A stretch of DNA of 64,000 bases, from positions 44,154-108,153 of the forward strand of contig CAVWIZ010000003.1 in NCBI GenBank assembly GCA_963755195.1, given 5' to 3'. The translations under genes were made by a program, and so were the position numbers. The stretch comes from an uncultured Acidobacteriota bacterium. Its GTDB lineage: Bacteria > Acidobacteriota > Vicinamibacteria > Vicinamibacterales > CAVVIG01. This document shows, in pieces, positions 1 through 64,000 of this stretch; within the stretch, counting starts at the first letter, position 1, and the number at the start of each line of letters is the position of its first letter. The notes beneath the pieces are model-generated. The model searched no databases, had not been told where the DNA came from, and worked only from the letters and a program-made list of their open reading frames with translations.

Positions 1-185
1 GCTACTTCGGGCGATGCGCCACGAAAGATCAGGACGGCGCCGTCAACCGGATCGGCGAACGCGCCCCCCAGGACCAGATCTCCGCGCGCGACCGCCTGCC
101 GTGCGTACGCAATGTGCGCGGCCCGGAACGGCATCCGCCGTCTGGCGTAGTCGTCAACGACGTCGTAAAGCAGTACGTAGTGCAT
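1..185 (-). CDS. YciI-like (YCII domain) protein, 3' end cut by window edge
   Basis: Own translation from ATG (cat 183-185): MHYVLLYDVVDDYARRRMPFRAAHIAYARQAVARGDLVLGGAFADPVDGAVLIFRG..., a YCII-like N-terminus. It starts 4 nt after the MOSC stop. It is absent from the ORF track because it runs off the window. Confidence 0.5.
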   Translation of the reverse strand, partial: MHYVLLYDVVDDYARRRMPFRAAHIAYARQAVARGDLVLGGAFADPVDGAVLIFRGASPEV

Positions 186-189
186 CTTC

Positions 190-756
190 TCAGCCGAGCT
201 TGTTCACGATGTCGCCAACACGGATCGTGCCGCCCTCAACGACCCTCGCGTTGATGCCGCGCAGGCACAATTCTCGCCCAACCGGCGAGTTGACGAACCT
301 CATCGCGTCCACGCCGAATCGTGCGACAAACTTTGCACAACCGGTGTGGGGCTGATCGGTCACTTCGATCACCGCGGTTCCCAGCAGGAGTCGAGTGCCG
401 GCGGGAAGATTTGCCGCGCTGAGGTCCATGTCGACATAGAGCTGGTCGCCGGCAAGCGACCAGCGGCTCTTTTCTCCGGCCACGAGCGCCGCGGCGCGCG
501 CGTTCATGATGTTGAGCTGCATGTCGCGATGCGGCGATCCATCGGCTGTGCGCCCGCTCTTCCGCATGCGCCACGTGTCGCCCACCAGGCCTTCGCTGAC
601 ATCGAGCCGGCCTTCCTGCAGAACCTCGCGCTGCCCGACTTTCGGCCGGCGCACGATCAGCTCCAGCACACCCGCGTCCGTCGGCGCGCTTCGAATATCC
701 ACCAGTCCCGCCTCGAGCTCCTCCGTTGTCAGATGCTTCACGGCCTCCCACTCCAT
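190..756 (-). CDS. MOSC domain-containing protein
   Basis: C-terminal 188 aa of ORF 190..1011 starting at MEWEAVKHLTTEEL (ATG 756). GDTW...HRDMQLNIM...QPHTGCAKF pattern typical of YiiM-like MOSC proteins. The upstream R/A-rich extension looks non-coding. Confidence 0.8.
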   Translation of the reverse strand: MEWEAVKHLTTEELEAGLVDIRSAPTDAGVLELIVRRPKVGQREVLQEGRLDVSEGLVGDTWRMRKSGRTADGSPHRDMQLNIMNARAAALVAGEKSRWSLAGDQLYVDMDLSAANLPAGTRLLLGTAVIEVTDQPHTGCAKFVARFGVDAMRFVNSPVGRELCLRGINARVVEGGTIRVGDIVNKLG

Positions 757-776
757 GACGGTCGGTGAACCCCTTC

Positions 777-1166
777 TCACAAACCAGACTCCGGCGGCGG
801 ATGAATGTTGTCCACCCAGGCAACCTGCTCGGGCGGCTCCGCCGGCGCGATGTCGAGGTTGACGACCACCGGATCCTGACCGCTCCGCACGAGGACGCAG
901 CTGAGCGGCTCGTCGCGGCTCGCGTTGATCTCCTGATGGGGCACAAACGGCGGCACGTAGATGAAGTCGCCCGGGCCGGCTTCTGCGACGTACTCGAGCC
1001 GCTCGCCCCACCGCATCCGCGCGCGTCCGGTGACGACGTAGATGACGCTTTCGAGATCGCCGTGATGATGCGCGCCCGTCTTGGCGTTGGGATGGATCGT
1101 CACCGTGCCGGCCCAGAGCTTGCTCGCGCCCGTCCGCGCGTTGGTGATCGCGGCGGCGCGGGTCAT
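777..1166 (-). CDS. cupin domain-containing protein
   Basis: C-terminal part of ORF 777..1757 from MTRAAAITNARTG. GAHHHGDLE...GDFIYVPPFVPHQE two-motif cupin signature. A GTG at 1211 is an alternative start. Confidence 0.75.
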   Translation of the reverse strand: MTRAAAITNARTGASKLWAGTVTIHPNAKTGAHHHGDLESVIYVVTGRARMRWGERLEYVAEAGPGDFIYVPPFVPHQEINASRDEPLSCVLVRSGQDPVVVNLDIAPAEPPEQVAWVDNIHPPPESGL

Positions 1167-1255
1167 GCCCGGCGTCTGCGGCGTGTTCACGTCGAGGTCG
1201 GAGCCGGACACGATCCGGACGCCGTGATCTCTCCAGTGGTCGGACGGCAGATCGC

Positions 1256-2215
1256 TCACGGCTTGGGCCCGTAAAGCTTCTCGCCGGCCTCGATGCGCAC
1301 GCTCAGTCTGTTTTCCTTGGGCGGCAGCGGACACGTGGCAAACGCGTTGTACGCGCAAGGCGGATTCTGCGCGCGGTTGAAATCGAGCGCCAGCTTCCCA
1401 TCCACCGGCATCGGCGTGTACAAGAAACGCGCGGCCGCGTCCGTTTCCGTTCCGCTGGTCAGGTCGCGGAAGATGAACCAGAGTTCGTTCTCGTGGTCCG
1501 GGTCGCTGATGGCCATCATCTTGAACTGCCGGCCGCCGATCGACACCGTGGCCAGCCCCGGGCTCACCATCTCGTCGATATCGCCGAGGATATTCGGAAT
1601 CTGTAACTTCCTGGGCGTGTCGTAGGGCACGAACTCGCCGTCGACGATGTACGCCTCGTTGACGGGATACCACTTCAAGCCGGTGAATTCCTTGCGAAGG
1701 GGATTGTTCTTGTCCCGCAGCCGAATGGAGAGGCGATCGCCGCTCTTGTGCACCCACAGCGTCAGATCCTGCAAGCCAATCCTGTCTGGGCTCCCGGTCG
1801 CGTCAGATTTCAGCGACGCGGTGGTCACCGTTTCACCGTTGAGCGCAAAGCTGACGCCGGGCGCGGCCGTGACGGCCACCTTCCCGTCGCGGAGTACGAA
1901 CGTCCCGGCGCGGGCGGGCGCGCCGGCCGGCAACACGATGTCGTTGGCCTTGTCCGATCCGAAACTCGTCTGGGGCTTGGTCAGGAAGAACAGTCCGGCG
2001 ATCGTCAGCCACCCCGTGTCTGTCTTCAGCACGGCCTCGCGAGCCTGCCGGAACTTCTCGATGTCGGCGCTATAAGAGGCAGAAAGGGCAGAATTGGCGG
2101 GAATGGCGGGATTGGCGGGAACGGCCGGAGCGGCTGTTTCAGTCGTGGCGCCCCGCCCGCAGCCTGCTCCCGAGACACTCGACACGACCAGGACGATGGC
2201 CGTCAGCAAACGCAT
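1256..2215 (-). CDS. DUF1684 domain-containing lipoprotein
   Basis: ORF 1256..2218. Signal peptide with SGAGC lipobox; WYPVNEAY...ARFLYTP...CAYNAFATCPLPP motifs typical of DUF1684. Confidence 0.85.
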   Translation of the reverse strand: MRLLTAIVLVVSSVSGAGCGRGATTETAAPAVPANPAIPANSALSASYSADIEKFRQAREAVLKTDTGWLTIAGLFFLTKPQTSFGSDKANDIVLPAGAPARAGTFVLRDGKVAVTAAPGVSFALNGETVTTASLKSDATGSPDRIGLQDLTLWVHKSGDRLSIRLRDKNNPLRKEFTGLKWYPVNEAYIVDGEFVPYDTPRKLQIPNILGDIDEMVSPGLATVSIGGRQFKMMAISDPDHENELWFIFRDLTSGTETDAAARFLYTPMPVDGKLALDFNRAQNPPCAYNAFATCPLPPKENRLSVRIEAGEKLYGPKP

Positions 2216-2596
2216 CACGAGGCGCCCTCCTTGAGCGCCGTCACTTCCATCTCAATCCGCATCCGCGGGTCCGCCAGGCCGGCCGAAATCATCATCGCGG
2301 CGGGCCGCACGTCGCCGAAGGTACTTGCGGAGGATCGGCCAGCACTCAGGAAAATCCTCCGCCCTCGGCAGGACATACGTAACCCGCACCACGTCGCGGA
2401 GACTCGCTCCGGCTTGCACCAGGGCCGACTGAATGTTCCGCAGGCATTGCTCGGTGAGGCTCTCCGAGATCGTCATCGCCTCGTAGTCGAATCCGGTTGT
2501 GCCCGAAACAAAGATCCAGTTGCCGTCCACGACGGCTCGCGAGTAGCCGATCTCCCGCTCGAAGGTCGATCCAGAGCTTATCAGTCGTCGCGTCAC
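2215..2596 (-). pseudogene. RidA/YjgF family protein, frame-disrupted near 2317-2323
   Basis: ORF 2252..2596 matches RidA up to ...ECWPILRKY. Skipping one nt in TACCTTCGG restores FGDVRPAAMMISAGLADPRMRIEMEVTALKEGAS*, which stops at 2215 and overlaps the DUF1684 ATG (TGATG). Confidence 0.75.
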
Positions 2597-2641
2597 GCGC
2601 GCTCCCCCGCCAACCGCAAGCGTCTTGCGCCCGCACTCCTG

Positions 2642-3253
2642 TCAGGCAGCTTTTCGGACCACCCAGGTGGTCATACAGCGCTGATCATGCACGATCGTGG
2701 TCTTCAGGGGATCGAGGAATGTGCCGCCCAGTTTTCCCGTGAGCTCGACGAGAAGCGTCTCGTCCACCAGAAACCGCTCCGACCCATCCGGCAGGAGAAA
2801 CCGCCGCTCTTTCACCCGCTGCACCCGGGCTTCCATCCCAATCGCGGAGGCCAGCCGGCAGAAAAACAATCCACCGGGTTTGAGGACTCTCCACATGCCC
2901 GACACCATCTCCACGAACTGCTCTTCGTCGCGCGCAAAGTGCAGCACGGCGCTGCTGATCACGACGTCGAAGAAGGCATCGGGAAAGGTCATGCGCTCGA
3001 CCGACTCGACACGAAAGTTCGCGCCGGACAGACGGGGCGCAAGCGTCGCGGCGAGTCGGCGGACCTCGGCGATTGCGTCCACGTCCGGGTCCACGGCGAA
3101 AACCTCGTAACCTGACTGCATGAGATAGACGAGATTACGGCCCGAACCGCATCCCGCATCGAGCACGTGCATCGCCGGCTTCAGGCGTCCACGAAGTAGC
3201 TGGTCGAAGAGATAGATATCGATCTGGCCGAACTGGATGTCGAGATCCGTCAT
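2642..3253 (-). CDS. class I SAM-dependent methyltransferase
   Basis: 203-aa ORF; VLDAGCGSGRN (motif I) and LKPGGLFF (post-I/II) signatures. Confidence 0.85.
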   Translation of the reverse strand: MTDLDIQFGQIDIYLFDQLLRGRLKPAMHVLDAGCGSGRNLVYLMQSGYEVFAVDPDVDAIAEVRRLAATLAPRLSGANFRVESVERMTFPDAFFDVVISSAVLHFARDEEQFVEMVSGMWRVLKPGGLFFCRLASAIGMEARVQRVKERRFLLPDGSERFLVDETLLVELTGKLGGTFLDPLKTTIVHDQRCMTTWVVRKAA

Positions 3254-3294
3254 GTCACAGGAATCTTTCCGATCTTCTCATATCCCTTCTCGCG

Positions 3295-4509
3295 CTAACG
3301 GGGACGTTTGGGCGCGCCAAAGTGCCTGTCGGCGAAGCTCACGAACTGCTCCCAGTCATAGGCATTCTGGCCGTGTGAGCCGGTCCGCATGTGAAATCCG
3401 ATGCGCCGGCCGACCGGTGTGGAAACAGGCGGCATCTCGTCCACGCCGACACCGGTTTCGCCGAAGAGCGCATAGACGGGGCCGGCGTGCCTGGCGGCGA
3501 GAAACGAGCCGCGCGGATCGCCCCAGCGGTCGGCTTCGGCCGTTCCGATGTAGACGGGGCGCGGCGCGTGGAGGGCGACGAGCTCATGCCAGTCCACGGG
3601 GAGCGCGTTGACGTCGTTCGCGTAGTCCTTGAACTTGCGAGCGAACCAGTACGGGAACGATCCGGTGATGGCTCGAACGGTTTCTCCGTATTGGCGCCGG
3701 ACGACGACGGCCCCGCCGCAGCCCGACTCGCCGGAAAACGTCGTGGCGAAGCGCGTGTCCTGCGCCCCGGCCCACATCGCCGCCTTGCCGTAACGCGACA
3801 CACCGTTTAGATAGATTCGCCGGGGGTCGAGATCCCTGTCGGCCTGCAGATAATCCATGGCGCGGCTCAGCGCCCAGGCCCATGCACCGAGAGCCCCCCA
3901 CTCAGACTCGCCCGGCTCCTGCTGGCCGGCGGGCGCGTAGAACTTGCGCACGCTGTCCTCGTAGCCGCCCGCATCGTCTTTCTGATCCGGCTGCATCGCC
4001 AGAATGTCGGCGTACGCCACGCCATAGCCGCGGGCGAACACCAACTCGTTGAACGGAGGCGGCTGGCCGGAGCGGCCGACGCCGGCGACGAGGAACGCGG
4101 GCACGCGCTGACCGGTCTTGGGCAGCGTCATGTACACGTTCATCAGCATCCGGGATGCGTTTTTCTCGTCCGGGAAGTAGATGGTGACGGTCTTCTCGAT
4201 CGCCGTGCCCTCTCTCGCACTGCGGTCTTCGGACACGACTTCCCACGACATGCGGCTCGGCCGGCCGACAGGTGTGGTTCCGTAGACATGCGTTTCGAAT
4301 AGTTTCAGGAGCTCGGGCCGACGCTTCTCGGTCCAGGTTTTCGCGTCGGTGACTTTCCTGCCGTCGGCCATGACGAGCGGGTCGGGCAAGGTATAGGAGG
4401 GCACCTTCGACTCGTCGTAGTTCGCGTTGGCTGGCGCGACCGGCTCCTGCCAGGCGTGGACGACGAGCACGCCGGCAACGAGCATGACAAAAGCGAGCGC
4501 GGTTTTCAT
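3295..4509 (-). CDS. secreted glucuronoyl-esterase-like alpha/beta hydrolase (CE15-like)
   Basis: 404-aa ORF with signal peptide. GVSRYGKAA nucleophile motif and overall layout resemble CE15 4-O-methyl-glucuronoyl methylesterases. Confidence 0.65.
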   Translation of the reverse strand: MKTALAFVMLVAGVLVVHAWQEPVAPANANYDESKVPSYTLPDPLVMADGRKVTDAKTWTEKRRPELLKLFETHVYGTTPVGRPSRMSWEVVSEDRSAREGTAIEKTVTIYFPDEKNASRMLMNVYMTLPKTGQRVPAFLVAGVGRSGQPPPFNELVFARGYGVAYADILAMQPDQKDDAGGYEDSVRKFYAPAGQQEPGESEWGALGAWAWALSRAMDYLQADRDLDPRRIYLNGVSRYGKAAMWAGAQDTRFATTFSGESGCGGAVVVRRQYGETVRAITGSFPYWFARKFKDYANDVNALPVDWHELVALHAPRPVYIGTAEADRWGDPRGSFLAARHAGPVYALFGETGVGVDEMPPVSTPVGRRIGFHMRTGSHGQNAYDWEQFVSFADRHFGAPKRPR

Positions 4510-4513
4510 GGCG

Positions 4514-4545
4514 TCTTCATCTTAAGGCTTCTTCATCTTAAGGCT
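4514..4545. repeat. 16-nt perfect tandem duplication upstream of the CE15-like gene
   Basis: TCTTCATCTTAAGGCT x2 (4514-4529 and 4530-4545). Each unit contains the CTTAAG palindrome. Ends 5 nt before the CE15 ATG on the minus strand. Confidence 0.85.
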
Positions 4546-4568
4546 TCGCGGCGGGTGCTGGTACGGTG

Positions 4569-5567
4569 CTACTTCGCACGGCCCTCGAACCCCTGCGCCT
4601 GCATGGGAATCGCAAAGATCGACTTCGCATTGTTGCGTACCCCGCTCGGCACCGTGTGTTCCTTGCCGTCAGCGTCGAGCGCCCCGCTTCCGACGACATA
4701 CATCGTCTTCTTGCCCGGGCCGGAAAAAGCGACGCTGATCACGGCCCTCGGCGTCGGAATGAGTCCTCTGTATTTTCCTTCGGGGCCGAACACCTGAACG
4801 CCGGGGCCCGACGTGACGTAGAGACGTCCGGCCGCGTCAACTGCCATCCCGTCGCCGCTGCCGCCGCCTTCGAGCGTTCCGAAGTCCCGCCGGTTCGTCA
4901 CGGTGCCGTCCGGCAGGATATCGAAGGCCAGGATGACGGGGCCGTTGGTGACGTAGAGGGTTTTCTCATCCGGGCTGAGCATGATCCCGTTCGAACGGAT
5001 ATCGTCGCCAAGGCTTCTGACCAAACCGCCCGGGTTGAAATAGTAGGCGGCGCCCACGGTGAAATACACACGGCCCTTGCCGTCGACCACGAGATCGTTG
5101 AGGCGCCCGAGTGGCTTTCCCTGAAAGTTGTCCGCCAGAACTCTCCGCGCTGGCGCGAGGACGCCCACGACGGTCGGCTCCGCGCAAGGGGGCAATGTGG
5201 ACGCTCTTCCCGGATCGGTGCAGGTCCGCTCCACGGCGAGGATGCGGCCCTGTGAATCGATCGCCAGCGAGCCCGCTCCATGCGTATCTTCCAGGAAGAC
5301 GGCATCGTTGCCGCTCTTGTCGAGCTTGCGGATCCGATTGGGCTGTTCCTGCGCGAACAACAGGCCGCCGTCGGCCGTGCCGACGATGCCGTCGGCATTG
5401 TCGAATCCCTGCCAGACAAGCTGCCACCTCAGTCCGGCGGCGACAACCCCCGGGATGGCGGTCACCGTCGCCTCTCTGAGCGGTCGCTCCTGCGCGGTCG
5501 CCTGGCTGAAAGTCGTGGGCAACACCGACAGACAGCACGCAATCACCAGCGCGGTGGTCGACTTCAT
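4569..5567 (-). CDS. SMP-30/gluconolactonase/LRE family beta-propeller protein
   Basis: 332-aa ORF with signal peptide and repeated D-x-G-(R/N)-(L/I)-(Y/F) blade motifs. ATGA overlap with the upstream gene. Confidence 0.7.
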   Translation of the reverse strand: MKSTTALVIACCLSVLPTTFSQATAQERPLREATVTAIPGVVAAGLRWQLVWQGFDNADGIVGTADGGLLFAQEQPNRIRKLDKSGNDAVFLEDTHGAGSLAIDSQGRILAVERTCTDPGRASTLPPCAEPTVVGVLAPARRVLADNFQGKPLGRLNDLVVDGKGRVYFTVGAAYYFNPGGLVRSLGDDIRSNGIMLSPDEKTLYVTNGPVILAFDILPDGTVTNRRDFGTLEGGGSGDGMAVDAAGRLYVTSGPGVQVFGPEGKYRGLIPTPRAVISVAFSGPGKKTMYVVGSGALDADGKEHTVPSGVRNNAKSIFAIPMQAQGFEGRAK

Positions 5568-6463
5568 AGCACGCGCGCCTGACGCATGACCGATTCCCCC
5601 TTCTGACGGATTTCCTTCGCCACTTCAAAAGGATCGGCCTGTTGAAATTTCGGCAGGAAGAGTTCGACAGAGAGAGGGCCCGCATATCCCTTGTCCGCGA
5701 GCTTGCGCAGAATCTTCGGCAATGGCGAAATTCCGTCGCCCGGGATCACGCGGGTGGTGAGGTCGAGCAGCTCGCGGGGCATGTCGGGCACATCCTGAAA
5801 GTGCACGTGCCCGATTTCACCGGGCCGGATCGAATCGAGGTCCTCAAGCTTGTTCAGGCCGGACCAGAAATGATAGCAATCGAGCAAGGGAGCGAGGTTC
5901 GGGTGCGCGGCGGCGCGCGTCATTTTCAGGAGCGTCGGCAACGTGGAAATAAACGGAGACGTGCGCACGAATTCCGCCATCGCCGTCATGCGGAACTGTC
6001 TGGCAATCTCACCAACTTCGCGCATGTTGTCCACGCCGGCCTTGTAGTCGTCCTGCGTGATCTTTTTCGTGGTGCCCGTGTGCGCATAAATGCGCGAGAG
6101 GCCGAGCGCGCCGAACATTTCGCAGCGCTTCTTCAGGTCGTCGAGCGCCGCGGCGTGATCGGGATTCGGCTCCCATAGACCCTGCACGCCACAAGCGGCC
6201 GAAACCGGTGTGAGCCCCAGGTCGGTGAGAACGCGCCCGGCGGCGGCGAGTGAATCGGTTTTCAGGAACTGGTCCAGCAACGAGGCCGTGATCTCGACAT
6301 GCTTGATTCCGGCGCGAGCCCAGCCCTCGAGCGACTTCCGATAGCCAGCGCCGTCGGAGGTGTTCTGGTGAATGGCGAGCGTCATCTTGCTCGAAGCCGC
6401 CGAAACGGCGCGCGCGGCCACGAGGGCCACCGGGGTCGTGAGTATCGCTCTTCTGGACAGCAT
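5564..6463 (-). CDS. sugar phosphate isomerase/epimerase (xylose-isomerase-like TIM barrel), Tat-type signal
   Basis: ORF 5564..6493. Likely start is ATG 6463 (MLSRRAILTT, twin-arginine). H-x-E and HFQD metal-site-like motifs. Confidence 0.75.
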   Translation of the reverse strand: MLSRRAILTTPVALVAARAVSAASSKMTLAIHQNTSDGAGYRKSLEGWARAGIKHVEITASLLDQFLKTDSLAAAGRVLTDLGLTPVSAACGVQGLWEPNPDHAAALDDLKKRCEMFGALGLSRIYAHTGTTKKITQDDYKAGVDNMREVGEIARQFRMTAMAEFVRTSPFISTLPTLLKMTRAAAHPNLAPLLDCYHFWSGLNKLEDLDSIRPGEIGHVHFQDVPDMPRELLDLTTRVIPGDGISPLPKILRKLADKGYAGPLSVELFLPKFQQADPFEVAKEIRQKGESVMRQARVL

Positions 6464-6522
6464 CGAGTCTCTCCTAACCCGCTCGGCTAACATTCACTTC
6501 CAGCGCGCATGCTCATCTAGAT

Positions 6523-7116
6523 CTAGCGTGCCGCCAGGACAAGCCACGCCGCCAGCGTTGCCGCCTTGTGCTCGGCACGCCACGAACCGGCGACGGCCCG
6601 GCCGAGCACCGTGACCGCCGCGCGCAGGTCAGGCTCGGGCTGGCTCAGGGCTCCCGCCGCCGACGCGTACAGGTCGCGTTCACGCCAGACCGAGCATTTC
6701 AGCCGGCTTCGAGCGGCCGCGTCGTTCACAACACCGCGAAACAGGCGGCCCTCGAGCGCATGGATCCGAATGTGGTCGTTCGCAATCGTCGCCGGATCGA
6801 CGAGGCTCCCGACCACGATGCCGGCGCCGACGAGCCGATGTCCTCCGGCCTGGTAATCCTGAATGACGGCGGTCACGGACTGCCGCCCGAACCGCTCGAC
6901 CGAAGCGACGAGTCGTGAAAGTCTGGGCCCGCCTGCTCGCGCCGTTCCGAAGCCCGCATGATACGGCTGAACTGATTCCGGGACCGCCGGGTCGCTCAGC
7001 TCTACCCTACGGCTGTCCACGACACGAACGGATGCCGCCGCGCCCTCCAGCAGAACCACGCTGGCCCACCCGGACTTTACGGTGAAACCGACGGCCGCGT
7101 GAAGTCGCGTAGCCAT
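6523..7116 (-). CDS. hypothetical protein
   Basis: 197-aa ORF with coding-like composition, tightly packed with its neighbours. No family recognised; weak RNase-H-like impression only. Confidence 0.5.
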   Translation of the reverse strand: MATRLHAAVGFTVKSGWASVVLLEGAAASVRVVDSRRVELSDPAVPESVQPYHAGFGTARAGGPRLSRLVASVERFGRQSVTAVIQDYQAGGHRLVGAGIVVGSLVDPATIANDHIRIHALEGRLFRGVVNDAAARSRLKCSVWRERDLYASAAGALSQPEPDLRAAVTVLGRAVAGSWRAEHKAATLAAWLVLAAR

Positions 7117-7122
7117 TTCCGC

Positions 7123-7419
7123 CTACTTCACGTCCCAGCCACCCGGAGGGAGGTAGTGGAATCGAATCAGGTAGACGTTGTCACCTCTACCGTGCTTTGC
7201 CGTCTGGAGCAAATCGTCGACGCTGCTGAAGCCCGACTCGCGCGCCAAGTCGTAGGTCACATCCGCGATGCTCATCGGCACGATCGAATCGACCACGATC
7301 TGACCGTCGTCCATCTGGTAGCGACCGCCCTTCTTCACGTGGGGCCGCGTCCAGATGCGCACGCTGCACCTGATTCTCCCGCGCCGAATCCCTTCGCGAA
7401 GGTGCTTGCTGAACACCAT
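7123..7419 (-). CDS. ASCH domain-containing protein (YqfB-size)
   Basis: 98-aa ORF. GRIRCSVRIW...YLIRFHY pattern resembles small ASCH/PUA-like proteins. Confidence 0.6.
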   Translation of the reverse strand: MVFSKHLREGIRRGRIRCSVRIWTRPHVKKGGRYQMDDGQIVVDSIVPMSIADVTYDLARESGFSSVDDLLQTAKHGRGDNVYLIRFHYLPPGGWDVK

Positions 7420-7440
7420 ACTGATGGGTCCACGCGTCCT

Positions 7441-7830
7441 TCAACGTGTGCCCGACTGCATCTCGTAAATCCTGCCGCCGGCCCAACATTGGGGTATCGC
7501 CAGCACGACGAGCGCGATCGGGTACCACCTGGGCCCGAGACCCAGGTTCCATGTGGTCACCACGCCGACAAGCCCCAGGACAACACCCACGTAGCCCAGG
7601 ATCATCGCGTGCTTCATTGGTTTCTCAGGCGCGAGCCGGGCCGTGAGCCAGGCGCCGACGACGCTGATGACGATGCGATAGGAAGTGGCTAGAAGAGAGA
7701 GCGCGTCGCCCATCGGCTGGCCCACAGGTGGGAAGACTCCGACAGCGTGCAGCACGATGTCGACAAGGGTCGTGACGACGATGATGACGAGCACACCCGC
7801 GAACACGGCCCAGATCGATCGCTTAGTCAT
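7441..7830 (-). CDS. hypothetical membrane protein (about 4 TM)
   Basis: 129-aa ORF with four hydrophobic stretches. Overlaps the DUF523 stop by 8 nt. Confidence 0.6.
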   Translation of the reverse strand: MTKRSIWAVFAGVLVIIVVTTLVDIVLHAVGVFPPVGQPMGDALSLLATSYRIVISVVGAWLTARLAPEKPMKHAMILGYVGVVLGLVGVVTTWNLGLGPRWYPIALVVLAIPQCWAGGRIYEMQSGTR

Positions 7831-8332
7831 GATTGGCTTCGTCGATCACCTTGAGAGCTTCGTCCGCCTCGGCCAGTTGCGCCTCGTTGAATACCTGAAC
7901 GCCCGCGCGCTGGAGTGCAGCAGCCGTGACGCCGGCGCCCCTCACGAGCCGACCGGAAAAACTGCCGTCATAGATCTCACCCGTGCCGCACGACGGACTC
8001 CGGGTTTTCAGGACGGCGACACGAATGCCCAGCTCTTGCGCGATTGCGACGGCGTGCCCGGCGCCGGCCAGGAATCGATCGGTGACGTCACGGCCGTCGC
8101 GTGTCAGAACCGCCGCGGCGCCGGCAAGAACCCTCGCTCCGTCACCTCCTATGGATTCCGCCGCGGGCCGAGGCGTACCCAGACCCGCGGCAACCTCTGG
8201 ACAGAGACCCACGACGCGTCCCTGCTCCTGCCACCGACTCAGGATGGAGCTTTCGATTCGTGCAGATCCGCCGTGATATCGCACTTCCGCTCCCAGGAGG
8301 CATGAGCTGACGATGACCTTGGCCGGAGGCAT
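7823..8332 (-). CDS. DUF523 domain-containing protein (TudS/YbbK-like)
   Basis: ORF 7823..8383 with likely start MPPAKVIVSSCLLG (8332). SSCLLG...CPE...SPSCG cysteine pattern typical of DUF523. Confidence 0.7.
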   Translation of the reverse strand: MPPAKVIVSSCLLGAEVRYHGGSARIESSILSRWQEQGRVVGLCPEVAAGLGTPRPAAESIGGDGARVLAGAAAVLTRDGRDVTDRFLAGAGHAVAIAQELGIRVAVLKTRSPSCGTGEIYDGSFSGRLVRGAGVTAAALQRAGVQVFNEAQLAEADEALKVIDEANHD

Positions 8333-8354
8333 GTGGTGCTGTCGGGTGCGCGGA

Positions 8355-8984
8355 CTATTGTGGCCGCTTGAACAGTCCTCCATAGACCGCCTTCCCGAGG
8401 ATGTGTCCCTGCATGGCTTTCACGACATTCGCGCGCGTTTCGAACGCGTCAGCGGTAGGCTGAACGTCGAGCTTGGTGTCCAAGGCGAAGAGCTCGAACA
8501 TGTAGTGGTGCCGCGGACCGGTCGCCGGTGCGCCAGGACCGCGATACACCTGACCGGTGGCGCTGATCTGGTAGCTGCCGTCCGACAGTTGTGGACCCTT
8601 GGGCACCCCTTCCGGCAACCCGGTGGCCGTCGCGGGAATGTTCCACACGACCCAGTGCGCCTGATCGTCGGTGGTGCGGTTGCGCGCCACGTCCATGTCG
8701 CGCATGTTGAGCACGAACGATTGCGTCCCAGCGGGCACATTGGCCCAGCTCATCGCCGGCGATGTTCCTTCGCCCGGTGCGGCGCCTTCGGCCGCCTGGC
8801 TGAACCTGACGGGAATCTGGCCGCCGTCTGGGAACCCCGGGATGGTCAGCGTCATGGGCGGACCGGCGGCGGCCGGGGCAGCGCCGCGCTGCCCGCCGCG
8901 CTCTTGAGCCGCGATGGGCCTCGCGACGAGCATGATGACCATTGAAGCGACGAACCATCGCGAACACTTCATCGGAGCCTCCAT
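8355..8984 (-). CDS. YbhB/YbcL family Raf-kinase-inhibitor-like (PEBP) protein, secreted
   Basis: 209-aa ORF with signal peptide. HWVVWNIP...GPRHHYMFELFALD is a PEBP signature. Confidence 0.8.
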   Translation of the reverse strand: MEAPMKCSRWFVASMVIMLVARPIAAQERGGQRGAAPAAAGPPMTLTIPGFPDGGQIPVRFSQAAEGAAPGEGTSPAMSWANVPAGTQSFVLNMRDMDVARNRTTDDQAHWVVWNIPATATGLPEGVPKGPQLSDGSYQISATGQVYRGPGAPATGPRHHYMFELFALDTKLDVQPTADAFETRANVVKAMQGHILGKAVYGGLFKRPQ

Positions 8985-9150
8985 AAAGTCGGCCGTCTCA
9001 CCGCTCGCGTTCAGCCGCGGCGGCTCATGATCGCACCTGCCGCGGTCGGCTGCAAATGCCGTTAGCCGCAGCGACCACGCACCCGATGTCAGGCGTCCGC
9101 CGACCGCTGCGGCGTTGTGTTAGGCTGCGAGTTCGTCGCACGACCACAGG

Positions 9151-9681
9151 ATGACGTTGAGGCTGCGCAAATACTGGTCCGATATCCTCAAGCCGGCCTT
9201 GGCGCGAGAGGAGCCACCGACGATTCCGCAGGCGGTCGTTCTGCGTGACCAGGACGTGCTCCTGGTGCAACGCGACAGCCCCGCGCTCTGGGAACTTCCC
9301 GGCGGCGGCGTTCGTGCCGGTGAAACGCCCGAAGATGCGGCGCGCCGCGAGGTGGAAGAAGAGACGGGCGTTCGAATCGAGATCGTCGAACTGCTGGGTT
9401 GGTACGATCGGACCGGCTTCCGAGCCCATCGTTCGCCGACCTTCATCTGCCGGCCGCTCCACGCGAGTCCGAGACGCCCCACCGACGATGTCGTCGATGC
9501 TCGCTATTTCCCTCTCACCAATCTGCCCCGAGCCATGTTTCCGTGGTATCGGTCGATTCTTCTAAGCGACCTGGCGGTCGCGAGGCCACGGCCCCTGCAG
9601 CGGCGGCAGCACCTGGGTTTGTCCGTGGTGCTCGAGTGCGTGTGGCTCGATGTCGGCGCTCGCCTTGGCTTGATCCACTGA
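9151..9681 (+). CDS. NUDIX hydrolase
   Basis: 176-aa ORF. Nudix box GGGVRAGETPEDAARREVEEETG. Confidence 0.8.
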   Translation: MTLRLRKYWSDILKPALAREEPPTIPQAVVLRDQDVLLVQRDSPALWELPGGGVRAGETPEDAARREVEEETGVRIEIVELLGWYDRTGFRAHRSPTFICRPLHASPRRPTDDVVDARYFPLTNLPRAMFPWYRSILLSDLAVARPRPLQRRQHLGLSVVLECVWLDVGARLGLIH

Positions 9682-9709
9682 CGTCCAGGCGGCGATCTCC
9701 ACACAAACA

Positions 9710-10658
9710 CTACTCAGGGCTCTTCAGTCGGTAGCGATTCGTCGTGATGAAGTCTCGCGTGGATCGCACGTCGCGATCCACTCCGTTCATCGTGTCGATC
9801 ATGTCCAGCGTGAATACCGGGTCGCCGATGTGCCAGGAATGCTCCCGATTGCCGATGACCGGTTGAGAGCCTGGAATCGACGTCCAATAGTCACTGCAGT
9901 CCACGTTCACCGCGTGCGGCGGCGCGGAGTCGGGCAGACCCACACGTCCGGCCCGTGGGGCCACCCGCACGCTTCACATTCGACAGCGCCAGCACGCCGT
10001 CGTGACGGTTCGAGCAGCAGGTCAGACGCGTGCAATTGCGGTAGAGACCCTCCATGCGATGATCCTCGACCCGAAGCGACCTCGACGAAATGTCGCCCGC
10101 GATCAGCATGGCCTGGCCGACGCGCCACGTTTGTCCGGTGAGGTCGTCGGCATCATCAGCGGCGGTGAACGCCTCTCGCGTGACGTACGCGCCCATCGAG
10201 TGCGCCAGAATATGAATGTTCACGGTGCAGTCTGGTTCCAGGAGCGATGCGAGCAGCATGATGCCGTCGCTGACCAGTTGCAACGCGCTGCGATTGGCGT
10301 CGCCCAGATCCTCCAGGTAGAACGCGCCGACGTCGCCACTGGGCCAGTCGAAGCTGACCACGACCCCGGGAAACCGGGCGTTGCTGAGATCGTCGCGCAG
10401 TCGCCGGTGGCGCTGCATGACCGTCTTCTGATCGTTGTTGTACCCGTGGACGAACACGAGCACGTTCGCCGAGCCGTTCGATCTCCCCGCTCGCGCCGCA
10501 CGCTGCACACGTTTGGCCCATTCTCCGCGCTCCAGACGCTGACGTGCTATCGGCTGCGGTTGCTCGTCCCCCTCAATCGCCAGGTACGATGAGGGGGCCG
10601 GCTCGCTGCCAAACTTCCGCCCCTTCACGTTCCGGGCGCAAATCACAAAGTCGGTCAT
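9710..10658 (-). pseudogene. alpha/beta hydrolase (DUF900-like), frame-disrupted near 9960-9975
   Basis: ORF 9891..10658 (VLVFVHGYNN...ILAHSMGA nucleophile elbow) loses sense after ...LALSNVKR. ORF 9710..9970 continues as RVAPRAGRVGLPDSAPPHAVNVDCSDYW in the +1 frame. Confidence 0.6.
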
Positions 10659-10782
10659 GGGCGAATCCTCCCATTCCGCGAGTCAGCGCCGTTCTCACTT
10701 GGCGACATGATCGCACAAGACGGCTGGCACCGGCGGCCGACGTGCACACGTTACTAGACGCGTGGGTCGCCTATCTCATCAA

Positions 10783-11664
10783 TCAGGGTCCGAACCGGCG
10801 CGTGGCGTCGGCAACGACCATGTCGGCGAACGCGAGGACATCGTTGCGTCTCGCAACCGGTGTCCGATACAGCGAACCGCCGACGGGCGCTTGACGGATT
10901 CGCAGGTCGTCGATCATCTCGGCGAACGCGCTGGTCACATCCGGCCTGGCCCGGTCGGCCCGCCGAATGCGCAGCGCTTCGTTCAGAGCGCGGTGCCATT
11001 GTTCGGGAAATGTCTCAATTCCGTAGCAGCCTGCTTCTTCCTTGGAACCGATCTTCCCGGTGGCCAGCGTGTAGTGGAGCCGACACACACCCAATGCCAC
11101 CCACACCGCGCCGTACGACGTGAACGCGGTGATGCTCCACGGATCCGGAAAGCGACGTGCGCGTTTGAGCAGCGGTCGCCAATAACTGTCAAAGTTGTTC
11201 AGCGTCCACGAGGCCAATGCCGCGCGATCCGTCCAGATGGCAAGCGCCGCCGGCTCTGCGCCGCGGCACCGCACGCCATGGTCGGCGATGGTGCGCCACG
11301 TCACCGGATCGCAGGCGTCTCGCCCCCGTGTGTGGAAACGGCCTTCGTACGAGAACGGCCCGGGATCGGCCTGTCGCGGGTCGCGCGCCAGGTCGTTCCA
11401 CGTCACATACCGGCCGTCAAAGAATGGCCGAGGGCAGCGATTCCGCAAACGGGTGTGGGCCCGGCGGAGGGCCGCGAGAGCGGACGCGTCAGGATGCGTC
11501 GACGTGACGGCGAGAAAGTCGATGTCGCTCGTATGAGGACGAAACTCGCCAAGCGCGATCGAGCCAGTCAGGTAAAGGCCTTCAACCAGGCCGGGAGCGG
11601 CCGCGTCGACCGATTCCAAATACGCATCGACCACTGGCTGAACCCGATGGGGCAAAGACATCAC
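10783..11664 (-). CDS. nucleotidyltransferase, AadA/ANT(3'')-like (NTase domain plus DUF4111-like C-terminus)
   Basis: 293-aa ORF. GLYLTGSIALGEFRPHTSDIDFLAV NTase motif; C-terminal half resembles adenylyltransferase helical domains. Confidence 0.6.
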   Translation of the reverse strand: MMSLPHRVQPVVDAYLESVDAAAPGLVEGLYLTGSIALGEFRPHTSDIDFLAVTSTHPDASALAALRRAHTRLRNRCPRPFFDGRYVTWNDLARDPRQADPGPFSYEGRFHTRGRDACDPVTWRTIADHGVRCRGAEPAALAIWTDRAALASWTLNNFDSYWRPLLKRARRFPDPWSITAFTSYGAVWVALGVCRLHYTLATGKIGSKEEAGCYGIETFPEQWHRALNEALRIRRADRARPDVTSAFAEMIDDLRIRQAPVGGSLYRTPVARRNDVLAFADMVVADATRRFGP

Positions 11665-11693
11665 CTACCAGCCCGATTACCTGAACCGACGGA

Positions 11694-11909
11694 TCATCGA
11701 AGGCTGCCACCGTCCCACTCGTGTTTCGGATCTGGAAGGAAAACCAGTCCGTGAGCGCCACCAACATGAAACTGGGAGATCACGAGCCACCCCCCAGGAA
11801 CCTTGGCACGCTCGGTGAGGTACTTCGAGTCCAGAATGCCGTCGACCTCTCGCTTCGTATTCAGCGTTTCCCACTTGAGCTGTGGTGTGGCCGTCTGTGT
11901 CCTATCCAT
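11694..11909 (-). CDS. hypothetical small protein
   Basis: 71-aa ORF in a locally lower-GC stretch. Non-repetitive, protein-like sequence; no family recognised. Confidence 0.4.
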   Translation of the reverse strand: MDRTQTATPQLKWETLNTKREVDGILDSKYLTERAKVPGGWLVISQFHVGGAHGLVFLPDPKHEWDGGSLR

Positions 11910-12048
11910 TTCTGCAATCTCCTCTTTGAGCTGCCAACGTCCGTTTCACGTTTCTTCGTCCGCCGCTACCGACCCGCCGAATCTACGAACACGGTGTCCG
12001 CCGCCAATTCTTCGAAGCACAGATTGACTGTCCGGCCAATCGCACAGG

Positions 12049-12555
12049 TCAGTCGGTGAAGACGGTGAGCTTGCGCCACTGAATCAACCACTTGCCGTTG
12101 CGCTTGACGAGTCGGTCTTCGGAGCGGCCCATCGCCGCCGCGGTCATCTTGCCGTCCTGGTCGCGACGCACGGTCTGCCAGTACGACTGGTGCACGGCTT
12201 CGTCAGGTGCCGGAAACGTGATGCGCACGTTGCTGATCACGTGGTACAGATTCGACGTCGGCAGTCCCTTCGCCTTGTTGTCGTCGCGCCGCTTTATCAG
12301 GCTTGTGACGATCTTGCGAATCTCTTCGTGTCCTTTGCTGATGCTCCCATTCGAGTCGATGACGGCGTCTTCGGTGAACACGGCAACGTAGCCTTCCGGA
12401 TCGAGTGAGTCCACCGTCCACACATAACGCGCCATCACGTCCTCGACCGCGATGCGGTCTTCGTAGGTACCGAGATTCCCCTGCGCCGTGACGAGAACCG
12501 GCGCCATGAGTAGCGCGAGAAAAGTCGCGCGATGCACGTGCATGGATTGTGTCAT
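12049..12555 (-). CDS. SnoaL-like/NTF2-like domain protein, secreted
   Basis: ORF 12049..12585. Signal peptide FLALLMAPVLVTAQG. The DRIAVEDVMARYVWTVD...WLIQWRKLTV layout is typical of NTF2-like folds. Start uncertain (12585, 12555 or 12543). Confidence 0.65.
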   Translation of the reverse strand: MTQSMHVHRATFLALLMAPVLVTAQGNLGTYEDRIAVEDVMARYVWTVDSLDPEGYVAVFTEDAVIDSNGSISKGHEEIRKIVTSLIKRRDDNKAKGLPTSNLYHVISNVRITFPAPDEAVHQSYWQTVRRDQDGKMTAAAMGRSEDRLVKRNGKWLIQWRKLTVFTD

Positions 12556-12673
12556 CCCGTTTCCTCTCGATGAAGATTGATGCACGGAGCCTACTCCGAA
12601 GTTCGTTTACGCGCCAGCCTGGCTTGGCCTTCAAACGAGCCTGCATGCCCATGAGACGGTCGTTGGCGGCCGA

Positions 12674-13234
12674 CTACTTGAGTCCCAGCGGTTTGCCGGC
12701 CGCAAGAAGGCGAATCGCCTCCTGCAGGCGTCTGAGCTTTGTCTCCTCGCGCTTGGCGGACTCGATCCAGCCGACATACCGCCGCCGATGCGAGGGCGCA
12801 AGCCCCTGGAAGTACCGCCATGCCGCCGGCCGTTTCCGTAGCGCCGCCTGAATGTACCGGGGCAGCGTTGCCGGCATCTGGAACCGTGGCGGTCGCGGAT
12901 CAGAGGTGCGGTCCGTCGGCGCGCGATTGATTCCGGCTGGCTGCAATCGACCGCTGGCTTTCAATGCCGCGTAGCGCTTCCGGTTGATGGCTGACCACCG
13001 GCTATCCGCTTTCCTGGGGGTGAACTTCCGCGCGTAGCGAGAGTCGTCCAAACGTTTGACCAGGCTGTCCACCCAGCCAAAGCACAACGCCTCGTCGAGT
13101 GCGTCCGAGTACGCTATCGATCGACGACCCGTGTGGACCTTGTAGAAGACGAGCCACACCTCCGACTCGGAATCGTGGTGCTCGACGAGCCACGTGCGCC
13201 ACCGGTCGGCAGTCCGAGCTACGAGTGTCTTCAC
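12674..13234 (-). CDS. YdeI/OmpD-associated family protein
   Basis: 186-aa ORF. WRTWLVEHHDSESEVWLVFYK...ALCFGWVDS...RRLQEAIRLLAAGK pattern of the YdeI family. GTG start overlaps the upstream stop (GTGA). Confidence 0.75.
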   Translation of the reverse strand: MKTLVARTADRWRTWLVEHHDSESEVWLVFYKVHTGRRSIAYSDALDEALCFGWVDSLVKRLDDSRYARKFTPRKADSRWSAINRKRYAALKASGRLQPAGINRAPTDRTSDPRPPRFQMPATLPRYIQAALRKRPAAWRYFQGLAPSHRRRYVGWIESAKREETKLRRLQEAIRLLAAGKPLGLK

Positions 13235-13476
13235 GGTTTGTGATGCGGGGGCCCCAGTTTAGTCCCTGCGATACGTGACGGTGTTCGACGTGGAAGCGAT
13301 GTTCGAGCCACGATCGGAAGAGATTGAGCCACATCCGGTCCCGAGCGTTCTGAAGCCACCAACACCCACCGCCCGGAAAAGTCCGGTTTATCTTGTGCCG
13401 CCCCGGTCGTGGCAAGTGCCCCGACAAGCGGGATCGACAACCATCGTGCTTGTCGCATCAGACGTCGGGGTGCCAC
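13231..13476 (-). CDS. hypothetical small secreted protein (possibly truncated)
   Basis: 81-aa ORF with a signal-peptide-like N-terminus followed by DFSGRWVLV. The C-terminal half is low quality. Its stop is coupled (GTGA) to the ydeI-like start. Confidence 0.3.
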   Translation of the reverse strand: MAPRRLMRQARWLSIPLVGALATTGAAQDKPDFSGRWVLVASERSGPDVAQSLPIVARTSLPRRTPSRIAGTKLGPPHHKP

Positions 13477-13504
13477 AGAACCGGTTGTGAGTCGATCACC
13501 CTGG

Positions 13505-14185
13505 TCAGCGAGCGCACGGAATCGTCTTCTCTTCCAACAGCCTGGTCGCCTCCAGTCGCAACGACTCGTGCTTGGAGCGCCGCGCCTGATCGAGGGATTC
13601 GTAGGACATGCACCTCACGACTTCGTCCTCGTCCCGGAGCGCGGCCTGCAGGAGGAACGGAAGAGCCTTCCTGGTTGCCTCCAGGACCTCGGTCGTTGGC
13701 TCGTCCAGCCCCTCTGTGAGCTCATCGAATGCGAACGCCGCACTGCGCCGCAGAAAGACATCCTTCTCGGTGAGCATGGCCGCCATCACAGGGATCCCTT
13801 CGACTCTGTCCACCACCAACAATGCGGCTTGGCGCTTCAGCATGAGGTCGTCCGGCGAACTGGCTTCGCAATGCCCCGTTGCGATGTTGATCAGCGTCGT
13901 GGTGACGAGAAGCGGCTCGAGTTTCAGCTCGTTCAGGATAAGCGATGCGACCCACTGCAATCGACATCCGTGTCGGTCCCGCAGGGCACCGATGAGCTCC
14001 GGAGCTGCCGATGAGCCGAGGGCAATCAGTTGTGAGACCGCATCGATTGCCACGCGGTCGTCCTTGTCTTCCAGCCGTGTCAGAAGCACCGGAACGGCCG
14101 CGGACGAGCGAGCCGCCTGGTTCTGGGCCAGACCCGCCGCGCCGAGCGCCAGGATCATCACGAGCGTTCCCATTTGCGCCCCCAT
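13505..14185 (-). CDS. HEAT-repeat-containing protein, secreted
   Basis: 226-aa ORF with repeated helical units (LLTRLEDKDDRVAIDAV.., LRDEDEVVRCMSYESL) typical of HEAT/PBS lyase repeats. Confidence 0.6.
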   Translation of the reverse strand: MGAQMGTLVMILALGAAGLAQNQAARSSAAVPVLLTRLEDKDDRVAIDAVSQLIALGSSAAPELIGALRDRHGCRLQWVASLILNELKLEPLLVTTTLINIATGHCEASSPDDLMLKRQAALLVVDRVEGIPVMAAMLTEKDVFLRRSAAFAFDELTEGLDEPTTEVLEATRKALPFLLQAALRDEDEVVRCMSYESLDQARRSKHESLRLEATRLLEEKTIPCAR

Positions 14186-14410
14186 TTGTCAGTTGCGATG
14201 TCCGTCCAACGTGATGGCGCTCGCCCGCGGCTCCTGTAAGACGGCCTTCATTCGGTTTGCCATTTCTCACGTGCTGTCCTGATGCAGTTCCTCGGGCCCA
14301 GCAGCGAGAATTTCGGCGAGCGACAGCCCTATTGATAATGACGCGCGTCGGGCGCCGGTTCCCGCGAGAAGTTACACCGCCGTGTCCCGCAACAGCGATG
14401 CTAGCCGACG

Positions 14411-14812
14411 CTATCCGTGGGTTAGCCACCAAGCAGCACCGTACTCGCCTGTTGAAGCCTGAACGGTGACATCCGACAAGTCGTCCAGGTAATGGTGACC
14501 TGCGGTGGGTTCGCAAAGAGCGTCAATCTTGTCGGCGACTTGTTGCCAGCCCGCGGCCGAGCGCCTCCAGGCGAGGACGCCTGCATGCTGAAAGCGAGCA
14601 CCGTCGTCGCCGCTCACGCGGTATGCCAAGACCTGAAGGCCATGGTGGACTTCTACGAACGGTAAGTCCTGAATAGCGACAACCTCGATGTTGCGACTTG
14701 TGGCGAGCTTGCGAATGGCAAGCGCCAACGACCGCAAACCCTCGCTGTCACCTTCGATCAGCAAGGTGTCGCTCTCCTTGAAGTCTTTGAAGAACCCAAT
14801 GTGAACGTGCCC
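14411..14812 (-). CDS. hypothetical protein
   Basis: ORF 14411..14866 with likely start MGHVHIGFFKDFK (14812). Lower-GC islet; no family recognised. Confidence 0.45.
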   Translation of the reverse strand, partial: GHVHIGFFKDFKESDTLLIEGDSEGLRSLALAIRKLATSRNIEVVAIQDLPFVEVHHGLQVLAYRVSGDDGARFQHAGVLAWRRSAAGWQQVADKIDALCEPTAGHHYLDDLSDVTVQASTGEYGAAWWLTHG

Positions 14813-14980
14813 CATGGTTCGTGCTGGCCGGGCTACGCGTCCCGCGCAGCCGCGAGCGGCGGTCAACCTCTTGCGAAGGTGTCTAAGCCAAAATCGCCGC
14901 TCGTCGGCTGCAGCGGCTTAGGTGTCGAGTGCTTGAACAGACGACGGGCTAACGCACCGGCTCGCCGGCGGCGCCGGATG

Positions 14981-15292
14981 TTAGACATCGGATGGAAGCG
15001 CGGTCACACGCCAACGAAAACGCTCACGAAAATCGTCGAAACACCCTTTGCAGATCCACCGATACTGATCGACGATGCAGTAGCCTTCGTGAAGAACGTC
15101 GGGAAGGTCCTCAACCATGAACTTCGCCCAGCAAAACTCGCAATGGTCGTGGTCCCAGTCGGGATTCTTGGGATACTGCCCATACTTCCGCCACACCAGC
15201 TCGACTCCTGCAAGATAGACCTCCTGCCCCTGAAGGCGCCAGTCTGAGTCTTGTACCTCCGTCATTCTTCGTAAGTCTAACTTGGTTCTCAT
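14981..15292 (-). CDS. hypothetical Cys/His-rich small protein
   Basis: 103-aa ORF. DHDHCEFCW...WICKGCFDDF suggests a zinc-binding motif. Visibly lower GC than its surroundings. Confidence 0.5.
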   Translation of the reverse strand: MRTKLDLRRMTEVQDSDWRLQGQEVYLAGVELVWRKYGQYPKNPDWDHDHCEFCWAKFMVEDLPDVLHEGYCIVDQYRWICKGCFDDFRERFRWRVTALPSDV

Positions 15293-15360
15293 TGAGACCT
15301 TGAACGAGGACGAAAGCGCAGATACTGCGCGGTCGAATCAGGACTTCGTGCGCAGAATAC

Positions 15361-15609
15361 TCAACTCACGGCCGCCGCTGAGGCGGGGAGGAGCGAATCG
15401 ACCTTCATATTCAGGGACGCGAACCTTTCAGCCAGGATGCGGATGTCGTCGCGCAGGCTTTCGGTGATCACCTCGACATGTCGCCTGCTCTCCGCGAAAC
15501 CGTCGCGCATGCGGGCCTCCAACTGTTCGATGTCCTTCCGCAGCGAGGACTCGACTTTGCGCAGATCCACGCGTAGAGAGTCGACGGCTTCGGCTGTTTC
15601 GGTATCCAT
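15361..15609 (-). CDS. hypothetical coiled-coil small protein
   Basis: 82-aa ORF with a heptad-like charged sequence. A hairpin GGTAGGACGG-AGGC-CCGTCTACC directly precedes the ATG. Confidence 0.4.
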   Translation of the reverse strand: MDTETAEAVDSLRVDLRKVESSLRKDIEQLEARMRDGFAESRRHVEVITESLRDDIRILAERFASLNMKVDSLLPASAAAVS

Positions 15610-15670
15610 GGTAGACGGGCCTCCGTCCTACCATCGTCGCTATGCGAATCGTGTGCCGCTCGTGGACACA

Positions 15671-15697
15671 CCAATTACCAAATTACCCAATCACCCG
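15671..15697 (-). repeat. YGGGTAAT octamer array (3-4 units), 10 nt after the nuoN stop
   Basis: Minus strand reads TGA-ATCTGTTCAT-CGGGTGAT-TGGGTAAT-TTGGTAAT-TGG. Confidence 0.8.
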
Positions 15698-15707
15698 ATG
15701 AACAGAT

Positions 15708-17149
15708 TCAGAAAATGGTGCTGATGGAGGCGGCGGCCCAGTCGAGCACGCGCGCGGGCAGGATGCCGAGGTAGACAATCACGAGCGCCGACACGACGAG
15801 CGCGGCGCCGGCAATCTTCGGCACGGCCGGAAACCGCGCCATCGTCTCGCCCGACGGCGTCATGTACATCATGACGACGATGCGCAGATAGAAGAAGACC
15901 GAGACGACGCTGGTGAGCACGCCGATGATGGCGAGCCAGGTGTAGCCGGCCTTGACGGCCGCGCTGAAGACATACCACTTCGCGATGAACCCGGCCATCG
16001 GCGGGAACCCGCCGAGCGAAAGCATGAAGATCGTCATCAGGGCCGCGAGCACCGGGTGATCGTTCCAGAGTCCGGCGTAGTCGGTCACCTTGTCGTTCGG
16101 CCGGTCCGCGTCTTCGAGCAGACCGATGACGCCAAACGCGCCGAGGTTGGTGATCGCGTACGTCAGCAGGTAGAACAGCACCGCGCCCTTGCCGAGGTCG
16201 TTGCCGGACACGAGCGCGAGCAGCAGGTATCCGCCGTGCGCGATGCTCGAGTACGCCAGCATCCGCTTGACGTTGGTCTGCGCCACCCCCACCACGGTCC
16301 CGACGATCATCGTCGCCGCCGCGACGGGCCAGAGGACGGCGCCCCAGCTGTCGCGGAGCGGTTCGAAGGCCGCGAGAAACACGCGGACGAACGCCGCAAA
16401 AGCGGCCGCCTTGACGCCGGTGGACATGAATCCGGTGACCGCCGGCGGCGCGCCTTCGTAGGCGTCCGGTGTCCACATGTGAAACGGCACCGCCGACACC
16501 TTGAACGCGAACCCCACGAGCAGGAGACCCAGGGCCAGCATCAGCATCGGCGTGGGCGTCGTCGCCTGCGCCGCCACCATGGCGCCAATGCGGTCGAGCC
16601 GCGTGCTCCCCGTCAGCCCGAACGTGAATGCAATGCCGTACAGGAAAAACGCGCTCGAAAACGCGCCGAGCAGAAAATACTTGAAGGCGGCCTCGGTGGC
16701 GATGGGCGAGTCACGTCGAATGCCCGTCAGGACGTACACGGCAATCGAGAGCACCTCGAGGGCGAGGAAGATCACGAGCAGATCGGAAGCGGTCGCCATG
16801 AGCATCATGCCGGCGAGGGCAAACAGCATCAACGCGTAGTACTCGCCGCGCGGCAGACGCTCCCGATCGACGGTCGGCGCCGACAACGCCAGCGAGAGCA
16901 GCCCGACGGCAATCAGTACGCCCGTGACGAACAGCCCGAAGTTGTCGGCCACGACGACGCCGAAACTCGATGCGTTGTGATTCCAGAGCACCGCGCACGC
17001 CAGGGCGGCGCCGATGAGGCCGATGACGCCGAGCGGCGCAATCGGCATCCGCTCGCCGGGGACGCTGAAGGCCTCCGCAATCATCGCGGCGATGGCGGCT
17101 GCCGTCACGCAGGCCATCGGCACGATCGCGTTAAAGGAGCCTGATGCGA

Positions 17150-17153
<4 letters not shown>
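15708..17153 (-). CDS. nuoN: NADH-quinone oxidoreductase subunit N
   Basis: 481-aa polytopic ORF. FKVSAVPFHMWTPDAYEGAP antiporter-like motif; last gene of the nuo operon. Confidence 0.92.
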
Positions 17154-18738
<1,585 letters not shown>

Positions 18739-18739
<1 letters not shown>

Positions 18740-20739
18740 CAGAGCCAGAGGTAATACCCGAGTATCAGGACCACGCCCAGGAACAGCGACGCGGCGTACA
18801 CACGCACGGAGCCCGTCTGCACGAGACGCAACCATTCGGCGCCGCCGGCAACCGTCCGGCCGACGCCGTTGACGGCGCGGTCGATCACGCCGATATCCAC
18901 GCCCTTCCACAGGCCGTCCTCGGAGACGATCTGAATCGGCTGGACGATGGCGGCGTCGTAGATTTCGTCCACGTAGTACTTGTTCGCGAGCACGCGGTGA
19001 ACGCCGGAGAACTGCTCGGCCATCCGGTCTGATGCGGCGCGGTTCTTCAGGAAGAAGTACCCCGCGATGCCGATGCCCGCCAGCGCGACAACAACCGAGA
19101 CGATCATCAGCGTCGTCTCCGGTCCGCCGTGGAGGGCGACCTCGCCACCAGTCGCGCCAAAACTCGGCTCGAGGAAGTGCTCGAACCGCGCGCCGATGCC
19201 CACCCAGCCGGCGGCGATGGCGCCAACGGCGAGCACGACGAGGGCAAGAGCCATCGCGGGCGGCGCATCATGAAGATGGTTCGAATGCCTCGAGTGGTTC
19301 GAGGGGTTCAAGGGGTTCGAGAGGTTCGGATCGTCGCCGTGCGACAACTCGTCCACTTGCGGGGTCGACGTGAAGCCCGAAGGCCCAGCCTGCGGGGCCG
19401 AAGCGAAACGCGAAGGCCCGTGGAAGGTCATGAAGACCAGGCGGAACATGTAGGTTGCCGTCAGCAGCGCCGTCAGCAGGCCGACCGCCCAAAGCAGCGT
19501 GTGGCCGCTGGCGAAGGTGCGGAACAGGATTTCGTCCTTGCTGAAGAAGCCGGCAAACGGCGGCACGCCGGCAATGGCGACCGCACCGATGACGAACGTC
19601 CAGTACGTGATCGGCAGATCTTTTCTCAGTCCGCCCATCTTCCGCATGTCCTGCTCGCCGGCAAGCGCGTGAATCACGGCGCCCGACCCGAGAAACAACA
19701 GCGCTTTGAAGAACGCGTGCGTGTAGAGATGGAAGATGCCGGCGGAGTAGGCGCCGACACCCATGGCCAGAAACATGTAGCCGAGCTGCGAAACGGTCGA
19801 GTACGCGAGGACACGCTTGATGTCGTTCTGCACGAGGCCGATCGTGCCGGCCAGGAGCGCCGTTGCCGTCCCGACAATCGCGACAATCGTCAACGTCAGC
19901 GGCGCATGGCTGAACAGCACGGCATTGCGTCCAATCATGTACACCCCGGCCGTCACCATCGTGGCCGCATGGATGAGGGCGGAGACGGGCGTGGGGCCTT
20001 CCATCGCGTCGGGCAGCCACACAAACAACGGGATCTGGGCGGATTTCCCCGTGGCGCCGATAAAGAGCAGGAGCGTGATGATGGACACCGTACCGAACGT
20101 GGTCTCTGGACTCAACGCGGCGACGCCGCGCGCAACGTCCTGGAAGTCGAGCGAACCGAACCGTACCACGATGAGCAGCACGCCGAGGATGAATCCCCAG
20201 TCGCCGATGCGGTTGACGATGAACGCCTTCTTGCCGGCATCGGACGCGGACTGTTTCTGGTACCAGAAGCCGATGAGCAAGTACGAGCAGAGCCCGACGC
20301 CTTCCCACCCGACGAACATCACCAGGAAATTCGAGCCCAGCACGAGCACGAGCATGAACGCGGCGAACAGGTTCAGGTAGGAGAAGTACCGGGCGTACTC
20401 AGCGTCTGTTTCTTCGTGCATGTACGCGGTTGAGTACACGTGGATCAGCAACCCGATCCCGGTGACGACAAGAATCATGACGGCCGCGAGCGGATCGAGC
20501 CGCAGCGTCAGACCCACCGAGAAGTCGCCCGAGCTGATCCACGTGAACGCGCGCTGGACGAGGGAGCGGCTCTCCGGGGCGAGCGACACGAGCCTGGCCA
20601 CTCCCGCCGCCGACACCGCAAACGACAGAAACATCGCGCCGCACGCGATCGCCCCCGCCGCCGGCTTGCTCAGACGGCGGCCGAGGCCGGCGTTCAGCAG
20701 GAACCCGACAAACGGCAGGAGCGGAATCAGTAACAGCAT
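18739..20739 (-). CDS. nuoL: NADH-quinone oxidoreductase subunit L
   Basis: ORF 18739..20757. GKSAQIPLFVWLPDAMEGPTPVSALIHAATMV motif. ATG 20739 is preferred because GTG 20757 lies inside the repeat hairpin. Confidence 0.92.
19278..19331 (-). repeat. coding 9-nt tandem repeat x6 in a nuoL loop
   Basis: Plus strand reads GGTTCGAAT-GCCTCGAGT-GGTTCGAGG-GGTTCAAGG-GGTTCGAGA-GGTTCGGAT. It encodes ..DPNLSNPLNPSNHSRHSNH.. in NuoL. Confidence 0.75.
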
Positions 20740-20753
20740 CGAACCAAAGGCAA

Positions 20754-20815
20754 CCACGAAGACACGAAGGCACGAAAGATCAGAGGCTCTTCTTCGTGTT
20801 TTCGTGCTTTCGTGG
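20754..20815. repeat. CACGAAG octamer-array hairpin between nuoK and nuoL
   Basis: CCACGAAGA-CACGAAGG-CACGAAAG, a 13-nt loop, then CTTCGTGT-TTTCGTGC-TTTCGTGG. Three direct units face three inverted units. Confidence 0.85.
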
Positions 20816-20824
20816 CCATGTTTT

Positions 20825-21127
20825 CTACCATTTGAGCGCCGTGGCCGTGTCGGGGTTGAGCGACTCGCGGTGGCGGAACAGCCCGATCACAATGGCCAGA
20901 CCGACGGCGGCCTCCGCGGCGGCGACGGTCATGACGAAGAACACGATGATCTGCCCGTCCACCGTGCCCTGGGCGCGCCCGAACGCGACGAAGCTCAGGT
21001 TGACCGCGTTCAGCATGATTTCAATCGACAGCAGGATCGTGATGATGTTGCGGCGCACGAACACACCCGCCGTCCCGATACAGAACAGCACCGCCGACAA
21101 GATCAGATAGTCGCCAAGCGTGGGCAA
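20825..21127 (-). CDS. nuoK: NADH-quinone oxidoreductase subunit K
   Basis: C-terminal 100 codons of ORF 20825..21346 ([26 protein letters not shown]...[12 protein letters not shown]). Putative TTG start at 21127, just after the nuoJ stop; start uncertain. Confidence 0.85.
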
Positions 21128-21129
21128 CG

Positions 21130-21675
21130 TCAGACTCCTGGCGGGGCCGAAACCCCGCCGCCGCGGCCGGGCGTGTCGCGCCGCGCGAGCACGACTGCGC
21201 CGACCATCGCCACGAGAATCAGCACGGACGTCACTTCGAACGCGAATGCGTACTCGGTGAACAGCGACCGGCCGATCGCGCGGACCGACGCGGCCTGGGC
21301 GGGCGGGAACGCGCCCGTCTCCGCGCCGCGTTTCGTCAGCGCCCACACCAGCTCCACCACCAGCATCACCGCGAGCGCCGCGCCAAACCGCATCGGGCCC
21401 GGGCGCCGAAGCGGATGCACCCGCTCGTCCCGTTCGGTGTCTTCATGAGGCGCGTTCAGCAGCATCACGACAAACAGGAAGAGCACCATGATGGCGCCGG
21501 CATACACGATGATCTGCGTGACGGCGACAAACGGGGCGTCGAGCAGGACGTACAGCCCCGACAGCGCGCCGAACGACGCAATGAGCAGCAGCACGCTGTA
21601 AATCGGGTTGCGCTGCGCGATGACGAGCATCGAGGCCACGACGGCCACCGCCGCAAAGAAATAGAACAGCGTCAT
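21130..21675 (-). CDS. nuoJ: NADH-quinone oxidoreductase subunit J
   Basis: 181-aa [53 protein letters not shown]. Starts directly after the nuoH stop, leaving no room for nuoI. Confidence 0.9.
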
Positions 21676-22701
21676 TCAGCCACCGAAATAGAGAACGCCC
21701 GCGGCCGTGACGAGCAGGTTCACGACGGAGGCCGGCAGCAGCACTTTCCAGCCGAACTTCATGAGCTGGTCGTAGCGGTAGCGCGGCAGCGTCCACCTCA
21801 TCCACACGTAGAAAAACAGCAGCGCGGCGACTTTGAGCAGGAACCAGATCCAGCCGAGCGACTCGGGCAGAAACGGCCCGTGCCAGCCGCCGAGATACAG
21901 ATCGGTCGCCACGGCCGAGACCGTGACCATGTTGACGTACTCCGCGAGGAAGAACATCGCGAAGCTCATGCTGCTGTACTCGGTGTGGTAGCCGGCCACG
22001 AGCTCCTGCTCGGCTTCCGGAAAGTCGAACGGCGCTCGATTGGTTTCGGCGATGCCGGCGGTCAGGTAGATCAGAAAGCCGATCGGCTGCAGAAACACGA
22101 ACCACTTTGGCACCACACCGAACCACGCGCCGGACTGGCCGTTGACGATCTCGCTGAGCGACAGCGAGTTGCCGATGAGGAGCACGCTGACGAGCGCAAG
22201 CCCATAGGACAGCTCGTAGCTGATCATCTGCGCCGACGCCCTCAGGCCGCCGATAAGCGAGTACTTGCTGTTCGAGCTCCAGCCGGCGAGCACGATGCCG
22301 TACACGCTCATGGACGCGATGGCGAAGATCACCAGGGCCGCGACGTTGACGTCGGCCACCTGCAGCCGCAGCGGGTCGTCCAGCAACCCGAAGAACGTGG
22401 TCGATGCGCCGAAGGGCACGACCGCGAACGCCGCGAACGCGCAGGTCGCCGAAATGATGGGCGCCAGCGCGAAGAGGAGCGCGTCGGCGGCTTTCGGCCG
22501 GAGCTCCTCCTTGAACATCAGCTTGATGATGTCGGCCACCGGCTGCAGCAGGCCGCGAGGGCCGACCAGGTACGGCCCGAGCCGCTGCTGCATCATGGCC
22601 GCGACCTTGCGCTCGACGTACACCATCACAGCCGCCGAATTCAGCAGCATCACGAACACGAAGAGCGTCAGCCCGATCTGGGCAATGAGCAACGGCGTCA
22701 T
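21676..22701 (-). CDS. nuoH: NADH-quinone oxidoreductase subunit H
   Basis: ORF 21676..23127. True start is ATG 22701 (MTPLLIAQIGLTLF...VERKVAAMMQQRLGP). The 142-aa extension in the track overlaps nuoF and looks non-coding. Confidence 0.92.
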   Translation of the reverse strand: MTPLLIAQIGLTLFVFVMLLNSAAVMVYVERKVAAMMQQRLGPYLVGPRGLLQPVADIIKLMFKEELRPKAADALLFALAPIISATCAFAAFAVVPFGASTTFFGLLDDPLRLQVADVNVAALVIFAIASMSVYGIVLAGWSSNSKYSLIGGLRASAQMISYELSYGLALVSVLLIGNSLSLSEIVNGQSGAWFGVVPKWFVFLQPIGFLIYLTAGIAETNRAPFDFPEAEQELVAGYHTEYSSMSFAMFFLAEYVNMVTVSAVATDLYLGGWHGPFLPESLGWIWFLLKVAALLFFYVWMRWTLPRYRYDQLMKFGWKVLLPASVVNLLVTAAGVLYFGG

Positions 22702-22710
22702 CGACTGTGC

Positions 22711-22792
22711 ATCACGAAGACACGAAGGCCACAAAGACACCTCTTGTACAAGAGGCGTTTCGTGTGCCTTCGCGGGCTTCGTGCCTTCGTGA
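22711..22792. repeat. CACGAAG octamer-array hairpin between nuoF and nuoH
   Basis: ATCACGAAGA-CACGAAGG-CCACAAAG-ACA, perfect 16-bp palindrome CCTCTTGTACAAGAGG, then CGTTTCGTGTG-CCTTCGCGGG-CTTCGTGC-CTTCGTGAT. Confidence 0.85.
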
Positions 22793-22805
22793 TTGGCATG
22801 CCTGG

Positions 22806-24098
22806 TTAGTGCGCTCCCACGGGTTGACTGGCCCGCCAGGAGGCCGGCAGCGTGCAGCGGCCTTCCCTGATATGGGCTTCGTACTCGTGCCGGAAATGCT
22901 TGAGCGTCGTCAACACGGGCGTGGCGGCGGCGTCGCCGAACGCGCAGAGCGTTTTGCCGACGATGTTGGCCGAGACGCTCGAGAGAAGATCGAGATCGCG
23001 CATCTGCCCGTCGCCGCGCTCGATGCGCTGGAGAATCTTGTGGAGCCAATCCGTGCCCTCGCGGCACGGCGTGCACTTGCCGCACGACTCGTGGCGGTAG
23101 AAGTGCAACAGGTTCTCGGCGAGCCACACCATGCAGGTGGTGTCGTCGAGGACCACGATGGCGGCCGAGCCCAGGAGCGAACCGGCCTTCTGGATGGCGT
23201 CGAAGCTCGCCTGCGTGTCGAGTTGATCGGGCATCAGGATCGGAACCGACGACCCGCCCGGAATGACCGCCTTGAGCGTCCGGCCGTCGCGGACGCCGCC
23301 GGCGTAGCCGTCAATCAGCTCGCGAAGCGTCACGTTCATCGACGTTTCGTAGACGCCCGGGCGCTTGACATGTCCGCTCACGCAGTAGAGCTTGGGCCCG
23401 CCGTTCTTCTCCGGACCGACCGAGGCGAACCACTCGGGTCCTTTGAGCACGATCAGCGGGACATTGCACAGGGTTTCGACGTTGTTCACGGCGGTCGGCT
23501 TGTTGTAGAGGCCGACGACCGCCGGGAACGGCGGCTTGTTCCGCGGCTGCGCGCGCTTTCCTTCAAGCGACTCGAGGAGCGCCGTCTCCTCGCCGGCCTC
23601 GTACGCCCCGGCCCCGCGATGCACGTAGACGTCGCAGTCGAAGCCCGAGCCGAGAATGTTTCTGCCGAGAAAGCCGCGGCGATAGGCCTCCTCGATCGCG
23701 CGTTCCAGAACGTCCTGCACGTGCAGGAACTCGCCCCGGATGTAGATGTAGGCGGTTTTCGCGCCGATCGCATAGCAGCCGACCACGCAGCCCTCGATGA
23801 GCAGATGAGGATTGCGCTCAATCAGCAGGTGATCCTTGAAGGTGCCGGGCTCGCTCTCGTCGGCGTTGCACGCGATGTAACGAGGTTCAGCCTTCTTGTC
23901 CACGAACTGCCACTTCAGGCCCGTCGGGAACCCGGCGCCGCCGCGTCCGCGGAGTCCGGACGCCTTGACCATCTCGATGATCTCGTCGGGCTTCCGTGCA
24001 AGCGCCAGCTTCAGCGCCTCGTACCCCTCGTGCTGGAGATAGAAATCCAGCGTGAAGGAATTTGGCTCGCGGACGTACTTGGTCAGGACTGGTTCCAT
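22806..24098 (-). CDS. nuoF: NADH-quinone oxidoreductase subunit F
   Basis: 430-aa ORF. GLRGRGGAGFPTGLKW (FMN/NADH site) and ESCGKCTPCREG (N3 cluster) motifs. Confidence 0.93.
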   Translation of the reverse strand: MEPVLTKYVREPNSFTLDFYLQHEGYEALKLALARKPDEIIEMVKASGLRGRGGAGFPTGLKWQFVDKKAEPRYIACNADESEPGTFKDHLLIERNPHLLIEGCVVGCYAIGAKTAYIYIRGEFLHVQDVLERAIEEAYRRGFLGRNILGSGFDCDVYVHRGAGAYEAGEETALLESLEGKRAQPRNKPPFPAVVGLYNKPTAVNNVETLCNVPLIVLKGPEWFASVGPEKNGGPKLYCVSGHVKRPGVYETSMNVTLRELIDGYAGGVRDGRTLKAVIPGGSSVPILMPDQLDTQASFDAIQKAGSLLGSAAIVVLDDTTCMVWLAENLLHFYRHESCGKCTPCREGTDWLHKILQRIERGDGQMRDLDLLSSVSANIVGKTLCAFGDAAATPVLTTLKHFRHEYEAHIREGRCTLPASWRASQPVGAH

Positions 24099-24205
24099 AG
24101 CAGCTGATCGGTCTACTTTTTTTCACTGGCGGCGGGGCCCCACCCCCGCCGCGAACTTACGCTGAGCCTCGCGCTCCCGCGCTCGGCTGGCCGCGGGCGC
24201 TCCTG

Positions 24206-24247
24206 CCAGACTCTAGTCCCCAGACCCTAGACCCCAGTCCCTAGCCC
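24206..24247 (-). repeat. GGNCTRG heptamer x6, 6 nt after the nuoE stop
   Basis: Minus strand reads TAG-GAATAA-GGGCTAG-GGACTGG-GGTCTAG-GGTCTGG-GGACTAG-AGTCTGG. Confidence 0.85.
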
Positions 24248-24253
24248 TTATTC

Positions 24254-24844
24254 CTAGCCCCTTCGCTTCTCAACCGCGTGATGGCACCCGCTGAGCGCCG
24301 CTTCTCCACGTGCGCGAAGGTCGTCGATGAGACGCCCTGCGTCTTCCGGTTTGTGGCACTCGTGCCAGGCGTCGTTGACCATCACGACGGGCGCGCGGTC
24401 GCACGCCGCCAGGCATTCGACCTCGACGAGCGTAAAAGTGCCGCTCGGGTCGGTCTCGCCGGGCTTGATCCCCAGCTTCGTCGTCAACGCCTCGGTGACC
24501 CGCTCGGCGCCGTTCAGCGCGCACGAGAGCGTGCGGCACACCTGCAGCACGAACTTCCCCACAGGCCGCGTGTAGAACATCGTGTAGAACGACACCACGT
24601 CCTCGACGTCGGCGCGCGTGATGCCGAGCAGCTCGGCCACGTGGCGGATCGCGTTCGCGGTGATGTACCCCTGCTGATACTGCGCGAGATACAGCGCCGG
24701 CAGCACCGCCGAACGGCGGCGGTCGGACGGGTAGCGCGCCACGAGCACGTCGAACCGCGCGCGATTCTCTGGCGTATAGGCGAAGGCCGGGCCCTCGTCC
24801 TCGAGCTGGCGGGACGATTTGTGGAACGTGGCGCCGTACGCCAT
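24254..24844 (-). CDS. nuoE: NADH-quinone oxidoreductase subunit E
   Basis: ORF 24254..24958 with likely start ATG 24844 (MAYGATFHKSS), 14 nt after the nuoD stop. VCRTLSC...VECLAACDRAP 2Fe-2S cysteines. Confidence 0.88.
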   Translation of the reverse strand: MAYGATFHKSSRQLEDEGPAFAYTPENRARFDVLVARYPSDRRRSAVLPALYLAQYQQGYITANAIRHVAELLGITRADVEDVVSFYTMFYTRPVGKFVLQVCRTLSCALNGAERVTEALTTKLGIKPGETDPSGTFTLVEVECLAACDRAPVVMVNDAWHECHKPEDAGRLIDDLRARGEAALSGCHHAVEKRRG

Positions 24845-24858
24845 CTTCGGGTGAAAAC

Positions 24859-26041
24859 TCACCGATCCACATCTCCCATGACGACGTCGATGGAGCCAAT
24901 CACGGCGATGACGTCCGCGATGAGGCCGCCGACGATCATTTTTTCGAGCGCCTGGCACGCGAGGAGCGATGGCGGCCGCGACTTGACGCGCCAGGGCCGG
25001 TTCGTGCCGTCAGACACGACGTGAAAGCCCTGTTCGCCCCGCGGCCCTTCCACCGGCACGTACGCCTCGCCGGCCGGGACTGTAAATCCCTGCGAGTAGA
25101 TCAGGAAGTGCTGGATCAGCGCTTCCATCTCGGTGTAGACGCGATCCTTGGGCGGCGGCGTGATGCGCGGATCGTCAATCGCGTACTGACCGGCCGGCGT
25201 GATCCGGTCGAGCGCCTGGCGGCAGATCTTCATGCTCTCGCGCATTTCCGCGACGCGCACCTTGTAGCGCGCGTACACGTCGCCATGGATCTCGGTGGGC
25301 ACGCTGAAGTCGAACGTCTCGTACCCGAGATACGGAAACACCTTGCGCACGTCGTAGTTGACGCCCGCCGCGCGCGCGATCGGGCCCACCAGGCTGTACG
25401 CAATCGCGTCTTCCCTCGAGATCACGCCCACGCCCTGCGTCCGCTTCAGATAGATCTCGTTGTTGGTCAGGAGGTCTTCGTACTCGTCGAGCTTTCCGCG
25501 GAAAACGATCGAGAAACGAGCGGACCGCGTCGTGAAAGCCGCGAGGCAGGTCCTCACGCAGGCCGCCGACGCGCATGTAGCTCGGGAACAGACGGAAGCC
25601 GGCGATCATCTCGTTGATGTTCAGCAGAAGCTCGCGCTCGCGGAAGCAGTAGAGCATCACCGAGATGGCGCCCACCTCCATGCCGTGAGTGCCGAGCCAG
25701 ACCAGGTGAGAATTGATGCGCTGCAGCTCGGCCAGCAGCACGCGAATCGCGCGAACGCGCTCGGGCACCTCGACGCCGAGGAGCGTTTCCACCGAGAGGC
25801 AGAACGCCATGCTGTTGGACTGCGCGCTCAGGTAGTCCATGCGCTCGACGAGCGGAATCACCTGCTGCCACTTCTTCTGCTCGATGGTCTTCTCGATGCC
25901 GGTGTGCAGGTAGCCGATCGTGGGCGACGCCGAGAGGACCGTCTCGCCGTCGAGCTCCAGCACCAGGCGCAGCACGCCGTGCGTGCTGGGGTGCTGAGGC
26001 CCCATGTTGACGGTCATCGTCTCGGTGCGAATCTCGGGCAT
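24859..26041 (-). pseudogene. nuoD: NADH-quinone oxidoreductase subunit D, frame-disrupted near 25494-25506
   Basis: The N-terminal part is ORF 25175..26041 (MNMGPQHPSTHGVLRL... to FLDRFP). The C-terminal part is ORF 24859..25557 (GKLDEYEDLLTNNEIYLKRT...IDVVMGDVDR) in the +1 frame. Confidence 0.85.
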
Positions 26042-26083
26042 GCTCGTCCTACGGCGCCCGGTGTCGTCGCGGTTGGCGGGCGA

Positions 26084-26634
26084 TCATGAGCGAGACAACC
26101 GATCCTTTTCGAGGTTCGCGCGGAATTCCTGCTCGGTCACCTGCAGCGGCTCGGTGGCGTACGCCGGTCTCCGGATCTGGACCGGGAAGTCTTTACGCAG
26201 CGGGTAGCCCTCCCAGTCTTCGGGCATCAGCAGGCGCCGCGGATCGGGGTGTCCGTCGAACGACGATCGCCGAACAGATCCCAGACTTCACGCTCGAGCC
26301 AGTTGGCCGCCGGCCAGACGCCGCTGACCGTCCCGACGTGGGCGTCCGCGCCGGAGAGACGCACCTTCATCCGGAGCCGCAGACGATGTTCGAGGGACAC
26401 CAGCACGTAGACGAGCTCGAACCTCGGCTCGCGCGGCCAGAAATCGACGGCGGTCAACTCGGCCAGGAACTCGAAGCGCAATTCGGGCCGATCGCGCAGG
26501 GCGCGTGCGACGTCCACCACCCGTTCACGCGACACATAGAACGTCGTCTGCAGGTCGACGCTGGCCACCGCTTCGAACTCGGCGCCGGGCGCCACCTGAT
26601 CGAGCAACGCGATGATCGCGGCCGCGTCCATCAC
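26084..26634 (-). pseudogene. nuoC: NADH-quinone oxidoreductase subunit C, frame-disrupted near 26262-26272
   Basis: ORF 26227..26634 ends ...EREVWDLFG then goes out of frame. The -1 frame gives ..[58 protein letters not shown] with stop at 26084. GTGA overlap with nuoB. Confidence 0.85.
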
Positions 26635-27098
26635 GTGAGCTTCTGCTCGGCGATCTTCCGCTGGAGCTGGACGATGCCGTAGATGAGCGATTCGGGGCGC
26701 GGCGGGCAGCCGGGCACGTAGACGTCAACGGGCACGACCTGATCGACGCCCTGCACGAGCGCGTAGTTGTCGAACACGCCGCCGATCGACGCGCAGGCGC
26801 CCATGGAGATCACCCACTTCGGGTCGGGCATCTGATCGTAGATGCGGCGGAGCGCGGGCGCCATCTTCCGCGACAAGCGGCCGGCGACGATCATCAGGTC
26901 GGACTGGCGCGGGCTGCCGCGAAACACCTCGGCGCCGAAGCGCGCGATGTCGTAGCGCGAGCAGCTCATGGCCATCATCTCGATCGCGCAGCAGGCCAGC
27001 CCGAACGTCACGGGCCAGATCGACGAGCGGCGCGCCCACTGCACCATCTTCTCGACGGATGTGGTGAGGACGGGGATTTCGATTTCTTCCAACCCCAC
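26631..27098 (-). CDS. nuoB: NADH-quinone oxidoreductase subunit B
   Basis: C-terminal 155 codons of ORF 26631..27374. GTG 27098 overlaps the nuoA TAG (TAGTG). [10 protein letters not shown]...GRLSRKMAP...GACASIGG...VPGCPPRPE motifs. Confidence 0.9.
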
Positions 27099-27499
27099 TA
27101 GGCGACCCTCCGTGCTCTCGCCGCCGCCGCGGCATCGCTCTTCTCGTTGCCCCAGTCGAGCGCGCCTTTGCGCCAGACATACACGTAGCCGGTCAGCAGC
27201 AGCGCCATGAAGAGCAGCACCTGCAGAAAACCGTTCCAGCCGAGGTCGCGGAGCGCCATCGCCCACGGATACAGAAACGCCACCTCGATGTCGAAGAGCA
27301 GGAAGATCATGGCCACCAGGTAGTACTTCACCGACTGCCGCTCGCGCGCGTCGCCGACCGACGGCATGCCGCACTCGTACGGCGCGCTTTTTTCGGCGGT
27401 CGGATGGCTCGGACCGAGCACGTTCGACAGAAGGACCGAGACGAGCGCAAACCCGGCGCCCAGCGCGATCATGATGAGGATGGAAAGCCAGCCTTGCAT
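27098..27499 (-). CDS. nuoA: NADH-quinone oxidoreductase subunit A
   Basis: 133-aa ORF. YECGMP...[23 protein letters not shown] motif; first gene of the operon. Confidence 0.9.
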
Positions 27500-27670
27500 T
27501 GTTCAGAATCCGGCGGCGACTTACGCTTGTGAACGATTTCGCAATCTCAAATGCTATCGCAGTCGATAGTCGTTAGTCGAGTCTCGAGGCGACAGTCGGC
27601 GGGAAGGCGGGCCAGCCCGCCCAGGCGCTCGAAATGGCAGTACTATGGCGACCGACGCCACGGTTGTTAC

Positions 27671-29033
27671 ATGACGCGCCCACTGCTCGTGGCGGCTCTG
27701 ATCGTCGTCGCCGGTGGCGTGGCCTTCGCCGGCCCGACACCACCGCCGCAGCCCGAGCCGGTTCCCCGGCTGGCTCACGATCTGCCACGGCTTGCGTGAG
27801 TGGATCGACGCCGTCGATCGACACATCCCAGGCCAGCCCGACGGTGCCGCTATCAGTGTCGGCTCGTGGTCAAGAGCTGAGCTCGAGGCGCTTTTCTTCG
27901 ACCTCAAGGCGCTCATTCAACTGATCACCACGGCGGACGACGCCAAGGTCACCGCGCGCGATGCGGGCCTTTACCTCGCCGGAATTGGAGGAATTGCAGG
28001 ATCTGGCCGTCACAGCAGGCGCGGCGTGTCGCCGATCATCCGGCCAGGCCGCCGCAGCTCACCGGATCCGACGCGAGGCGGATCGTGAATCGCCTCGTGA
28101 AGCGAGCCACGCTCCTGCACACGGACATCGCCGTGCTCGTTCCTGCTGCCGCGGACAGGGATGCCGAGTCATCCGTGCCACGCCTGCTCATCGACCTGCG
28201 ATCGTCGGTGGTGGTCGTGGACGGGAGGCAGGTGGGCGTGACGTACTACGGAGCTCATTGGGACTTCGCCCGTCTCCTGCTCGACGAAGTGACGCCAGAT
28301 CCGGCAGCGCGACCCCACCGTGCGACAGTGGTATCGAGTTGTCGCCACGCTCTTCGCGAGCGAGTACCAGTGGTCCGAGTCCGACGCGCATCTGGCGCGC
28401 GCGCGCAAACTCTTTCCCGCAGACCCCGAGATCATCGCGGCCAGTGGGCGCTTCCACGAGACCTACGCCTCCCCCAGGATCCAGCAGTTCCTCGAAAACG
28501 AGCGCGCCCACCGGCGATCGCACGGCCGCCATCGGTTCATCGCGCTCGAATCTTCGACAGGCAGAGACGTTCTTCAACAAGGCCATCGAGCTCGACGGCA
28601 GTCTGACGGAAGCCCGCCTGCACCTGGGCCGCGTGCTCGGGCTCGAAGGCCGTCACGAGGACGCCGCCAACGAACTTCGGCGGGTGGCCGTCACCGCCGG
28701 CGACTCGCTGACGCAGTACGACGCGTGGCTGTTCCTCGGCGCTCGAGGAGCAGTCGCTCGGCCGTCTGGATCGTGCCCGCGAATCCTTCGAGAAGGCGGC
28801 GGCCCTGTATCCACGGGCCCAGTCGCCATATCTGGCGCTGAGCCAGCTGGCGAGGCGCAGGGGCGATCGGGCGGGCGCGCTGCGTTCCATTCAGCAGGTG
28901 CTGGCGCTTTCAGCCGACGATCGCGAGCATGAGGATCCCTGGTCGACGTACCTGCGCCGGAAGCGCCGCGCAGGCACAGATGCTGCTGTCCGAGCTTCGT
29001 GCCGCGCTGTTCCTGACACCACAGGAGCGCTGA
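27671..29033 (+). pseudogene. TPR-repeat protein with signal peptide, at least 7 frame changes
   Basis: Protein-like segments alternate between frames. MTRPLLVAALIVVAGG.. (f2), REWIDAVDRHIPGQPD..ELEALFFDLKALIQL (f0), FTSPELEELQDLA (f1), RIVNRLVKRATLLHTDIAVL (f2), RQWYRVVATLFASEYQW..PRIQQFLENE (f0), AETFFNKAIELDGSLTEARLHLGRVLG (f1), LDRARESFEKAAALYPRAQSPYLALSQL (f2), MLLSELRAALFLTPQER* (f0). Confidence 0.6.
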
Positions 29034-29037
29034 CAGC

Positions 29038-29907
29038 ATGCGTCCGGCAACGCAAGCGGCAGCGGCGGCGCACTGACGTGGTTCGTGCTCGCCAGCGCGG
29101 GCGGCGCTGCGGCCCAAACGCAGACGCTTTTCGAGCAAGGTCGAAGCGGTGCGGGTCGATGTGCTCGTCACCGACAAGGGGCGGCCGGTGCATGGTCTTC
29201 AGTCGGCCGACTTCGACGTGCGTGACAACGGCGTTCCGCAACGCGTGGACCTGGTCAGCTTCGAGCAGATCCCCATCAATCTCGTCCTCGTCTTCGACAT
29301 GAGCAGCAGCGTCGTCGGTGAACGTCTGGAGCACCTCCGGGAAGGCGCCCGCGCCGTGCTGAGCGGTTTGACGCGCGGCGATCAGGCGGCGCTTATCACC
29401 TTCAGCGAAGCGGTCGTCCGAGGCTCCGACTTGACGACGAATGTCGAGCAGGTGCAGGCTGCGCTGGCGCGGGCCAGCGGAAGCGGCGATACCGCACTCA
29501 TCGACGCCGTCCATACCGGGATGACGGTCGGTGAATCCGACGTCGGCCGGGCACTCGTCATTGTGTTCAGCGACGGGCTCGACACAGCCAGCTTCCTGAC
29601 GCCAGACGTCACGCTGGACATCGCGAAACGCTCCGACGTGGTGGTCTATGCGGTCGTGGCGGGCGGATCGCGGAAGATCTCGTTTCTACGCGATCTCAGC
29701 GAGCTCACCGGTGGGACATTCCACGACGCGGGATCGACACGGAATCTCGGGGCGACCTTCGTCAAGATTCTCGACGAATTCCGCCAGCGATACCTGGTGA
29801 GCTACTCACCGCTTGGTGTCTCGGGGGAGGGTTGGCACCGGCTGGAGGTGCGCATCAAGGGTAGAGACGTCGAGGTCAAAGCGAGGCCGGGATACCTCGC
29901 CAACTGA
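29038..29907 (+). CDS. VWA domain-containing protein (VWFA-related acidobacterial type), N-terminus disrupted by two compensating frame changes
   Basis: Core is ORF 29149..29907 (VEAVRVDVLVTDKGRPV..LVFDMSSS..TALIDAV..VFSDGLDTAS). ATG 29038 gives MRPATQAAAAAH*. The signal peptide LTWFVLASAGGAAAQTQT lies in another frame, and the frame returns in the T-run near 29125-29130. Confidence 0.7.
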
Positions 29908-29916
29908 CGCGCGTTC

Positions 29917-31557
29917 TCACTGCTCCCACTCGTACCCCGGCGCCGTCGTCAGACGGCCGTCCTCGACCGGCATCCCCACCGTGAAGTGATACAGGCTTTG
30001 AAATGCGTGTCCGGAGAAGCCCATGACGTCGTGAACCGGGTCGTCGAAGAAACAGCCGATGCCGGTGGCACGAGCCGACGCCGCCTCGGCTTCGAGGTAG
30101 AGCACCTGGCCGACCACGCCCGACTCCCAGAACAGGTGACGGTAAAAGGCCGGCCCGAATTCCTGGAGGCTGCGATCGAAATCGGCCAACATCCCGATGC
30201 TGAAAAAACCGTCGGCCGCAATGTCCTGCCCGCAGCTGAGACGCGCGGCCAGTGCGCGACAGTCGCCGCGCGCCAGACGAACGAGCGGGCCGGCCTTCTC
30301 CCAGAGGAACGTGGAACTCGACGCTTTCTTCAGCGCGTCGAGCACGCCCTCGTCCCGCGGCAGAAGGTACAGACCCGGTTCGAGGCCGTCCACGCGGTGG
30401 ACGAACAGCACGAGGTGAATTCGCGGCGTCCACCACATGGCGTCCCACGGCGCATGCGGACCGGGCACGGCGCGGGCAAGCATAGCGACGAAACGGTCGA
30501 CGCCAATCGATGAACGGCCGTCGAACGCCACGGCACTGCGACGCTGGAGGATCAGCCTGCGAGCATCCGCTGACGATGACGGCGAGAATTGGGTAATCGG
30601 GTAATCTGGTAATTGGGTAATTGGTGGTGGTAGGCGACCCGGATCCTCCGTCGCGAGCGCGATCTCGTCGATGAACGACCACTGCACGTGATCCTCGCTC
30701 AACTGGCTCGCGCACCCGGTCCATCGCCCGCCACGAACAGCCCGCACGAGCGCTTCGCGCGACGCCGCACGTCGCACGATTTCGTCGGCGCCTCGCACGG
30801 TGACCGCGAGGATGCAGCCGGGCTCCTCGCGCTCGGCTTCGACGAAGTCTTCGTCGCGATCGATGCCGGTGAGCGCCGCAATGTCACGCTGCGGCCACTC
30901 CGGGAGCAGTGCCGCCCGCCAGCCATGGAGCGCGGCCGCGAGCCGCAGGGCGCCGATGGCGTGACCCAGATCGTGCTGGCAGTACCGGAACGCCCGCTCG
31001 CCGTACTTCCACGACTCGCGCCAATGAATGGAGGTCAGGGCCACCAGGCACACGACGTCGGCGTCCCACGCGGTCGGCCATGCCGTCGGGTCGAAGACCG
31101 ACCGGCGCTCGAGCACGTGGCGATCGGCCGCGTAGTGGAACACCGACGGCGTCTCGGACAAACCGTCGAGCGCACCCGTTACCACGTAGGCCTCGGTCGG
31201 GTGCAGGTTGCCGCTCGAAGGGTTGACGCGGAGCGACCAACGCGAACCGCGAAACTCCTTCCACGCGCTCAGCCCAAGGGCGTGCCGCAGCAGATCGCCG
31301 ACGGCGGCAGCCGTGGGAATCGAGGGCGGCGCCGATGACGTGGGGAAAAAGAGCTGGTCGTAACTGAAAGGTGACGAAGCAGCAGCAGACGGACCGTCCG
31401 GCGCCGGAAACAACGGCACCGAGGCCGCGCCGCTGAACGTACGGAAGGGACGAGGCTGCGACGCCCAGTCGAGATAGCCGGTCGACCGGGCGAACCGATG
31501 AAAGTGGTGCTTGGTGCCGTCGTGGTAGAGATGGACGGCGTCGAGCTCAGACACCAA
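29917..31557 (-). CDS. SagB-type dehydrogenase / nitroreductase family protein with two tandem domains
   Basis: 546-aa ORF. N-terminal LYHDGTKHHFHRF... SagB-like start and a second nitroreductase-like half. The interdomain linker PPPITQLPDYPITQF is encoded by the octamer repeat at 30586-30627. Confidence 0.65.
   Translation of the reverse strand: MVSELDAVHLYHDGTKHHFHRFARSTGYLDWASQPRPFRTFSGAASVPLFPAPDGPSAAASSPFSYDQLFFPTSSAPPSIPTAAAVGDLLRHALGLSAWKEFRGSRWSLRVNPSSGNLHPTEAYVVTGALDGLSETPSVFHYAADRHVLERRSVFDPTAWPTAWDADVVCLVALTSIHWRESWKYGERAFRYCQHDLGHAIGALRLAAALHGWRAALLPEWPQRDIAALTGIDRDEDFVEAEREEPGCILAVTVRGADEIVRRAASREALVRAVRGGRWTGCASQLSEDHVQWSFIDEIALATEDPGRLPPPITQLPDYPITQFSPSSSADARRLILQRRSAVAFDGRSSIGVDRFVAMLARAVPGPHAPWDAMWWTPRIHLVLFVHRVDGLEPGLYLLPRDEGVLDALKKASSSTFLWEKAGPLVRLARGDCRALAARLSCGQDIAADGFFSIGMLADFDRSLQEFGPAFYRHLFWESGVVGQVLYLEAEAASARATGIGCFFDDPVHDVMGFSGHAFQSLYHFTVGMPVEDGRLTTAPGYEWEQ
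30586..30627 (+). repeat. YGGGTAAT octamer array (about 5 units) inside the nitroreductase CDS, antisense to it
   Basis: Plus strand reads GAATTGGGTAAT-CGGGTAAT-CTGGTAAT-TGGGTAAT-TGGTGG. It is translated on the minus strand as PPPITQLPDYPITQF. Confidence 0.85.
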
Positions 31558-31816
31558 TGAGCGAGGTCGTTTCGGCCATGCGTCGATCGATCTCGGCCAT
31601 CGCCTGGCCGATCTGGTCGCGCCGCCGCTCGTGCGCTGTCGCGCCCATCTGGCGCTCGAGCTCGGTACGCGCGAGCCTGAGCGATTCGAGCACCCTCATC
31701 CGCTCGGGATCGCGCACGTCGCGAATCTGCGCCTTGGCGCGCTCGCGCTCGAGTTCTTCCATCCGCTCTTGAATTCGTGAATCCGCGTCGATCAAGCCTT
31801 CGCCAGCATCACCCAT
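31547..31816 (-). CDS. hypothetical coiled-coil small protein
   Basis: ORF 31547..31822 (ATG at 31816). Charged helical sequence ERMEELERERAKAQIRD... Overlaps the downstream nitroreductase start by 11 nt. Confidence 0.45.
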   Translation of the reverse strand: MGDAGEGLIDADSRIQERMEELERERAKAQIRDVRDPERMRVLESLRLARTELERQMGATAHERRRDQIGQAMAEIDRRMAETTSLIGV

Positions 31817-31824
31817 ACCCACAT

Positions 31825-31830
31825 TATAAG
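31825..31830 (+). promoter_or_regulatory. -10-like TATAAG 8 nt upstream of the lhr GTG
   Basis: catTATAAGatgaacgcGTG. Only 22 nt separate this start from the divergent ATG at 31816. Confidence 0.3.
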
Positions 31831-31838
31831 ATGAACGC

Positions 31839-34800
31839 GTGACCGCGCGGCCGACTTCTGATGCGCTCGCACGATTTCATCCGGCGGTGCGTGCATGGTT
31901 TGGCACGGCGTTCGGCGCGCCCACCCGCCCGCAAACACAGGGCTGGCCCGCCATCGCGCGCGGTGAATCCACACTGATCCTCGCCCCGACCGGCAGCGGA
32001 AAAACGCTGACGGCGTTTCTCTGGTGCCTCGATCGACTGATGTTCGCGCCGTTACCCCACAAGGCGCGGCGGTGCCGCGTGCTCTACGTGTCACCGCTCA
32101 AGGCACTCGCGGTGGACGTCGAGCGCAACCTCCGCGCGCCGCTCGCGGGCATCGCCGCAGCCGCCGAGGCGCGCGGCGACCCGTACATCCGGCCGGCCAT
32201 CGCGATCCGGACGGGCGACACCCCGCAGGCCGATCGGGCCCGTTTCCAGCGCGAACCGGCCGACATCCTGATTACGACGCCCGAATCGCTCTATCTGCTG
32301 CTGACCTCGAACGCCCGCGAAGCGCTCCGCTCGATCGACACGGTCATCGTGGACGAAATCCACGCGCTGGTGCCCACCAAGCGCGGTGCGCACCTGATGC
32401 TGTCGCTCGAGCGCCTCGCCGCGCGCGGCGATCGGCCGCTCCAACGCATCGGCCTCTCGGCGACGCAGCGCCCGCTCGACGAAGTGGCGCGATTCCTCGG
32501 AGGCGTCCAACCGAACAATGCCGCAGGGCGACAGGGCCGCCGGCCCGCGGGCCTGAAAGGCCCGCGCCACAATCGTGAAACCGAGGCTGAAACCGACATC
32601 GACCAGGAATTCGCCATGCACCGGGGCGTGGTCCGCTACCGCCCCGTCACGATTGTCGACGCCGGCCAGAGAAAGCCGCTCGAGTTGAGAATCGACGTGC
32701 CCGTTGAAGACATGGCACGCCTGACGACCTCGGACGACATTCCGAGCGGTCCCGCGTCAGTCGGCGACACGCGACAGTCCATCTGGTCGGCCATCCACCC
32801 GCGGTTGCTCGACCTCATTCGCGCGCATCGCTCGACCCTGGTGTTCGTCAACAGCCGTCGGCTGGCCGAACGGCTCGCCGGCGCGCTCAACGAACTGGCG
32901 GGCGAGATGCTCGTCCGCTCGCATCACGGCTCGATCGCCCGCGAGCAGCGCGTGGAAGTCGAGAACTTGCTGAAATCCGGTGATCTGCGCGGGCTGGTCG
33001 CCACGTCTTCGCTCGAACTCGGCATCGACATGGGCGCCATCGACCTCGTCGTGCAGATCGAGGCGCCGCCGTCGGTCGCGAGCGGCCTGCAGCGGATCGG
33101 CCGCGGCGGCCATCATGTCAACGCGATCAGCAAGGGCGTCATCTTCCCCAAGTTCCGCGGCGACCTCGTCGCGTGCGCGGCCGTGGCCAAAGCCATGCAC
33201 GAGGGAGCGGTCGAAGCCACCCGCTATCCCCGCAACCCCCTCGACATCGTCGCGCAGCAGGTCGTCGCCATGACGGCCATGGACGAGTGGGACGTGGACG
33301 ATCTGTTCGCGACCGTCCGCTGCGCCGCGCCGTTTGCCGAACTCAGTCGAGCTACCTTCGATGGTGTGCTGGACATGTTGTCCGGGCGCTATCCCTCCGA
33401 CGAGTTCGCCGAACTGCGGCCGCGCATCACCTGGGATCGCGCGGCAGGTACGGTTGCCGCGCGCGAAGGCGCCAAGCGCGTCGCGGTCATCAACGGCGGC
33501 ACGATTCCAGACCGCGGCCTCTTCGGGGTGTTCCTTCTGGGAGCGGCGCCCGGAACGTCGCGGGTGGGCGAGCTCGACGAGGAAATGGTGTTTGAAACGC
33601 ACGTCGGCGAGACGTTCGTGCTCGGCGCCTCGTCGTGGCGAGTCGAAGAGATCACGCACGATCGCGTGCTGGTGTCGCCCGCGCCGGGCCAGCCTGGCAA
33701 GATGCCGTTCTGGAAGGGCGACCGCTCCGGCCGCCCAATCGAGCTCGGGCTGGCCATCGGCCGGCTCGTGCACGACTTGCTGCGCCTGCCGCCTGCCGCC
33801 GCCGTCGATCGGCTGACGCGGCAACACGATCTCGACGTCGTGGCCGCCGGAAACCTTCTGCAGTACCTTCGCGATCAGATGGCGGCGACACGCGCCGTAC
33901 CGGACGCCACCACGATTCTCGTCGAACGCGTGCGGGACGACCTGGGCGACTGGCGCGTCTGCGTGCTGTCGCCGCGCGGCGGACGCATTCACGCGCCGTG
34001 GGCGATGGCCGCGGCCGCGAAGATCCGCGAGGAACGAGGCATCGACGTCGAGACCCTCTGGGGCGACGATGGGTTCGTCGTCAGATTTCCGGATGTGGAC
34101 GAGCCGCCCGACGTGCGCCTGCTGCTGCCCGATCCCGACGAAGTCCAGGCGCTCGTCGTCCGCCAGCTTGGAGCCACGGCGATGTTCGCGGCGAAGTTTC
34201 GAGAGAACGCCGCGCGTTCGCTGCTGCTGCCGAAGCGCCGGCCGGGAATGCGCGCGCCGCTCTGGCAGCAGCGCAAACGATCGGCGGATCTGCTGGCGGT
34301 GGCGTCGAGGTACGGATCGTTCCCCGTGCTGCTCGAGACCTACCGCGAGTGCCTCCGCGATTTCTTCGACATGCCGGCGCTCATCAGCACGCTCGCCGAC
34401 ATCCGAAGCCGCACGGTGCGCGTCGCGACGGTCGATTCCGACAAGCCGTCGCCCTTTGCGGCGTCGCTCCTGTTCAGCTATGTGGCGAGCTTCCTGTACG
34501 ACGGTGACGCACCGCTGGCCGAGCGCCGCGCCCAGGCGCTCGCCGTCGATCAAGCGCAACTTCGCGAGCTCATCGGCGACGCCGAGTTGCGCGAACTGCT
34601 CGACGCCGAGTCGATAGACGCCGTCGAGCGCGAGCTGCAACGTCTGGATCCTCGCTACCTGGCGAAAAGCGCGGATGCCGTTCACGACATGCTGTTGGCC
34701 ATCGGCGATCTCACGCTGGAGGAGATACAGGCGCGAACGATCCCGGACGCGGCGGCTCCGGCCATCGACGCGCTGGTCATGGCGAAACGCGCGTTACTCG

Positions 34801-36581
34801 TGAGTGTAGGCGCCGATGCGCGGTACATCGCGGTTGAGGACGCGGCCCGCTATCGTGACGCCCTCGGCGTCTTGCTGCCGACCGGCATCCCGAAGCCGCT
34901 GCTCGCTCCGGCGCCGGATCCACTCGGCAACCTGGCGCGCCGATTCGCGCGGACGCACGCCCCGTTTACCGCGGCCGAGTTCGCGCGGCGCTACGGGCTC
35001 GACGTCGAAGCGGCCAGCGAGGTGCTTGGCAGGCTCACCGCCGACGCCGGACTCGGCCTCGGCCTCATTCAGGGCGAATTCCGGCCAGGCGGCACGGGCC
35101 GCGAGTGGACCGATACCGCGGTCCTTCGGCGGCTTCGCCAGCGCTCGCTGGCCCGGCTTCGCCGGGAGGTCGAACCAGTCGATCAGTCGGTGCTCGCGCG
35201 TCTCGAAACGAAGTGGCAGGGGATTGTGACGAGACGGCACGGCACGGACGCGTTGCTCGACGCGATCGAACAGCTCCAGGGCGCTCCCCTGCCGGCGTCG
35301 ATCCTCGAAACGGAAATCCTGCCCGCGCGCATCGACGCCTACGATCCGGCCGACCTCGATGCCGTCACGGCCGCGGGCGAAGTCGTGTGGGTGGGCGTCG
35401 AACCGATTGGCGACCGCGACGGCCGAATCGCGCTGTACCTTGCGGACGAGCTGTCTCGACTGCTGCCGCCCGATCTCGTGAAACCGAACCTCGACTCGGG
35501 CGAGGCCGCCATCCTCGAGCATCTTCAGGAGCATGGCGCGTCGTTCTTCGGACCGCTGCACACGGCGATCGGCGGCGGCTACCCAGGTGAAACCGTGACG
35601 ATGCTGTGGAATCTGGTGTGGCGAGGCCTCGTCGCGAATGACACCTTTCATGCGCTGCGCGCGTTCACGGCGGCGCACATGCCGAGGCGGCGCTCGCGCC
35701 GGGGCCAATCCTCCAGTGCGACGGCATTTCGATCGCGCCGCAGCGCGCCGCTGTCGGCCGAAGGGCGCTGGACGCTCGTCGCGCGGAACCGGCCTGAGCG
35801 TGGAGCGAAGAGCCCCGCGCGACGGGAGAGCACAGCATGGGCCGCGGCGTGGGCGCAGCAGCTGCTCGCCCGCCACGGAGTGCTGACGCGCGAGGCTGTC
35901 GCGTCTGAAGGCGCTGCCGGTGGATTCGGCGTCGTTTATCCCGTGCTGAAACTGATGGAAGACAGCGGGAAGATTCGGCGCGGCTATTTTGTCGCGGGCC
36001 TCGGCGCAACGCAGTTCGCGCTGCCCGGCGCGCTGGATCTGCTGCGCTCGCTCCGCGACCCGCAGTCACACGATGGTGGCGAACCTGAGGAGGTGGTGTT
36101 GGCCGCGACCGATCCCGCCAATCCCTACGGCGCGGCCATCAAGTGGCCCGCCTTCGCCGGTGCGACTGCACCGGCTTCGGCGCGGCAAGCCCGAGGCACG
36201 GCGTCGACTTCAGCGCGGCAGGCCCAAGACACGGCGCCGGCGACGGCGGGGCGAGGACCCACGCGATCGGTAGGCGCCACGGTGATTCTGGTCGACGGCG
36301 CGCTGGCCGCCTATCTCGCACGCGGTGATCGACAGTTGCTGACGTTTCTGCCGGAGGGCGAGCCCCAGCGGTCCAACACCGCCCGCGCCGTCGGACGCGC
36401 GCTCGTCGCCCGTGCGCGCAGCTCTGCCGGAGACAACCTCGCTCCTCGAGGCATGTTGATTGAGGAAATCGACGGCCTGCCGCCGTCAATTCACGCGATC
36501 GCGCCCCACCTGGTGGCGGCGGGGTTCATCTCAGGGGCGATGGGACTCCAGGCAACGTTTACGAATCGGGTAATTGAGTAA
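31839..36581 (+). CDS. lhr: Lhr-family ATP-dependent DEAD/DEAH-box helicase (large helicase-related protein)
   Basis: 1580-aa uninterrupted ORF. FHPAVRAWF..PTRPQTQGWP..LILAPTGSGKTL (motif I), VIVDEIH (DExH), SHHGSIAREQR, GRGGH motif VI, and a long Lhr-type C-terminal extension. Confidence 0.9.
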   Translation: MTARPTSDALARFHPAVRAWFGTAFGAPTRPQTQGWPAIARGESTLILAPTGSGKTLTAFLWCLDRLMFAPLPHKARRCRVLYVSPLKALAVDVERNLRAPLAGIAAAAEARGDPYIRPAIAIRTGDTPQADRARFQREPADILITTPESLYLLLTSNAREALRSIDTVIVDEIHALVPTKRGAHLMLSLERLAARGDRPLQRIGLSATQRPLDEVARFLGGVQPNNAAGRQGRRPAGLKGPRHNRETEAETDIDQEFAMHRGVVRYRPVTIVDAGQRKPLELRIDVPVEDMARLTTSDDIPSGPASVGDTRQSIWSAIHPRLLDLIRAHRSTLVFVNSRRLAERLAGALNELAGEMLVRSHHGSIAREQRVEVENLLKSGDLRGLVATSSLELGIDMGAIDLVVQIEAPPSVASGLQRIGRGGHHVNAISKGVIFPKFRGDLVACAAVAKAMHEGAVEATRYPRNPLDIVAQQVVAMTAMDEWDVDDLFATVRCAAPFAELSRATFDGVLDMLSGRYPSDEFAELRPRITWDRAAGTVAAREGAKRVAVINGGTIPDRGLFGVFLLGAAPGTSRVGELDEEMVFETHVGETFVLGASSWRVEEITHDRVLVSPAPGQPGKMPFWKGDRSGRPIELGLAIGRLVHDLLRLPPAAAVDRLTRQHDLDVVAAGNLLQYLRDQMAATRAVPDATTILVERVRDDLGDWRVCVLSPRGGRIHAPWAMAAAAKIREERGIDVETLWGDDGFVVRFPDVDEPPDVRLLLPDPDEVQALVVRQLGATAMFAAKFRENAARSLLLPKRRPGMRAPLWQQRKRSADLLAVASRYGSFPVLLETYRECLRDFFDMPALISTLADIRSRTVRVATVDSDKPSPFAASLLFSYVASFLYDGDAPLAERRAQALAVDQAQLRELIGDAELRELLDAESIDAVERELQRLDPRYLAKSADAVHDMLLAIGDLTLEEIQARTIPDAAAPAIDALVMAKRALLVSVGADARYIAVEDAARYRDALGVLLPTGIPKPLLAPAPDPLGNLARRFARTHAPFTAAEFARRYGLDVEAASEVLGRLTADAGLGLGLIQGEFRPGGTGREWTDTAVLRRLRQRSLARLRREVEPVDQSVLARLETKWQGIVTRRHGTDALLDAIEQLQGAPLPASILETEILPARIDAYDPADLDAVTAAGEVVWVGVEPIGDRDGRIALYLADELSRLLPPDLVKPNLDSGEAAILEHLQEHGASFFGPLHTAIGGGYPGETVTMLWNLVWRGLVANDTFHALRAFTAAHMPRRRSRRGQSSSATAFRSRRSAPLSAEGRWTLVARNRPERGAKSPARRESTAWAAAWAQQLLARHGVLTREAVASEGAAGGFGVVYPVLKLMEDSGKIRRGYFVAGLGATQFALPGALDLLRSLRDPQSHDGGEPEEVVLAATDPANPYGAAIKWPAFAGATAPASARQARGTASTSARQAQDTAPATAGRGPTRSVGATVILVDGALAAYLARGDRQLLTFLPEGEPQRSNTARAVGRALVARARSSAGDNLAPRGMLIEEIDGLPPSIHAIAPHLVAAGFISGAMGLQATFTNRVIE

Positions 36582-36673
36582 TCTGGCAATTTGGTAATTG
36601 CGCCATCGCGATGCGATGGCGTTTGGGCAATTACCAATTACTCAATTACCCGATTACTCAATTACCCAATCAC
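36567..36673. repeat. Inverted pair of YGGGTAAT octamer arrays flanking a 9-bp hairpin; fills the lhr/NHL convergent spacer
   Basis: Left arm CGGGTAAT-TGAGTAAT-CTGGCAAT-TTGGTAAT (contains the lhr TAA). Centre CGCCATCGC-GAT-GCGATGGCG. Right arm is the reverse complement of five units and ends at the NHL stop. Confidence 0.9.
36601..36621. terminator. central hairpin of the lhr/NHL convergent spacer
   Basis: CGCCATCGC-GAT-GCGATGGCG (9-bp stem), extended imperfectly by the flanking inverted octamer arrays. Confidence 0.45.
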
Positions 36674-37653
36674 TTCCCTCGCACATACCTGTCCAGCCCG
36701 TGCCGCCGGACGACGGCGCCGTAGACGTTGCCCTGCGCATCGACGCCCACGCCCTCCGCGCCGCTGTGGTCCGGCGTCGTGGACTCGATGTCTTCAATGA
36801 AGTCGATCGGCACGCCGTCCTTCGCGCTGCCGATGCGGAAGCCTTTGCGCCAGCCGGGGTTGTCGGGGCCGGACTCGGAGTCGGCGACGTACAACATGTC
36901 GTCCTTCGTGATGGCGATCCCACTCGGCCGCCCGAACTGTTTCCACGTGTCGAGGAGCTTGCCGTCCTGGTCGTAGATCTTGATCCGGTTGTTTTCACGA
37001 TCGCCGACGAACAGCCGGCCTTGCGAGTCCATGGCAATGGTGTGCGGTTCGCTGATGTCGTCAGGGCCGGCGCCCTTCCGGCCCCACTCCTTGATGTACG
37101 CTCCGTCTTTGGAGAATTTCACGACGCGGCTGTTCGGCGAGCCGCGATGGCCGTCAGTCACGAAAATGTCGCCGTTTCTCGCGGTCACGACGTCGGTCGG
37201 CTGGTTGAAAGTGTCGCGGCCGAGGCCTGCGACGCCGGCTTTGCCGAGCGTCAACAGGAGTTTCCCGTCGCCACTGAACTTGAACACCTGGTGTCCCTTG
37301 CCTGCCGCGCCACGCGAGTCGGTCGCCCAGAAATTCCCGTCCTTATCAACAGAAGCCCCGTGCGGGAACACGAACATCCCCTGTCCCCAACTCTTGAGCA
37401 GCTTCCCCGACGGGTCGAACTTCAGGATCGGCGCCACATCGTCGTGTCCGATGCAGCCGTTGTTGTCTTTGGCGAAGCAGCGCGAGAGGACGAACACGGT
37501 GCCGTCGGGCGCAATGTCCACGGACGTGACTTCACCCCACGTCGCGCCGGCCGGCAACTGTCCCCAATCGGTCGTGCGGCGATAGTAATGCCGCTGCGCG
37601 TGAACGGTCGCGACAGCCAGCGCAAGCAGGGCGATTGCCATGAGTCGTCGCAT
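36670..37653 (-). CDS. secreted NHL-repeat beta-propeller protein (PAL-like)
   Basis: ORF 36670..37749 with start MRRLMAIALLALAVATVHAQ (ATG 37653). Repeated P-x-G-(I/V)-(A/S)-(V/I)-D-x-x-G-N-(I/F)-(F/W/Y)-V-(A/T)-D blades. Confidence 0.75.
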   Translation of the reverse strand: MRRLMAIALLALAVATVHAQRHYYRRTTDWGQLPAGATWGEVTSVDIAPDGTVFVLSRCFAKDNNGCIGHDDVAPILKFDPSGKLLKSWGQGMFVFPHGASVDKDGNFWATDSRGAAGKGHQVFKFSGDGKLLLTLGKAGVAGLGRDTFNQPTDVVTARNGDIFVTDGHRGSPNSRVVKFSKDGAYIKEWGRKGAGPDDISEPHTIAMDSQGRLFVGDRENNRIKIYDQDGKLLDTWKQFGRPSGIAITKDDMLYVADSESGPDNPGWRKGFRIGSAKDGVPIDFIEDIESTTPDHSGAEGVGVDAQGNVYGAVVRRHGLDRYVRGK

Positions 37654-37667
37654 CGGTGGCCCGCCCA

Positions 37668-39260
37668 CTACCGCGCCTCGCACGCAAAATTCGCGGCGTC
37701 GTTCACGCTCCCGGCGCCTTTGTAGCGCGCGACCTGCGGATACGGGCACAGCGGCCTCGTGAACTTCACGCCGCTTGACGCGTCGTCCGGCGAGTTGTAT
37801 TTCGACGCGACGATCGCGGACGGGGCTGCACCATGCTCCACCCAGCGTTCGAGAGCTGCGCTCATATTGCGCGATGGATCGGGTTCAACGGGTGGAAGGC
37901 CCGGCGCCGTGCCGAAGTTGTCGGCGCCGGGTCCGTCGCCGCAGTGCTCCATCCCAGGCACCATATAGAGCCGGATCGTGTCGTCCGCGCCCTTCTTCCC
38001 GAGCTTCGCCGCGGCATTGCGGTAGTAGTCAATCGTCGCTATCGGCGACAGCGCGGGATCGCTCCAGCCGTGAAACAGGATCAGCTTTCCTCCGCGTTTC
38101 CGGAACGCGCGCAGATCCGGATCGATCGCGTTGAGCACGCGGCCTGCCAGATCATCGGCGGCCTTGGCATCACGATCGACATCGAAAGTCCTGTAGTCGT
38201 ACGCGGCGTTCTGAAAGACGATGTTCGACAGGGCCTGCGTGGCTAAGAGGTACGCCGCGCTCCGATCCGCTCCCGCGCCCGACATCCATCCCGCCCATCC
38301 GGCCTCACCACCAGGCTGGAACCCCGGATACAACCGTTCGCCTTTTGCGGTTTGCGGCCCGCCGTAGATTTTCCTGAGCGCCGCAACCTGCGGCGCCGTC
38401 AGGCAGGCATCCGACTCGGGTCCCTTGCACAGGAGCACCGACGGATCGAACACGCACTTGTCCGGCTCGTCGATGATGCCGTCCTTCACGCCGTCTCGCG
38501 CGTCGCACGCTGCAACGGCTGCCGCCTTAACCGCCGCGAATTTTCTATCGGGGAGAGAGCTCGCGGGATCGAGCCTGGTCGCGAGCAGGTTCCAGGTGAG
38601 CCCCGTCAGGATGCGCGTGAAGTTAGCCGCCGGGGCACCTGCGATGATGCCGTCGTAATCGGCCGGATATCGCTGCGCTTCCATCAGGGCCTGACGGCCG
38701 CCGTTGGAACAGCTGCTGAAATACGAATACTTCGCGGGTTCGCCATAGAAGGCGCGGATGATGATCTTGGCCTTCTCGGCGGTCTCATGAATCGCCCGGT
38801 AGCCGTAGTCGGTGATCTTTTCACGATGGCCGAGCGCCCACCGGGCATCGAGGCCGTCGGCGTGATGTCCGGTATCAGTCGATGACGCGGCATAGCCGGC
38901 CTTGAGAGCTGACGCGAGCCCGCCGCCTTCACTGGCGTACTCAATAGCGCCCGCAAACGCGCCGTTGCCTACGCCCTGATACTTGCCGTTCCAGCCGGCG
39001 ACCGGGAGCCACACCTCGAATTCGATGTGTGAGTCTTTCGTGGGTGCAATCACGCCCTGCACTCGGCAGAACGCCGGAAGCGTGACCGGCTGAGCGGGCG
39101 CGCCAGGCACCGCGAACGGCCCGGCCTCAATGGACTTCGCCTGCGTGATCGTCGCGTCGCCGAGCGGCAGCGACTTCAGCTCGGCACAGGGTGTGGCCGC
39201 GCGGGCATTGACGGCCGAGAGCACGCATGTAAGGACCATCGCTCCTGTCACGGCACGCAT
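37668..39260 (-). CDS. tannase/feruloyl esterase family alpha/beta hydrolase, secreted
   Basis: 530-aa ORF with signal peptide. SYFSSCSNGGRQALMEAQRYPADYDGIIAGAP nucleophile region typical of the tannase/feruloyl esterase family. Confidence 0.85.
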   Translation of the reverse strand: MRAVTGAMVLTCVLSAVNARAATPCAELKSLPLGDATITQAKSIEAGPFAVPGAPAQPVTLPAFCRVQGVIAPTKDSHIEFEVWLPVAGWNGKYQGVGNGAFAGAIEYASEGGGLASALKAGYAASSTDTGHHADGLDARWALGHREKITDYGYRAIHETAEKAKIIIRAFYGEPAKYSYFSSCSNGGRQALMEAQRYPADYDGIIAGAPAANFTRILTGLTWNLLATRLDPASSLPDRKFAAVKAAAVAACDARDGVKDGIIDEPDKCVFDPSVLLCKGPESDACLTAPQVAALRKIYGGPQTAKGERLYPGFQPGGEAGWAGWMSGAGADRSAAYLLATQALSNIVFQNAAYDYRTFDVDRDAKAADDLAGRVLNAIDPDLRAFRKRGGKLILFHGWSDPALSPIATIDYYRNAAAKLGKKGADDTIRLYMVPGMEHCGDGPGADNFGTAPGLPPVEPDPSRNMSAALERWVEHGAAPSAIVASKYNSPDDASSGVKFTRPLCPYPQVARYKGAGSVNDAANFACEAR

Positions 39261-39283
39261 GCGACCTTCTCGCGTTCAGCCGT

Positions 39284-40082
39284 TCATCGCTGGTCGTGGT
39301 GGTCGTTGTTCTGCAGGAACTTGCCGTCTTCCTCGACGCAGCGCGGCGACTCTTCGAGCGGCTCGGTAGACGGCTTCACCAACCGAACCGCCATCGTCCA
39401 CGGAGCCGTGAGCACCTTCGGATCGTCAACGGTGACCTGGTAGGCGAGGTTGGCGCCATGGCGCCAGAAGCGCTCCGTGACGCGCATCGCGTCGCTGTGG
39501 AAATAGCCGCCCTCGCCAAACCATGTCTCTTCGACGAAGCCGGTCGCGTCCACGACGAGCGTGTTGCCTTCCCAGCGTCCCACGGAGTCTCCGTAGTACG
39601 AAGGGTTGGGGTCTTTGCGATGCGGGCGGCCGTCGGTGGGAATGATGCGGTAGGGATCGCCCGAGATGTCTTCGTAGAGGAACACCATTTCATTCGGCAG
39701 CTGGATGATCCGGCGCGGCGGTCCGATGCGCGGAACGCCGGGCCTGCCGCAGTAGAACACATGATCGGTCTTGCTCTCGTGATCGTACAGGTCCTTCACC
39801 TTGGCTCTGAACTCGGGCTTGTAGGACGGCTCGGGCGTCGAGGGCAGCGCGCCCGGCACGTCGGTCGTCGCGGGCCGACGACCGCTCGCGTCGATGCCCT
39901 TCACGGACACGGTGCCGTTGATCTGCCGTTTGAGCGCGATCGGCGCCAGATCGATAGAAAAGAGCCAGGTGCCGCTCAAGTCTGGGGCCCCGGCTGCACT
40001 CCGGGGGCCTCTGCCGGCTCTGAGCCGTCAGGGCCGTCGTCGTCAGCGCCGCGATCGCCACGATAAAGGTGAGGTGTTTCAT
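39284..40082 (-). pseudogene. conserved secreted hypothetical protein, frame-disrupted between 39984 and 40020
   Basis: Signal peptide MKHLTFIVAIAALTTTALTAQS lies in ORF 39690..40082. The mature part (..APDLSGTWLFSIDLAPIALKRQ...) lies in ORF 39284..39979, one frame over. The junction lies in G/C homopolymer runs (GGGGG 40003-07, GGGGCCCC 39984-91). Confidence 0.6.
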
Positions 40083-40097
40083 CGCGCTCCACTCCCG

Positions 40098-40503
40098 CTA
40101 TGGATTGCCGGAAGCCTGAGGGGCCACAAGTTCCAGTGAGTTGCCGTCGGCGAATGTCACCTTGAGCATGTAGCCAAAGGCCGAACCGTCCTTCGCGCGG
40201 TTGCCTTCGACCGTGATGGTCTGTCCGATGGCCTTCGCGAAATCGACGCGGTTGACGCCCACGCGCCGAAACCAGGCGGGCGGATTGCTCTGGAATTTCC
40301 AGGCTTCGGGGCCGCCCGCGCCCTTCACCTCCATGAGAATGACTGATGTGCGGGTTGACCCAGTCCACTTTCGTCAGCGTACCGGCGATCGTGATCCGGC
40401 GCGTGACGTCGAACTCGGCCGTGGTCGAATGATGCGCGGACACGGCCGCCGCGGCCACAAGCATCGTCGCAACGATCACGGCGCCGCACATCTGATGTCG
40501 CAC
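40098..40503 (-). pseudogene. small secreted protein, DUF6152-like, frame-disrupted near 40334-40348
   Basis: N-terminus MRHQMCGAVIVATMLVAAAAVSAHHSTTAEFDVTRRITIAGTLTKVDWVNPHI (ORF 39976..40503). Continues as (I)LMEVKGAGGPEAWKFQSNPPAWFRRVGV... in ORF 40098..40334. Confidence 0.55.
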
Positions 40504-40519
40504 GGTAGCCCTTGTGTGA

Positions 40520-40738
40520 TCAGGTGTTCGTCGAGAGCAAGTCGATGGCGGATCGGACCAACGGGTCGAGACCGGCGCCGCCCTCGCGGTAGTGCGCGAC
40601 GATTTCGCGTCGCATGCGCGGATCCCAAAAGCGCGTCAGGTGGCCGGCGATGTTCTTCGCGGCTTCGGTCTTGTCCTGCTCGGCGTTGAAGAAGGCGCCG
40701 ATGTCGTTGGCCATCGACACCAGACGTTCGGCTCTCAC
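40520..40738 (-). CDS. fdsD: formate dehydrogenase subunit delta
   Basis: C-terminal 72 codons of ORF 40520..40867. GTG 40738 overlaps the fdsA TGA (GTGA). RAERLVSMANDIGAFFNAEQDK...HLTRFWDPRMR is an FdsD-like pattern. Confidence 0.75.
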   Translation of the reverse strand: MRAERLVSMANDIGAFFNAEQDKTEAAKNIAGHLTRFWDPRMRREIVAHYREGGAGLDPLVRSAIDLLSTNT

Positions 40739-43584
40739 GCGTGCGTCGCCTCGCGGCCCTTCAAGAGTTCGAGCTGCTGTTCGGTGAACTCGTGGAACCG
40801 CTTCTGCCACTCGGACGGGTGATTCACCTTGACGATTTCCACCGCCGTCACCTTGTACTCGGGGCAATTGGTGGCCCAGTCCGAATTCTCCGTGGTCACG
40901 ACGTTGGCGCCGGACTCCGGGAAGTGAAACGTCGTGTAGACGACGCCGGGCCGCACGCGATCGGTGACGTCCGCGTGCAGCACGATTTCACCAGAGCGGC
41001 TGGTCAACCCCACGAGGTCGCCCTGCACGATGCCGCGCACCTCGGCGTCGTGCGGGTGAATCTCGAGGACGTCGGCCGACGCCCACGTGACGTTCTGCGT
41101 GCGCCGCGTCTGCGCGCCGACGTTGTACTGCGTGAGAATCCGGCCCGTCGTCAACAGCAGCGGGTAGCGCCGGGTGGCGCGCTCGCTCGTCGCGACGTAC
41201 TCGGTGACGAAGAACTTGCCCTTCCCCCGCACGAACTCGCCCATGTGCATCGTCGGCGTCCCTTCGGGCGCCTTGTCGGTGCACGGCCACTGGATGCTGC
41301 CGAGGCGATCGAGCTTTTCGTAGGAGAACGCGCTGAACGTCGGCGTCAGCCGCGCGATCTCGTCCATGATTTCCGACGGGTGCCGATAGTGCATCGGATA
41401 GCCCAATGCGTTCGACAGCAGCATCGTGACTTCCCAGTCCTGGAAGCCCGCCTTGGGCTCCATCACCTTACGCACGCGCGACACGCGGCGCTCGGCGTTG
41501 GTGAAGGTGCCGTCTTTTTCGAGGAACGACGATCCGGGCAGGAACACGTGCGCGTACTTCGCGGTTTCGTTCAGGAACAGATCCTGGACGACCACGCATT
41601 CCATCTTCGCCAGCGCGGCCGTGACGTGCTGCGTGTCGGGATCGGACTGAGCGGGGTCTTCGCCCTGAACATACATGCCTTTGAAGCTGCCGTCGAGCGC
41701 GGCTTCGAACATGTTCGGGATGCGCAGCCCGGGTTCGGCTATCAGCGGCACGCCCCAGTCGTGTTCGAACAGCGCGCGCGTCGTCGGATCGGACACGTGC
41801 CGATACCCGCTGAACTCGTGCGGGAACGAGCCCATGTCGCATGAGCCCTGCACGTTGTTCTGCCCGCGCAGCGGGCTGATGCCGACGCCCTCGCGGCCGA
41901 CGTTGCCGGTGGCCATCGCCAGGTTGGCGATGCACATCACCATCGTCGAGCCCTGGCTGTGTTCGGTGACGCCGAGGCCGTAGTAGATGGCGCCGTTTCC
42001 GGCCTTCGCGTACATCCGTGCCGCTTCGCGAACCAGTTCCGGCTTCACGCCCGTGGACGAGGCGGTGGCTTCGGGCGAGTTGCGATCCTCGGCGACGAAG
42101 GTCTTCCACTTGCGGTAGGAATCCGCCTCGCAGCGATCGGCCACGTACTGCTCTTTGGTCAGCCCTTCGGTGACGATGACATGCGCGATTGAGTTGAACA
42201 GCGCGACGTTGGTGCCCGGCCGCAGCGGCAGGTGGTAGTCCGCCTTGATGTGGGGCGTCTTGACCAGGCCGATCTCGCGCGGGTCGATGACGATGAGCTT
42301 CGCGCCCTGACGGAGGCGACGCTTGAGCTGCGACGCGAACACCGGGTGGCCCTCCGTCGGGTTCGCGCCGACGACGATGATGGTGTCGGCCTTCATCACC
42401 GAGTCGAAGGCCTGCGTGCCCGCGGATTCGCCGATCGTGCTCTTGAGGCCGTACCCCGTCGGGGAATGACAGACGCGGGCGCACGTGTCCACGTTGTTGT
42501 TGCCGAACGCCGCGCGCACCAGCTTCTGGACGAGGAACGCCTCCTCGTTCGTGCAGCGCGATGACGGGATGCCGCCAATCGAATCGCGCCCGTACTTCGC
42601 CTGGATGCGGCGGAACTCGCTCGCCGCGTGGCCGATCGCTTCGTCCCACGTGACCTGCTGCCACGGCTCGTCGATCGACTTGCGGATCATCGGCGTCGTG
42701 ATGCGGTCGCGATGCGTGGCGTAGCCGATGGCAAAGCGGCCCTTCACGCACGCGTGGCCGTGGTTCGCGTGGCCGTCGCGGTTGGGCACCATGCGGATGA
42801 CTTCGCCGTCCTTCGACTCCGCGTTGAACGAGCAGCCCACTCCACAGTACGCGCACGTGGTCGTCGTCACCTTCGTCGGAGGGCCGAGCTGGAGAAGCGA
42901 CTTCTCCACGAGCGCTCCCGTCGGGCACGACTCGACGCACGCGCCGCACGAGACGCACTCGGACGCCAGGAATGATTCGTTCTGGCTGGCGGACACCTTC
43001 GAATTGAACCCGCGGCCCTGAATCGTCAGCGCGAACGTCCCCTGCACCTCGTCGCACGCCCGCACACAGCGGGAACAGACGATGCACTCGGACTGATCGA
43101 ACGTGAAGTACGGGTTGCTTTCGTCTTTTGCCGCGTTCAGGTGTTGTTGTCCGCCGACGCCGTACCGAGAGCCGGTAACGCCGAGGACCGAGGCCATGTC
43201 GTGAACCTCGCAGCGGGTCGTCGGCGACTTCGACGCGCAGTCGGCCGGATGATCGGAGAGGTAGAGCTCCATCACGTTGCGGCGGAGCTGGGTCAGCTTC
43301 GGTGTTTCCGTCCTCACCTTGATGCCGTCGGCCACGAGCGTCGTGCACGACGCCGGATAGCCGCGGCGCCCTTCGATCTCCACGAGGCACAGGCGGCAGG
43401 ACCCGAACGCCTTCATCGTGTCGGTGGCGCAGAGCTTCGGGATGTGCGTGCCGGCCATCGCGGCCGCGCGCATGATCGACGTGCCGTCAGCAACGGTAAT
43501 CGTCTGGCCGTCGATCTCCAGCGTGACGCGCTTCGGGTTGTCGACGTGTGGCGTGCCTTTGTCGTCGTAGCCAGTGGAATACAT
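40735..43584 (-). CDS. fdsA: NAD-dependent formate dehydrogenase subunit alpha (molybdopterin)
   Basis: ORF 40735..43659 with start MYSTGYDDKGTPHV (43584). N-terminal 2Fe-2S/4Fe-4S cysteine clusters (CATDTMKAFGSCRLC, CIVCSRCVRAC, CVSCGACVESCP). Cys, not Sec, at the Mo site (ARVCHSPTG). Confidence 0.9.
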   Translation of the reverse strand: MYSTGYDDKGTPHVDNPKRVTLEIDGQTITVADGTSIMRAAAMAGTHIPKLCATDTMKAFGSCRLCLVEIEGRRGYPASCTTLVADGIKVRTETPKLTQLRRNVMELYLSDHPADCASKSPTTRCEVHDMASVLGVTGSRYGVGGQQHLNAAKDESNPYFTFDQSECIVCSRCVRACDEVQGTFALTIQGRGFNSKVSASQNESFLASECVSCGACVESCPTGALVEKSLLQLGPPTKVTTTTCAYCGVGCSFNAESKDGEVIRMVPNRDGHANHGHACVKGRFAIGYATHRDRITTPMIRKSIDEPWQQVTWDEAIGHAASEFRRIQAKYGRDSIGGIPSSRCTNEEAFLVQKLVRAAFGNNNVDTCARVCHSPTGYGLKSTIGESAGTQAFDSVMKADTIIVVGANPTEGHPVFASQLKRRLRQGAKLIVIDPREIGLVKTPHIKADYHLPLRPGTNVALFNSIAHVIVTEGLTKEQYVADRCEADSYRKWKTFVAEDRNSPEATASSTGVKPELVREAARMYAKAGNGAIYYGLGVTEHSQGSTMVMCIANLAMATGNVGREGVGISPLRGQNNVQGSCDMGSFPHEFSGYRHVSDPTTRALFEHDWGVPLIAEPGLRIPNMFEAALDGSFKGMYVQGEDPAQSDPDTQHVTAALAKMECVVVQDLFLNETAKYAHVFLPGSSFLEKDGTFTNAERRVSRVRKVMEPKAGFQDWEVTMLLSNALGYPMHYRHPSEIMDEIARLTPTFSAFSYEKLDRLGSIQWPCTDKAPEGTPTMHMGEFVRGKGKFFVTEYVATSERATRRYPLLLTTGRILTQYNVGAQTRRTQNVTWASADVLEIHPHDAEVRGIVQGDLVGLTSRSGEIVLHADVTDRVRPGVVYTTFHFPESGANVVTTENSDWATNCPEYKVTAVEIVKVNHPSEWQKRFHEFTEQQLELLKGREATHA

Positions 43585-43594
43585 GCTGCTTCGG

Positions 43595-45156
<1,562 letters not shown>

Positions 45157-45157
<1 letters not shown>

Positions 45158-45636
45158 TACCGCTTCTCCCACTGGGAAACGATCGCGTCAAAGCGATCGG
45201 GCGTGACGCGACCGTAGAGCTCGCCGTCCACCATGATCGCCGGCGAACACGCGCAGTTGCCCAGGCAGTACACCGGCTCGAACGAAAACGCGCCATTCGA
45301 CGTCGTCCCGTGAAAATCCACGCCCAATGTCTTCTTGGCGTGCGCTTCGAGCGCCTTCTGGTTCATCGACTGGCATGCCTCGGCCCGGCAGAGGTGAATC
45401 GTGTGACGGCCCGGCGGATGTTCGCGGAAGTAGTGATAGAAGCTGATGACGCCGTGCACTTCCGCGCGCGACAGATTCAGCCCAAGGGCGATGGTGGGCA
45501 CCGCGGCCGCGGGCACGTAGCCGAGCGCATCCTGAATCGCGTGGAGAATCGGCAGCAGTCCGCCGGGCGTGTCTTTCAGCTTTGATACGACGCCGGCGAC
45601 AACCTCGGCAACCTTGGGATCGAGTGATGACATCAA
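45157..45636 (-). CDS. fdsG: formate dehydrogenase subunit gamma (NuoE-like 2Fe-2S)
   Basis: 159-aa ORF. LLPILHAIQD...ISFYHYF...LCRAEACQ...CLGNCACSPA thioredoxin-like ferredoxin cysteines. Confidence 0.85.
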
Positions 45637-45813
45637 TCTAGTAGTTTACTTGGTCCGGAGCGAATGCGCTTTGGCTCCACATCGACGTGCAGATTCTGCC
45701 ACGGCGGCTCGGTCCGCGCCGGAAGTTTCTGCGATGCGACGGCAACCTGAGACGTCCATCGCGCCTTGGAGTCGCATCGATCGACCCGGCACGCACCGTG
45801 CTCACGACGACGC

Positions 45814-45819
45814 TACAAT
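45814..45819 (+). promoter_or_regulatory. -10-like TACAAT 6 nt upstream of the Uma2 ATG (leaderless-type spacing)
   Basis: cgcTACAATgagccgATG; no Shine-Dalgarno sequence is possible in 6 nt. Confidence 0.35.
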
Positions 45820-45825
45820 GAGCCG

Positions 45826-46410
45826 ATGCCAGGGAGCGATCGCGTGAATCCGGCCAACCCAGGCCTGAAGCTCACCTACGACGACTACCTGCTGTTTCCC
45901 GACGATGGGAATCGGCACGAGTTGATCGACGGAGAGCACTACGTGACGCCATCGCCCAGGCTGAATCATCAGGGTGTCTCCGGCAACATCTATCTGCTGA
46001 TTGCGTCATGGCTCGAGGCTCACCCGATTGGACGCGTCTACTACGCCCCGGTGGACCTGGTGTTCTCGAACTTCGATGTCGTGGAGCCCGACCTGCTGTA
46101 TCTCTCCAATGAGCGCCACGCGCAAATCGCCACGCCGAAGAACATGCAGGGCGCGCCCGAGCTCGTCGTTGAAATCGGATCGCCCGCCACGCGGAAGCGA
46201 GACGAAACAATCAAGAAACGGCTGTACGAGCGTTCGGGCGTTGAGGAGTACTGGGTCGTCGATCCCGAGACGGACGTCGTCCGGGTGTACCGCCGCGAGG
46301 CGGAGGGATTCGGCCGTGTTGTTGAATTGTCACGCGAGGCCGGCGACGTGCTGACGACGCCGTTGCTCGCAGGTCTCGAGCTTCCGCTGATCCGAATCTT
46401 TCGCCAGTAG
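45826..46410 (+). CDS. Uma2 family endonuclease (DUF820)
   Basis: ORF 45766..46410 with start MPGSDRVNPANP (ATG 45826). ELIDGE...VEPDLLY...PELVVEIGSPATRKRDETIKKRLYERSGVEEYWVVDP is the Uma2 restriction-endonuclease-like core. Confidence 0.85.
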   Translation: MPGSDRVNPANPGLKLTYDDYLLFPDDGNRHELIDGEHYVTPSPRLNHQGVSGNIYLLIASWLEAHPIGRVYYAPVDLVFSNFDVVEPDLLYLSNERHAQIATPKNMQGAPELVVEIGSPATRKRDETIKKRLYERSGVEEYWVVDPETDVVRVYRREAEGFGRVVELSREAGDVLTTPLLAGLELPLIRIFRQ

Positions 46411-46463
46411 CGATTCGCGCGTCGATCCCCACCGGTCTGAATGGTGTGGAGACGTGCGGAGCC

Positions 46464-47786
46464 TCACTTGCCCCTGGGCCCGGGTGGCATGAGTTCGCGA
46501 AGCGCAATCACTTCCGCTGCGATGGCGGTCTTGATGGTCGGCTCACGGTCGGGCGCAAACAGCGAAGAATGTAGCGACGGGAGCGCGGCCCCTGATTTCA
46601 TGGCCGCGTCGTAGGCGACTGGGCTGACGGCGCCGACCCGCAGCATGAGCGCCGGTACGCCGGCGAGGTGAAACTCCGAAAAGTCTTCGCTGGCCATTTC
46701 CGGCGGCGTGTCCTTCGCCCGGTCCTGACCCAATTCGCGAACCAGCGCGGCCGACACGCGCGCGGTCAAGGCCGGATCGTTGACCAACGCATTCGCGCCC
46801 GCGCCCATCTCAATCAGCGGCTCGCGCGGAGCAGCCGCAGCCGCCGCCTCTGCCTTGGCCACGCGGGCAATCGCATTCAGAAGCCGCTTGCGCACCGCCT
46901 CTGTAAAGGAACGGACCGTGAGCTCGAGCCGCACTTCATCGGGAATGATGTTGTTCTTGGTTCCGCCATGAATGGAGCCGACGGTGATCACGGCCGGATC
47001 GAACGGCGAGTTCTCGCGCGACACAATCGTCTGCAAAGCGAGCACCGTCCGGGCGGCGATGACAATCGGATCCACTGTCGCGTCCGGACGAGCGCCATGT
47101 CCGCCGCGCCCGAAGATGGTGATGCTCACCGAGTCGGCATTGGTCAGAATCGGGCCCGCGTGATAGCCCACGACGCCCGCTGGCATCCGCGCATCGTCGT
47201 GCACCGCCAGCGCGTAGTCGGGCCGGGGAAACCGTGTGAACAAGCCGTCGGCGAGCATCGCCTTTGCACCCATGATCAGTTCTTCCGCGGGCTGGCCAAT
47301 CAGCACGAGCGTGCCCCTCCACCGCGTGCGGCTGTTGGCCATGATGCGGGCTGTGCCCATCCATGCCGCCATATGAATGTCGTGTCCGCATGCCTGCATC
47401 ACGCCCACGTCCGCGCCGCTGTCGTCCTTGGTCCGCACCACGCTGGCATAGGGAAGTCCGGTGTTCTCGGTCACGGGCAGGGCATCCAACTCGGTCCGCA
47501 GCATCACGGTCGGTCCCATACCGTTTTTCAGCACGCCCACCACGCCGGTCCGGCCAATCCCCGTCGTCACTTCGTAGCCAAGCGCTCGGAGTTCCGTCGC
47601 CAGCTTGGCGGCCGTCTGCTGCTCGTGAAACGAAAGCTCCGGGTGCTGGTGCAGGTCGAGGTACAGCGCCTCTGACTGCGGATAAACGGCTTGCACCTCG
47701 GCGGCAATTCCCGAGCCGCTCTGAGCCTCAATGGAAGGGGCCATGAGCAACGCCAACACGCCGAGAAGAGTAGAACGACAGTTCAT
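46464..47786 (-). CDS. M20 family amidohydrolase (hippurate-hydrolase-like), secreted
   Basis: 440-aa ORF with signal peptide. LHQHPELSFHE...MLRTELDALP...ACGHDIH...GQPAEE motifs of the M20D subfamily. Confidence 0.85.
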   Translation of the reverse strand: MNCRSTLLGVLALLMAPSIEAQSGSGIAAEVQAVYPQSEALYLDLHQHPELSFHEQQTAAKLATELRALGYEVTTGIGRTGVVGVLKNGMGPTVMLRTELDALPVTENTGLPYASVVRTKDDSGADVGVMQACGHDIHMAAWMGTARIMANSRTRWRGTLVLIGQPAEELIMGAKAMLADGLFTRFPRPDYALAVHDDARMPAGVVGYHAGPILTNADSVSITIFGRGGHGARPDATVDPIVIAARTVLALQTIVSRENSPFDPAVITVGSIHGGTKNNIIPDEVRLELTVRSFTEAVRKRLLNAIARVAKAEAAAAAAPREPLIEMGAGANALVNDPALTARVSAALVRELGQDRAKDTPPEMASEDFSEFHLAGVPALMLRVGAVSPVAYDAAMKSGAALPSLHSSLFAPDREPTIKTAIAAEVIALRELMPPGPRGK

Positions 47787-47856
47787 TGTGTGCCTCGTGT
47801 CTGTCAGCAGGCGAGTAGTCTACCTAATTGCACAGAGGCGCGCGCTGCGGGTCTGC

Positions 47857-47862
47857 TAGAAT
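47857..47862 (+). promoter_or_regulatory. -10-like TAGAAT 11 nt upstream of ATG 47874
   Basis: ctgcTAGAATttctcgtggctATG. Confidence 0.3.
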
Positions 47863-47873
47863 TTCTCGTGGCT

Positions 47874-48112
47874 ATGCTGCCGTCGCGCACCACGCTCGCC
47901 ACACTCAGCGACGCGCTCTATCGCGAGGAAGTTGCTCGGGCTCGCGCGATGCAGCCGGGTGAGAAACTGCTCGAAGGTCCGCGCCTGTTCGAACGGGCCT
48001 GTCGCCTGATGCCGATGGCATCCGCCACCAGCATCCGGAGCTTGATGAAACCGGCGTGCAGGCGATCCTGATCAGCCGACTGAACCGGCTCCGGTCCATC
48101 GAGCGCACGTGA
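47874..48112 (+). pseudogene. hypothetical small protein (possible antitoxin-like partner), frame-disrupted near 48008-48014
   Basis: MLPSRTTLATLSDALYREEVARARAMQPGEKLLEGPRLFERACRLM then -1 frame ADGIRHQHPELDETGVQAILISRLNRLRSIERT*. The corrected stop is coupled by GTGA to the next ORF. Confidence 0.4.
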
Positions 48113-48328
48113 CGGCCGACGAAGCAGTGCGTGCGGTGCTGGACGCGCATTGTGACGAAGCTGCGTTGGGCAAGCCAGGCCGACCGTGCGAAGGATCGCG
48201 ACGACGTTCGCAATATCCTCGCGGTGCGAGGAGCCGACGTCGACTGGGACTACCTGGGCCGCTGGTCAACCGAACATGGCACCTCGACCCTGCTCGAACA
48301 GATCCGCACGTCGATTCCCAGCCTCTGA
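48109..48328 (+). pseudogene. remnant of a larger gene: only N- and C-terminal pieces remain
   Basis: GTG 48109 gives MTADEAVRAVLDA.., followed one frame over by IVTKLRWASQADRAKDRDDVRNILAVRGADVDWDYLGRWSTEHG.. (ORF 48131..48328). The KLRW..KD..D tail looks like the end of a longer protein; family not established. Confidence 0.3.
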
Positions 48329-48353
48329 CGGCAACCGAAGCGACGGGACTCTG

Positions 48354-50021
48354 CTACTGAGTCAACGGCATTCGAGGCAACATCTCATCGCGCATCGCGG
48401 TGTTGTAGAGCAGCGTCGCGATGACGACGGCCGCCTGACGCAAGTCGTCCGGGACCAGCCGATCATAGGTGTCGCTGTTCGTGTGGTGCGTGCGGGTGTC
48501 GTACTCGAGCGGGTCCTGAATGACGCCGGGAGCGGGAATCCCGGCCTGGAAAAAGGGGCGGCAGTCGCCCGGGCACCAGGGGCGCAGCGTCACCAGCGTC
48601 GTGCCGAGATCATTCAGTGGCGCTATCCACTGCTGAAAGATCGGCAGGAGGGCCGCATTACCCGAGAGCCCCACCCCTCGAATCCTGCCGGTCCCGAGGT
48701 CCACGTTGTAAACAGCCGAGAGGAGCGCATGGTCGGGCTTTGGAACAATGGCACCCACTCTTCTGCGCATCGCCTCCGGGATGAGCAACTGCTGCGGCGT
48801 GACGTCGTGCGGCACGTCCGCGATGTGACGGTTCACATAGGCGACCGAGCCGAGGAGGCCCTGCTCTTCTCCCGTCCACAGGGCCACTCTGATCGTTCGT
48901 GCGGGCCGGACGCCAAGCGCGTTCAGGATGCGCATCGCTTCCATCGCGACGACGACACCTGCGCCATCGTCTGTGGCGCCGGTGCCCGCCGCCCAACTGT
49001 CGAGGTGGGCCGTGACCATCACCGCCTCGTTCTTTCGGCGCCCGTCGACACCCGGGATCTCGGCGAACACATTGAAGCCTTCCACACGATCGCCCGTGAA
49101 CTCCACGTCCACGTTCATCTCAACCTTGACCGGCACCTTTCGATCCAACAGCCTGGTCATCCTGAGGTATTCCTCGACCGCCACGACCACAAGCGGAACC
49201 TGCATGGCATGCGCCTTCTGATAGGCGTACATCCCAAGGTTGGAGTTCCAATCCGCGTAAATGGTCCCACCGCTCGCGCCGCCACGCGGATTGTTTCCAC
49301 TCGGGACCATGACGGCGCGAACGCCCTCGTCTTTGAAAAAGCGCGAAATCCGCTCCGCGAACGCTGCGTTCGCGAACCCCCGCTCGACATTTTGTTGAGC
49401 CGCGTCATCGTCGCGTGGCGCGCCCGGCAGAATCCGTCCAAACTCAGCGAGCTTCACATCATCGAACCGATCCGACAGCGGCTTGTCGATCGGGAAGGTC
49501 TCCGGCACGCTCGCCGCCCTTCCAAGCAGGACGATCTTGCCTTCTAGCTTCCCTCGAAGCGCGTCGAATCCCTTCTCGTCGCCGAATCCGTGCACCGACA
49601 CCACGTCTCCGGCGATCCGGCCTGGCGTTGCCGGCGACCACGGACCCGCCGTCGTGATGAAGTTCGCGCCATAGGGCTCCACGAGCCGCACCCATACATT
49701 GCGCTGACGCCAGCCGAACCCGAACTCGCCCCAGCTCTCTTTCTGAACGTTCGAGCTCCCGGCCGCGGCAAGTCGATCCATCGCCCAGGAGACCGCCTTC
49801 TCCAGGCCCGGGGACCCGGTGAGGCGCGGGCCGATGCCGTCCATCAGCTCCGTTGCGTAGTCCATGACTTTCGAGCGCGTCATCCCCTCGTCGCGGATGC
49901 GCCCATACATGACCAGATCGGGAGCATCGCTCGACACCTGAGCCATGACCAGCTTTGCGGCCACAAGGGCGATCATGGTGATCGTCAAGCTTCGTCGAGA
50001 GTTGAATCGTTCGAAGAACAT
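48354..50021 (-). CDS. M28 family metallopeptidase, secreted
   Basis: ORF 48354..50042. HLDSW..GTGATDDGAGV..WTGEEQGLLGS..H(T)NSDT metal-ligand pattern. ATG 50021 or 50039 are possible starts; the TTG at 50042 lies inside the octamer array. Confidence 0.85.
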   Translation of the reverse strand: MFFERFNSRRSLTITMIALVAAKLVMAQVSSDAPDLVMYGRIRDEGMTRSKVMDYATELMDGIGPRLTGSPGLEKAVSWAMDRLAAAGSSNVQKESWGEFGFGWRQRNVWVRLVEPYGANFITTAGPWSPATPGRIAGDVVSVHGFGDEKGFDALRGKLEGKIVLLGRAASVPETFPIDKPLSDRFDDVKLAEFGRILPGAPRDDDAAQQNVERGFANAAFAERISRFFKDEGVRAVMVPSGNNPRGGASGGTIYADWNSNLGMYAYQKAHAMQVPLVVVAVEEYLRMTRLLDRKVPVKVEMNVDVEFTGDRVEGFNVFAEIPGVDGRRKNEAVMVTAHLDSWAAGTGATDDGAGVVVAMEAMRILNALGVRPARTIRVALWTGEEQGLLGSVAYVNRHIADVPHDVTPQQLLIPEAMRRRVGAIVPKPDHALLSAVYNVDLGTGRIRGVGLSGNAALLPIFQQWIAPLNDLGTTLVTLRPWCPGDCRPFFQAGIPAPGVIQDPLEYDTRTHHTNSDTYDRLVPDDLRQAAVVIATLLYNTAMRDEMLPRMPLTQ

Positions 50022-50039
50022 GGCGTATCCCGGCACCAT

Positions 50040-50102
50040 CAATTACCCAATTACCCAATTACCCAATTACCCAATTACTCAATTACCAAATTCCAAATCA
50101 CC
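50040..50102 (-). repeat. YGGGTAAT octamer array (7 units) filling the MFS-to-M28 spacer
   Basis: Plus strand has AATTACCC x4, then AATTACTC, AATTACCA, AATTCCAA. The minus strand gives four GGG tracts with 5-nt TAATT loops. Confidence 0.9.
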
Positions 50103-51600
50103 TGAACATCTGGCTGACAAGCGTCAGCGTCCTGAAGACGCCCCAGCCGATTGGGACACCAGCGAGCAGCCAGCCGGCAGCCACCAGGCCCCACTCGCCT
50201 GCCGGCGCACCAGCCATCGTCGTCTTCGACTGACCGCGCCCGGCCACCGGCGCCCCAGGCGACAAAGTAAACAGGTCTTTCCCGACCGGCCGCACGGCCA
50301 GATTACAGATCAAGCCGACGCCGAGAAAGGCCACGAGGATGTACATCGTGAACGTATAAGCGTTGGCCGGCGCCACGCCGTGGCCGATCTGGAATTCGCG
50401 AATGTAATTCACGAGCACCGGCCCGAGAATGCCGGCGGTGGACCAGGCGGTCAGCAGGCGACCGTGAATCGCGCTCACGTTCCCCACGCCAAACATGTCC
50501 GCCAGGTACGCCGGAATCGTCGCGAATCCTCCGCCGTACATCGTCAGGATGATGCAGTAGATCGCGACAAAGAGCGCCAGGCTGCCGCTTGCTCCCGCCG
50601 CCGGCGCCGAGGCGTAGAGCAACATGCCGAGTGCGAAGAACACCATATACGTGGTCTTGCGGCCTATGTGGTCGGACAGCGACGCCCAGAAGATGCGTCC
50701 GCCGATGTTGAAGAGGCTGAGCAGTCCGATGAAGCCGGCAGCGGCCGACGCCGTGACGCGTCCCTTGAAGATCTCCTGAATCATCGGCGACGCGATGCCG
50801 AGCACGCCTATGCCGGCCGTGACGTTGAGACACAGAACGCCCCAGAGGAACCAGAATTGCGGTGTCTTCCACGCGACGTCCACGGGCACGGAGCCTGCCG
50901 CGGTCGCGGCCTGCGTGTGGGCGGGCGGCGTCCATCCGGCCGGCGACCAGCCAGGCGCCGGCAGACGGTACCCGAACGCACCGGCCATCATCACGACGAA
51001 GTAAATCGCCCCGAATACCACGAACGTCTGCCAGACGCCGACCGACTCCGGCGTGGCGAACTGTTTCATCAACACGTCGGCGAGCGGGGTGCCAATCATC
51101 GCGCCGCCGCCAAATCCCATGATCGCCAGACCCGTCGCCATGCCGCGGCGATCGGGAAACCATTTGATCAGCGTCGAGACCGGCGAAATGTAGCCCAGCC
51201 CCAGGCCACAGCCGCCGATCACGCCCGAACCGAGCCACAGCATCCAGATTTGATGCAGCTCGATGCCGACCGCCGAGACGAAAAACCCTCCGCTCCAGCA
51301 GCACGCGGCCACGACGCCTGCCTTGCGCGGCCCTTCGCGCTCGACCCATGGGCCAAAGATGGCGGCCGACGATCCGAGCATCACGAAAAACAGCGTGAAC
51401 ATCCACCCGAGCGTGCTGATCTTCCAGTCGTCCGGCGCCGACTGCGTGATGCCGATGGCACGGCTGAGCGGCAGCCAGAACACACTGAACCCGTACGCCA
51501 TGCCAATGCACAAGTGGATCGCGAGCGCCGCGGGCGGCACCAGCCAGCGATTGAACTCGGGCCCGGCGATGATGCGATCTTTCGAGAGCAGGTCGGCCAT
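50098..51600 (-). CDS. MFS transporter, oxalate/formate antiporter (OFA) family
   Basis: 500-aa polytopic ORF. N-terminal NRWLVPPAALAIHLCIGMAYGFSVFWLPL and WFPDRRGMATGLAIMGFGGG motifs typical of the OFA family. Confidence 0.8.
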   Translation of the reverse strand: MADLLSKDRIIAGPEFNRWLVPPAALAIHLCIGMAYGFSVFWLPLSRAIGITQSAPDDWKISTLGWMFTLFFVMLGSSAAIFGPWVEREGPRKAGVVAACCWSGGFFVSAVGIELHQIWMLWLGSGVIGGCGLGLGYISPVSTLIKWFPDRRGMATGLAIMGFGGGAMIGTPLADVLMKQFATPESVGVWQTFVVFGAIYFVVMMAGAFGYRLPAPGWSPAGWTPPAHTQAATAAGSVPVDVAWKTPQFWFLWGVLCLNVTAGIGVLGIASPMIQEIFKGRVTASAAAGFIGLLSLFNIGGRIFWASLSDHIGRKTTYMVFFALGMLLYASAPAAGASGSLALFVAIYCIILTMYGGGFATIPAYLADMFGVGNVSAIHGRLLTAWSTAGILGPVLVNYIREFQIGHGVAPANAYTFTMYILVAFLGVGLICNLAVRPVGKDLFTLSPGAPVAGRGQSKTTMAGAPAGEWGLVAAGWLLAGVPIGWGVFRTLTLVSQMFR

Positions 51601-51612
51601 CGATCTGATGAT

Positions 51613-52444
51613 CTAGGTGACGACGCGCTCAGGATGCGCGTAGATGTTGAAGTTGGGGCCACGGAGAAAACCAATGAGCGTGATGCCGCACTCCTCCGCC
51701 AGATCGATGGCGAGGCTCGACGGGGCCGACACGGCGGCCACCATGGGAATACCGGCCAGAAAGGCCTTCTGGACGATCTCGAACGACGTCCGCCCGCTGA
51801 CAAACAGCACGTGGTTGCTGAGCGGCAGCCGCTCCTGCATCAGCATCCGGCCGACGACCTTGTCCACGGCGTTGTGCCGGCCGACATCTTCGGCCACGGT
51901 TTCGAGCGTGCCGTCGCGTGTGAACAGGCCCGCCGCGTGGAGCCCGCCGGTCTCGGCGAACACGGCCTGCGCCTTGCGAAGCCGGTCGGGGATGTCCACG
52001 ATGGTTGATGCGGGAATCGTCCATGGCACCACGAGCGCCGGCGCGTTGGTCCGCAGCGAGTCGATCGTCAGCCGGCCGCACATGCCGCACGACGAATTGG
52101 TCGTGACGTTCCGGCGCTCGCTCATCAGCCGCTCGAGCGATTCGGCCGACGCGTTCGTCAGGCTGACGTTGACGATGTTCTCGGGATGATCGGCCGCAGG
52201 ATCGGTACAGGTCCTCGATGGTGCCAAGGTCGTCGGCGTTGCCGATAATGCCCTCGGCGAGCAGGAAACCGGCGGCCAGCTCGCGATCCGAACCCGGCGT
52301 CCGCATGATGACCGAGAACGGCCGGTTGTGCAGGCGGACTTCGAGCGGTTCCTCGGTGGCCGCGTGATCGTCGTCCGCAGAGCGCACGCCGCCCCTGACG
52401 CGCGTGACGGCCACGCCCCGAAACGCCTCGGCCATAGCGCGCAT
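51613..52444 (-). pseudogene. fdhD: formate dehydrogenase accessory sulfurtransferase FdhD, frame-disrupted near 52204-52214
   Basis: N-terminus in ORF 51629..52444 (..EEPLEVRLHNRPFSVIMRTPGSDRELAAGFLLAEGII..GTIEDL). The rest lies in ORF 51613..52227 (CTDP..SSCGMCGR..GGLHAAG..DVGRHNAVDKV..SGRTSFEIVQKA), +1 frame. Confidence 0.85.
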
Positions 52445-52485
52445 TGTAGGTCAGATGCAGCGCGTACTGCTCGGCAGCGCCCGCC

Positions 52486-55221
52486 TCAGCGGGCCGCGGC
52501 CCCGACGTGGGCGTTCACGTCGTCGAACCAGTTCAGCACGACGTTGATGCGTGTGGCCGGTTGCTGCAGCGCCGTCGGCTCGATCATCAGGAAGCGCCGA
52601 TCCGGGGACACGTCGTAGCCCGCCGCTCCGGCGTCGTTGACCTGGTACTGCCCCTCGAACAGCAGCCGCGCCGATCCCGCGGTGAATATCGAACCGCTCG
52701 CCATGGCGACAGCCATCATCTTGTCGCCGTTGCGGTAGAACAGCTCCCGTCCGTCGCGCGACCAGCGTGGCTCAGAGCCACCGCCCGTCGAGATTGCGAA
52801 TTTTCCTCCGGCATTGGGAAACGGGCGCACGTATATTTCGCCGCGGCCGGATTCGTTCGAGCTATACGCCAGCCAGCGGCCGTCGGGCGAGAGTAGTGGC
52901 GCCGCTTCGCTCGATCGCGTCCTCAGGACGACCTGCGGCTGGCGTCCGCCGTCGAGCCGCATCATCAACATGTCCGCGCCTGTGTCGGCCGCGGTGTCGA
53001 CAAAGAAGAGGAGCATGCCGTCGGATGACAGCGACGTCGGCGTCTGCATCGTCTCTCCAGTGGTCAGACGCTCTTCCTCGCCGGCGCCGTCGGCGGCCCG
53101 CCAGAACACATTTCGATAGCCGGCCCGCGTTCCGCGATAGACGAGTCGGCGCCCGTCCGGCGTCCAGACCGGCGCCTGGCTGCTTCCCATGGAGGGCAGT
53201 GTCGTGAGCGTCGAGCGGGCGATGTCATAAATCCAGATCGTCTGTGTCGGTCCCTGAATGCTGACGGCCACGGAACGCCCGTCCGGCGAGACGGCCGGGT
53301 CCGTGTACGCGTTCGGAGGCGCCGGCACGGGTTCGACGTGTCCATCGGCTCCCACCCACACCAAACGGCGGTCGGAGTTGCTGGAGCCGGACGGGATGTA
53401 TGCGAGCGTCCCAGAGTTGGAGACCGCGTATTGGGCGCCTTCGCCCGACTGTTCGCTGGCGCGATCGGCGAGCGTGACGGGCGGGCCGGTCACGCGCAGG
53501 TTGGCCACGTCGAAGGGCACGACGACCATCTCCTCGGCTCTCGCGTAGAGGAGATGACCCGAAGACACATAGCGACCCGTGCTCGCGCCTCGGACGAGCA
53601 CGCGCCGTTCGCCGCTATCTCCGATTTGCAGCTCGAGATGTTTCTCGTCCCAACCCGGGCCGGTCCAGACCGTGAAGAGCACGGTCTTCCCGTCCGGCAA
53701 GACCTGCGGCCACCGGTGACTCACTTCGCCCTGCGTGCGGTTCAGTCGAGTGACCGCCTGCGGCGCGCCGCCCGAGGCCGACACCTTCCAGATGCCCGAC
53801 GTGTTGAAGGGTGCGAAATAGATGGAATCGTCCGTGCCCCAGGTTCCTCCCATGCCGCTCGCCGCGTCGCAGAGCGTCTGGAGGCCACCTCCCGCCGCGA
53901 GCACTTTCTTCAGCTTGCCTTGAGCGAAGAAGCCAATCCACCGCCCATCGGGGGAGAAAAATGGTTCGATGGCGCCTTCGGTTCCGGAGAGCGGCGTGAT
54001 CTCCAGGCTGTCGATGGGGCGAACGAACAACTGCAGAGCGCCTCCGGCGCGGCTGGCCGAGTACGCCAGCCTCCGGCCGTCGGGAGACAGCGCCACCGAT
54101 GGCGAAACCAACTGGAGCGTGTCACCAGGCGGCAACGCGACGGTCAGTCGTGCAACCGGCAATCGATTCGACGTGACGCCCGGTTTCAAGGTCCACGCGG
54201 CAAGGCCCGCCACGAGCGCTGCCACCACCGCGACGAGGCCCACATACAGCGAACCACGGCGCCCGATCGGCCTCGTCTTCGTCCTTGCGATCTCAACGCC
54301 CTCGTCCCCAGTCGAGCGCTCGGCCAGCGCGTCGTCGATCTCGAGTCGCACGTCACCGGCATTCTGCAGCCGCCGGCCCCGATCCTTTTCCAGGCAGCGC
54401 CGCAACAGCTTCCGAATCGACGGCGGCGTGCCCGCGGGCAGTCGGCCCCAATCCGGTTCTGTCTTCAGCACGGCAGCCAGAATCTCCGGCACCGTGTCGC
54501 CAGGAAACGCCTGCCGTCCTGTCAGCATTTCGTACAACACGGATCCGAACGCGAAGATGTCGGCCCGGCGATCGATCGTCAGCCCCTTGGCCTGCTCCGG
54601 CGCCATGTATGCCGCCGTGCCGAGGATCGTTCCAGGCATCGACGCCAGCATCATCGTGGGAGAGTTCGTCAGCCCCGCGCGAGAAGCGTCCGCTTCTGCG
54701 ACCTTCGCGAGGCCGAAATCGAGCACCTTCACCACGACGTCATCGGATCGCTGCGTCTGGTGAAGGACGATGTTGGCGGGCTTCAAGTCGCGGTGGACGA
54801 TGCCCTGTTCGTGCGCGGCTTCCAGGGCGTCGCACATTTGTCGCGCAATAGCGAGCGCCTCGTCGATCGGCAGCTGTCCGCGCGCGATCCGGTGCGCGAG
54901 GGTCTCTCCTTCGACGAGTTCGAGCACCAGGAATTGAACGGCCGCCTGCCCCGATCCAGCCGACGGGTCGGCTCGTTCGAAGCCATGAATGGCGCCGATA
55001 TTGGCGTGGTTGAGCGAAGCGAGGACCTGCGCTTCACGCCGGAATCGTTCGACTCGCTCGGGATCGTGAACAAACGCGTCGGGCAGAATCTTGAGGGCCA
55101 CATCGCGACCGAGCCTGCTATCGCGCGCTCGATACACCTCGCCCATACCGCCTTGGCCGAGCAGGGCGACGATTTCATATTGACCAAGGTTCGTCCCCGT
55201 CGTCAGCGGCACGAGGGACAT
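52486..55221 (-). CDS. serine/threonine protein kinase fused to TolB-like (PD40) beta-propeller repeats
   Basis: ORF 52486..55509 with start MSLVPLTTGTNLGQYEIVALLGQGGMGEVYRA (ATG 55221). HRDLKPANI, DFGLA and APE kinase motifs, one TM segment, then repeated SPDG(R/K) propeller blades. Confidence 0.9.
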   Translation of the reverse strand: MSLVPLTTGTNLGQYEIVALLGQGGMGEVYRARDSRLGRDVALKILPDAFVHDPERVERFRREAQVLASLNHANIGAIHGFERADPSAGSGQAAVQFLVLELVEGETLAHRIARGQLPIDEALAIARQMCDALEAAHEQGIVHRDLKPANIVLHQTQRSDDVVVKVLDFGLAKVAEADASRAGLTNSPTMMLASMPGTILGTAAYMAPEQAKGLTIDRRADIFAFGSVLYEMLTGRQAFPGDTVPEILAAVLKTEPDWGRLPAGTPPSIRKLLRRCLEKDRGRRLQNAGDVRLEIDDALAERSTGDEGVEIARTKTRPIGRRGSLYVGLVAVVAALVAGLAAWTLKPGVTSNRLPVARLTVALPPGDTLQLVSPSVALSPDGRRLAYSASRAGGALQLFVRPIDSLEITPLSGTEGAIEPFFSPDGRWIGFFAQGKLKKVLAAGGGLQTLCDAASGMGGTWGTDDSIYFAPFNTSGIWKVSASGGAPQAVTRLNRTQGEVSHRWPQVLPDGKTVLFTVWTGPGWDEKHLELQIGDSGERRVLVRGASTGRYVSSGHLLYARAEEMVVVPFDVANLRVTGPPVTLADRASEQSGEGAQYAVSNSGTLAYIPSGSSNSDRRLVWVGADGHVEPVPAPPNAYTDPAVSPDGRSVAVSIQGPTQTIWIYDIARSTLTTLPSMGSSQAPVWTPDGRRLVYRGTRAGYRNVFWRAADGAGEEERLTTGETMQTPTSLSSDGMLLFFVDTAADTGADMLMMRLDGGRQPQVVLRTRSSEAAPLLSPDGRWLAYSSNESGRGEIYVRPFPNAGGKFAISTGGGSEPRWSRDGRELFYRNGDKMMAVAMASGSIFTAGSARLLFEGQYQVNDAGAAGYDVSPDRRFLMIEPTALQQPATRINVVLNWFDDVNAHVGAAAR

Positions 55222-55267
55222 TGTAACTGCGCAGCGCAGCCGCCACCCGCGACACGGCCAGTATGGA

Positions 55268-55273
55268 TAAAAT
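55268..55273 (+). promoter_or_regulatory. -10-like TAAAAT 8 nt upstream of the yajQ ATG
   Basis: ggaTAAAATgtggacccATG. Confidence 0.3.
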
Positions 55274-55281
55274 GTGGACCC

Positions 55282-55782
55282 ATGGCTGACACCTGTTCGT
55301 TTGACGTCACGTCGCCCGTTGACTTCCAGGAAGTGGACAACGCGCTCAACCAGGCACGCAAGGAGGTCGGCCAGCGCTACGACTTCAAGGGCGTCACCGC
55401 CGACATCACGCTCAACGCCCAGGAAAAGACCCTCACGCTCCTCGCCGAGGACGAGTCGAAGATGAACGCGCTCTGGGAAGTGATCCTGACCAAGATGGCC
55501 AAGCGGCACGTCCCGGTGAAGAATTTCAAGGAGACCACATCCGAAGCGGCCGCCGGCAGCAAGGTGCGCCGTCTCATCTCAATCCAGCAGGGCATCCCGA
55601 TCGAAGCCGCTCGCGAGATCGTCAAGTTCATCAAGGATCAGAAGATGAAGAAGGTGCAGGCCTCGATTCAAGCCGACCAGGTGCGCGTGACCTCGCCTTC
55701 GAGAGACGAGCTGCAGGACGTGATGAATCGCCTCCGCGGGCACGACTTCGGCGTCGCTCTGCAGTTTGGGAACTACCGGTAG
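55282..55782 (+). CDS. yajQ: YajQ family cyclic-di-GMP/nucleotide-binding protein
   Basis: C-terminal 166 codons of ORF 53338..55782. MADTCSFDVTSPVDFQEVDNALNQARKEVGQRYDFKG is a canonical YajQ N-terminus. Confidence 0.88.
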   Translation: MADTCSFDVTSPVDFQEVDNALNQARKEVGQRYDFKGVTADITLNAQEKTLTLLAEDESKMNALWEVILTKMAKRHVPVKNFKETTSEAAAGSKVRRLISIQQGIPIEAAREIVKFIKDQKMKKVQASIQADQVRVTSPSRDELQDVMNRLRGHDFGVALQFGNYR

Positions 55783-55810
55783 CGGTGGTCGGTGGTCGAT
55801 GGTCGGAAAA
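55783..55810 (+). repeat. CGGTGGT heptamer x3-4 immediately after the yajQ stop
   Basis: TAG-CGGTGGT-CGGTGGT-CGATGGT-CGGAAAA. Confidence 0.8.
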
Positions 55811-55815
55811 ATCGG

Positions 55816-55821
55816 TAAAAT
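55816..55821 (+). promoter_or_regulatory. -10-like TAAAAT 6 nt upstream of the cytochrome c ATG
   Basis: cggTAAAATagcttcATG. Confidence 0.35.
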
Positions 55822-55827
55822 AGCTTC

Positions 55828-56280
55828 ATGACGATCAAATTCCCTGTTCTCGCCCTTATTTCTACTGCGGCTCTGGCGGTGACGACGGCCGGCACGCTTC
55901 GCGCGCAGGCGCCCGCGGCGGCCCCGGCAGCAAAGACAACCAACGACGGTGTGTACACCGAGGCGCAGGTCAAGCGCGGCAACGAGGTGTATCAGGCGCA
56001 GTGCGCGTCATGCCACGACGCACAGCTGGCGGGCAGCGGCACGGCGCCGGCGCTCGCCGGCACCGACTTCAGCGCCAACTGGAAAGACGAAACGGTGAGC
56101 TCCCTCTTCGAGCGCATCCGCGCGACAATGCCGGCGGACAACCCGGGGAGCCTCCAGCGTCCTCAGGTGGCGGATCTTATTGCCTTCATGTTGAACTTCA
56201 ACAAGTACCCCGCAGGGCAAACCGAGCTCGCGACCGATTCCGAGGCGCTGAAAGCGATAAAGATTTCGGCGGTCAAGTAA
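55828..56280 (+). CDS. c-type cytochrome, secreted
   Basis: 150-aa ORF with signal peptide and a single CASCH haem-binding motif (CXXCH). Confidence 0.8.
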   Translation: MTIKFPVLALISTAALAVTTAGTLRAQAPAAAPAAKTTNDGVYTEAQVKRGNEVYQAQCASCHDAQLAGSGTAPALAGTDFSANWKDETVSSLFERIRATMPADNPGSLQRPQVADLIAFMLNFNKYPAGQTELATDSEALKAIKISAVK

Positions 56281-56308
56281 TTCACGGTTCACGGTTCACG
56301 GTTCAGGG
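56281..56308 (+). repeat. TTCACGG heptamer x4 immediately after the cytochrome c stop
   Basis: TAA-TTCACGG-TTCACGG-TTCACGG-TTCAGGG. The last unit forms the left arm of the 56302-56328 hairpin. Confidence 0.85.
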
Positions 56309-56328
56309 TTCGAACCGGGAACCCTGAA
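56302..56328. terminator. hairpin between convergent cytochrome c and MBL genes
   Basis: 10-bp stem TTCAGGGTTC / GAACCCTGAA with a 7-nt loop. No clear U-run on either strand. Confidence 0.45.
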
Positions 56329-56330
56329 GG

Positions 56331-57800
56331 TCATTTTCCCGCCGACGCCTGCAAGTCTTTGAGCGGCGCCATCCGCGTACCGTGGAGCGGCGCGATCTGC
56401 TCGACGTCCAGGTTCAGGCGCTTGATGCCGTCGTATAGCTGCACGATCACCGGGTTGATTCTCGGCGGCGGCGGAGCGTTGGCCACGGGCGGATTCCACA
56501 TATCCACTTCGATCAGAATCTTGCCCTTCGGCAGATAGCCCACGAGCATCGTGTCCGTGTGGTCCGTCGAAAGACGGTAGAGCTCCAGCGTCTGCGTACC
56601 GTCGGTCAGCACGCGCTTGTCGGCCACGGTTTCGATCACCGGCTTCTTTGGCGCCTTCCCCAGCCGATCCGGGCTGATCGTATGCGGCATGGTCGCCACC
56701 TTCTCGTAGTACGCCTTGTTCCCGGCCTGCGTGATGATCGTGTAGCCCTCGGCCATCGCGGCCCGCACGCCGCCAAGGTGATCGAAGTGGTTGTGCGTGT
56801 TCACGACGTATCGGATTGGCTTGCTCGGAATCGTCTTCTTGACGCTCTCGAACACCGCCACCGCCCGGTCGTCGTTCTGCGGCGACTCGAAGACCACGAC
56901 GTAATCCTTGAACTCGACGGCCACGGAGTGATGGCTGCCGCCGGTGAGGTAGTAGACGCCGTCGGCAATCTTCTGCGTGGTGACGGTCTGGGGCGGGGGC
57001 GCGGCCGGCTGGCTGGCGGCCTGCTGCACGTTCTGCGGCACGTCGATCGCCGCGCCGGCGTTCGGCTTCACATCGGTGATCGTCAGGTCGAGTATCGGAT
57101 AGCCGGCCTGCTTCTGCACGATGCGCGTCGGAAACTTCACGCCGCCGAAATCCTTGTAGTTGAGGAAGCTGGTTTCAGTCATCGTGTCGCCGAGCACCGC
57201 GGCGTCGGCCCTCGACTCGACCTTCGTCACCAGATTGTCCGAGCCGAGCGTCGCTTTCACCGGTGTGCCCCCGGCGGTGAAGCTGATGACCTTGCCGGCG
57301 ATCGTGGCGTTGTTCGCCATCGCCCCCTTGATGACGCCCTGCGGGGTCATCGTCCAGATCGCCAGCAGTCGATCGCCGAGGGTGGGCTGGGCCGGCGCCG
57401 CCGCGGGCGCGCCGGCCGCCGGCGCGGCGTTCACGTTCCACGCGGCCTTGCCGCTCACGACCTGGATCTGTTTCTGAGGCGCCAGCAACGGCAGTCCGCC
57501 GCCACCACGTATCGGCCCGCCATCCGGATTGGTGCGATCGAGCTCGACGCGCATCGCCGGCGTGCTGTAGTTGACCGTCGCGGTGTAGCTCGTCACCTTG
57601 AACGCCGGCCAGGGCAGGCCGGGCTTCCACGCCTGCCCGTACGAGTGGTTCGCGCCGCTTCCCGAAAACTGCAAGGACGTCAGGTTGGCCGCGCCGAGCG
57701 CCGTGGCGGCCGCGTCGAGTGTGGCCTTTGCGTCCTGCGCACGCGCGTTCTGCAATGCCGCCACGACCGCCAGCGCCGCGATGAATGTCTTTCGCATCAT
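56331..57800 (-). CDS. MBL-fold metallo-hydrolase with N-terminal extension, secreted
   Basis: 489-aa ORF with signal peptide. NTHNHFDHLGG (HxHxDH) motif. AGGAGGG Shine-Dalgarno sequence upstream of the ATG. Confidence 0.8.
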   Translation of the reverse strand: MMRKTFIAALAVVAALQNARAQDAKATLDAAATALGAANLTSLQFSGSGANHSYGQAWKPGLPWPAFKVTSYTATVNYSTPAMRVELDRTNPDGGPIRGGGGLPLLAPQKQIQVVSGKAAWNVNAAPAAGAPAAAPAQPTLGDRLLAIWTMTPQGVIKGAMANNATIAGKVISFTAGGTPVKATLGSDNLVTKVESRADAAVLGDTMTETSFLNYKDFGGVKFPTRIVQKQAGYPILDLTITDVKPNAGAAIDVPQNVQQAASQPAAPPPQTVTTQKIADGVYYLTGGSHHSVAVEFKDYVVVFESPQNDDRAVAVFESVKKTIPSKPIRYVVNTHNHFDHLGGVRAAMAEGYTIITQAGNKAYYEKVATMPHTISPDRLGKAPKKPVIETVADKRVLTDGTQTLELYRLSTDHTDTMLVGYLPKGKILIEVDMWNPPVANAPPPPRINPVIVQLYDGIKRLNLDVEQIAPLHGTRMAPLKDLQASAGK

Positions 57801-57822
57801 GCCCTCCTGAAGTCCTGCCGCT

Positions 57823-57861
57823 AGAAAGAAAAAGACCCGCCCTCTGTGAAGAGGGCGGGTC
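57823..57861 (-). terminator. rho-independent terminator of the TonB-receptor gene
   Basis: On the minus strand, an 11-bp perfect stem GACCCGCCCTC / GAGGGCGGGTC with a 6-nt loop, followed by TTTTTCTTTCT. Confidence 0.75.
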
Positions 57862-57864
57862 TCA

Positions 57865-57921
57865 CTTACCCAATTACTCGATTACCCGATTACCCGATTA
57901 CCCAATTACCCAATTACCAGA
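57865..57921 (-). repeat. YGGGTAAT octamer array (7 units) between the TonB-receptor stop and its terminator
   Basis: Minus strand reads TAA-TCTGGTAAT-TGGGTAAT-TGGGTAAT-CGGGTAAT-CGGGTAAT-CGAGTAAT-TGGGTAAG, then the terminator hairpin. Confidence 0.9.
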
Positions 57922-60900
57922 TTAGAAGTCAAACGTCGCCGACACTTTCAGCAGTCGCGGCGCGACGACAGCCGTCGGCGCGAGCCACGTCGAGTAGATC
58001 GCGCTGGCGCCGCTCAGCACCCCCGAGTTGAACAGGTTGTACATGTCCAGGCTGACGTTGGTTCGAGTGCGGCCGAAGCGAAGGATCTTCCCGAAGCGTA
58101 CGTCGATCTGGTTGAAGCGCTCGCCATACAAGGAGCCCGGTTGGACAAGGCCCACAGATGTGGTCCCGGTTGGGACGCCTCCGGTCGGAAGCCGGCCGAG
58201 TCCCCCTTGGGACACCGGTCTCGCGACGTCGGGTTCGGCGCCGCGTAGGTTGCCGCGTACTCGAGGCCGGGAATGCTCTGGTATGAAGCGCCGATCTGCA
58301 CGTCGACCTTCGGCACCGTGTACGACCCCAGGAACTTCACCTGAGGCAGCCACTTCTGCTCCATCCGGCACGTGGCCAGCGAATTGTTCACGCCGAGCAC
58401 GGTCAGCATTTCGATGAGCGCCTTGGGACCGGCCTTCGCGGGATCCTCGACGTCGCAGAAGTCCGTCGTCTGGTGCCCGGTGCTGAGGCCTCCCTGGAAG
58501 ATGATCCCGCGAGGGAGCCGTGCGTTGAGGCCGATGTCATACCCGAACCAGTGGTCGATCACGTTGCTCCCGGGGAACATCGTGTCCGACAGTCCGGTCA
58601 GGTTGTTGACCGCGATGCCGGCGTTGACGTTGTAGAACTGGGTCTGGTTGTAGCCGGTCGGCAACTGCTGGCCGCCGGAAGACACCCCAGCCGGCGGGGC
58701 CGGGCTGATGCTGAACGACGTGTAGTCGGCCGCGACGGAGGACGTGTTGTCGGTGATCAGGAAGTTGCCGAACCACCGCTTGTAGACACCACCGTAGACG
58801 GAAATGCCTCTGTCCAACTCGCGCTGGACGCTGACCGAGAACTCCCAGCTGTATGGACGCTTGCCCCAACCGTAGCGCGCATCGTCCTGCACGGCGAGGT
58901 TCGGAATCAGCGTATTGCTGTAGAAGTTGGCGTTCGCGCCCACCGGGGCGAGGCACGTGTCCACCTGGTTCTGCGAGCCGGTGAGCGTCGGCCCCTGAGC
59001 CGCAGGATTCGCCAGGTCGCAGTCCGGAATGAAGTTCTTGTTGTTGTCCGTCCACGTTCGGGACGAGGTCAACTGAAGGTTGTAGCCGGGCTGGCTCGCA
59101 AGGCCGCCAATCACGAGCGCCTGGCCGAGCACATACCGGCCGACGTTGGCCTTGATGGCCGTCTTCCCGTCGCCGAACAGGTCGTAGGCGGCACCGACTT
59201 TCGGCGTCCAGTCCTTGTAGCGCGTCGTGCTGAAGGCCGGGACATCGTAATTCCGGTTCGGCGTGAGCAGCGACCCACCCAGATGGAACGCCGGGTTCTC
59301 GGAGAAGAACCAGTCGATGCGGAAGCCGCCGCTGACCGTCAAGCGGTTCATCGTCCACTTGTCCTGAATGAAGATGCCGCCCTCGCTGGTCACTTTGTTG
59401 GGTGAGCCCGCCGCGTCGGTCGGACACAATCCCTGGATCGACGTGTGCCCCCCGACGAAGCTGCCACTGACCAGACGACGAAGTGGATCCGTGCATCCGT
59501 CCGAACGGAGGGAGATGCTGACCGGCACAGGTATGCCGACCCCGACGCCGTTGTTCGGCAGCGTGCTCACGACGTAGCTGTAGGGGATGACAGAGTTGTG
59601 GTCGTTCCACCGGAATGCGCCGTTCAAGTCGAAGCCAGCCTTCACCGAATGGGAGCCGGTCACGTACGACGCGGCGAAGTTGCCGCGGTAGTTGGGATTG
59701 TGGCTGCCAGTATCGGTCTGCCCGACGCGGCCGTGGTAATTCTGAATGAGCTGCGTGTAGCCCGGTACGAGCGTCTGTGGAGCGTTGTCCGTCACGCCGA
59801 CGGCCAGCGGATCCGTCAAGTCCGGACCACCGAGCTTGCCTCCCCACGTTTCCTGATGGCGCCAGAAGCCCGCCTCGAGCAGCAGCTTGTTCGTCATCGG
59901 CGCCGACCACTGGACCAGGTTGTCCGAGAAGGGGAAGAAGTACGCCTCGTTCAACGACTCGTGGGACGTATTCGTGAGGCCGTTGGTCGACGTCCGCTTC
60001 TTGTTGTTGTAGTAGAAGCCGAACTTGTTCTTCGAGCTCGCCTGCCATGTCAGGCGCAGCGTCTGTTCCCAGAAGTGTCCGCCGCCTCCAAGCGTCGTGT
60101 CGAGCGGCAGGCTGGTGTTCGGCACGTAGGTCATGGTCGTCGCGTTGAGCAACGTTGCGGGGGTCGTGCCGACGACGAAGTTCTTGTTGGGGTAGTCGTT
60201 CGGAACTTCGTTCTTGGCCTGCGTCCAGCGCGCCGTCGCGAACCACCACAGCTTGTCCTTGGCAATCGGACCGCCGTACCCTGGATTGAAGTCGTAGACC
60301 GACACCAGCGCGCCCGGCTGAGCCACGAGGCCTCGGCAGAACATGCTGTCTGTCGGCGTGCAGGCGCCCGTGGCGTCGCGGGTGCCCGACGTGTAGTTGG
60401 TCCCCTGCATTGAGCTGTTCGCGCCCGAGAAGAACATCAGGCCCTTGAACGTGTTGCCGCCGTCGCGGGGCACGTAGTTGATCTGCACGCCGCCGCCGGC
60501 GAGCGACGCATCGGCGCCCGACGTGTTGACCGACATCTCCTGCATCGCGGTGAAGCTGGGCGAGCTGCTGAGCGATTCGCCGAAGCGAATCGTCGTCGCG
60601 GCCGAGAGGCCGCCGATCGTCTGGCGCTGTTCGGCCGGCTTGCCGCCGTGAATCGCGAGGTCGGTGAACGTATCGCCCGCCGTGCCGCCGACGTCCTGCG
60701 ACGCGAGCGCGTTGGTGTTGGCCGCGCCGACGCCGCCACCGGCGCCAAGGATGATTCCGGGCTGGAGGGCAGCCAGGTTGATCCCAAGGCGACCGGTCGG
60801 AATGGCGTCGACGATTTCCTTGGTGACCACCTTCTGCACGGCCGCGCTCTGGACGTCCACGAGCGGCGTCTCGCCGGTGACCGTGATGGTCTCTGCGACG

Positions 60901-61247
60901 GCGCCAACCTTCATGTCCGCGTTGATGGTCGCGATGAATGAACCCGTCAGCTCCACCCCGTCGCGCTTGAACGTGCTGAACCCGGGCAGCGTGAACGTGA
61001 CGGTGTAGGTGCCCGGGAGGAGCTGAATCACTTGATAGTGGCCGGACCCGTCGGTGACGGCCGTCCGCGTCTTTTCAATGAGCGCCGGGCTGGAGACCTC
61101 GACGGTCACGCCGGGCAACACCGCGCCGGAACTGTCTTTCACCGTGCCGGCAACCGATGCCTGCTGGGCGTACGCAGCCGCCGGGGCCAGGATCAAGCCC
61201 ACCAGGGCCACCAGCGCGATCAAGCCGAGCCGAAAAAATCCACGCAT
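57922..61247 (-). pseudogene. TonB-dependent receptor with CarboxypepD_reg-like N-domain, frame-disrupted near 58231-58233
   Basis: ORF 58014..61247 (SVAGTVKDSSGAVLPGVTVEV..TGETPLVDV..) is coherent to ..YAATYAAPN. ORF 57922..58371 supplies the receptor C-terminus (..LGRLPTGG..PGSLYGERFNQIDVRFGKILRF..LLKVSATFDF*) in the -1 frame. The junction is in a C/G run. Confidence 0.8.
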
Positions 61248-61453
61248 GCCTGTTTCCTCCTGTCAACGACTGTGACGGGGCTTATTACAACGTGTTTTTA
61301 GCGCCCCCCTTATGCGGAGTCAAGGCAAATTCGGCTCAAGGGCGGCCGAAGCGCACTACGATCCAACCAATTGGACAGGCTTCAGATTCGGCCGTTATTT
61401 CGACGAAGTGACGTCGCGAGCTGCCAGGTCCAACGTGTCGTCGGACCGGCGGT

Positions 61454-61513
61454 CACTTTCAACTTTCAACTTCGACTTTCACCTTTGCCCTTTACACTTT
61501 GCACTTTCTTTTC
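61454..61513. repeat. CTTTCAN-type heptamer array (about 8 units) in the TonB-receptor/pspC divergent region
   Basis: CACTTTC-AACTTTC-AACTTCG-ACTTTC-ACCTTTG-CCCTTTA-CACTTTG-CACTTTC-TTTTCC. AT-rich relative to the flanks. Confidence 0.8.
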
Positions 61514-61631
61514 CTGGAACCTGTCGCCGCCGCCGACCGTCTACGCCTACGAGTCGGAACACCCGAGTTCGGGCTGAAGGCCGGCAACGGGCTGATTCGG
61601 TACGCTCCAAGCGGGGACAAGGTAGCGCCGC

Positions 61632-62807
61632 ATGCAAAGAGTCGTCAGCATCAACCTCGACGGCAACGTGTATCCGCTCGACGAAAAAGGCTACACGGCG
61701 CTCTTTGCCTACCTCGATGCGACGGAAGCCCGGCTGAAAGACAGCGTGGACCGCGCGCGCATACTCGCGGACATCGAACGAACCATCGCAGAGAAATGCC
61801 AGGCTTGCCTCGGACCTCACAAGACCGTCATCACCGCGGGCGAAATAGACAAGATCCTTTCGGAGCTCGAGCCGGTATCGGGCGCGCCGGCCGACGCCGG
61901 CCGTGCGCCAGCCGCGGAGGGTGCCGCCAGCGCCGGCACGGGCGAGAAAGCACGCACGCAAAGCCACACGCAGAGCCACACGCACAGACGGCTGTACCAG
62001 ATACGAGAAGGCGGCATGGTCGGCGGCGTCTGTCTGGGGATCGCCACATTCCTCAACATCGACGTGACGATCATCCGAATTCTGTTCGTGCTGTTCGCCA
62101 TCTCGACCGGCGGCTGGGGCTTTCTGGCGTATGGGGGCCTGATGTTCATCCTGCCGCGCGCGACGACGCGCGAGCAGGCCCAAAAGCCGAGTGACGGCGA
62201 GCAACAGTGGCCGTGGGATCATGACGGCTGGCCGTGGGACCGCGACGGCTGGCCATGGGATCGCCACGGCTGGCCCTGGGACCGTCATGGCTGGCCGTGG
62301 GACCGCGACGATCGGCAGCAGTGGCGCCACGAACAGCGTCAGGCCCGCCACGAACAGCGACAGGCGAGGCACGAACAGCGACAGGAGCGGCACGAACAGC
62401 GTGCGGAACGGTCGCGAGACGGCGGCGGGCCGCAGTTGTTCAGCTCGCTCGTCATTGCGTTCTCCCTGATACTCGCCTTTGGCTGGCTGTCGTTCTGGAC
62501 GCGAGGCGGAGGCTACTTCGGCTGGCCGTTCTTCTGGGGCGGTCCGTTCTACTGGGGCTTCCCGCACTGGTTCAGCATCATCCTCTTCTTCATGCTGTTC
62601 CGCTTTCTGTTCATGCCGCTCCGCATCGCACGATGGGGTTGGTACGGCCATCCCGGCCACGGACCGTACGGGCATCCTTCCGCGATGTGGCAGGGCCTCA
62701 TCTGGCTCCTGATGATGAGCTTCTTCGCCTGGCTCGCCTTCCACTACATCCACGAAGTCCGCCACTTCATGCAGAACGTCCAGGCCGAGCTGCCCGAGCC
62801 CCGCTGA
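61632..62807 (+). CDS. PspC domain-containing membrane protein with internal tandem repeats
   Basis: 391-aa ORF. PspC domain RRLYQIREGGMVGGVCLGIATFLNIDVTIIRILFVLFAI. Followed by WPWD(H/R)(D/H)G x5 and HEQRQAR x4 repeats and an aromatic-rich TM region. Confidence 0.8.
   Translation: MQRVVSINLDGNVYPLDEKGYTALFAYLDATEARLKDSVDRARILADIERTIAEKCQACLGPHKTVITAGEIDKILSELEPVSGAPADAGRAPAAEGAASAGTGEKARTQSHTQSHTHRRLYQIREGGMVGGVCLGIATFLNIDVTIIRILFVLFAISTGGWGFLAYGGLMFILPRATTREQAQKPSDGEQQWPWDHDGWPWDRDGWPWDRHGWPWDRHGWPWDRDDRQQWRHEQRQARHEQRQARHEQRQERHEQRAERSRDGGGPQLFSSLVIAFSLILAFGWLSFWTRGGGYFGWPFFWGGPFYWGFPHWFSIILFFMLFRFLFMPLRIARWGWYGHPGHGPYGHPSAMWQGLIWLLMMSFFAWLAFHYIHEVRHFMQNVQAELPEPR
62208..62312 (+). repeat. 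coding 21-nt tandem repeat x5 (WPWD[HR][DH]G) in the PspC-domain gene
   Basis: TGGCCGTGGGAYCRYSAYGGC repeated five times in frame. Confidence 0.9.
62328..62411 (+). repeat. coding 21-nt tandem repeat x4 (HEQRQAR) in the PspC-domain gene
   Basis: CACGAACAGCGNCAGGNNNGN repeated four times in frame, 15 nt after the first array. Confidence 0.85.
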
Positions 62808-62826
62808 GAGCACGCGACAGAATCAG

Positions 62827-62854
62827 GGCTGAGAGCTAAGGGCTAAGTGCTGGG
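62827..62854 (+). repeat. NGCTRRG heptamer x4, 19 nt after the PspC-domain gene stop
   Basis: GGCTGAG-AGCTAAG-GGCTAAG-TGCTGGG. Confidence 0.7.
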
Positions 62855-62863
62855 CTCTTGCGC

Positions 62864-62869
62864 TAGAAT
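62864..62869 (+). promoter_or_regulatory. -10-like TAGAAT 32 nt upstream of the hydrolase ATG, with GAAGGA Shine-Dalgarno sequence
   Basis: gcgcTAGAATcagg...gtGAAGGAtgccgagccATG. Confidence 0.35.
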
Positions 62870-62901
62870 CAGGCCTTTCACAAAGTGAAGGATGCCGAGC
62901 C

Positions 62902-63876
62902 ATGTCTCATTCCGCAGACTTCGATCGACGTGAGTTGCTCAAACGGGCCGCGGCCCTGGCCACGGTCACGGCGGGAGCCGTGACGTCAGGCGCCAGTCAG
63001 GCGGCCGCGCAGCAGGACGCCGACACGCTCCGTTTCTTCCCCGCCGGCTTCAAACACGAAAAGGTTCAGACATCAGGCGCCACGATCAACGTCGTGCGCG
63101 GCGGCGACGGTCCCCCGCTCCTGCTCGTCCACGGCGCGCCGCAATCACACGTCGCCTGGCACATCGTCGCACCGCAATTCGCGAAAGATCGCACCGTCAT
63201 CATGCCGGACCTGCGCGGCTACGGCGACAGCAGCAAGTCGCCCGACACGCCAGACCACGTCAACTACTCGAAGCGCGCGATGGCGCTCGACATGGTCGAG
63301 GTGATGAAGCACTACGGCTTCGATCGCTTCCCCGTTGTCGGCCACGATCGCGGCGGGCGCGTCGGCCAGCGCCTCGCGCTCGACCATCCGGACAAGGTCA
63401 CGCACCTGACCGTGCTCGATATCGTGCCGACCTATTACCTCTACACACACGTGACGATCGAATTCGTGCAGGCGTACTACCACTGGTTCCACCAGCTGCG
63501 GCCCGCCCCGATTCCCGAGAACGAGATCTTCAAGACGAACGAAGCGGCCAAGGCGCGCGCCACTGATCCGATTCAGATCGAGTGGCTGCGCACGGCGTCC
63601 ACGATGGAGAACATCCACGCGATGTGCGAGGACTACCGCGCCGCCGCGTCGATCGATCTGCAGCACGACAAGGCGGACCTCGACAAGAAGATCACCTGTC
63701 CGCTGTCGACGCTGTGGGGCGAACGCGGGCCGATGGGCCGCATCTACGACGTGCTCGCGATCTGGAAGGAACGCGGCACGAAGGTCACCGGCAAAAGCCT
63801 TCCCGGCGGGCACAACCTGATGATCGACACACCCGACCAGGTGATCGCGGAAGTGCGGGCGCTGCTCCGTACGTAG
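62902..63876 (+). CDS. alpha/beta hydrolase, haloacetate-dehalogenase/epoxide-hydrolase-like, Tat-type signal
   Basis: 324-aa ORF. RRELLKRAAALA twin-arginine leader. LLLVHGAPQSH and VVGHDRGGRV (Asp nucleophile) motifs. Confidence 0.75.
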   Translation: MSHSADFDRRELLKRAAALATVTAGAVTSGASQAAAQQDADTLRFFPAGFKHEKVQTSGATINVVRGGDGPPLLLVHGAPQSHVAWHIVAPQFAKDRTVIMPDLRGYGDSSKSPDTPDHVNYSKRAMALDMVEVMKHYGFDRFPVVGHDRGGRVGQRLALDHPDKVTHLTVLDIVPTYYLYTHVTIEFVQAYYHWFHQLRPAPIPENEIFKTNEAAKARATDPIQIEWLRTASTMENIHAMCEDYRAAASIDLQHDKADLDKKITCPLSTLWGERGPMGRIYDVLAIWKERGTKVTGKSLPGGHNLMIDTPDQVIAEVRALLRT

Positions 63877-63877
63877 A

Positions 63878-63920
63878 GCGGGGCTTTCAGCCCCGCGGCA
63901 GCGGCCCTGAAAGGGCCGCT
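63878..63920 (+). terminator. two tandem GC hairpins after the hydrolase gene
   Basis: GCGGGGC-TTTCA-GCCCCGC (63878-96) and AGCGGCCC-TGAAA-GGGCCGCT (63900-20). Only a weak T-rich tail follows. Confidence 0.45.
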
Positions 63921-64000
63921 CTACCTGGTTTCGGTGACGCGGAGCGTCGAGTTCGCGGTCAGGCCTGCCGTCACGACCTGTTTGCGCCCGGACGGCCAGT

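Follow-up and report, generated by a model that had tools for sequence, protein, structure and literature searches.

The window that we analyzed, a stretch of DNA of 64,000 nucleotides, raises the question of how a tandem octamer repeat, whose other copies lie between genes or overlap only their last codons and stop codon, came to be translated in the middle of a protein. Our preferred answer, to which we give a probability of roughly 0.7, is that one copy of a dispersed family found past stop codons became part of an interdomain linker in an ancestor of a Vicinamibacterales-like clade and was inherited vertically thereafter. The copy in question is an array of approximately 4.8 ATYGGGTA units spanning 41 nt (positions 30587–30627), with its G-rich strand on the plus strand, where it reads ATTGGGTA ATCGGGTA ATCTGGTA ATTGGGTA ATTGGTGG. 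Tandem Repeats Finder (TRF) reports 4.8 copies of period 8 with 86% matches, which exceeds the minimum of at least three tandem units of the family consensus, and the variants ATTGGGTA, ATCGGGTA, and ATCTGGTA are each also present in intergenic arrays. A 16-mer search of the whole window allowing up to three mismatches returned 22 matches (0.02 expected), four of which overlap this array. The gene reads the C-rich strand, TACCCRAT, as PPPITQLPDYPITQF (aa 310–324), and the translation across the array is ...RLPPPITQLPDYPITQFSPS... in an uninterrupted open reading frame. The original prediction had placed about five octamers within an uninterrupted 546-aa ORF between its two halves, and the letters themselves, TRF, the 16-mer search, Pfam, and the structural model uphold that placement. 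Its argument that the frame is kept because three octamers equal eight codons fares worse: 41 is a multiple of neither 3 nor 24, so that this argument alone fails to explain the kept frame.

The host gene (29917–31557, minus strand) encodes a tandem-domain nitroreductase-fold protein of the SagB/ThcOx type, an assignment based on sequence profiles and a predicted structure. On the minus strand, its N-terminal nitroreductase-like lobe (aa 86–238; 30844–31302) matches Pfam PF00881 with a score of 46.2 against a cut-off of 23.5, and is followed by a variable loop that we call V1 (aa 249–276; 30730–30813), the interdomain linker V2 (aa 303–331; 30565–30651), and a C-terminal nitroreductase-like lobe (aa 332–546; 29920–30564). 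The TIGR03605 model (SagB/ThcOx dehydrogenase) matches the protein in two stretches with 87.5 bits (curated cut-off 78.4). In an AF2 model (pTM 0.90), residues 303–331 form a coil with pLDDT values of 66–72, compared with 85–95 in the adjoining blocks; the structure prediction proposed as a check thus places the array in a coil linker. The model superposes over both lobes (E = 3e-26, TM 0.66/0.73) on PDB 3eo7, the solved two-domain structure of the cyanobacterial protein Ava_2154, so that both the profile scores and the two-lobe fold are those of a tandem nitroreductase. FMN binding and dehydrogenase activity are putative. In the window and at 10 orthologous loci the neighbors comprise an Lhr helicase, an 89-aa small ORF, a VWA protein or a glycosyltransferase, and nuo genes or the nuo operon, and no YcaO cyclodehydratase or precursor peptide, as would accompany an azoline-oxidizing role, is listed among them. 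The small ORF, which had been noted as overlapping the start of the nitroreductase gene by 11 nt, is real (31547–31822, minus strand; 89–91 aa, without a family match) and is conserved at the orthologous loci.

The family to which the array belongs was defined from the window and 120 metagenome loci, with 195 arrays examined; its consensus is A-T-Y-G-G-G-T-A, and it is widespread in soil metagenomes. At least 84 of the 195 arrays start between −22 and +22 nt from the stop codon of a GC3-rich ORF with the G strand in the sense orientation, and in 30 the array's own TAA serves as the stop. Where arrays form inverted pairs, 51 are arranged G-to-C and none C-to-G, a strict polarity that suggests a function at the 3′ ends of genes. 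The window provides examples of these arrangements. In the Lhr helicase gene, both the TAA stop and the codons just before it (N-R-V-I-E) come from the G strand of the array at 36565–36599 (plus strand). The inverted partner of this array (36628–36674, minus strand) lies at the stop of a convergent 359-aa gene; the pair and its central hairpin fold with −53.5 kcal/mol (z = −7.5). The remaining three arrays are on the minus strand. One (15671–15699) lies 8 nt past the stop of the gene at 15708–17153 (minus strand); another, with four perfect units (50040–50102), fills the gap from the stop of the gene at 50098–51600 to the start of the gene at 48354–50042 (both minus strand); and a third, with seven units (57866–57924), is flanked by a TAA stop (...ATFDF*) on one side and, on the other, by a G+C-rich terminator hairpin with a U tract (~57833–57862). 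As RNA, single arrays are unstructured and paired arrays form a very stable hairpin. A canonical G-quadruplex motif (G3N1-7) is present in only 74 of the 195 arrays and the in-gene copy has three GGG runs, and we have set aside the G-quadruplex as a general explanation of the family. A scan of the entire window at Rfam gathering thresholds gave no match, and full-text literature searches on the octamer sequence, on tandem repeats of Vicinamibacter, and on octanucleotide repeats next to stop codons returned nothing relevant; we found no prior description of an octamer family at stop codons of soil Acidobacteriota in these sources. When genes shared with the window were sought at the metagenome loci that carry arrays, a single likely orthologue emerged (64% identity).

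Against this background, the nitroreductase copy is the only one with coding sequence on both sides. It lies 670 nt from the stop codon, beyond the approximately 22 nt within which family arrays abut one, and it is antisense to the gene; the sole plus-strand ORF that ends in it has 61 codons in the antisense frame and a GC2 of 0.64. Neither an inverted partner nor a terminator-like hairpin follows it within the gene (local fold z +1.0 and +1.5). The original prediction had described it as the only copy antisense to the gene containing it; the antisense orientation is confirmed, whereas the other copies lie outside genes or reach only into their final codons and stop. The orientation has a ready explanation, since the G strand of an octamer array presents a TAA whichever frame is read and the opposite orientation is free of stops, so that a mid-gene copy can only be antisense.

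That the array lies precisely between the two lobes, and that the family elsewhere is intergenic and abuts stop codons, would also fit a fusion, proposed at the outset, in which a pair of neighboring nitroreductase genes, each with a single domain, became one by reading through an intergenic array. However, all 120 of the homologues listed cover 98–100% of the query and are two-domain proteins, and 80 loci from many phyla encode the two-domain form with a linker and without the octamer, so that the separate genes one might seek in relatives are found in neither set. The octamer-free architecture occurs at 43–66% identity in Acidobacteriota, Nitrospirota, Planctomycetota, Proteobacteria, and others (the best genome-locus match among those listed is to Vicinamibacterales MAGs at 66% identity), 3eo7 shares it, and the array is confined to one young clade. 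Given the conservation of the architecture and 3eo7, we reject the fusion as refuted for practical purposes.

The alignment of orthologues that had been suggested as a check shows an octamer in one clade only and a hypervariable linker of 17–41 aa (84 orthologues), in which the 26 aa of the window are ordinary; the nearest outgroups without the array have a typical 25 aa, and the window linker contains no discrete extra segment that lengthens the protein. Because the array-bearing linker is no longer than those of relatives, the array replaced linker sequence and did not add to it, and this, together with a length that is not a multiple of 3, leaves a simple insertion undemonstrated. The earlier proposal of a repeat insertion or expansion tolerated in a linker therefore holds for the tolerated family repeat, given units identical to intergenic ones, a coil site, and a hypervariable linker, and less clearly for a simple insertion. 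Likewise, an intergenic repeat family does encode the linker, as had been claimed, although by an old replacement that did not lengthen the protein.

Octamer-type linkers occur in approximately 25 of the 120 closest listed homologues (62–81% identity), and in a neighbor-joining tree, a distance tree without support values, they fall in one clade only, interspersed with linkers of the ...PAPPAYPA type. The orthologous loci L001, L082, L083, L204, L206, L207, L209, and L210 keep the octamer register in their DNA, and array length and register are the same in the window, L001, L206, and L207 despite ~25% protein divergence. Judged from this orthologue DNA, the linker copy is ancient and has been vertically inherited since before the clade diverged. 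Nucleotide identity to the window is 0.81–0.89 in the linker core compared with 0.69–0.76 in the rest of the gene for L001, L206, L207, L082, and L083, and the reverse is seen in the two closest relatives, L204 (0.72 vs. 0.85) and L205 (0.39 vs. 0.84). The linker of L205 is a 9-mer array, and L205 does have intergenic octamer arrays. The core has a GC3 of 0.48 compared with 0.81 elsewhere and uses the rarest codons of the genome (TTA, 0.5% of leucine codons; CAA, 12%; CCA, 7%), which are kept across lineages; conservation at third positions of the core is about double that of the remaining gene, and codons ending in A or T are kept in 59% of cases compared with 34% elsewhere (p = 0.005, with related sequences treated as independent). 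Restriction to a single clade, the octamer register, and the rare codons together argue for a signal at the level of DNA and against a convergent peptide. No intergenic octamer array was found in ~60 kb of flanks of array-bearing orthologues, so that the linker copy and the intergenic family demonstrably co-occur in the window only. A search of 1.34 Mb (80 genome loci and L001) yielded no array other than that in the L001 linker, the remaining matches being isolated single 16-mers at the level of chance.

We hypothesize that the family, whose normal place is directly after stop codons, contributed one copy to the hypervariable interdomain linker in the common ancestor of the Vicinamibacterales-like clade. 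Only the C-rich orientation is stop-free (TAC CCA ATT ACC CAA TTA CCC AAT is open in all frames), and it gives a proline-rich, unstructured peptide, LPDYPITQ per 24 nt, suited to a linker. The array took the place of about 13 linker residues without lengthening, and its register has stayed fixed through vertical inheritance; the original event may have been an insertion with a compensating deletion or slippage in situ. Several lineages hold the array near consensus, presumably because purifying selection acts on the peptide and probably on the nucleotides as well, and others have let it decay to G+C-richer, PA-rich linkers or swapped it for 9-mer arrays.

The peptide itself might be what matters, in that LPDYPIT(Q/R)LPD could act within the linker as a functional short linear motif whose likeness to the arrays is incidental, or from which the arrays derive. 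It is conserved in approximately 25 orthologues down to 62% identity, their ~60 kb flanks are free of intergenic arrays, and changes from consensus include an excess of synonymous ones (14 synonymous and 18 nonsynonymous, i.e., 14/32, with 24% expected and related sequences treated as independent). This excess shows that the peptide itself is under some selection, and it speaks against regarding the array as no more than a tolerated passenger. The original prediction had held that the same linker peptide in orthologues without the repeat family would indicate protein-level conservation; LPDYPIT linkers do occur to 62–64% identity without an intergenic array in the ~60 kb of flanks sampled, yet they belong to one clade and keep the octamer register and the rare codons. 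Moreover, the peptide corresponds to exactly one 24-nt octamer cycle, every unit variant matches the intergenic family, third positions are conserved beyond those of the rest of the gene, and many members of the clade have lost the motif and retain the gene; we consider a protein motif improbable as the explanation. We give far less credence still to phase variation, in which slippage of the octamer would toggle the C-terminal lobe on and off: a non-triplet tandem repeat in mid-ORF is what such a switch would use, but the units are imperfect (86% matches), array length and register do not vary among the window, L001, L206, and L207, and no frameshifted homologue appears among the listed matches.

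Compatible with the preferred reading of a captured family copy is the possibility, unlikely on balance, that the array is kept for a putative role as DNA or RNA. Candidate forms would be a binding site for whatever factor recognizes the intergenic arrays, a stretch of mRNA that is C-rich, lacks G and structure, and could latently load Rho (rut-like), or a G-rich block to antisense transcription. Core nucleotide identity above that of the rest of the gene, the retention of A/T-ending codons, the lack of structure of the array in the mRNA, the presence of complementary arrays in the same loops in other lineages, and the strict polarity of the family (51 pairs vs. 0) would all agree with such a role. 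Against it, the gene has neither a partner array nor structure (a search across the ORF found no G-strand partner; V1–V2 duplex z = −0.5; fold z ~ +1), the array has decayed in many members of the clade, no Rfam family matches, and a canonical G-quadruplex motif is found in a minority of arrays, this copy having only three GGG runs. A captured repeat can last long without losing its nucleotide register or its very rare codons, and this persistence suggests that something besides the protein is selected.

Other lineages carry different short arrays in the same V1 and V2 loops; V1 has none in the window and has arrays in many orthologues. In Nitrospira and some Vicinamibacterales, V1 holds a G-rich array and V2, ~190 nt away, the reverse complement of that array, and the unit differs by lineage (GGTGAGG, ACGTGAA, GTAAGGA, GGGATCC, GGGATTC) while V1–V2 complementarity is kept. 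Complementarity despite turnover of the unit would amount to covariation of whole units and would imply either a long-range stem under selection, in mRNA or DNA, or a mechanism of inverted copying. V1 and V2 together may thus be a conserved site for a nucleic-acid element that each lineage builds from its own short tandem arrays, a conjecture that we regard as doubtful; the lone C-strand array of the window would be the surviving half, because a G-strand octamer, with TAA in all frames, cannot sit in an ORF. In Nitrospira we also observed heptamer families parallel to the octamer family. Separately, the "QDFSPA" linkers of a neighboring clade encode a perfect hairpin, GCAGGAC-TTCA-GTCCTGC; the 20 kb flanks of locus L211 contain no further copy, so that it does not appear there as a dispersed repeat.

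Among known systems, the REP, BIME, and REPIN elements of proteobacteria resemble the intergenic octamers in lying past stop codons, often as inverted pairs that form long hairpins between convergent genes, and in having lineage-specific sequences. REPs are single imperfect palindromes of ~20–40 nt mobilized by RAYT transposases, in contrast to the octamer arms, which are tandem units of variable copy number (3–12) with strict G-to-C polarity. A study of ribosome termination structures describes stable mRNA structures directly downstream of stop codons (PMC7518266); the intergenic octamers resemble those described there in directly following stops and, when paired, in forming a very stable hairpin, and differ in that single arrays are unstructured and in that the element is a repeat family defined by its sequence and not a structure of a general kind. 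The host protein resembles 3eo7 (Ava_2154) and TIGR03605 proteins in superposing on both lobes and in passing the cut-off, and its gene context differs from that of SagB/ThcOx systems in having neither a YcaO/cyclodehydratase nor a precursor peptide. Simple-sequence contingency loci, with tetra-, penta-, and heptanucleotide repeats in ORFs of Neisseria, Haemophilus, and Campylobacter, likewise have, within an ORF, a tandem repeat with a unit length indivisible by three. In those loci the repeats are nearly perfect, vary in copy number, and mostly lie toward the 5′ end, whereas the array in the nitroreductase gene has imperfect units, keeps a fixed length among orthologues, and is located in a mid-gene linker, with the same length and register in the window, L001, L206, and L207 and no frameshift among the listed homologues. 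Another parallel is with the Rickettsia palindromic elements (RPEs), which reportedly occur in frame in protein-coding genes: in both cases a dispersed family is found intergenically and in frame within ORFs, where it encodes part of a surface or linker that is structurally permissive and is then inherited with the gene. RPEs are palindromic, MITE-like units of 100–150 bp that add a discrete insert, and the octamer element differs as a non-palindromic tandem array of 8-nt units that is readable in one orientation and has not lengthened the linker. We view the array as an old, tolerated repeat capture in a soil acidobacterium, akin in kind to in-frame repeat insertion, and as a clean case of a non-coding repeat family turned into protein sequence, for which the rule would be that only an orientation without stops, in a linker free of constraint, survives.

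The array at 30587-30627 reads ATTGGGTA ATCGGGTA ATCTGGTA ATTGGGTA ATTGGTGG on the forward strand, which Tandem Repeats Finder (TRF) describes as 4.8 copies of period 8 with 86% matches. It is one of six places (15671-15699, 30587-30627, 36565-36599, 36628-36674, 50040-50102, and 57866-57924) that gather the 22 matches to a two-unit octamer search of the window with up to three mismatches, against 0.02 expected from shuffles. The array lies within an unbroken ORF of 546 amino acids (29917-31557, reverse strand), in which its C-rich complement is translated as ...GRLPPPITQLPDYPITQFSPS..., residues 310-324 of the protein; the sequence, TRF, and the ORF translation bear out the original prediction of an octamer array inside an uninterrupted gene. 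By sequence and fold, the product is a SagB/ThcOx-type tandem nitroreductase outside an azoline-peptide context: residues 86-238 match the Pfam Nitroreductase model, the protein scores above the NCBIfam SagB-domain cut-off with matches in two stretches, and no YcaO or precursor gene was found near the gene. An AlphaFold2 model (46 homologues as input, pTM 0.90) has two α/β lobes joined by a coil at residues 303-331, where pLDDT is 66-72 compared with 85-95 in adjoining blocks; its top structural match is 3eo7, a cyanobacterial two-lobe protein (E = 3e-26, TM 0.66/0.73), followed by ThcOx. The position of the coil in this model places residues 310-324 in the interdomain linker, between two nitroreductase-like halves, as originally proposed.

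The gene order of Lhr helicase, an 89-91-aa ORF, the nitroreductase gene, and then a glycosyltransferase or the nuo operon is kept. The small ORF (31547-31822 in the window, 9742-10011 in the compared locus L001, and also present in L204-L206, L082, L083, and L208-L211) encodes 86-91 residues rich in Glu and Arg, has no Pfam or NCBIfam match, and is always ahead of the nitroreductase gene and divergent from Lhr. Its overlap with the start of the nitroreductase gene, noted earlier as 11 nt, is exactly 11 nt in the window-clade loci, which suggests that the two genes may be translationally coupled.

Two origins had been offered for the array: a fusion of two adjacent genes through a former intergenic array, or a repeat tolerated in an interdomain linker. 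The fusion is excluded: among 7,999 homologues scored at E ≤ 1e-10, the best 120 cover 98-100% of the query at 61-100% identity, and the two-domain protein is encoded in 80 loci from Acidobacteriota, Nitrospirota, Planctomycetota, Proteobacteria, and others. A linker of 17-41 aa, unconserved in sequence, is present at the array position in all of these loci, and the array occupies what is linker in every relative examined. The 1.34 Mb composed of the 80 genome loci and L001 contain no octamer array except the linker array of L001. The window linker, at 26 aa, is of ordinary length compared with 25 aa in the nearest outgroups, indicating that the array added no segment; the array itself measures 41 nt, a length not divisible by three, and its present form is therefore not that of a simple clean insertion.

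Octamer-type linkers (...ITQLPDYPIT... or ...PDYPITRLPD...) are found in approximately 25 of the best 120 homologues and are held by a single clade in a neighbor-joining tree calculated with the variable loops left out. This clade is composed of a window subclade (P0002, P0004-6, P0008, and P0009; 74-81% identity) and a broader subclade (P0023, P0036, P0038, P0041, P0044, P0053, P0055, P0057, P0074, P0081, P0082, P0098, P0106, and P0112; 62-66% identity), with interspersed PA-rich linkers (e.g., ...PAPPAYPA) whose sequences look like LPDYPI after decay towards higher G+C. In 8 of the 11 clade members with DNA examined, the octamer register is still obvious and the reading phase unchanged; the linker DNA is ATT ACC CGA TTA CCC GAC TAC CCG GTT ACC CAA in L001 and CAA TTA CCC GAT TAC CCG ACT ACC CAA TTA CCC GAT in L083. 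All octamer units are altered in concert (ATTAC to ATCAC) in L204 (81% identity), and a 9-mer (CCAGCCTTT)n array (about 10925-11035) replaces the octamer in the linker of L205 (79% identity). We also observed that two wider-clade members, L205 and L006 (4144-4195), have an in-frame 9-mer array (CCDGCCYTT, read as PAF/PAL repeats) at the octamer position. The window, L001, L206, and L207 share identical array length and register, which favors vertical descent over active slippage. That the array is a phase-variable contingency repeat is unlikely given that its units are imperfect and its length is fixed among orthologues. The capture of the linker array is ancient, and the proposal of a repeat tolerated in the linker is supported in amended form, as a length-neutral capture with a stop-forced orientation and unexpectedly good conservation. 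No intergenic octamer arrays were found in a total of about 60 kb flanking the array-bearing orthologues, whereas the 62 kb of the window contain five; because the flanks sampled are dense in genes and syntenic, this absence does not show that the genomes are without the octamer family. Only for the closest relatives of the window is co-occurrence of the linker copy and the intergenic family demonstrated; the array-bearing metagenome locus L184 has a gene that is likely orthologous to one in the window (64% identity), which hints that the intergenic family may extend over a range similar to that of the linker clade.

The ATYGGGTA arrays are a widespread soil-metagenome family. We examined 195 arrays, those of the window and of at least 120 stretches, chiefly from soil, of metagenome contigs scanned for three units; they contain 3-12 units with the consensus A-T-Y-G-G-G-T-A (the G strand). 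At least 84 of the 195 start no more than 22 nt before or after the stop codon of an ORF (counting GC3-rich ORFs of at least 80 codons) with the G strand in the sense of the gene, and the array's own TAA serves as the stop in 30 of these 84 genes. The same rule holds for all five other arrays of the window. The 1580-aa Lhr helicase gene takes its final five codons (N-R-V-I-E) and its stop from the array at 36565-36599 (ACG AAT CGG GTA ATT GAG TAA), with 36565-36581 forming the Lhr end; an octamer array is located at the orthologous stop in L205 (4999-5022, 79%-identity relative), and none is found at the Lhr stop of L001, L083, L208, or L209. The array at 57866-57924 follows ...ATFDF-TAA and precedes a hairpin that is G+C-rich and has a U tract. 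Pairing of arrays is frequent, and pairs at most 150 nt apart are in G-then-C strand order in 51 cases and C-then-G in none of the 195-array set; the window pair (36565-36674) folds with -53.5 kcal/mol (z = -7.5), and unpaired single arrays are unstructured as folded. No Rfam family matches the ATYGGGTA arrays.

The window contains other arrays. A second family is built alike, from (CACGAAGA)n and (TCTTCGTG)n with a short loop between them, and forms long inverted-repeat hairpins at 20755-20814 and 22713-22791, both intergenic. The stop-array-hairpin layout recurs with a unit other than the octamer at 56278-56330, where (TTCACGG)x4 directly 3' of the TAA stop of the gene at 55828-56280 is followed by the hairpin CAGGGTTCGAACCGGGAACCCTG. 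Short arrays are located at 24208-24248 (AGACCCT), 61455-61507 (ACTTTCA/CTTTGCA), and 62825-62851, and 21-mer arrays at 62208-62401.

Every unit in the orientation ATTGGGTAA includes TAA and, because 8 and 3 are coprime, a stop is encountered within three units in all three frames; the orientation TACCCAAT has no stop in any frame and encodes the cyclic peptide LPDYPITQ from all three. An array inside an ORF therefore survives only in the C-strand orientation. In 16 of the 195 arrays, the C strand can be read through for 60 codons or more in both directions, and among these only the nitroreductase copy is flanked on both sides by sequence of coding-type composition (GC3 0.79 and 0.76); the remaining read-through arrays sit upstream of a gene start and artificially lengthen an ORF. 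The copy singled out as the only one antisense to its containing gene is thus a true exception, and its orientation is explained by the genetic code, not by gene-specific biology.

The linker core draws on codons seldom used in the genome (TTA, 0.5% of Leu; CAA, 12% of Gln; CCA, 7% of Pro), and its GC3 is 0.48, compared with 0.81 for the gene outside the core. Nucleotide identity to the window in five orthologues (67-76% protein identity) is 81-89% in the core versus 69-76% in the rest; the reverse is found in the two closest relatives, L204 (72% versus 85%) and L205 with its 9-mer linker (39% versus 84%). Retention of A/T-ending codons is 59% in the core versus 34% elsewhere (Fisher p = 0.005, for sequences that are not independent). 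Of the 32 departures from the consensus, 14 are synonymous and 18 nonsynonymous, and the excess of synonymous changes over the expected 24% shows that the peptide is also under some purifying selection. On these comparisons, the core is conserved at both the amino-acid and nucleotide levels in several lineages and dispensable in others, and we rank neither level.

Two loops of the protein, V1 (variable loop, residues 249-276 in the window) and V2 (the interdomain linker, residues 303-331), comprise 10% of gene bases but 32 of the 75 TRF tandem repeats in 84 orthologues, and 26 of these 32 have a period that is not a multiple of three, supporting that the loops accept each lineage's own short repeats. 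A Vicinamibacterales MAG (L016) has a 73-nt element of GGGATTC units around a hairpin and a GCCCTGAGCCTGTCGAAGGGC core, with copies 96% identical in frame in V1 (7036-7108) and at the C-terminal end (7972-8044), and its V2 contains (GAATCCC)4 (7257-7287), the complement of the element's units. Another Vicinamibacterales orthologue (L010), with (GGGATCC)n in V1 (6085-6135) and (GGATCCC)n in V2 (6300-6345), has the strongest V1-V2 complementarity (z about -7). In Nitrospira orthologues, V1 contains G-rich heptamers and V2 their C-rich complements, approximately 190 nt apart within the ORF (L057, 1045-1104/1300-1340; L081, 10758-10794/11010-11052; also L074, L044, and L062); the units are lineage-specific (GGTGAGG; ACGTGAA/TTCACGC; GTAAGGA/TCCTTAC) with complementarity kept, and the heptamers recur at or just past the gene's own stop in L074 and L081. 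V1-V2 duplex energies are -21 to -57 kcal/mol, with shuffle z down to -4 in the Nitrospira loci, and selected pairing is a possibility in lineages with complementary arrays. No V1-V2 pairing was found in the window gene (z = -0.5), and a G-strand octamer partner array, with stops in all frames, is impossible inside an ORF. Separately, the orthologue L082, with the LPDYPITRLPD-type linker octamer, has an unrelated (TCGTCAG)x8.6 in V1 (2763-2821, read SSVVSQQPSVV). In a neighboring clade, the DNA of the 'VVQDFSPAV' linkers forms a perfect hairpin, GCAGGAC-TTCA-GTCCTGC, with a second GTCCTGCCGTG copy after it (L211, 10901-10950), and no other copy of this element was found in 20 kb of flanking sequence.

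The wider interest of these observations comes mainly from the stop-codon-adjacent array family, of which we found no description in the literature searched, and from the parallel complementary arrays in other phyla. The intergenic octamer arrays are like REP/BIME/REPIN elements in position and pairing but differ in that they are tandem octamers whose copy number varies and whose polarity is strict. For the copy inside the gene, the closest known parallel is the Rickettsia palindromic element inserted in frame, which is likewise a dispersed repeat translated into a permissive peptide; however, that element makes the protein longer by a long palindromic insert, whereas the window array is length-neutral.

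Follow-up and report, generated by a model that had tools for sequence, protein, structure and literature searches.

The DNA analysed here, referred to as the window, is a stretch of 64,000 nucleotides from an uncultured Acidobacteriota bacterium, in which tandem arrays of an octamer occur at five loci, beside or within the genes listed below. Pfam searches bore out the names that an earlier, sequence-only reading of the window had given to the genes next to the arrays. Each array forms one arm, or G-arm, whose G-rich strand is the strand given.

15671-15697, minus strand: single G-arm of three units (GGTGAT, GGTAAT, GGTAAT), 3′ of the NuoN-like gene
15708-17153, minus strand: NuoN-like gene (Pfam Proton_antipo_M), with a TGA stop at 15708-15710
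29917-31557, minus strand: SagB/ThcOx dehydrogenase open reading frame of 545 aa, a genuine gene that contains an array
30584-30627, plus strand: array of four to five units, its G-strand antisense to the SagB/ThcOx dehydrogenase gene
31839-36581, plus strand: Lhr gene (Pfam)
36567-36598, plus strand: G-arm at the lhr 3′ end, CGGGTAAT TGAGTAAT CTGGCAAT TTGGTAAT
36599-36627, no strand assigned: central GC hairpin between two arms, GCGCCATCGC GATG CGATGGCG, with no qualifying T tract on either strand
36628-36674, minus strand: G-arm of about six units at the 3′ end of the NHL protein gene
36670-37749, minus strand: NHL protein gene (Pfam)
50040-50102, minus strand: single G-arm of about seven to eight units, at the 3′ end of the MFS transporter gene
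50098-51600, minus strand: MFS transporter gene (Pfam)
57822-57863, minus strand: site resembling a canonical intrinsic terminator just past the 57865 array, with 9 GC pairs in a stem of 14 bp and then TTTTTCTTTCT
57865-57926, minus strand: single G-arm of about seven to eight units, after the outer-membrane receptor gene
ending at 57922, minus strand: outer-membrane receptor gene (Pfam CarboxypepD_reg)

Exact copies of YGGGTAAT number 16 in the window, against 0.92 expected and with 0 shuffles reaching 16, and all except one fall in six arms at the five loci. When GGTAATNNGGTAAT was searched with up to two mismatches, 26 matches were obtained (0.52 expected), 26 of 26 within the six arms, and Tandem Repeats Finder returned period-8 arrays at 15671-15696, 30587-30624, 36569-36599, 36628-36674, 50040-50102 and 57866-57924. 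By all three approaches, the arrays are present at the five loci where they had been noticed earlier, a density of five loci per 64 kb, with three to eight units per arm in this genome. The window also holds other 7-8-nt tandem arrays, built of different units.

The sequence-only reading described the arrays as always lying in the sense orientation, at or just after a stop codon. This holds for five of the six arms, in which the G-rich strand has the same sense as the gene ending there, and fails for the array at 30586-30627, which is intragenic and antisense in the SagB/ThcOx gene. The closeness to the stop also holds for the five arms, with nuoN at the outer edge of the 0-10 nt given for the start of the array or slightly past it: there, the array begins 10-12 nt past the TGA stop, and a 7-bp hairpin lacking a T tract comes after it. 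At the other four arms the stop codon is itself part of an array unit. The lhr gene ends in AAT CGG GTA ATT GAG TAA, with the stop TAA at 36579-36581, and direct reading of the sequence confirms that its last four codons (RVIE) and the stop are themselves repeat units. In the case of NHL, the stop TGA (36670-36672) belongs to the in-phase first unit GTGAT, and the TGA of the MFS gene (50098-50100) to the first unit GGTGAT of an array whose end lies 18 nt short of the start of the following M28 peptidase gene (ATG at 50021). The TAA of the TonB receptor gene (57922-57924) falls within an in-phase CTTCTAAT unit, although this gene reaches the array only if a frameshift is accepted near 58014-58100.

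This bias of position and strand is real and extends well beyond the window. One pattern scan of species-representative genomes found at least 119 loci; about 43 in Acidobacteriota and 33 in Chloroflexota are among the matches listed, from which the related loci denoted below by L numbers were drawn. The unit is therefore present in other Acidobacteriota, where the sequence-only reading had proposed to look for it, and in Chloroflexota as well, and full elements also occur on three GC-rich viral contigs among the matches listed. All inverted pairs among the matches listed (45 of 45) carry the G-arm 5′ on both strands, with 0 in the reverse arrangement. A same-sense called stop lies at -25 to +40 nt of 52 arms among the matches listed, and many of the array-adjacent stops are the unit's own TAA (d = -5, -13 or -21). 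Six apparent cases of a C-strand following a stop were checked by eye; four of them have short partner arms, and the true exceptions to the polarity among the matches listed are one or two (L075, perhaps L045). Single arms without a partner are sense to the upstream gene too, three of them in the window and others at L020, L035, L099, L111 and L116. At L037, an element follows each of nusG, rplK, rplA and rplJ. Elements are unevenly spread among relatives: 43 kb of L122 and L123 taken together contain none. Genes were called with our own GC3-based caller (GC3 > GC1 > GC2, with 5′ overlaps tolerated), which misses genes in mid-GC genomes.

The intragenic array of the SagB/ThcOx gene is translated as an inter-domain linker, PPITQLPDYPITQ, which is retained in homologs at 75-81% identity, and sits in the sole orientation without stops. 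Moreover, elements are also found directly upstream of start codons (L008/L014, L057, L106). Both observations indicate that the array sequence can persist where a role in a 3′-UTR is impossible.

Across genomes the unit reads Y-K-G-G-T-A-A-T, with the GTAAT core conserved at 95% or more, the A at position 7 at 100% and the flanking G and T at 98%. Units of the TAG type are absent because of the invariant A at position 7, whereas position 3 is the least conserved G of the unit, and units reading TTGGTAAT or TTTGTAAT occur often. Four units is the commonest arm length (58 of 86 arms in Acidobacteriota), the order of unit variants recurs across loci, the G-strand of the arms contains 3.8% C, and stops occur in all three sense frames in 140 of 147 arms. 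The spacing of GGG runs in YGGGTAAT, 5 nt apart at 50042-50073 and 57881-57912, could suggest 3′ elements folding as G-quadruplexes (GGG-N5 four times). This is most improbable, as the conserved core is GTAAT and not GGG, and it was rejected because four or more GGG runs occur in only 22 of the 147 arms (15%).

Between the convergent lhr and NHL genes, where two arms face each other, the earlier reading proposed that the whole 88-nt spacer folds as one long imperfect hairpin, and the predicted energies agree with it (-53.5 kcal/mol with z of -7.5 on one strand, -63.4 kcal/mol with z of -8.8 on the other). Paired elements elsewhere have predicted folds of -51 to -68 kcal/mol (z of -6 to -8.5). 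The RNA of the single MFS arm (50000-50110) is predicted to be unstructured, with a fold weaker than that of shuffled sequences (z of +1.5). The syntenic relative L121 keeps an array at the lhr end and another at the NHL end, with two genes between them and changed neighbours; since the arrays are present there yet two genes apart, the long hairpin of the window is probably two single arms brought face to face and not a designed module. The idea that the arrays form part of a terminator module was not supported: one array only, at 57865, precedes a canonical terminator, formed by 57863-57832 and its T tract, of which it is not a part. A terminator scan gave nothing qualifying at 36450-36800 or 15550-15750, and the arrays themselves have no GC-rich hairpin followed by a T tract. 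Sigma-70-like promoters were absent in and beside the three arrays searched (15671, 36567-36673 and 57865). Rfam gave no gathering-score match in the window and, on eight related loci, nothing beyond miRNA-hairpin noise below the threshold and one tRNA located outside the arrays.

Comparison of the orthologous loci L014 and L008 shows 31 of 33 identical positions in the G-arm and 27 of 32 in the C-arm, with about 82% identity in the flanking coding sequence and about 50% in the loop, and L010, L080 and L032 follow the same trend. The loops between arms are specific to each locus, and species differ less in the stop-proximal arm than in the adjoining coding sequence. These data bear on whether the arrays could be neutral microsatellites, born by replication slippage in AT-rich intergenic DNA. 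The arrays of other 7-8-nt units in the window would agree with such an origin, as would the homogeneity of its longest octamer arrays, where four perfect TGGGTAAT units (50042-50073) suggest recent slippage. Slippage, however, does not account for one unit type at five loci of the window and in dozens of genomes. Above all, the polarity of 45 pairs to 0, the four-unit peak and the conservation above coding DNA leave neutral microsatellites with almost no probability, as the sequence-only reading had argued. An assembly artefact, the other objection considered earlier, is excluded on the same grounds, with a bias that generalises, a peaked arm length and conservation between species. The same three features agree with an element that is read in the same sense as the gene upstream.

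An improbable alternative, though a less remote one than the microsatellites, is that the arrays act in DNA as binding sites for a protein. They would serve as nucleation sites of nucleoid or silencer type where a genome of 65% GC is richest in AT, as a polar roadblock or as a motif similar to an uptake signal, and their orientation would be set with respect to the incoming RNA polymerase. A GTAAT core conserved past the needs of stops or base pairing, a unit number fixed at about four and an intragenic copy in the orientation permissive for a polar barrier are all in line with this proposal, as is the placing of the uptake sequences of Neisseria and Haemophilus, which likewise lie in inverted pairs at the ends of genes and within open reading frames. 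On the other hand, a period of 8 bp puts successive sites on different faces of B-DNA, and binding to DNA gives no reason for an array to start at, or contain, a stop codon.

Several known systems resemble the arrays in part. The STRR sequences of cyanobacteria are reportedly short tandemly repeated repetitive heptamers, and they share with the arrays a dispersed intergenic occurrence of 7-8-nt units, with few copies in each array and several unit families per genome. The STRR heptamers are said to be confined to heterocystous cyanobacteria, whereas the arrays have a period of 8 and belong to Acidobacteriota and Chloroflexota, and we know of no report of STRRs abutting stop codons with a fixed polarity. 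In Escherichia coli, REPs that lie at most 15 nt from a stop codon are said to stall terminating ribosomes. The arrays, too, start inside the ribosome footprint of the stop, a possible route to modulate the output of the upstream gene. Nevertheless, the stalling by E. coli REPs reportedly needs a stable hairpin, and three of the five loci of the window are single unstructured arms. The DUS of Neisseria and the USS of Haemophilus are abundant short motifs which form inverted terminator-like pairs at gene ends and are tolerated inside open reading frames in permissive frames; all of these are features of the arrays, but DUS and USS are not organised in tandem. Likenesses to the GGUAAU of the 16S 530 loop, the Y-box ATTGG, the H-NS high-affinity motif, RNase E or PUF consensus sites and Rho rut sites were considered as well and were each individually unconvincing.

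A close parallel is found in the REP/BIME sequences and the GTAG-tagged super-family (Di Nocera et al. 2013, PMC3733652). These are repeats of high copy number at gene ends, where they donate stop codons; they sometimes lie inside open reading frames and form inverted dimers 20-100 bp apart. The statement that the unit is no described REP or BIME family is right as regards formal membership and misses how closely its behaviour parallels that of published REPs (PMC3733652). Both REPs and paired arrays form stem-loops in transcripts, which in the case of the arrays are predicted. A REP, however, is a palindrome of 20-40 bp with a GTAG or CGTC tag, whereas an arm is made of direct octamers without self-complementarity, only pairs of arms form hairpins, and neither tag is present in the arrays, with their GTAAT core. 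The strict polarity of single arms with respect to the upstream gene and the range over two phyla also set the arrays apart from REPs. With the REPIN-RAYT system (Bertels and Rainey 2011, PMC3116915) the arrays share two inverted arms around a spacer, hundreds of copies per genome and vertical persistence. In REPINs the spacer and arms form one conserved unit, and a single-copy RAYT is needed (PMC3116915), whereas the arrays have locus-specific loops and, in Acidobacteriota, a stop-proximal arm better conserved than the distal one.

Selfish spread is a serious rival, although an unlikely one on balance. The arrays would be non-autonomous DNA of REPIN or MITE type without host function, copied for example by a tyrosine transposase of RAYT/TIRYT type, and Acidobacteria do encode a distinct group of TIR-associated tyrosine transposases, which counts in favour of such an origin (PMC3733652). 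The polarity would derive from a palindromic founder (G-arm, loop and C-arm) and from the purge of stop-bearing sense copies inside genes. High-copy dispersal, an arm length that hardly varies, unit variants in an order that recurs across loci, copies on viral contigs and an intragenic copy only in the stop-free orientation are consistent with this rival, as are stop donation and intragenic copies in general, both published traits of REPs (PMC3733652). The patchy density among close relatives also looks more like a selfish family than like an essential signal. In contrast, inspection by eye showed no direct-repeat flanks around the inverted arms, and the interiors between them are locus-specific, unlike those of MITEs. 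Partnerless single arms are still sense to the upstream gene, a polarity that is not explained by a selection filter acting on intergenic DNA, and orthologous gene ends of different species retain their arrays, with a G-arm conserved above coding DNA.

The arrays are best regarded, with a probability of roughly 0.5, as a real REP/BIME-like family of dispersed, high-copy gene-end repeats made of tandem octamers, present in many Acidobacteriota and Chloroflexota and most likely acting in the 3′ flank of transcripts. Full-text literature searches, made with the repeat sequence itself and with related descriptions, gave nothing specific. The basic module is an array of YKGGTAAT, typically of four units (about 32 nt), which abuts or contains the stop codon on the coding strand. 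This strand is rich in G, T and A, with about 4% C and TAA in all three frames, and the complementary strand mostly has no stop in any frame. A module on its own is predicted to be unstructured; with an inverted copy past a short, often GC-rich spacer, it would form a stem-loop of 40-45 bp. The element would be part of the transcript, directly 3′ of the upstream gene, and its stop-proximal arm would carry the sequence-specific role, terminating translation of every frame exactly where the gene ends and offering a C-poor, AU-rich single-stranded platform to a factor or nuclease. Paired arms would in addition provide a long stem-loop, also between operon cistrons, as a structure for 3′-end processing, stabilisation or termination. 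New copies probably arise through the copying of a master arm and local slippage, and selection would retain only copies with the stop-bearing strand in sense at gene ends, or those in antisense that stay in frame within tolerant linkers. Counting against this 3′-flank reading, one array only of the window precedes a canonical terminator, and the asymmetries given below are not upheld in Chloroflexota. A bolder and more doubtful version would see in the YKGGTAAT arrays an unrecognised gene-end punctuation of both phyla, in which a dedicated RNA- or ssDNA-binding protein or nuclease reads the four-unit, C-poor sense platform and couples translation termination to mRNA 3′-end formation, processing or stabilisation, a signal that phages would have adopted.

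Acidobacteriota and Chloroflexota are among the most abundant bacteria of soils and sediments, and to our knowledge almost nothing is known of gene punctuation in them. The motif is simple and easily searched, a gene-end mark of fixed polarity, often a stop donor, found between cistrons of a core operon (nusG-rplKAJ) and in viruses. If functional, it would offer a handle on the formation and stability of transcript 3′ ends in both phyla, a better annotation of gene ends and a portable genetic part. If selfish, it would represent a new REP-like kind built from tandem octamers, with an unusual polarity and a cross-phylum range, and would bear on the origin and persistence of such repeat populations.

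A metagenome scan for same-species copy-number variants, carried out with a 20-mer from the receptor gene end, returned only two unrelated contigs of 42% GC, and an exact-match search with the SagB protein of the window matched no contig. As for asymmetries between arms, which lend weaker support to the gene-end element, pattern-perfect arms in Acidobacteriota are stop-proximal in 23 cases versus distal in 7, a count whose 'neither' classes are uninformative because the gene caller misses genes of mid-GC genomes, and in Chloroflexota the relation is reversed or not significant. Sense-strand mismatches in Acidobacteriota are 66 of G.U type versus 44 of A.C type, with 16 versus 27 in Chloroflexota, and this wobble-pair asymmetry, which is weak and confounded by mutation bias, does not allow a choice between a role in RNA and one in DNA. 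The variable YK positions agree between partner arms at 0.42 versus 0.27 after shuffling. Finally, stop codons beside arrays show a modest shift, toward TAA in the high-GC group and toward TAG in Terriglobia.

The octamer YGGGTAAT occurs 16 times in the window against 0.92 expected matches, and a pattern of two units, allowing at most two mismatches, 26 times against 0.52, with 26/26 of these inside six arms. These counts, together with Tandem Repeats Finder, confirm the arrays where the sequence-only reading had placed them, and the names it gave to the neighbouring genes agree with Pfam.

Period-8 arrays (Tandem Repeats Finder) and neighbouring genes (Pfam) in the window
15671-15696, array
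15708-17153 (-), NuoN-like antiporter subunit
30587-30624, array
31839-36581 (+), Lhr
36569-36599, array
36628-36674, array
36670-37749 (-), NHL-repeat protein
50040-50102, array
50098-51600 (-), MFS transporter
57866-57924, array
57922-57924 (-), stop of the CarboxypepD_reg outer-membrane receptor (stop from C-terminal alignment)

The receptor ORF switches frame near 58014-58100 (- strand), and a relative's receptor has a C-terminus that aligns end to end with the frame closing in ...KVSATFDF* at 57922, so 57922-57924 was taken as the true stop. The two frames on this strand, 57922-58371 with the conserved C-terminus and 58014-61247 with a 1077-aa N-terminal ORF, imply a frameshift, pseudogene or sequencing error near 58014-58100.

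It had been proposed that the G-rich strand is always the sense strand of the gene just ended, with the array starting 0-10 nt from its stop codon. The orientation holds for five arms (nuoN, lhr, NHL, MFS and receptor). The lhr gene ends in AAT CGG GTA ATT GAG TAA, where four codons plus the stop are indeed made of repeat units, the NHL and MFS genes have their TGA within first units (GTGAT/GGTGAT), and the receptor TAA lies within an in-phase CTTCTAAT unit; the nuoN array starts 10-12 nt past the stop. Neither part of the rule applies to the array at 30586-30627, which is not intergenic but occupies the middle of ORF 29917-31557(-), its G-strand being antisense. This ORF is a genuine gene: an identical 545-aa protein is recorded along with thousands of full-length SagB/ThcOx-type homologs. 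The array codes for the inter-domain linker PPITQLPDYPITQ, and ITQLPDYP-type linkers are also present in homologs at 75-81% identity (e.g. PPITQLPDYPTTRF and PQITRLPDYPVTQ), one of which keeps a recognisable GATTACCC array in its linker DNA (L120, a contig of a syntenic relative, 10936-10967). Together with synteny, the SagB homologs put the window in or near Vicinamibacterales. Tolerance of the antisense orientation is mechanical: a period of 8 over three units puts the TAA of GGTAAT in all three frames, while the complement is usually stop-free. Among the 147 arms collected from the matches listed, 140 have a stop in each sense frame, and 114 are stop-free on the opposite strand. The same linker is a hot spot for tandem repeats that differ by lineage (protein alignment columns ~350-395), some homologs carrying the octamer (ITQLPDYP), others PDLPDL-type repeats, and the syntenic contig L121 a 9-mer, TCCAGCCCT, in 10.9 copies (10939-11036; PAFPAFPALPAL...).

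Searching species-representative genomes for three GGTAAT-N2 units in a row gave at least 119 loci, of which those listed include at least 43 in Acidobacteriota (Vicinamibacterales, Terriglobia, Sulfotelmatobacter, Solibacter and Angelobacter) and at least 33 in Chloroflexota (mainly Anaerolineae, Ardenticatenaceae and Promineifilaceae). The other loci listed are mostly from Bacteroidota, have different spacer dinucleotides and look like ordinary simple repeats. For the listed loci of the first two phyla, the unit is Y-K-G-G-T-A-A-T with a GTAAT core at 95% or more, the two positions left free by the search pattern being still limited to Y and K. Arm edges are sharp, the order of unit variants recurs between loci, and arm length peaks sharply at four units (58/86 Acidobacteriota arms among the matches listed).

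Genes around the 147 arms were called with a home-made caller requiring GC3 > GC1 > GC2. A same-sense stop lies -25 to +40 nt from the 5′ end of 52 arms; in about a quarter of these it is the own TAA of a unit (d = -5, -13 or -21), and in others it belongs to an in-phase degenerate unit. In all 45 inverted pairs among the matches listed (45/45), the G-arm is 5′ of the C-arm whichever strand is read. Sense orientation toward both flanks is automatic for such palindromic pairs; what is not trivial is the absence of the reverse arrangement (0 cases) and the fact that unpaired arms also follow the rule, including three in the window and those of L020, L035, L099, L111 and L116. The C-strand directly follows a stop in six apparent cases, 4/6 of them with short partner arms, which leaves one or two real polarity exceptions among the 147 arms (L075 and perhaps L045). 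Other exceptions are arms adjoining divergent gene starts (L057, L106, L036) and the orthologous elements of L008 (3716-3807) and L014 (1544-1629), which are squeezed in between two genes, the stop falling within the G-arm and the C-arm being followed after 4-8 nt by the next ATG. The latter elements fill the whole stop-to-ATG space, so that a free Shine-Dalgarno sequence would not fit.

As had been suggested, the 88-nt lhr/NHL spacer is predicted to fold into one hairpin on either strand (-53.5 and -63.4 kcal/mol; z -7.5 and -8.8). Fold prediction leaves single arms unstructured and gives paired elements stems of 40-45 bp (-51 to -68 kcal/mol). The arms abut in Chloroflexota, and in Acidobacteriota are separated by a median of ~33 nt, often with a small GC hairpin. 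In the window, only the 57865 array has a canonical terminator after it, and the two are distinct. In L037, nusG, rplK, rplA and rplJ each have an element behind them; core operons thus tolerate such elements, not all of which can be efficient terminators.

In L121, whose SagB protein is 79% identical to that of the window, the lhr and NHL genes both end in arrays with a TGA stop in the first unit, despite two other genes lying between them, and the arrays thus move together with gene ends. The long hairpin of the window is most simply read as two single arms set face to face by convergent genes. The Lhr C-termini (L122 ...GLQATFRV*, L121 ...QATFGQ*, window ...GLQATFTNRVIE*) place the array start exactly at the end of the conserved protein. 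Between the L014 and L008 loci, from two species, the stop-proximal G-arm is identical at 31/33 positions, the flanking coding sequence at ~82%, the distal C-arm at 27/32 and the loop at ~50%, and this order is repeated in three Terriglobia genomes. Weaker observations agree with this in Acidobacteriota: pattern-perfect arms in the matches listed from that phylum are 23 stop-proximal versus 7 distal (5 versus 14 in Chloroflexota, where gene calls are poor), and variable positions agree between partner arms at 0.42 versus 0.27 by chance in Acidobacteriota.

Polarity, the arm length distribution with its peak, and cross-species conservation rule out assembly artefacts and uphold the earlier rejection of neutral microsatellites; G-quadruplex elements were also discarded, the unit logo being among the evidence. 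We favour, at a probability of about 0.5, a gene-end element that is transcribed and in which constraint falls on the stop-proximal arm. This arm would supply stops in every frame and a C-poor, AU-rich single-stranded platform, and with the distal arm could form a long stem-loop for 3′-end processing, stability or termination. The main rival, a rather unlikely one, is a selfish REPIN/MITE-like family, whose apparent polarity would derive from a palindromic founder and from selection against sense-strand stops in genes. More distant relatives lack arrays, and L122 and L123 contain none in 43 kb; array density is therefore patchy, which suits a selfish family, as do the intragenic copy at 30586-30627 and complete elements on three viral contigs (61-63% GC, among the matches listed), whereas the polarity of single arms, loops that differ between loci and the high conservation of the G-arm count against it. 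That the arrays are DNA-level protein-binding sites seems improbable.

In behaviour the family resembles REP/BIME elements: its high copy number, gene-end position, inverted dimers, stop codon donation and occasional intragenic copies are all published properties of GTAG-tagged REPs (PMC3733652). The octamer arm is, however, a direct tandem array and not a palindrome, and lacks the GTAG tag, so the earlier statement that this is no described REP or BIME family stands for membership, but not for behaviour. No matching family was found in Rfam, and full-text literature searches returned no description of the YKGGTAAT unit and architecture. Conceptually, the family belongs with the REP-like repeats dispersed at gene ends, as a variant distinguished by its tandem-octamer build, strict polarity, stop codon coupling and two-phylum range.

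Short tandem arrays seem to arise readily in these genomes in general. A second dispersed family is built of CACGAAGA octamers in tandem, arranged as inverted arms of which the purine-rich one is 5′ whichever strand is read; it forms hairpins between genes of the nuo operon (20755-20814 and 22713-22791), e.g. from the nuoK-like stop to the nuoL-like start, and a related array occurs in the nuo operon of L120 (18045-18070). The heptamer TTCACGG (4.4 copies, 56281-56311) is another stop-abutting array with a different unit: its first base directly follows the TAA of a cytochrome c gene (55828-56280, Pfam), and it continues into a hairpin common to a convergent metallo-beta-lactamase-fold gene. 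Other 7-nt arrays occupy non-coding spacers at 24206-24248 and 61455-61507 (AGACCCT/CTAG-rich, ACTTTCA), and in L120 nuoA is preceded by inverted arms of TAGTCGT (13132-13243); some 7-nt arrays lie in divergent promoter regions, not at gene ends. In one Anaerolineales MAG (L043 1627-2867; L096; L119), GGTAAT arrays that all point the same way alternate with a hairpin-like, conserved unit of ~48 nt (TACATCCTGAGCGGAGGG...GTAGTCGAAGGATG, at least three tandem repeats), and L043 gave no match when scanned against Rfam. Finally, two adjacent 21-nt tandem repeats at 62208-62401, TGGCCGTGGGACCGCCACGGC (4.9 copies) and GCGCCACGAACAGCGACAGGC (3.7 copies), lie inside ORF 61626-62807(+) and would give 7-aa protein repeats.
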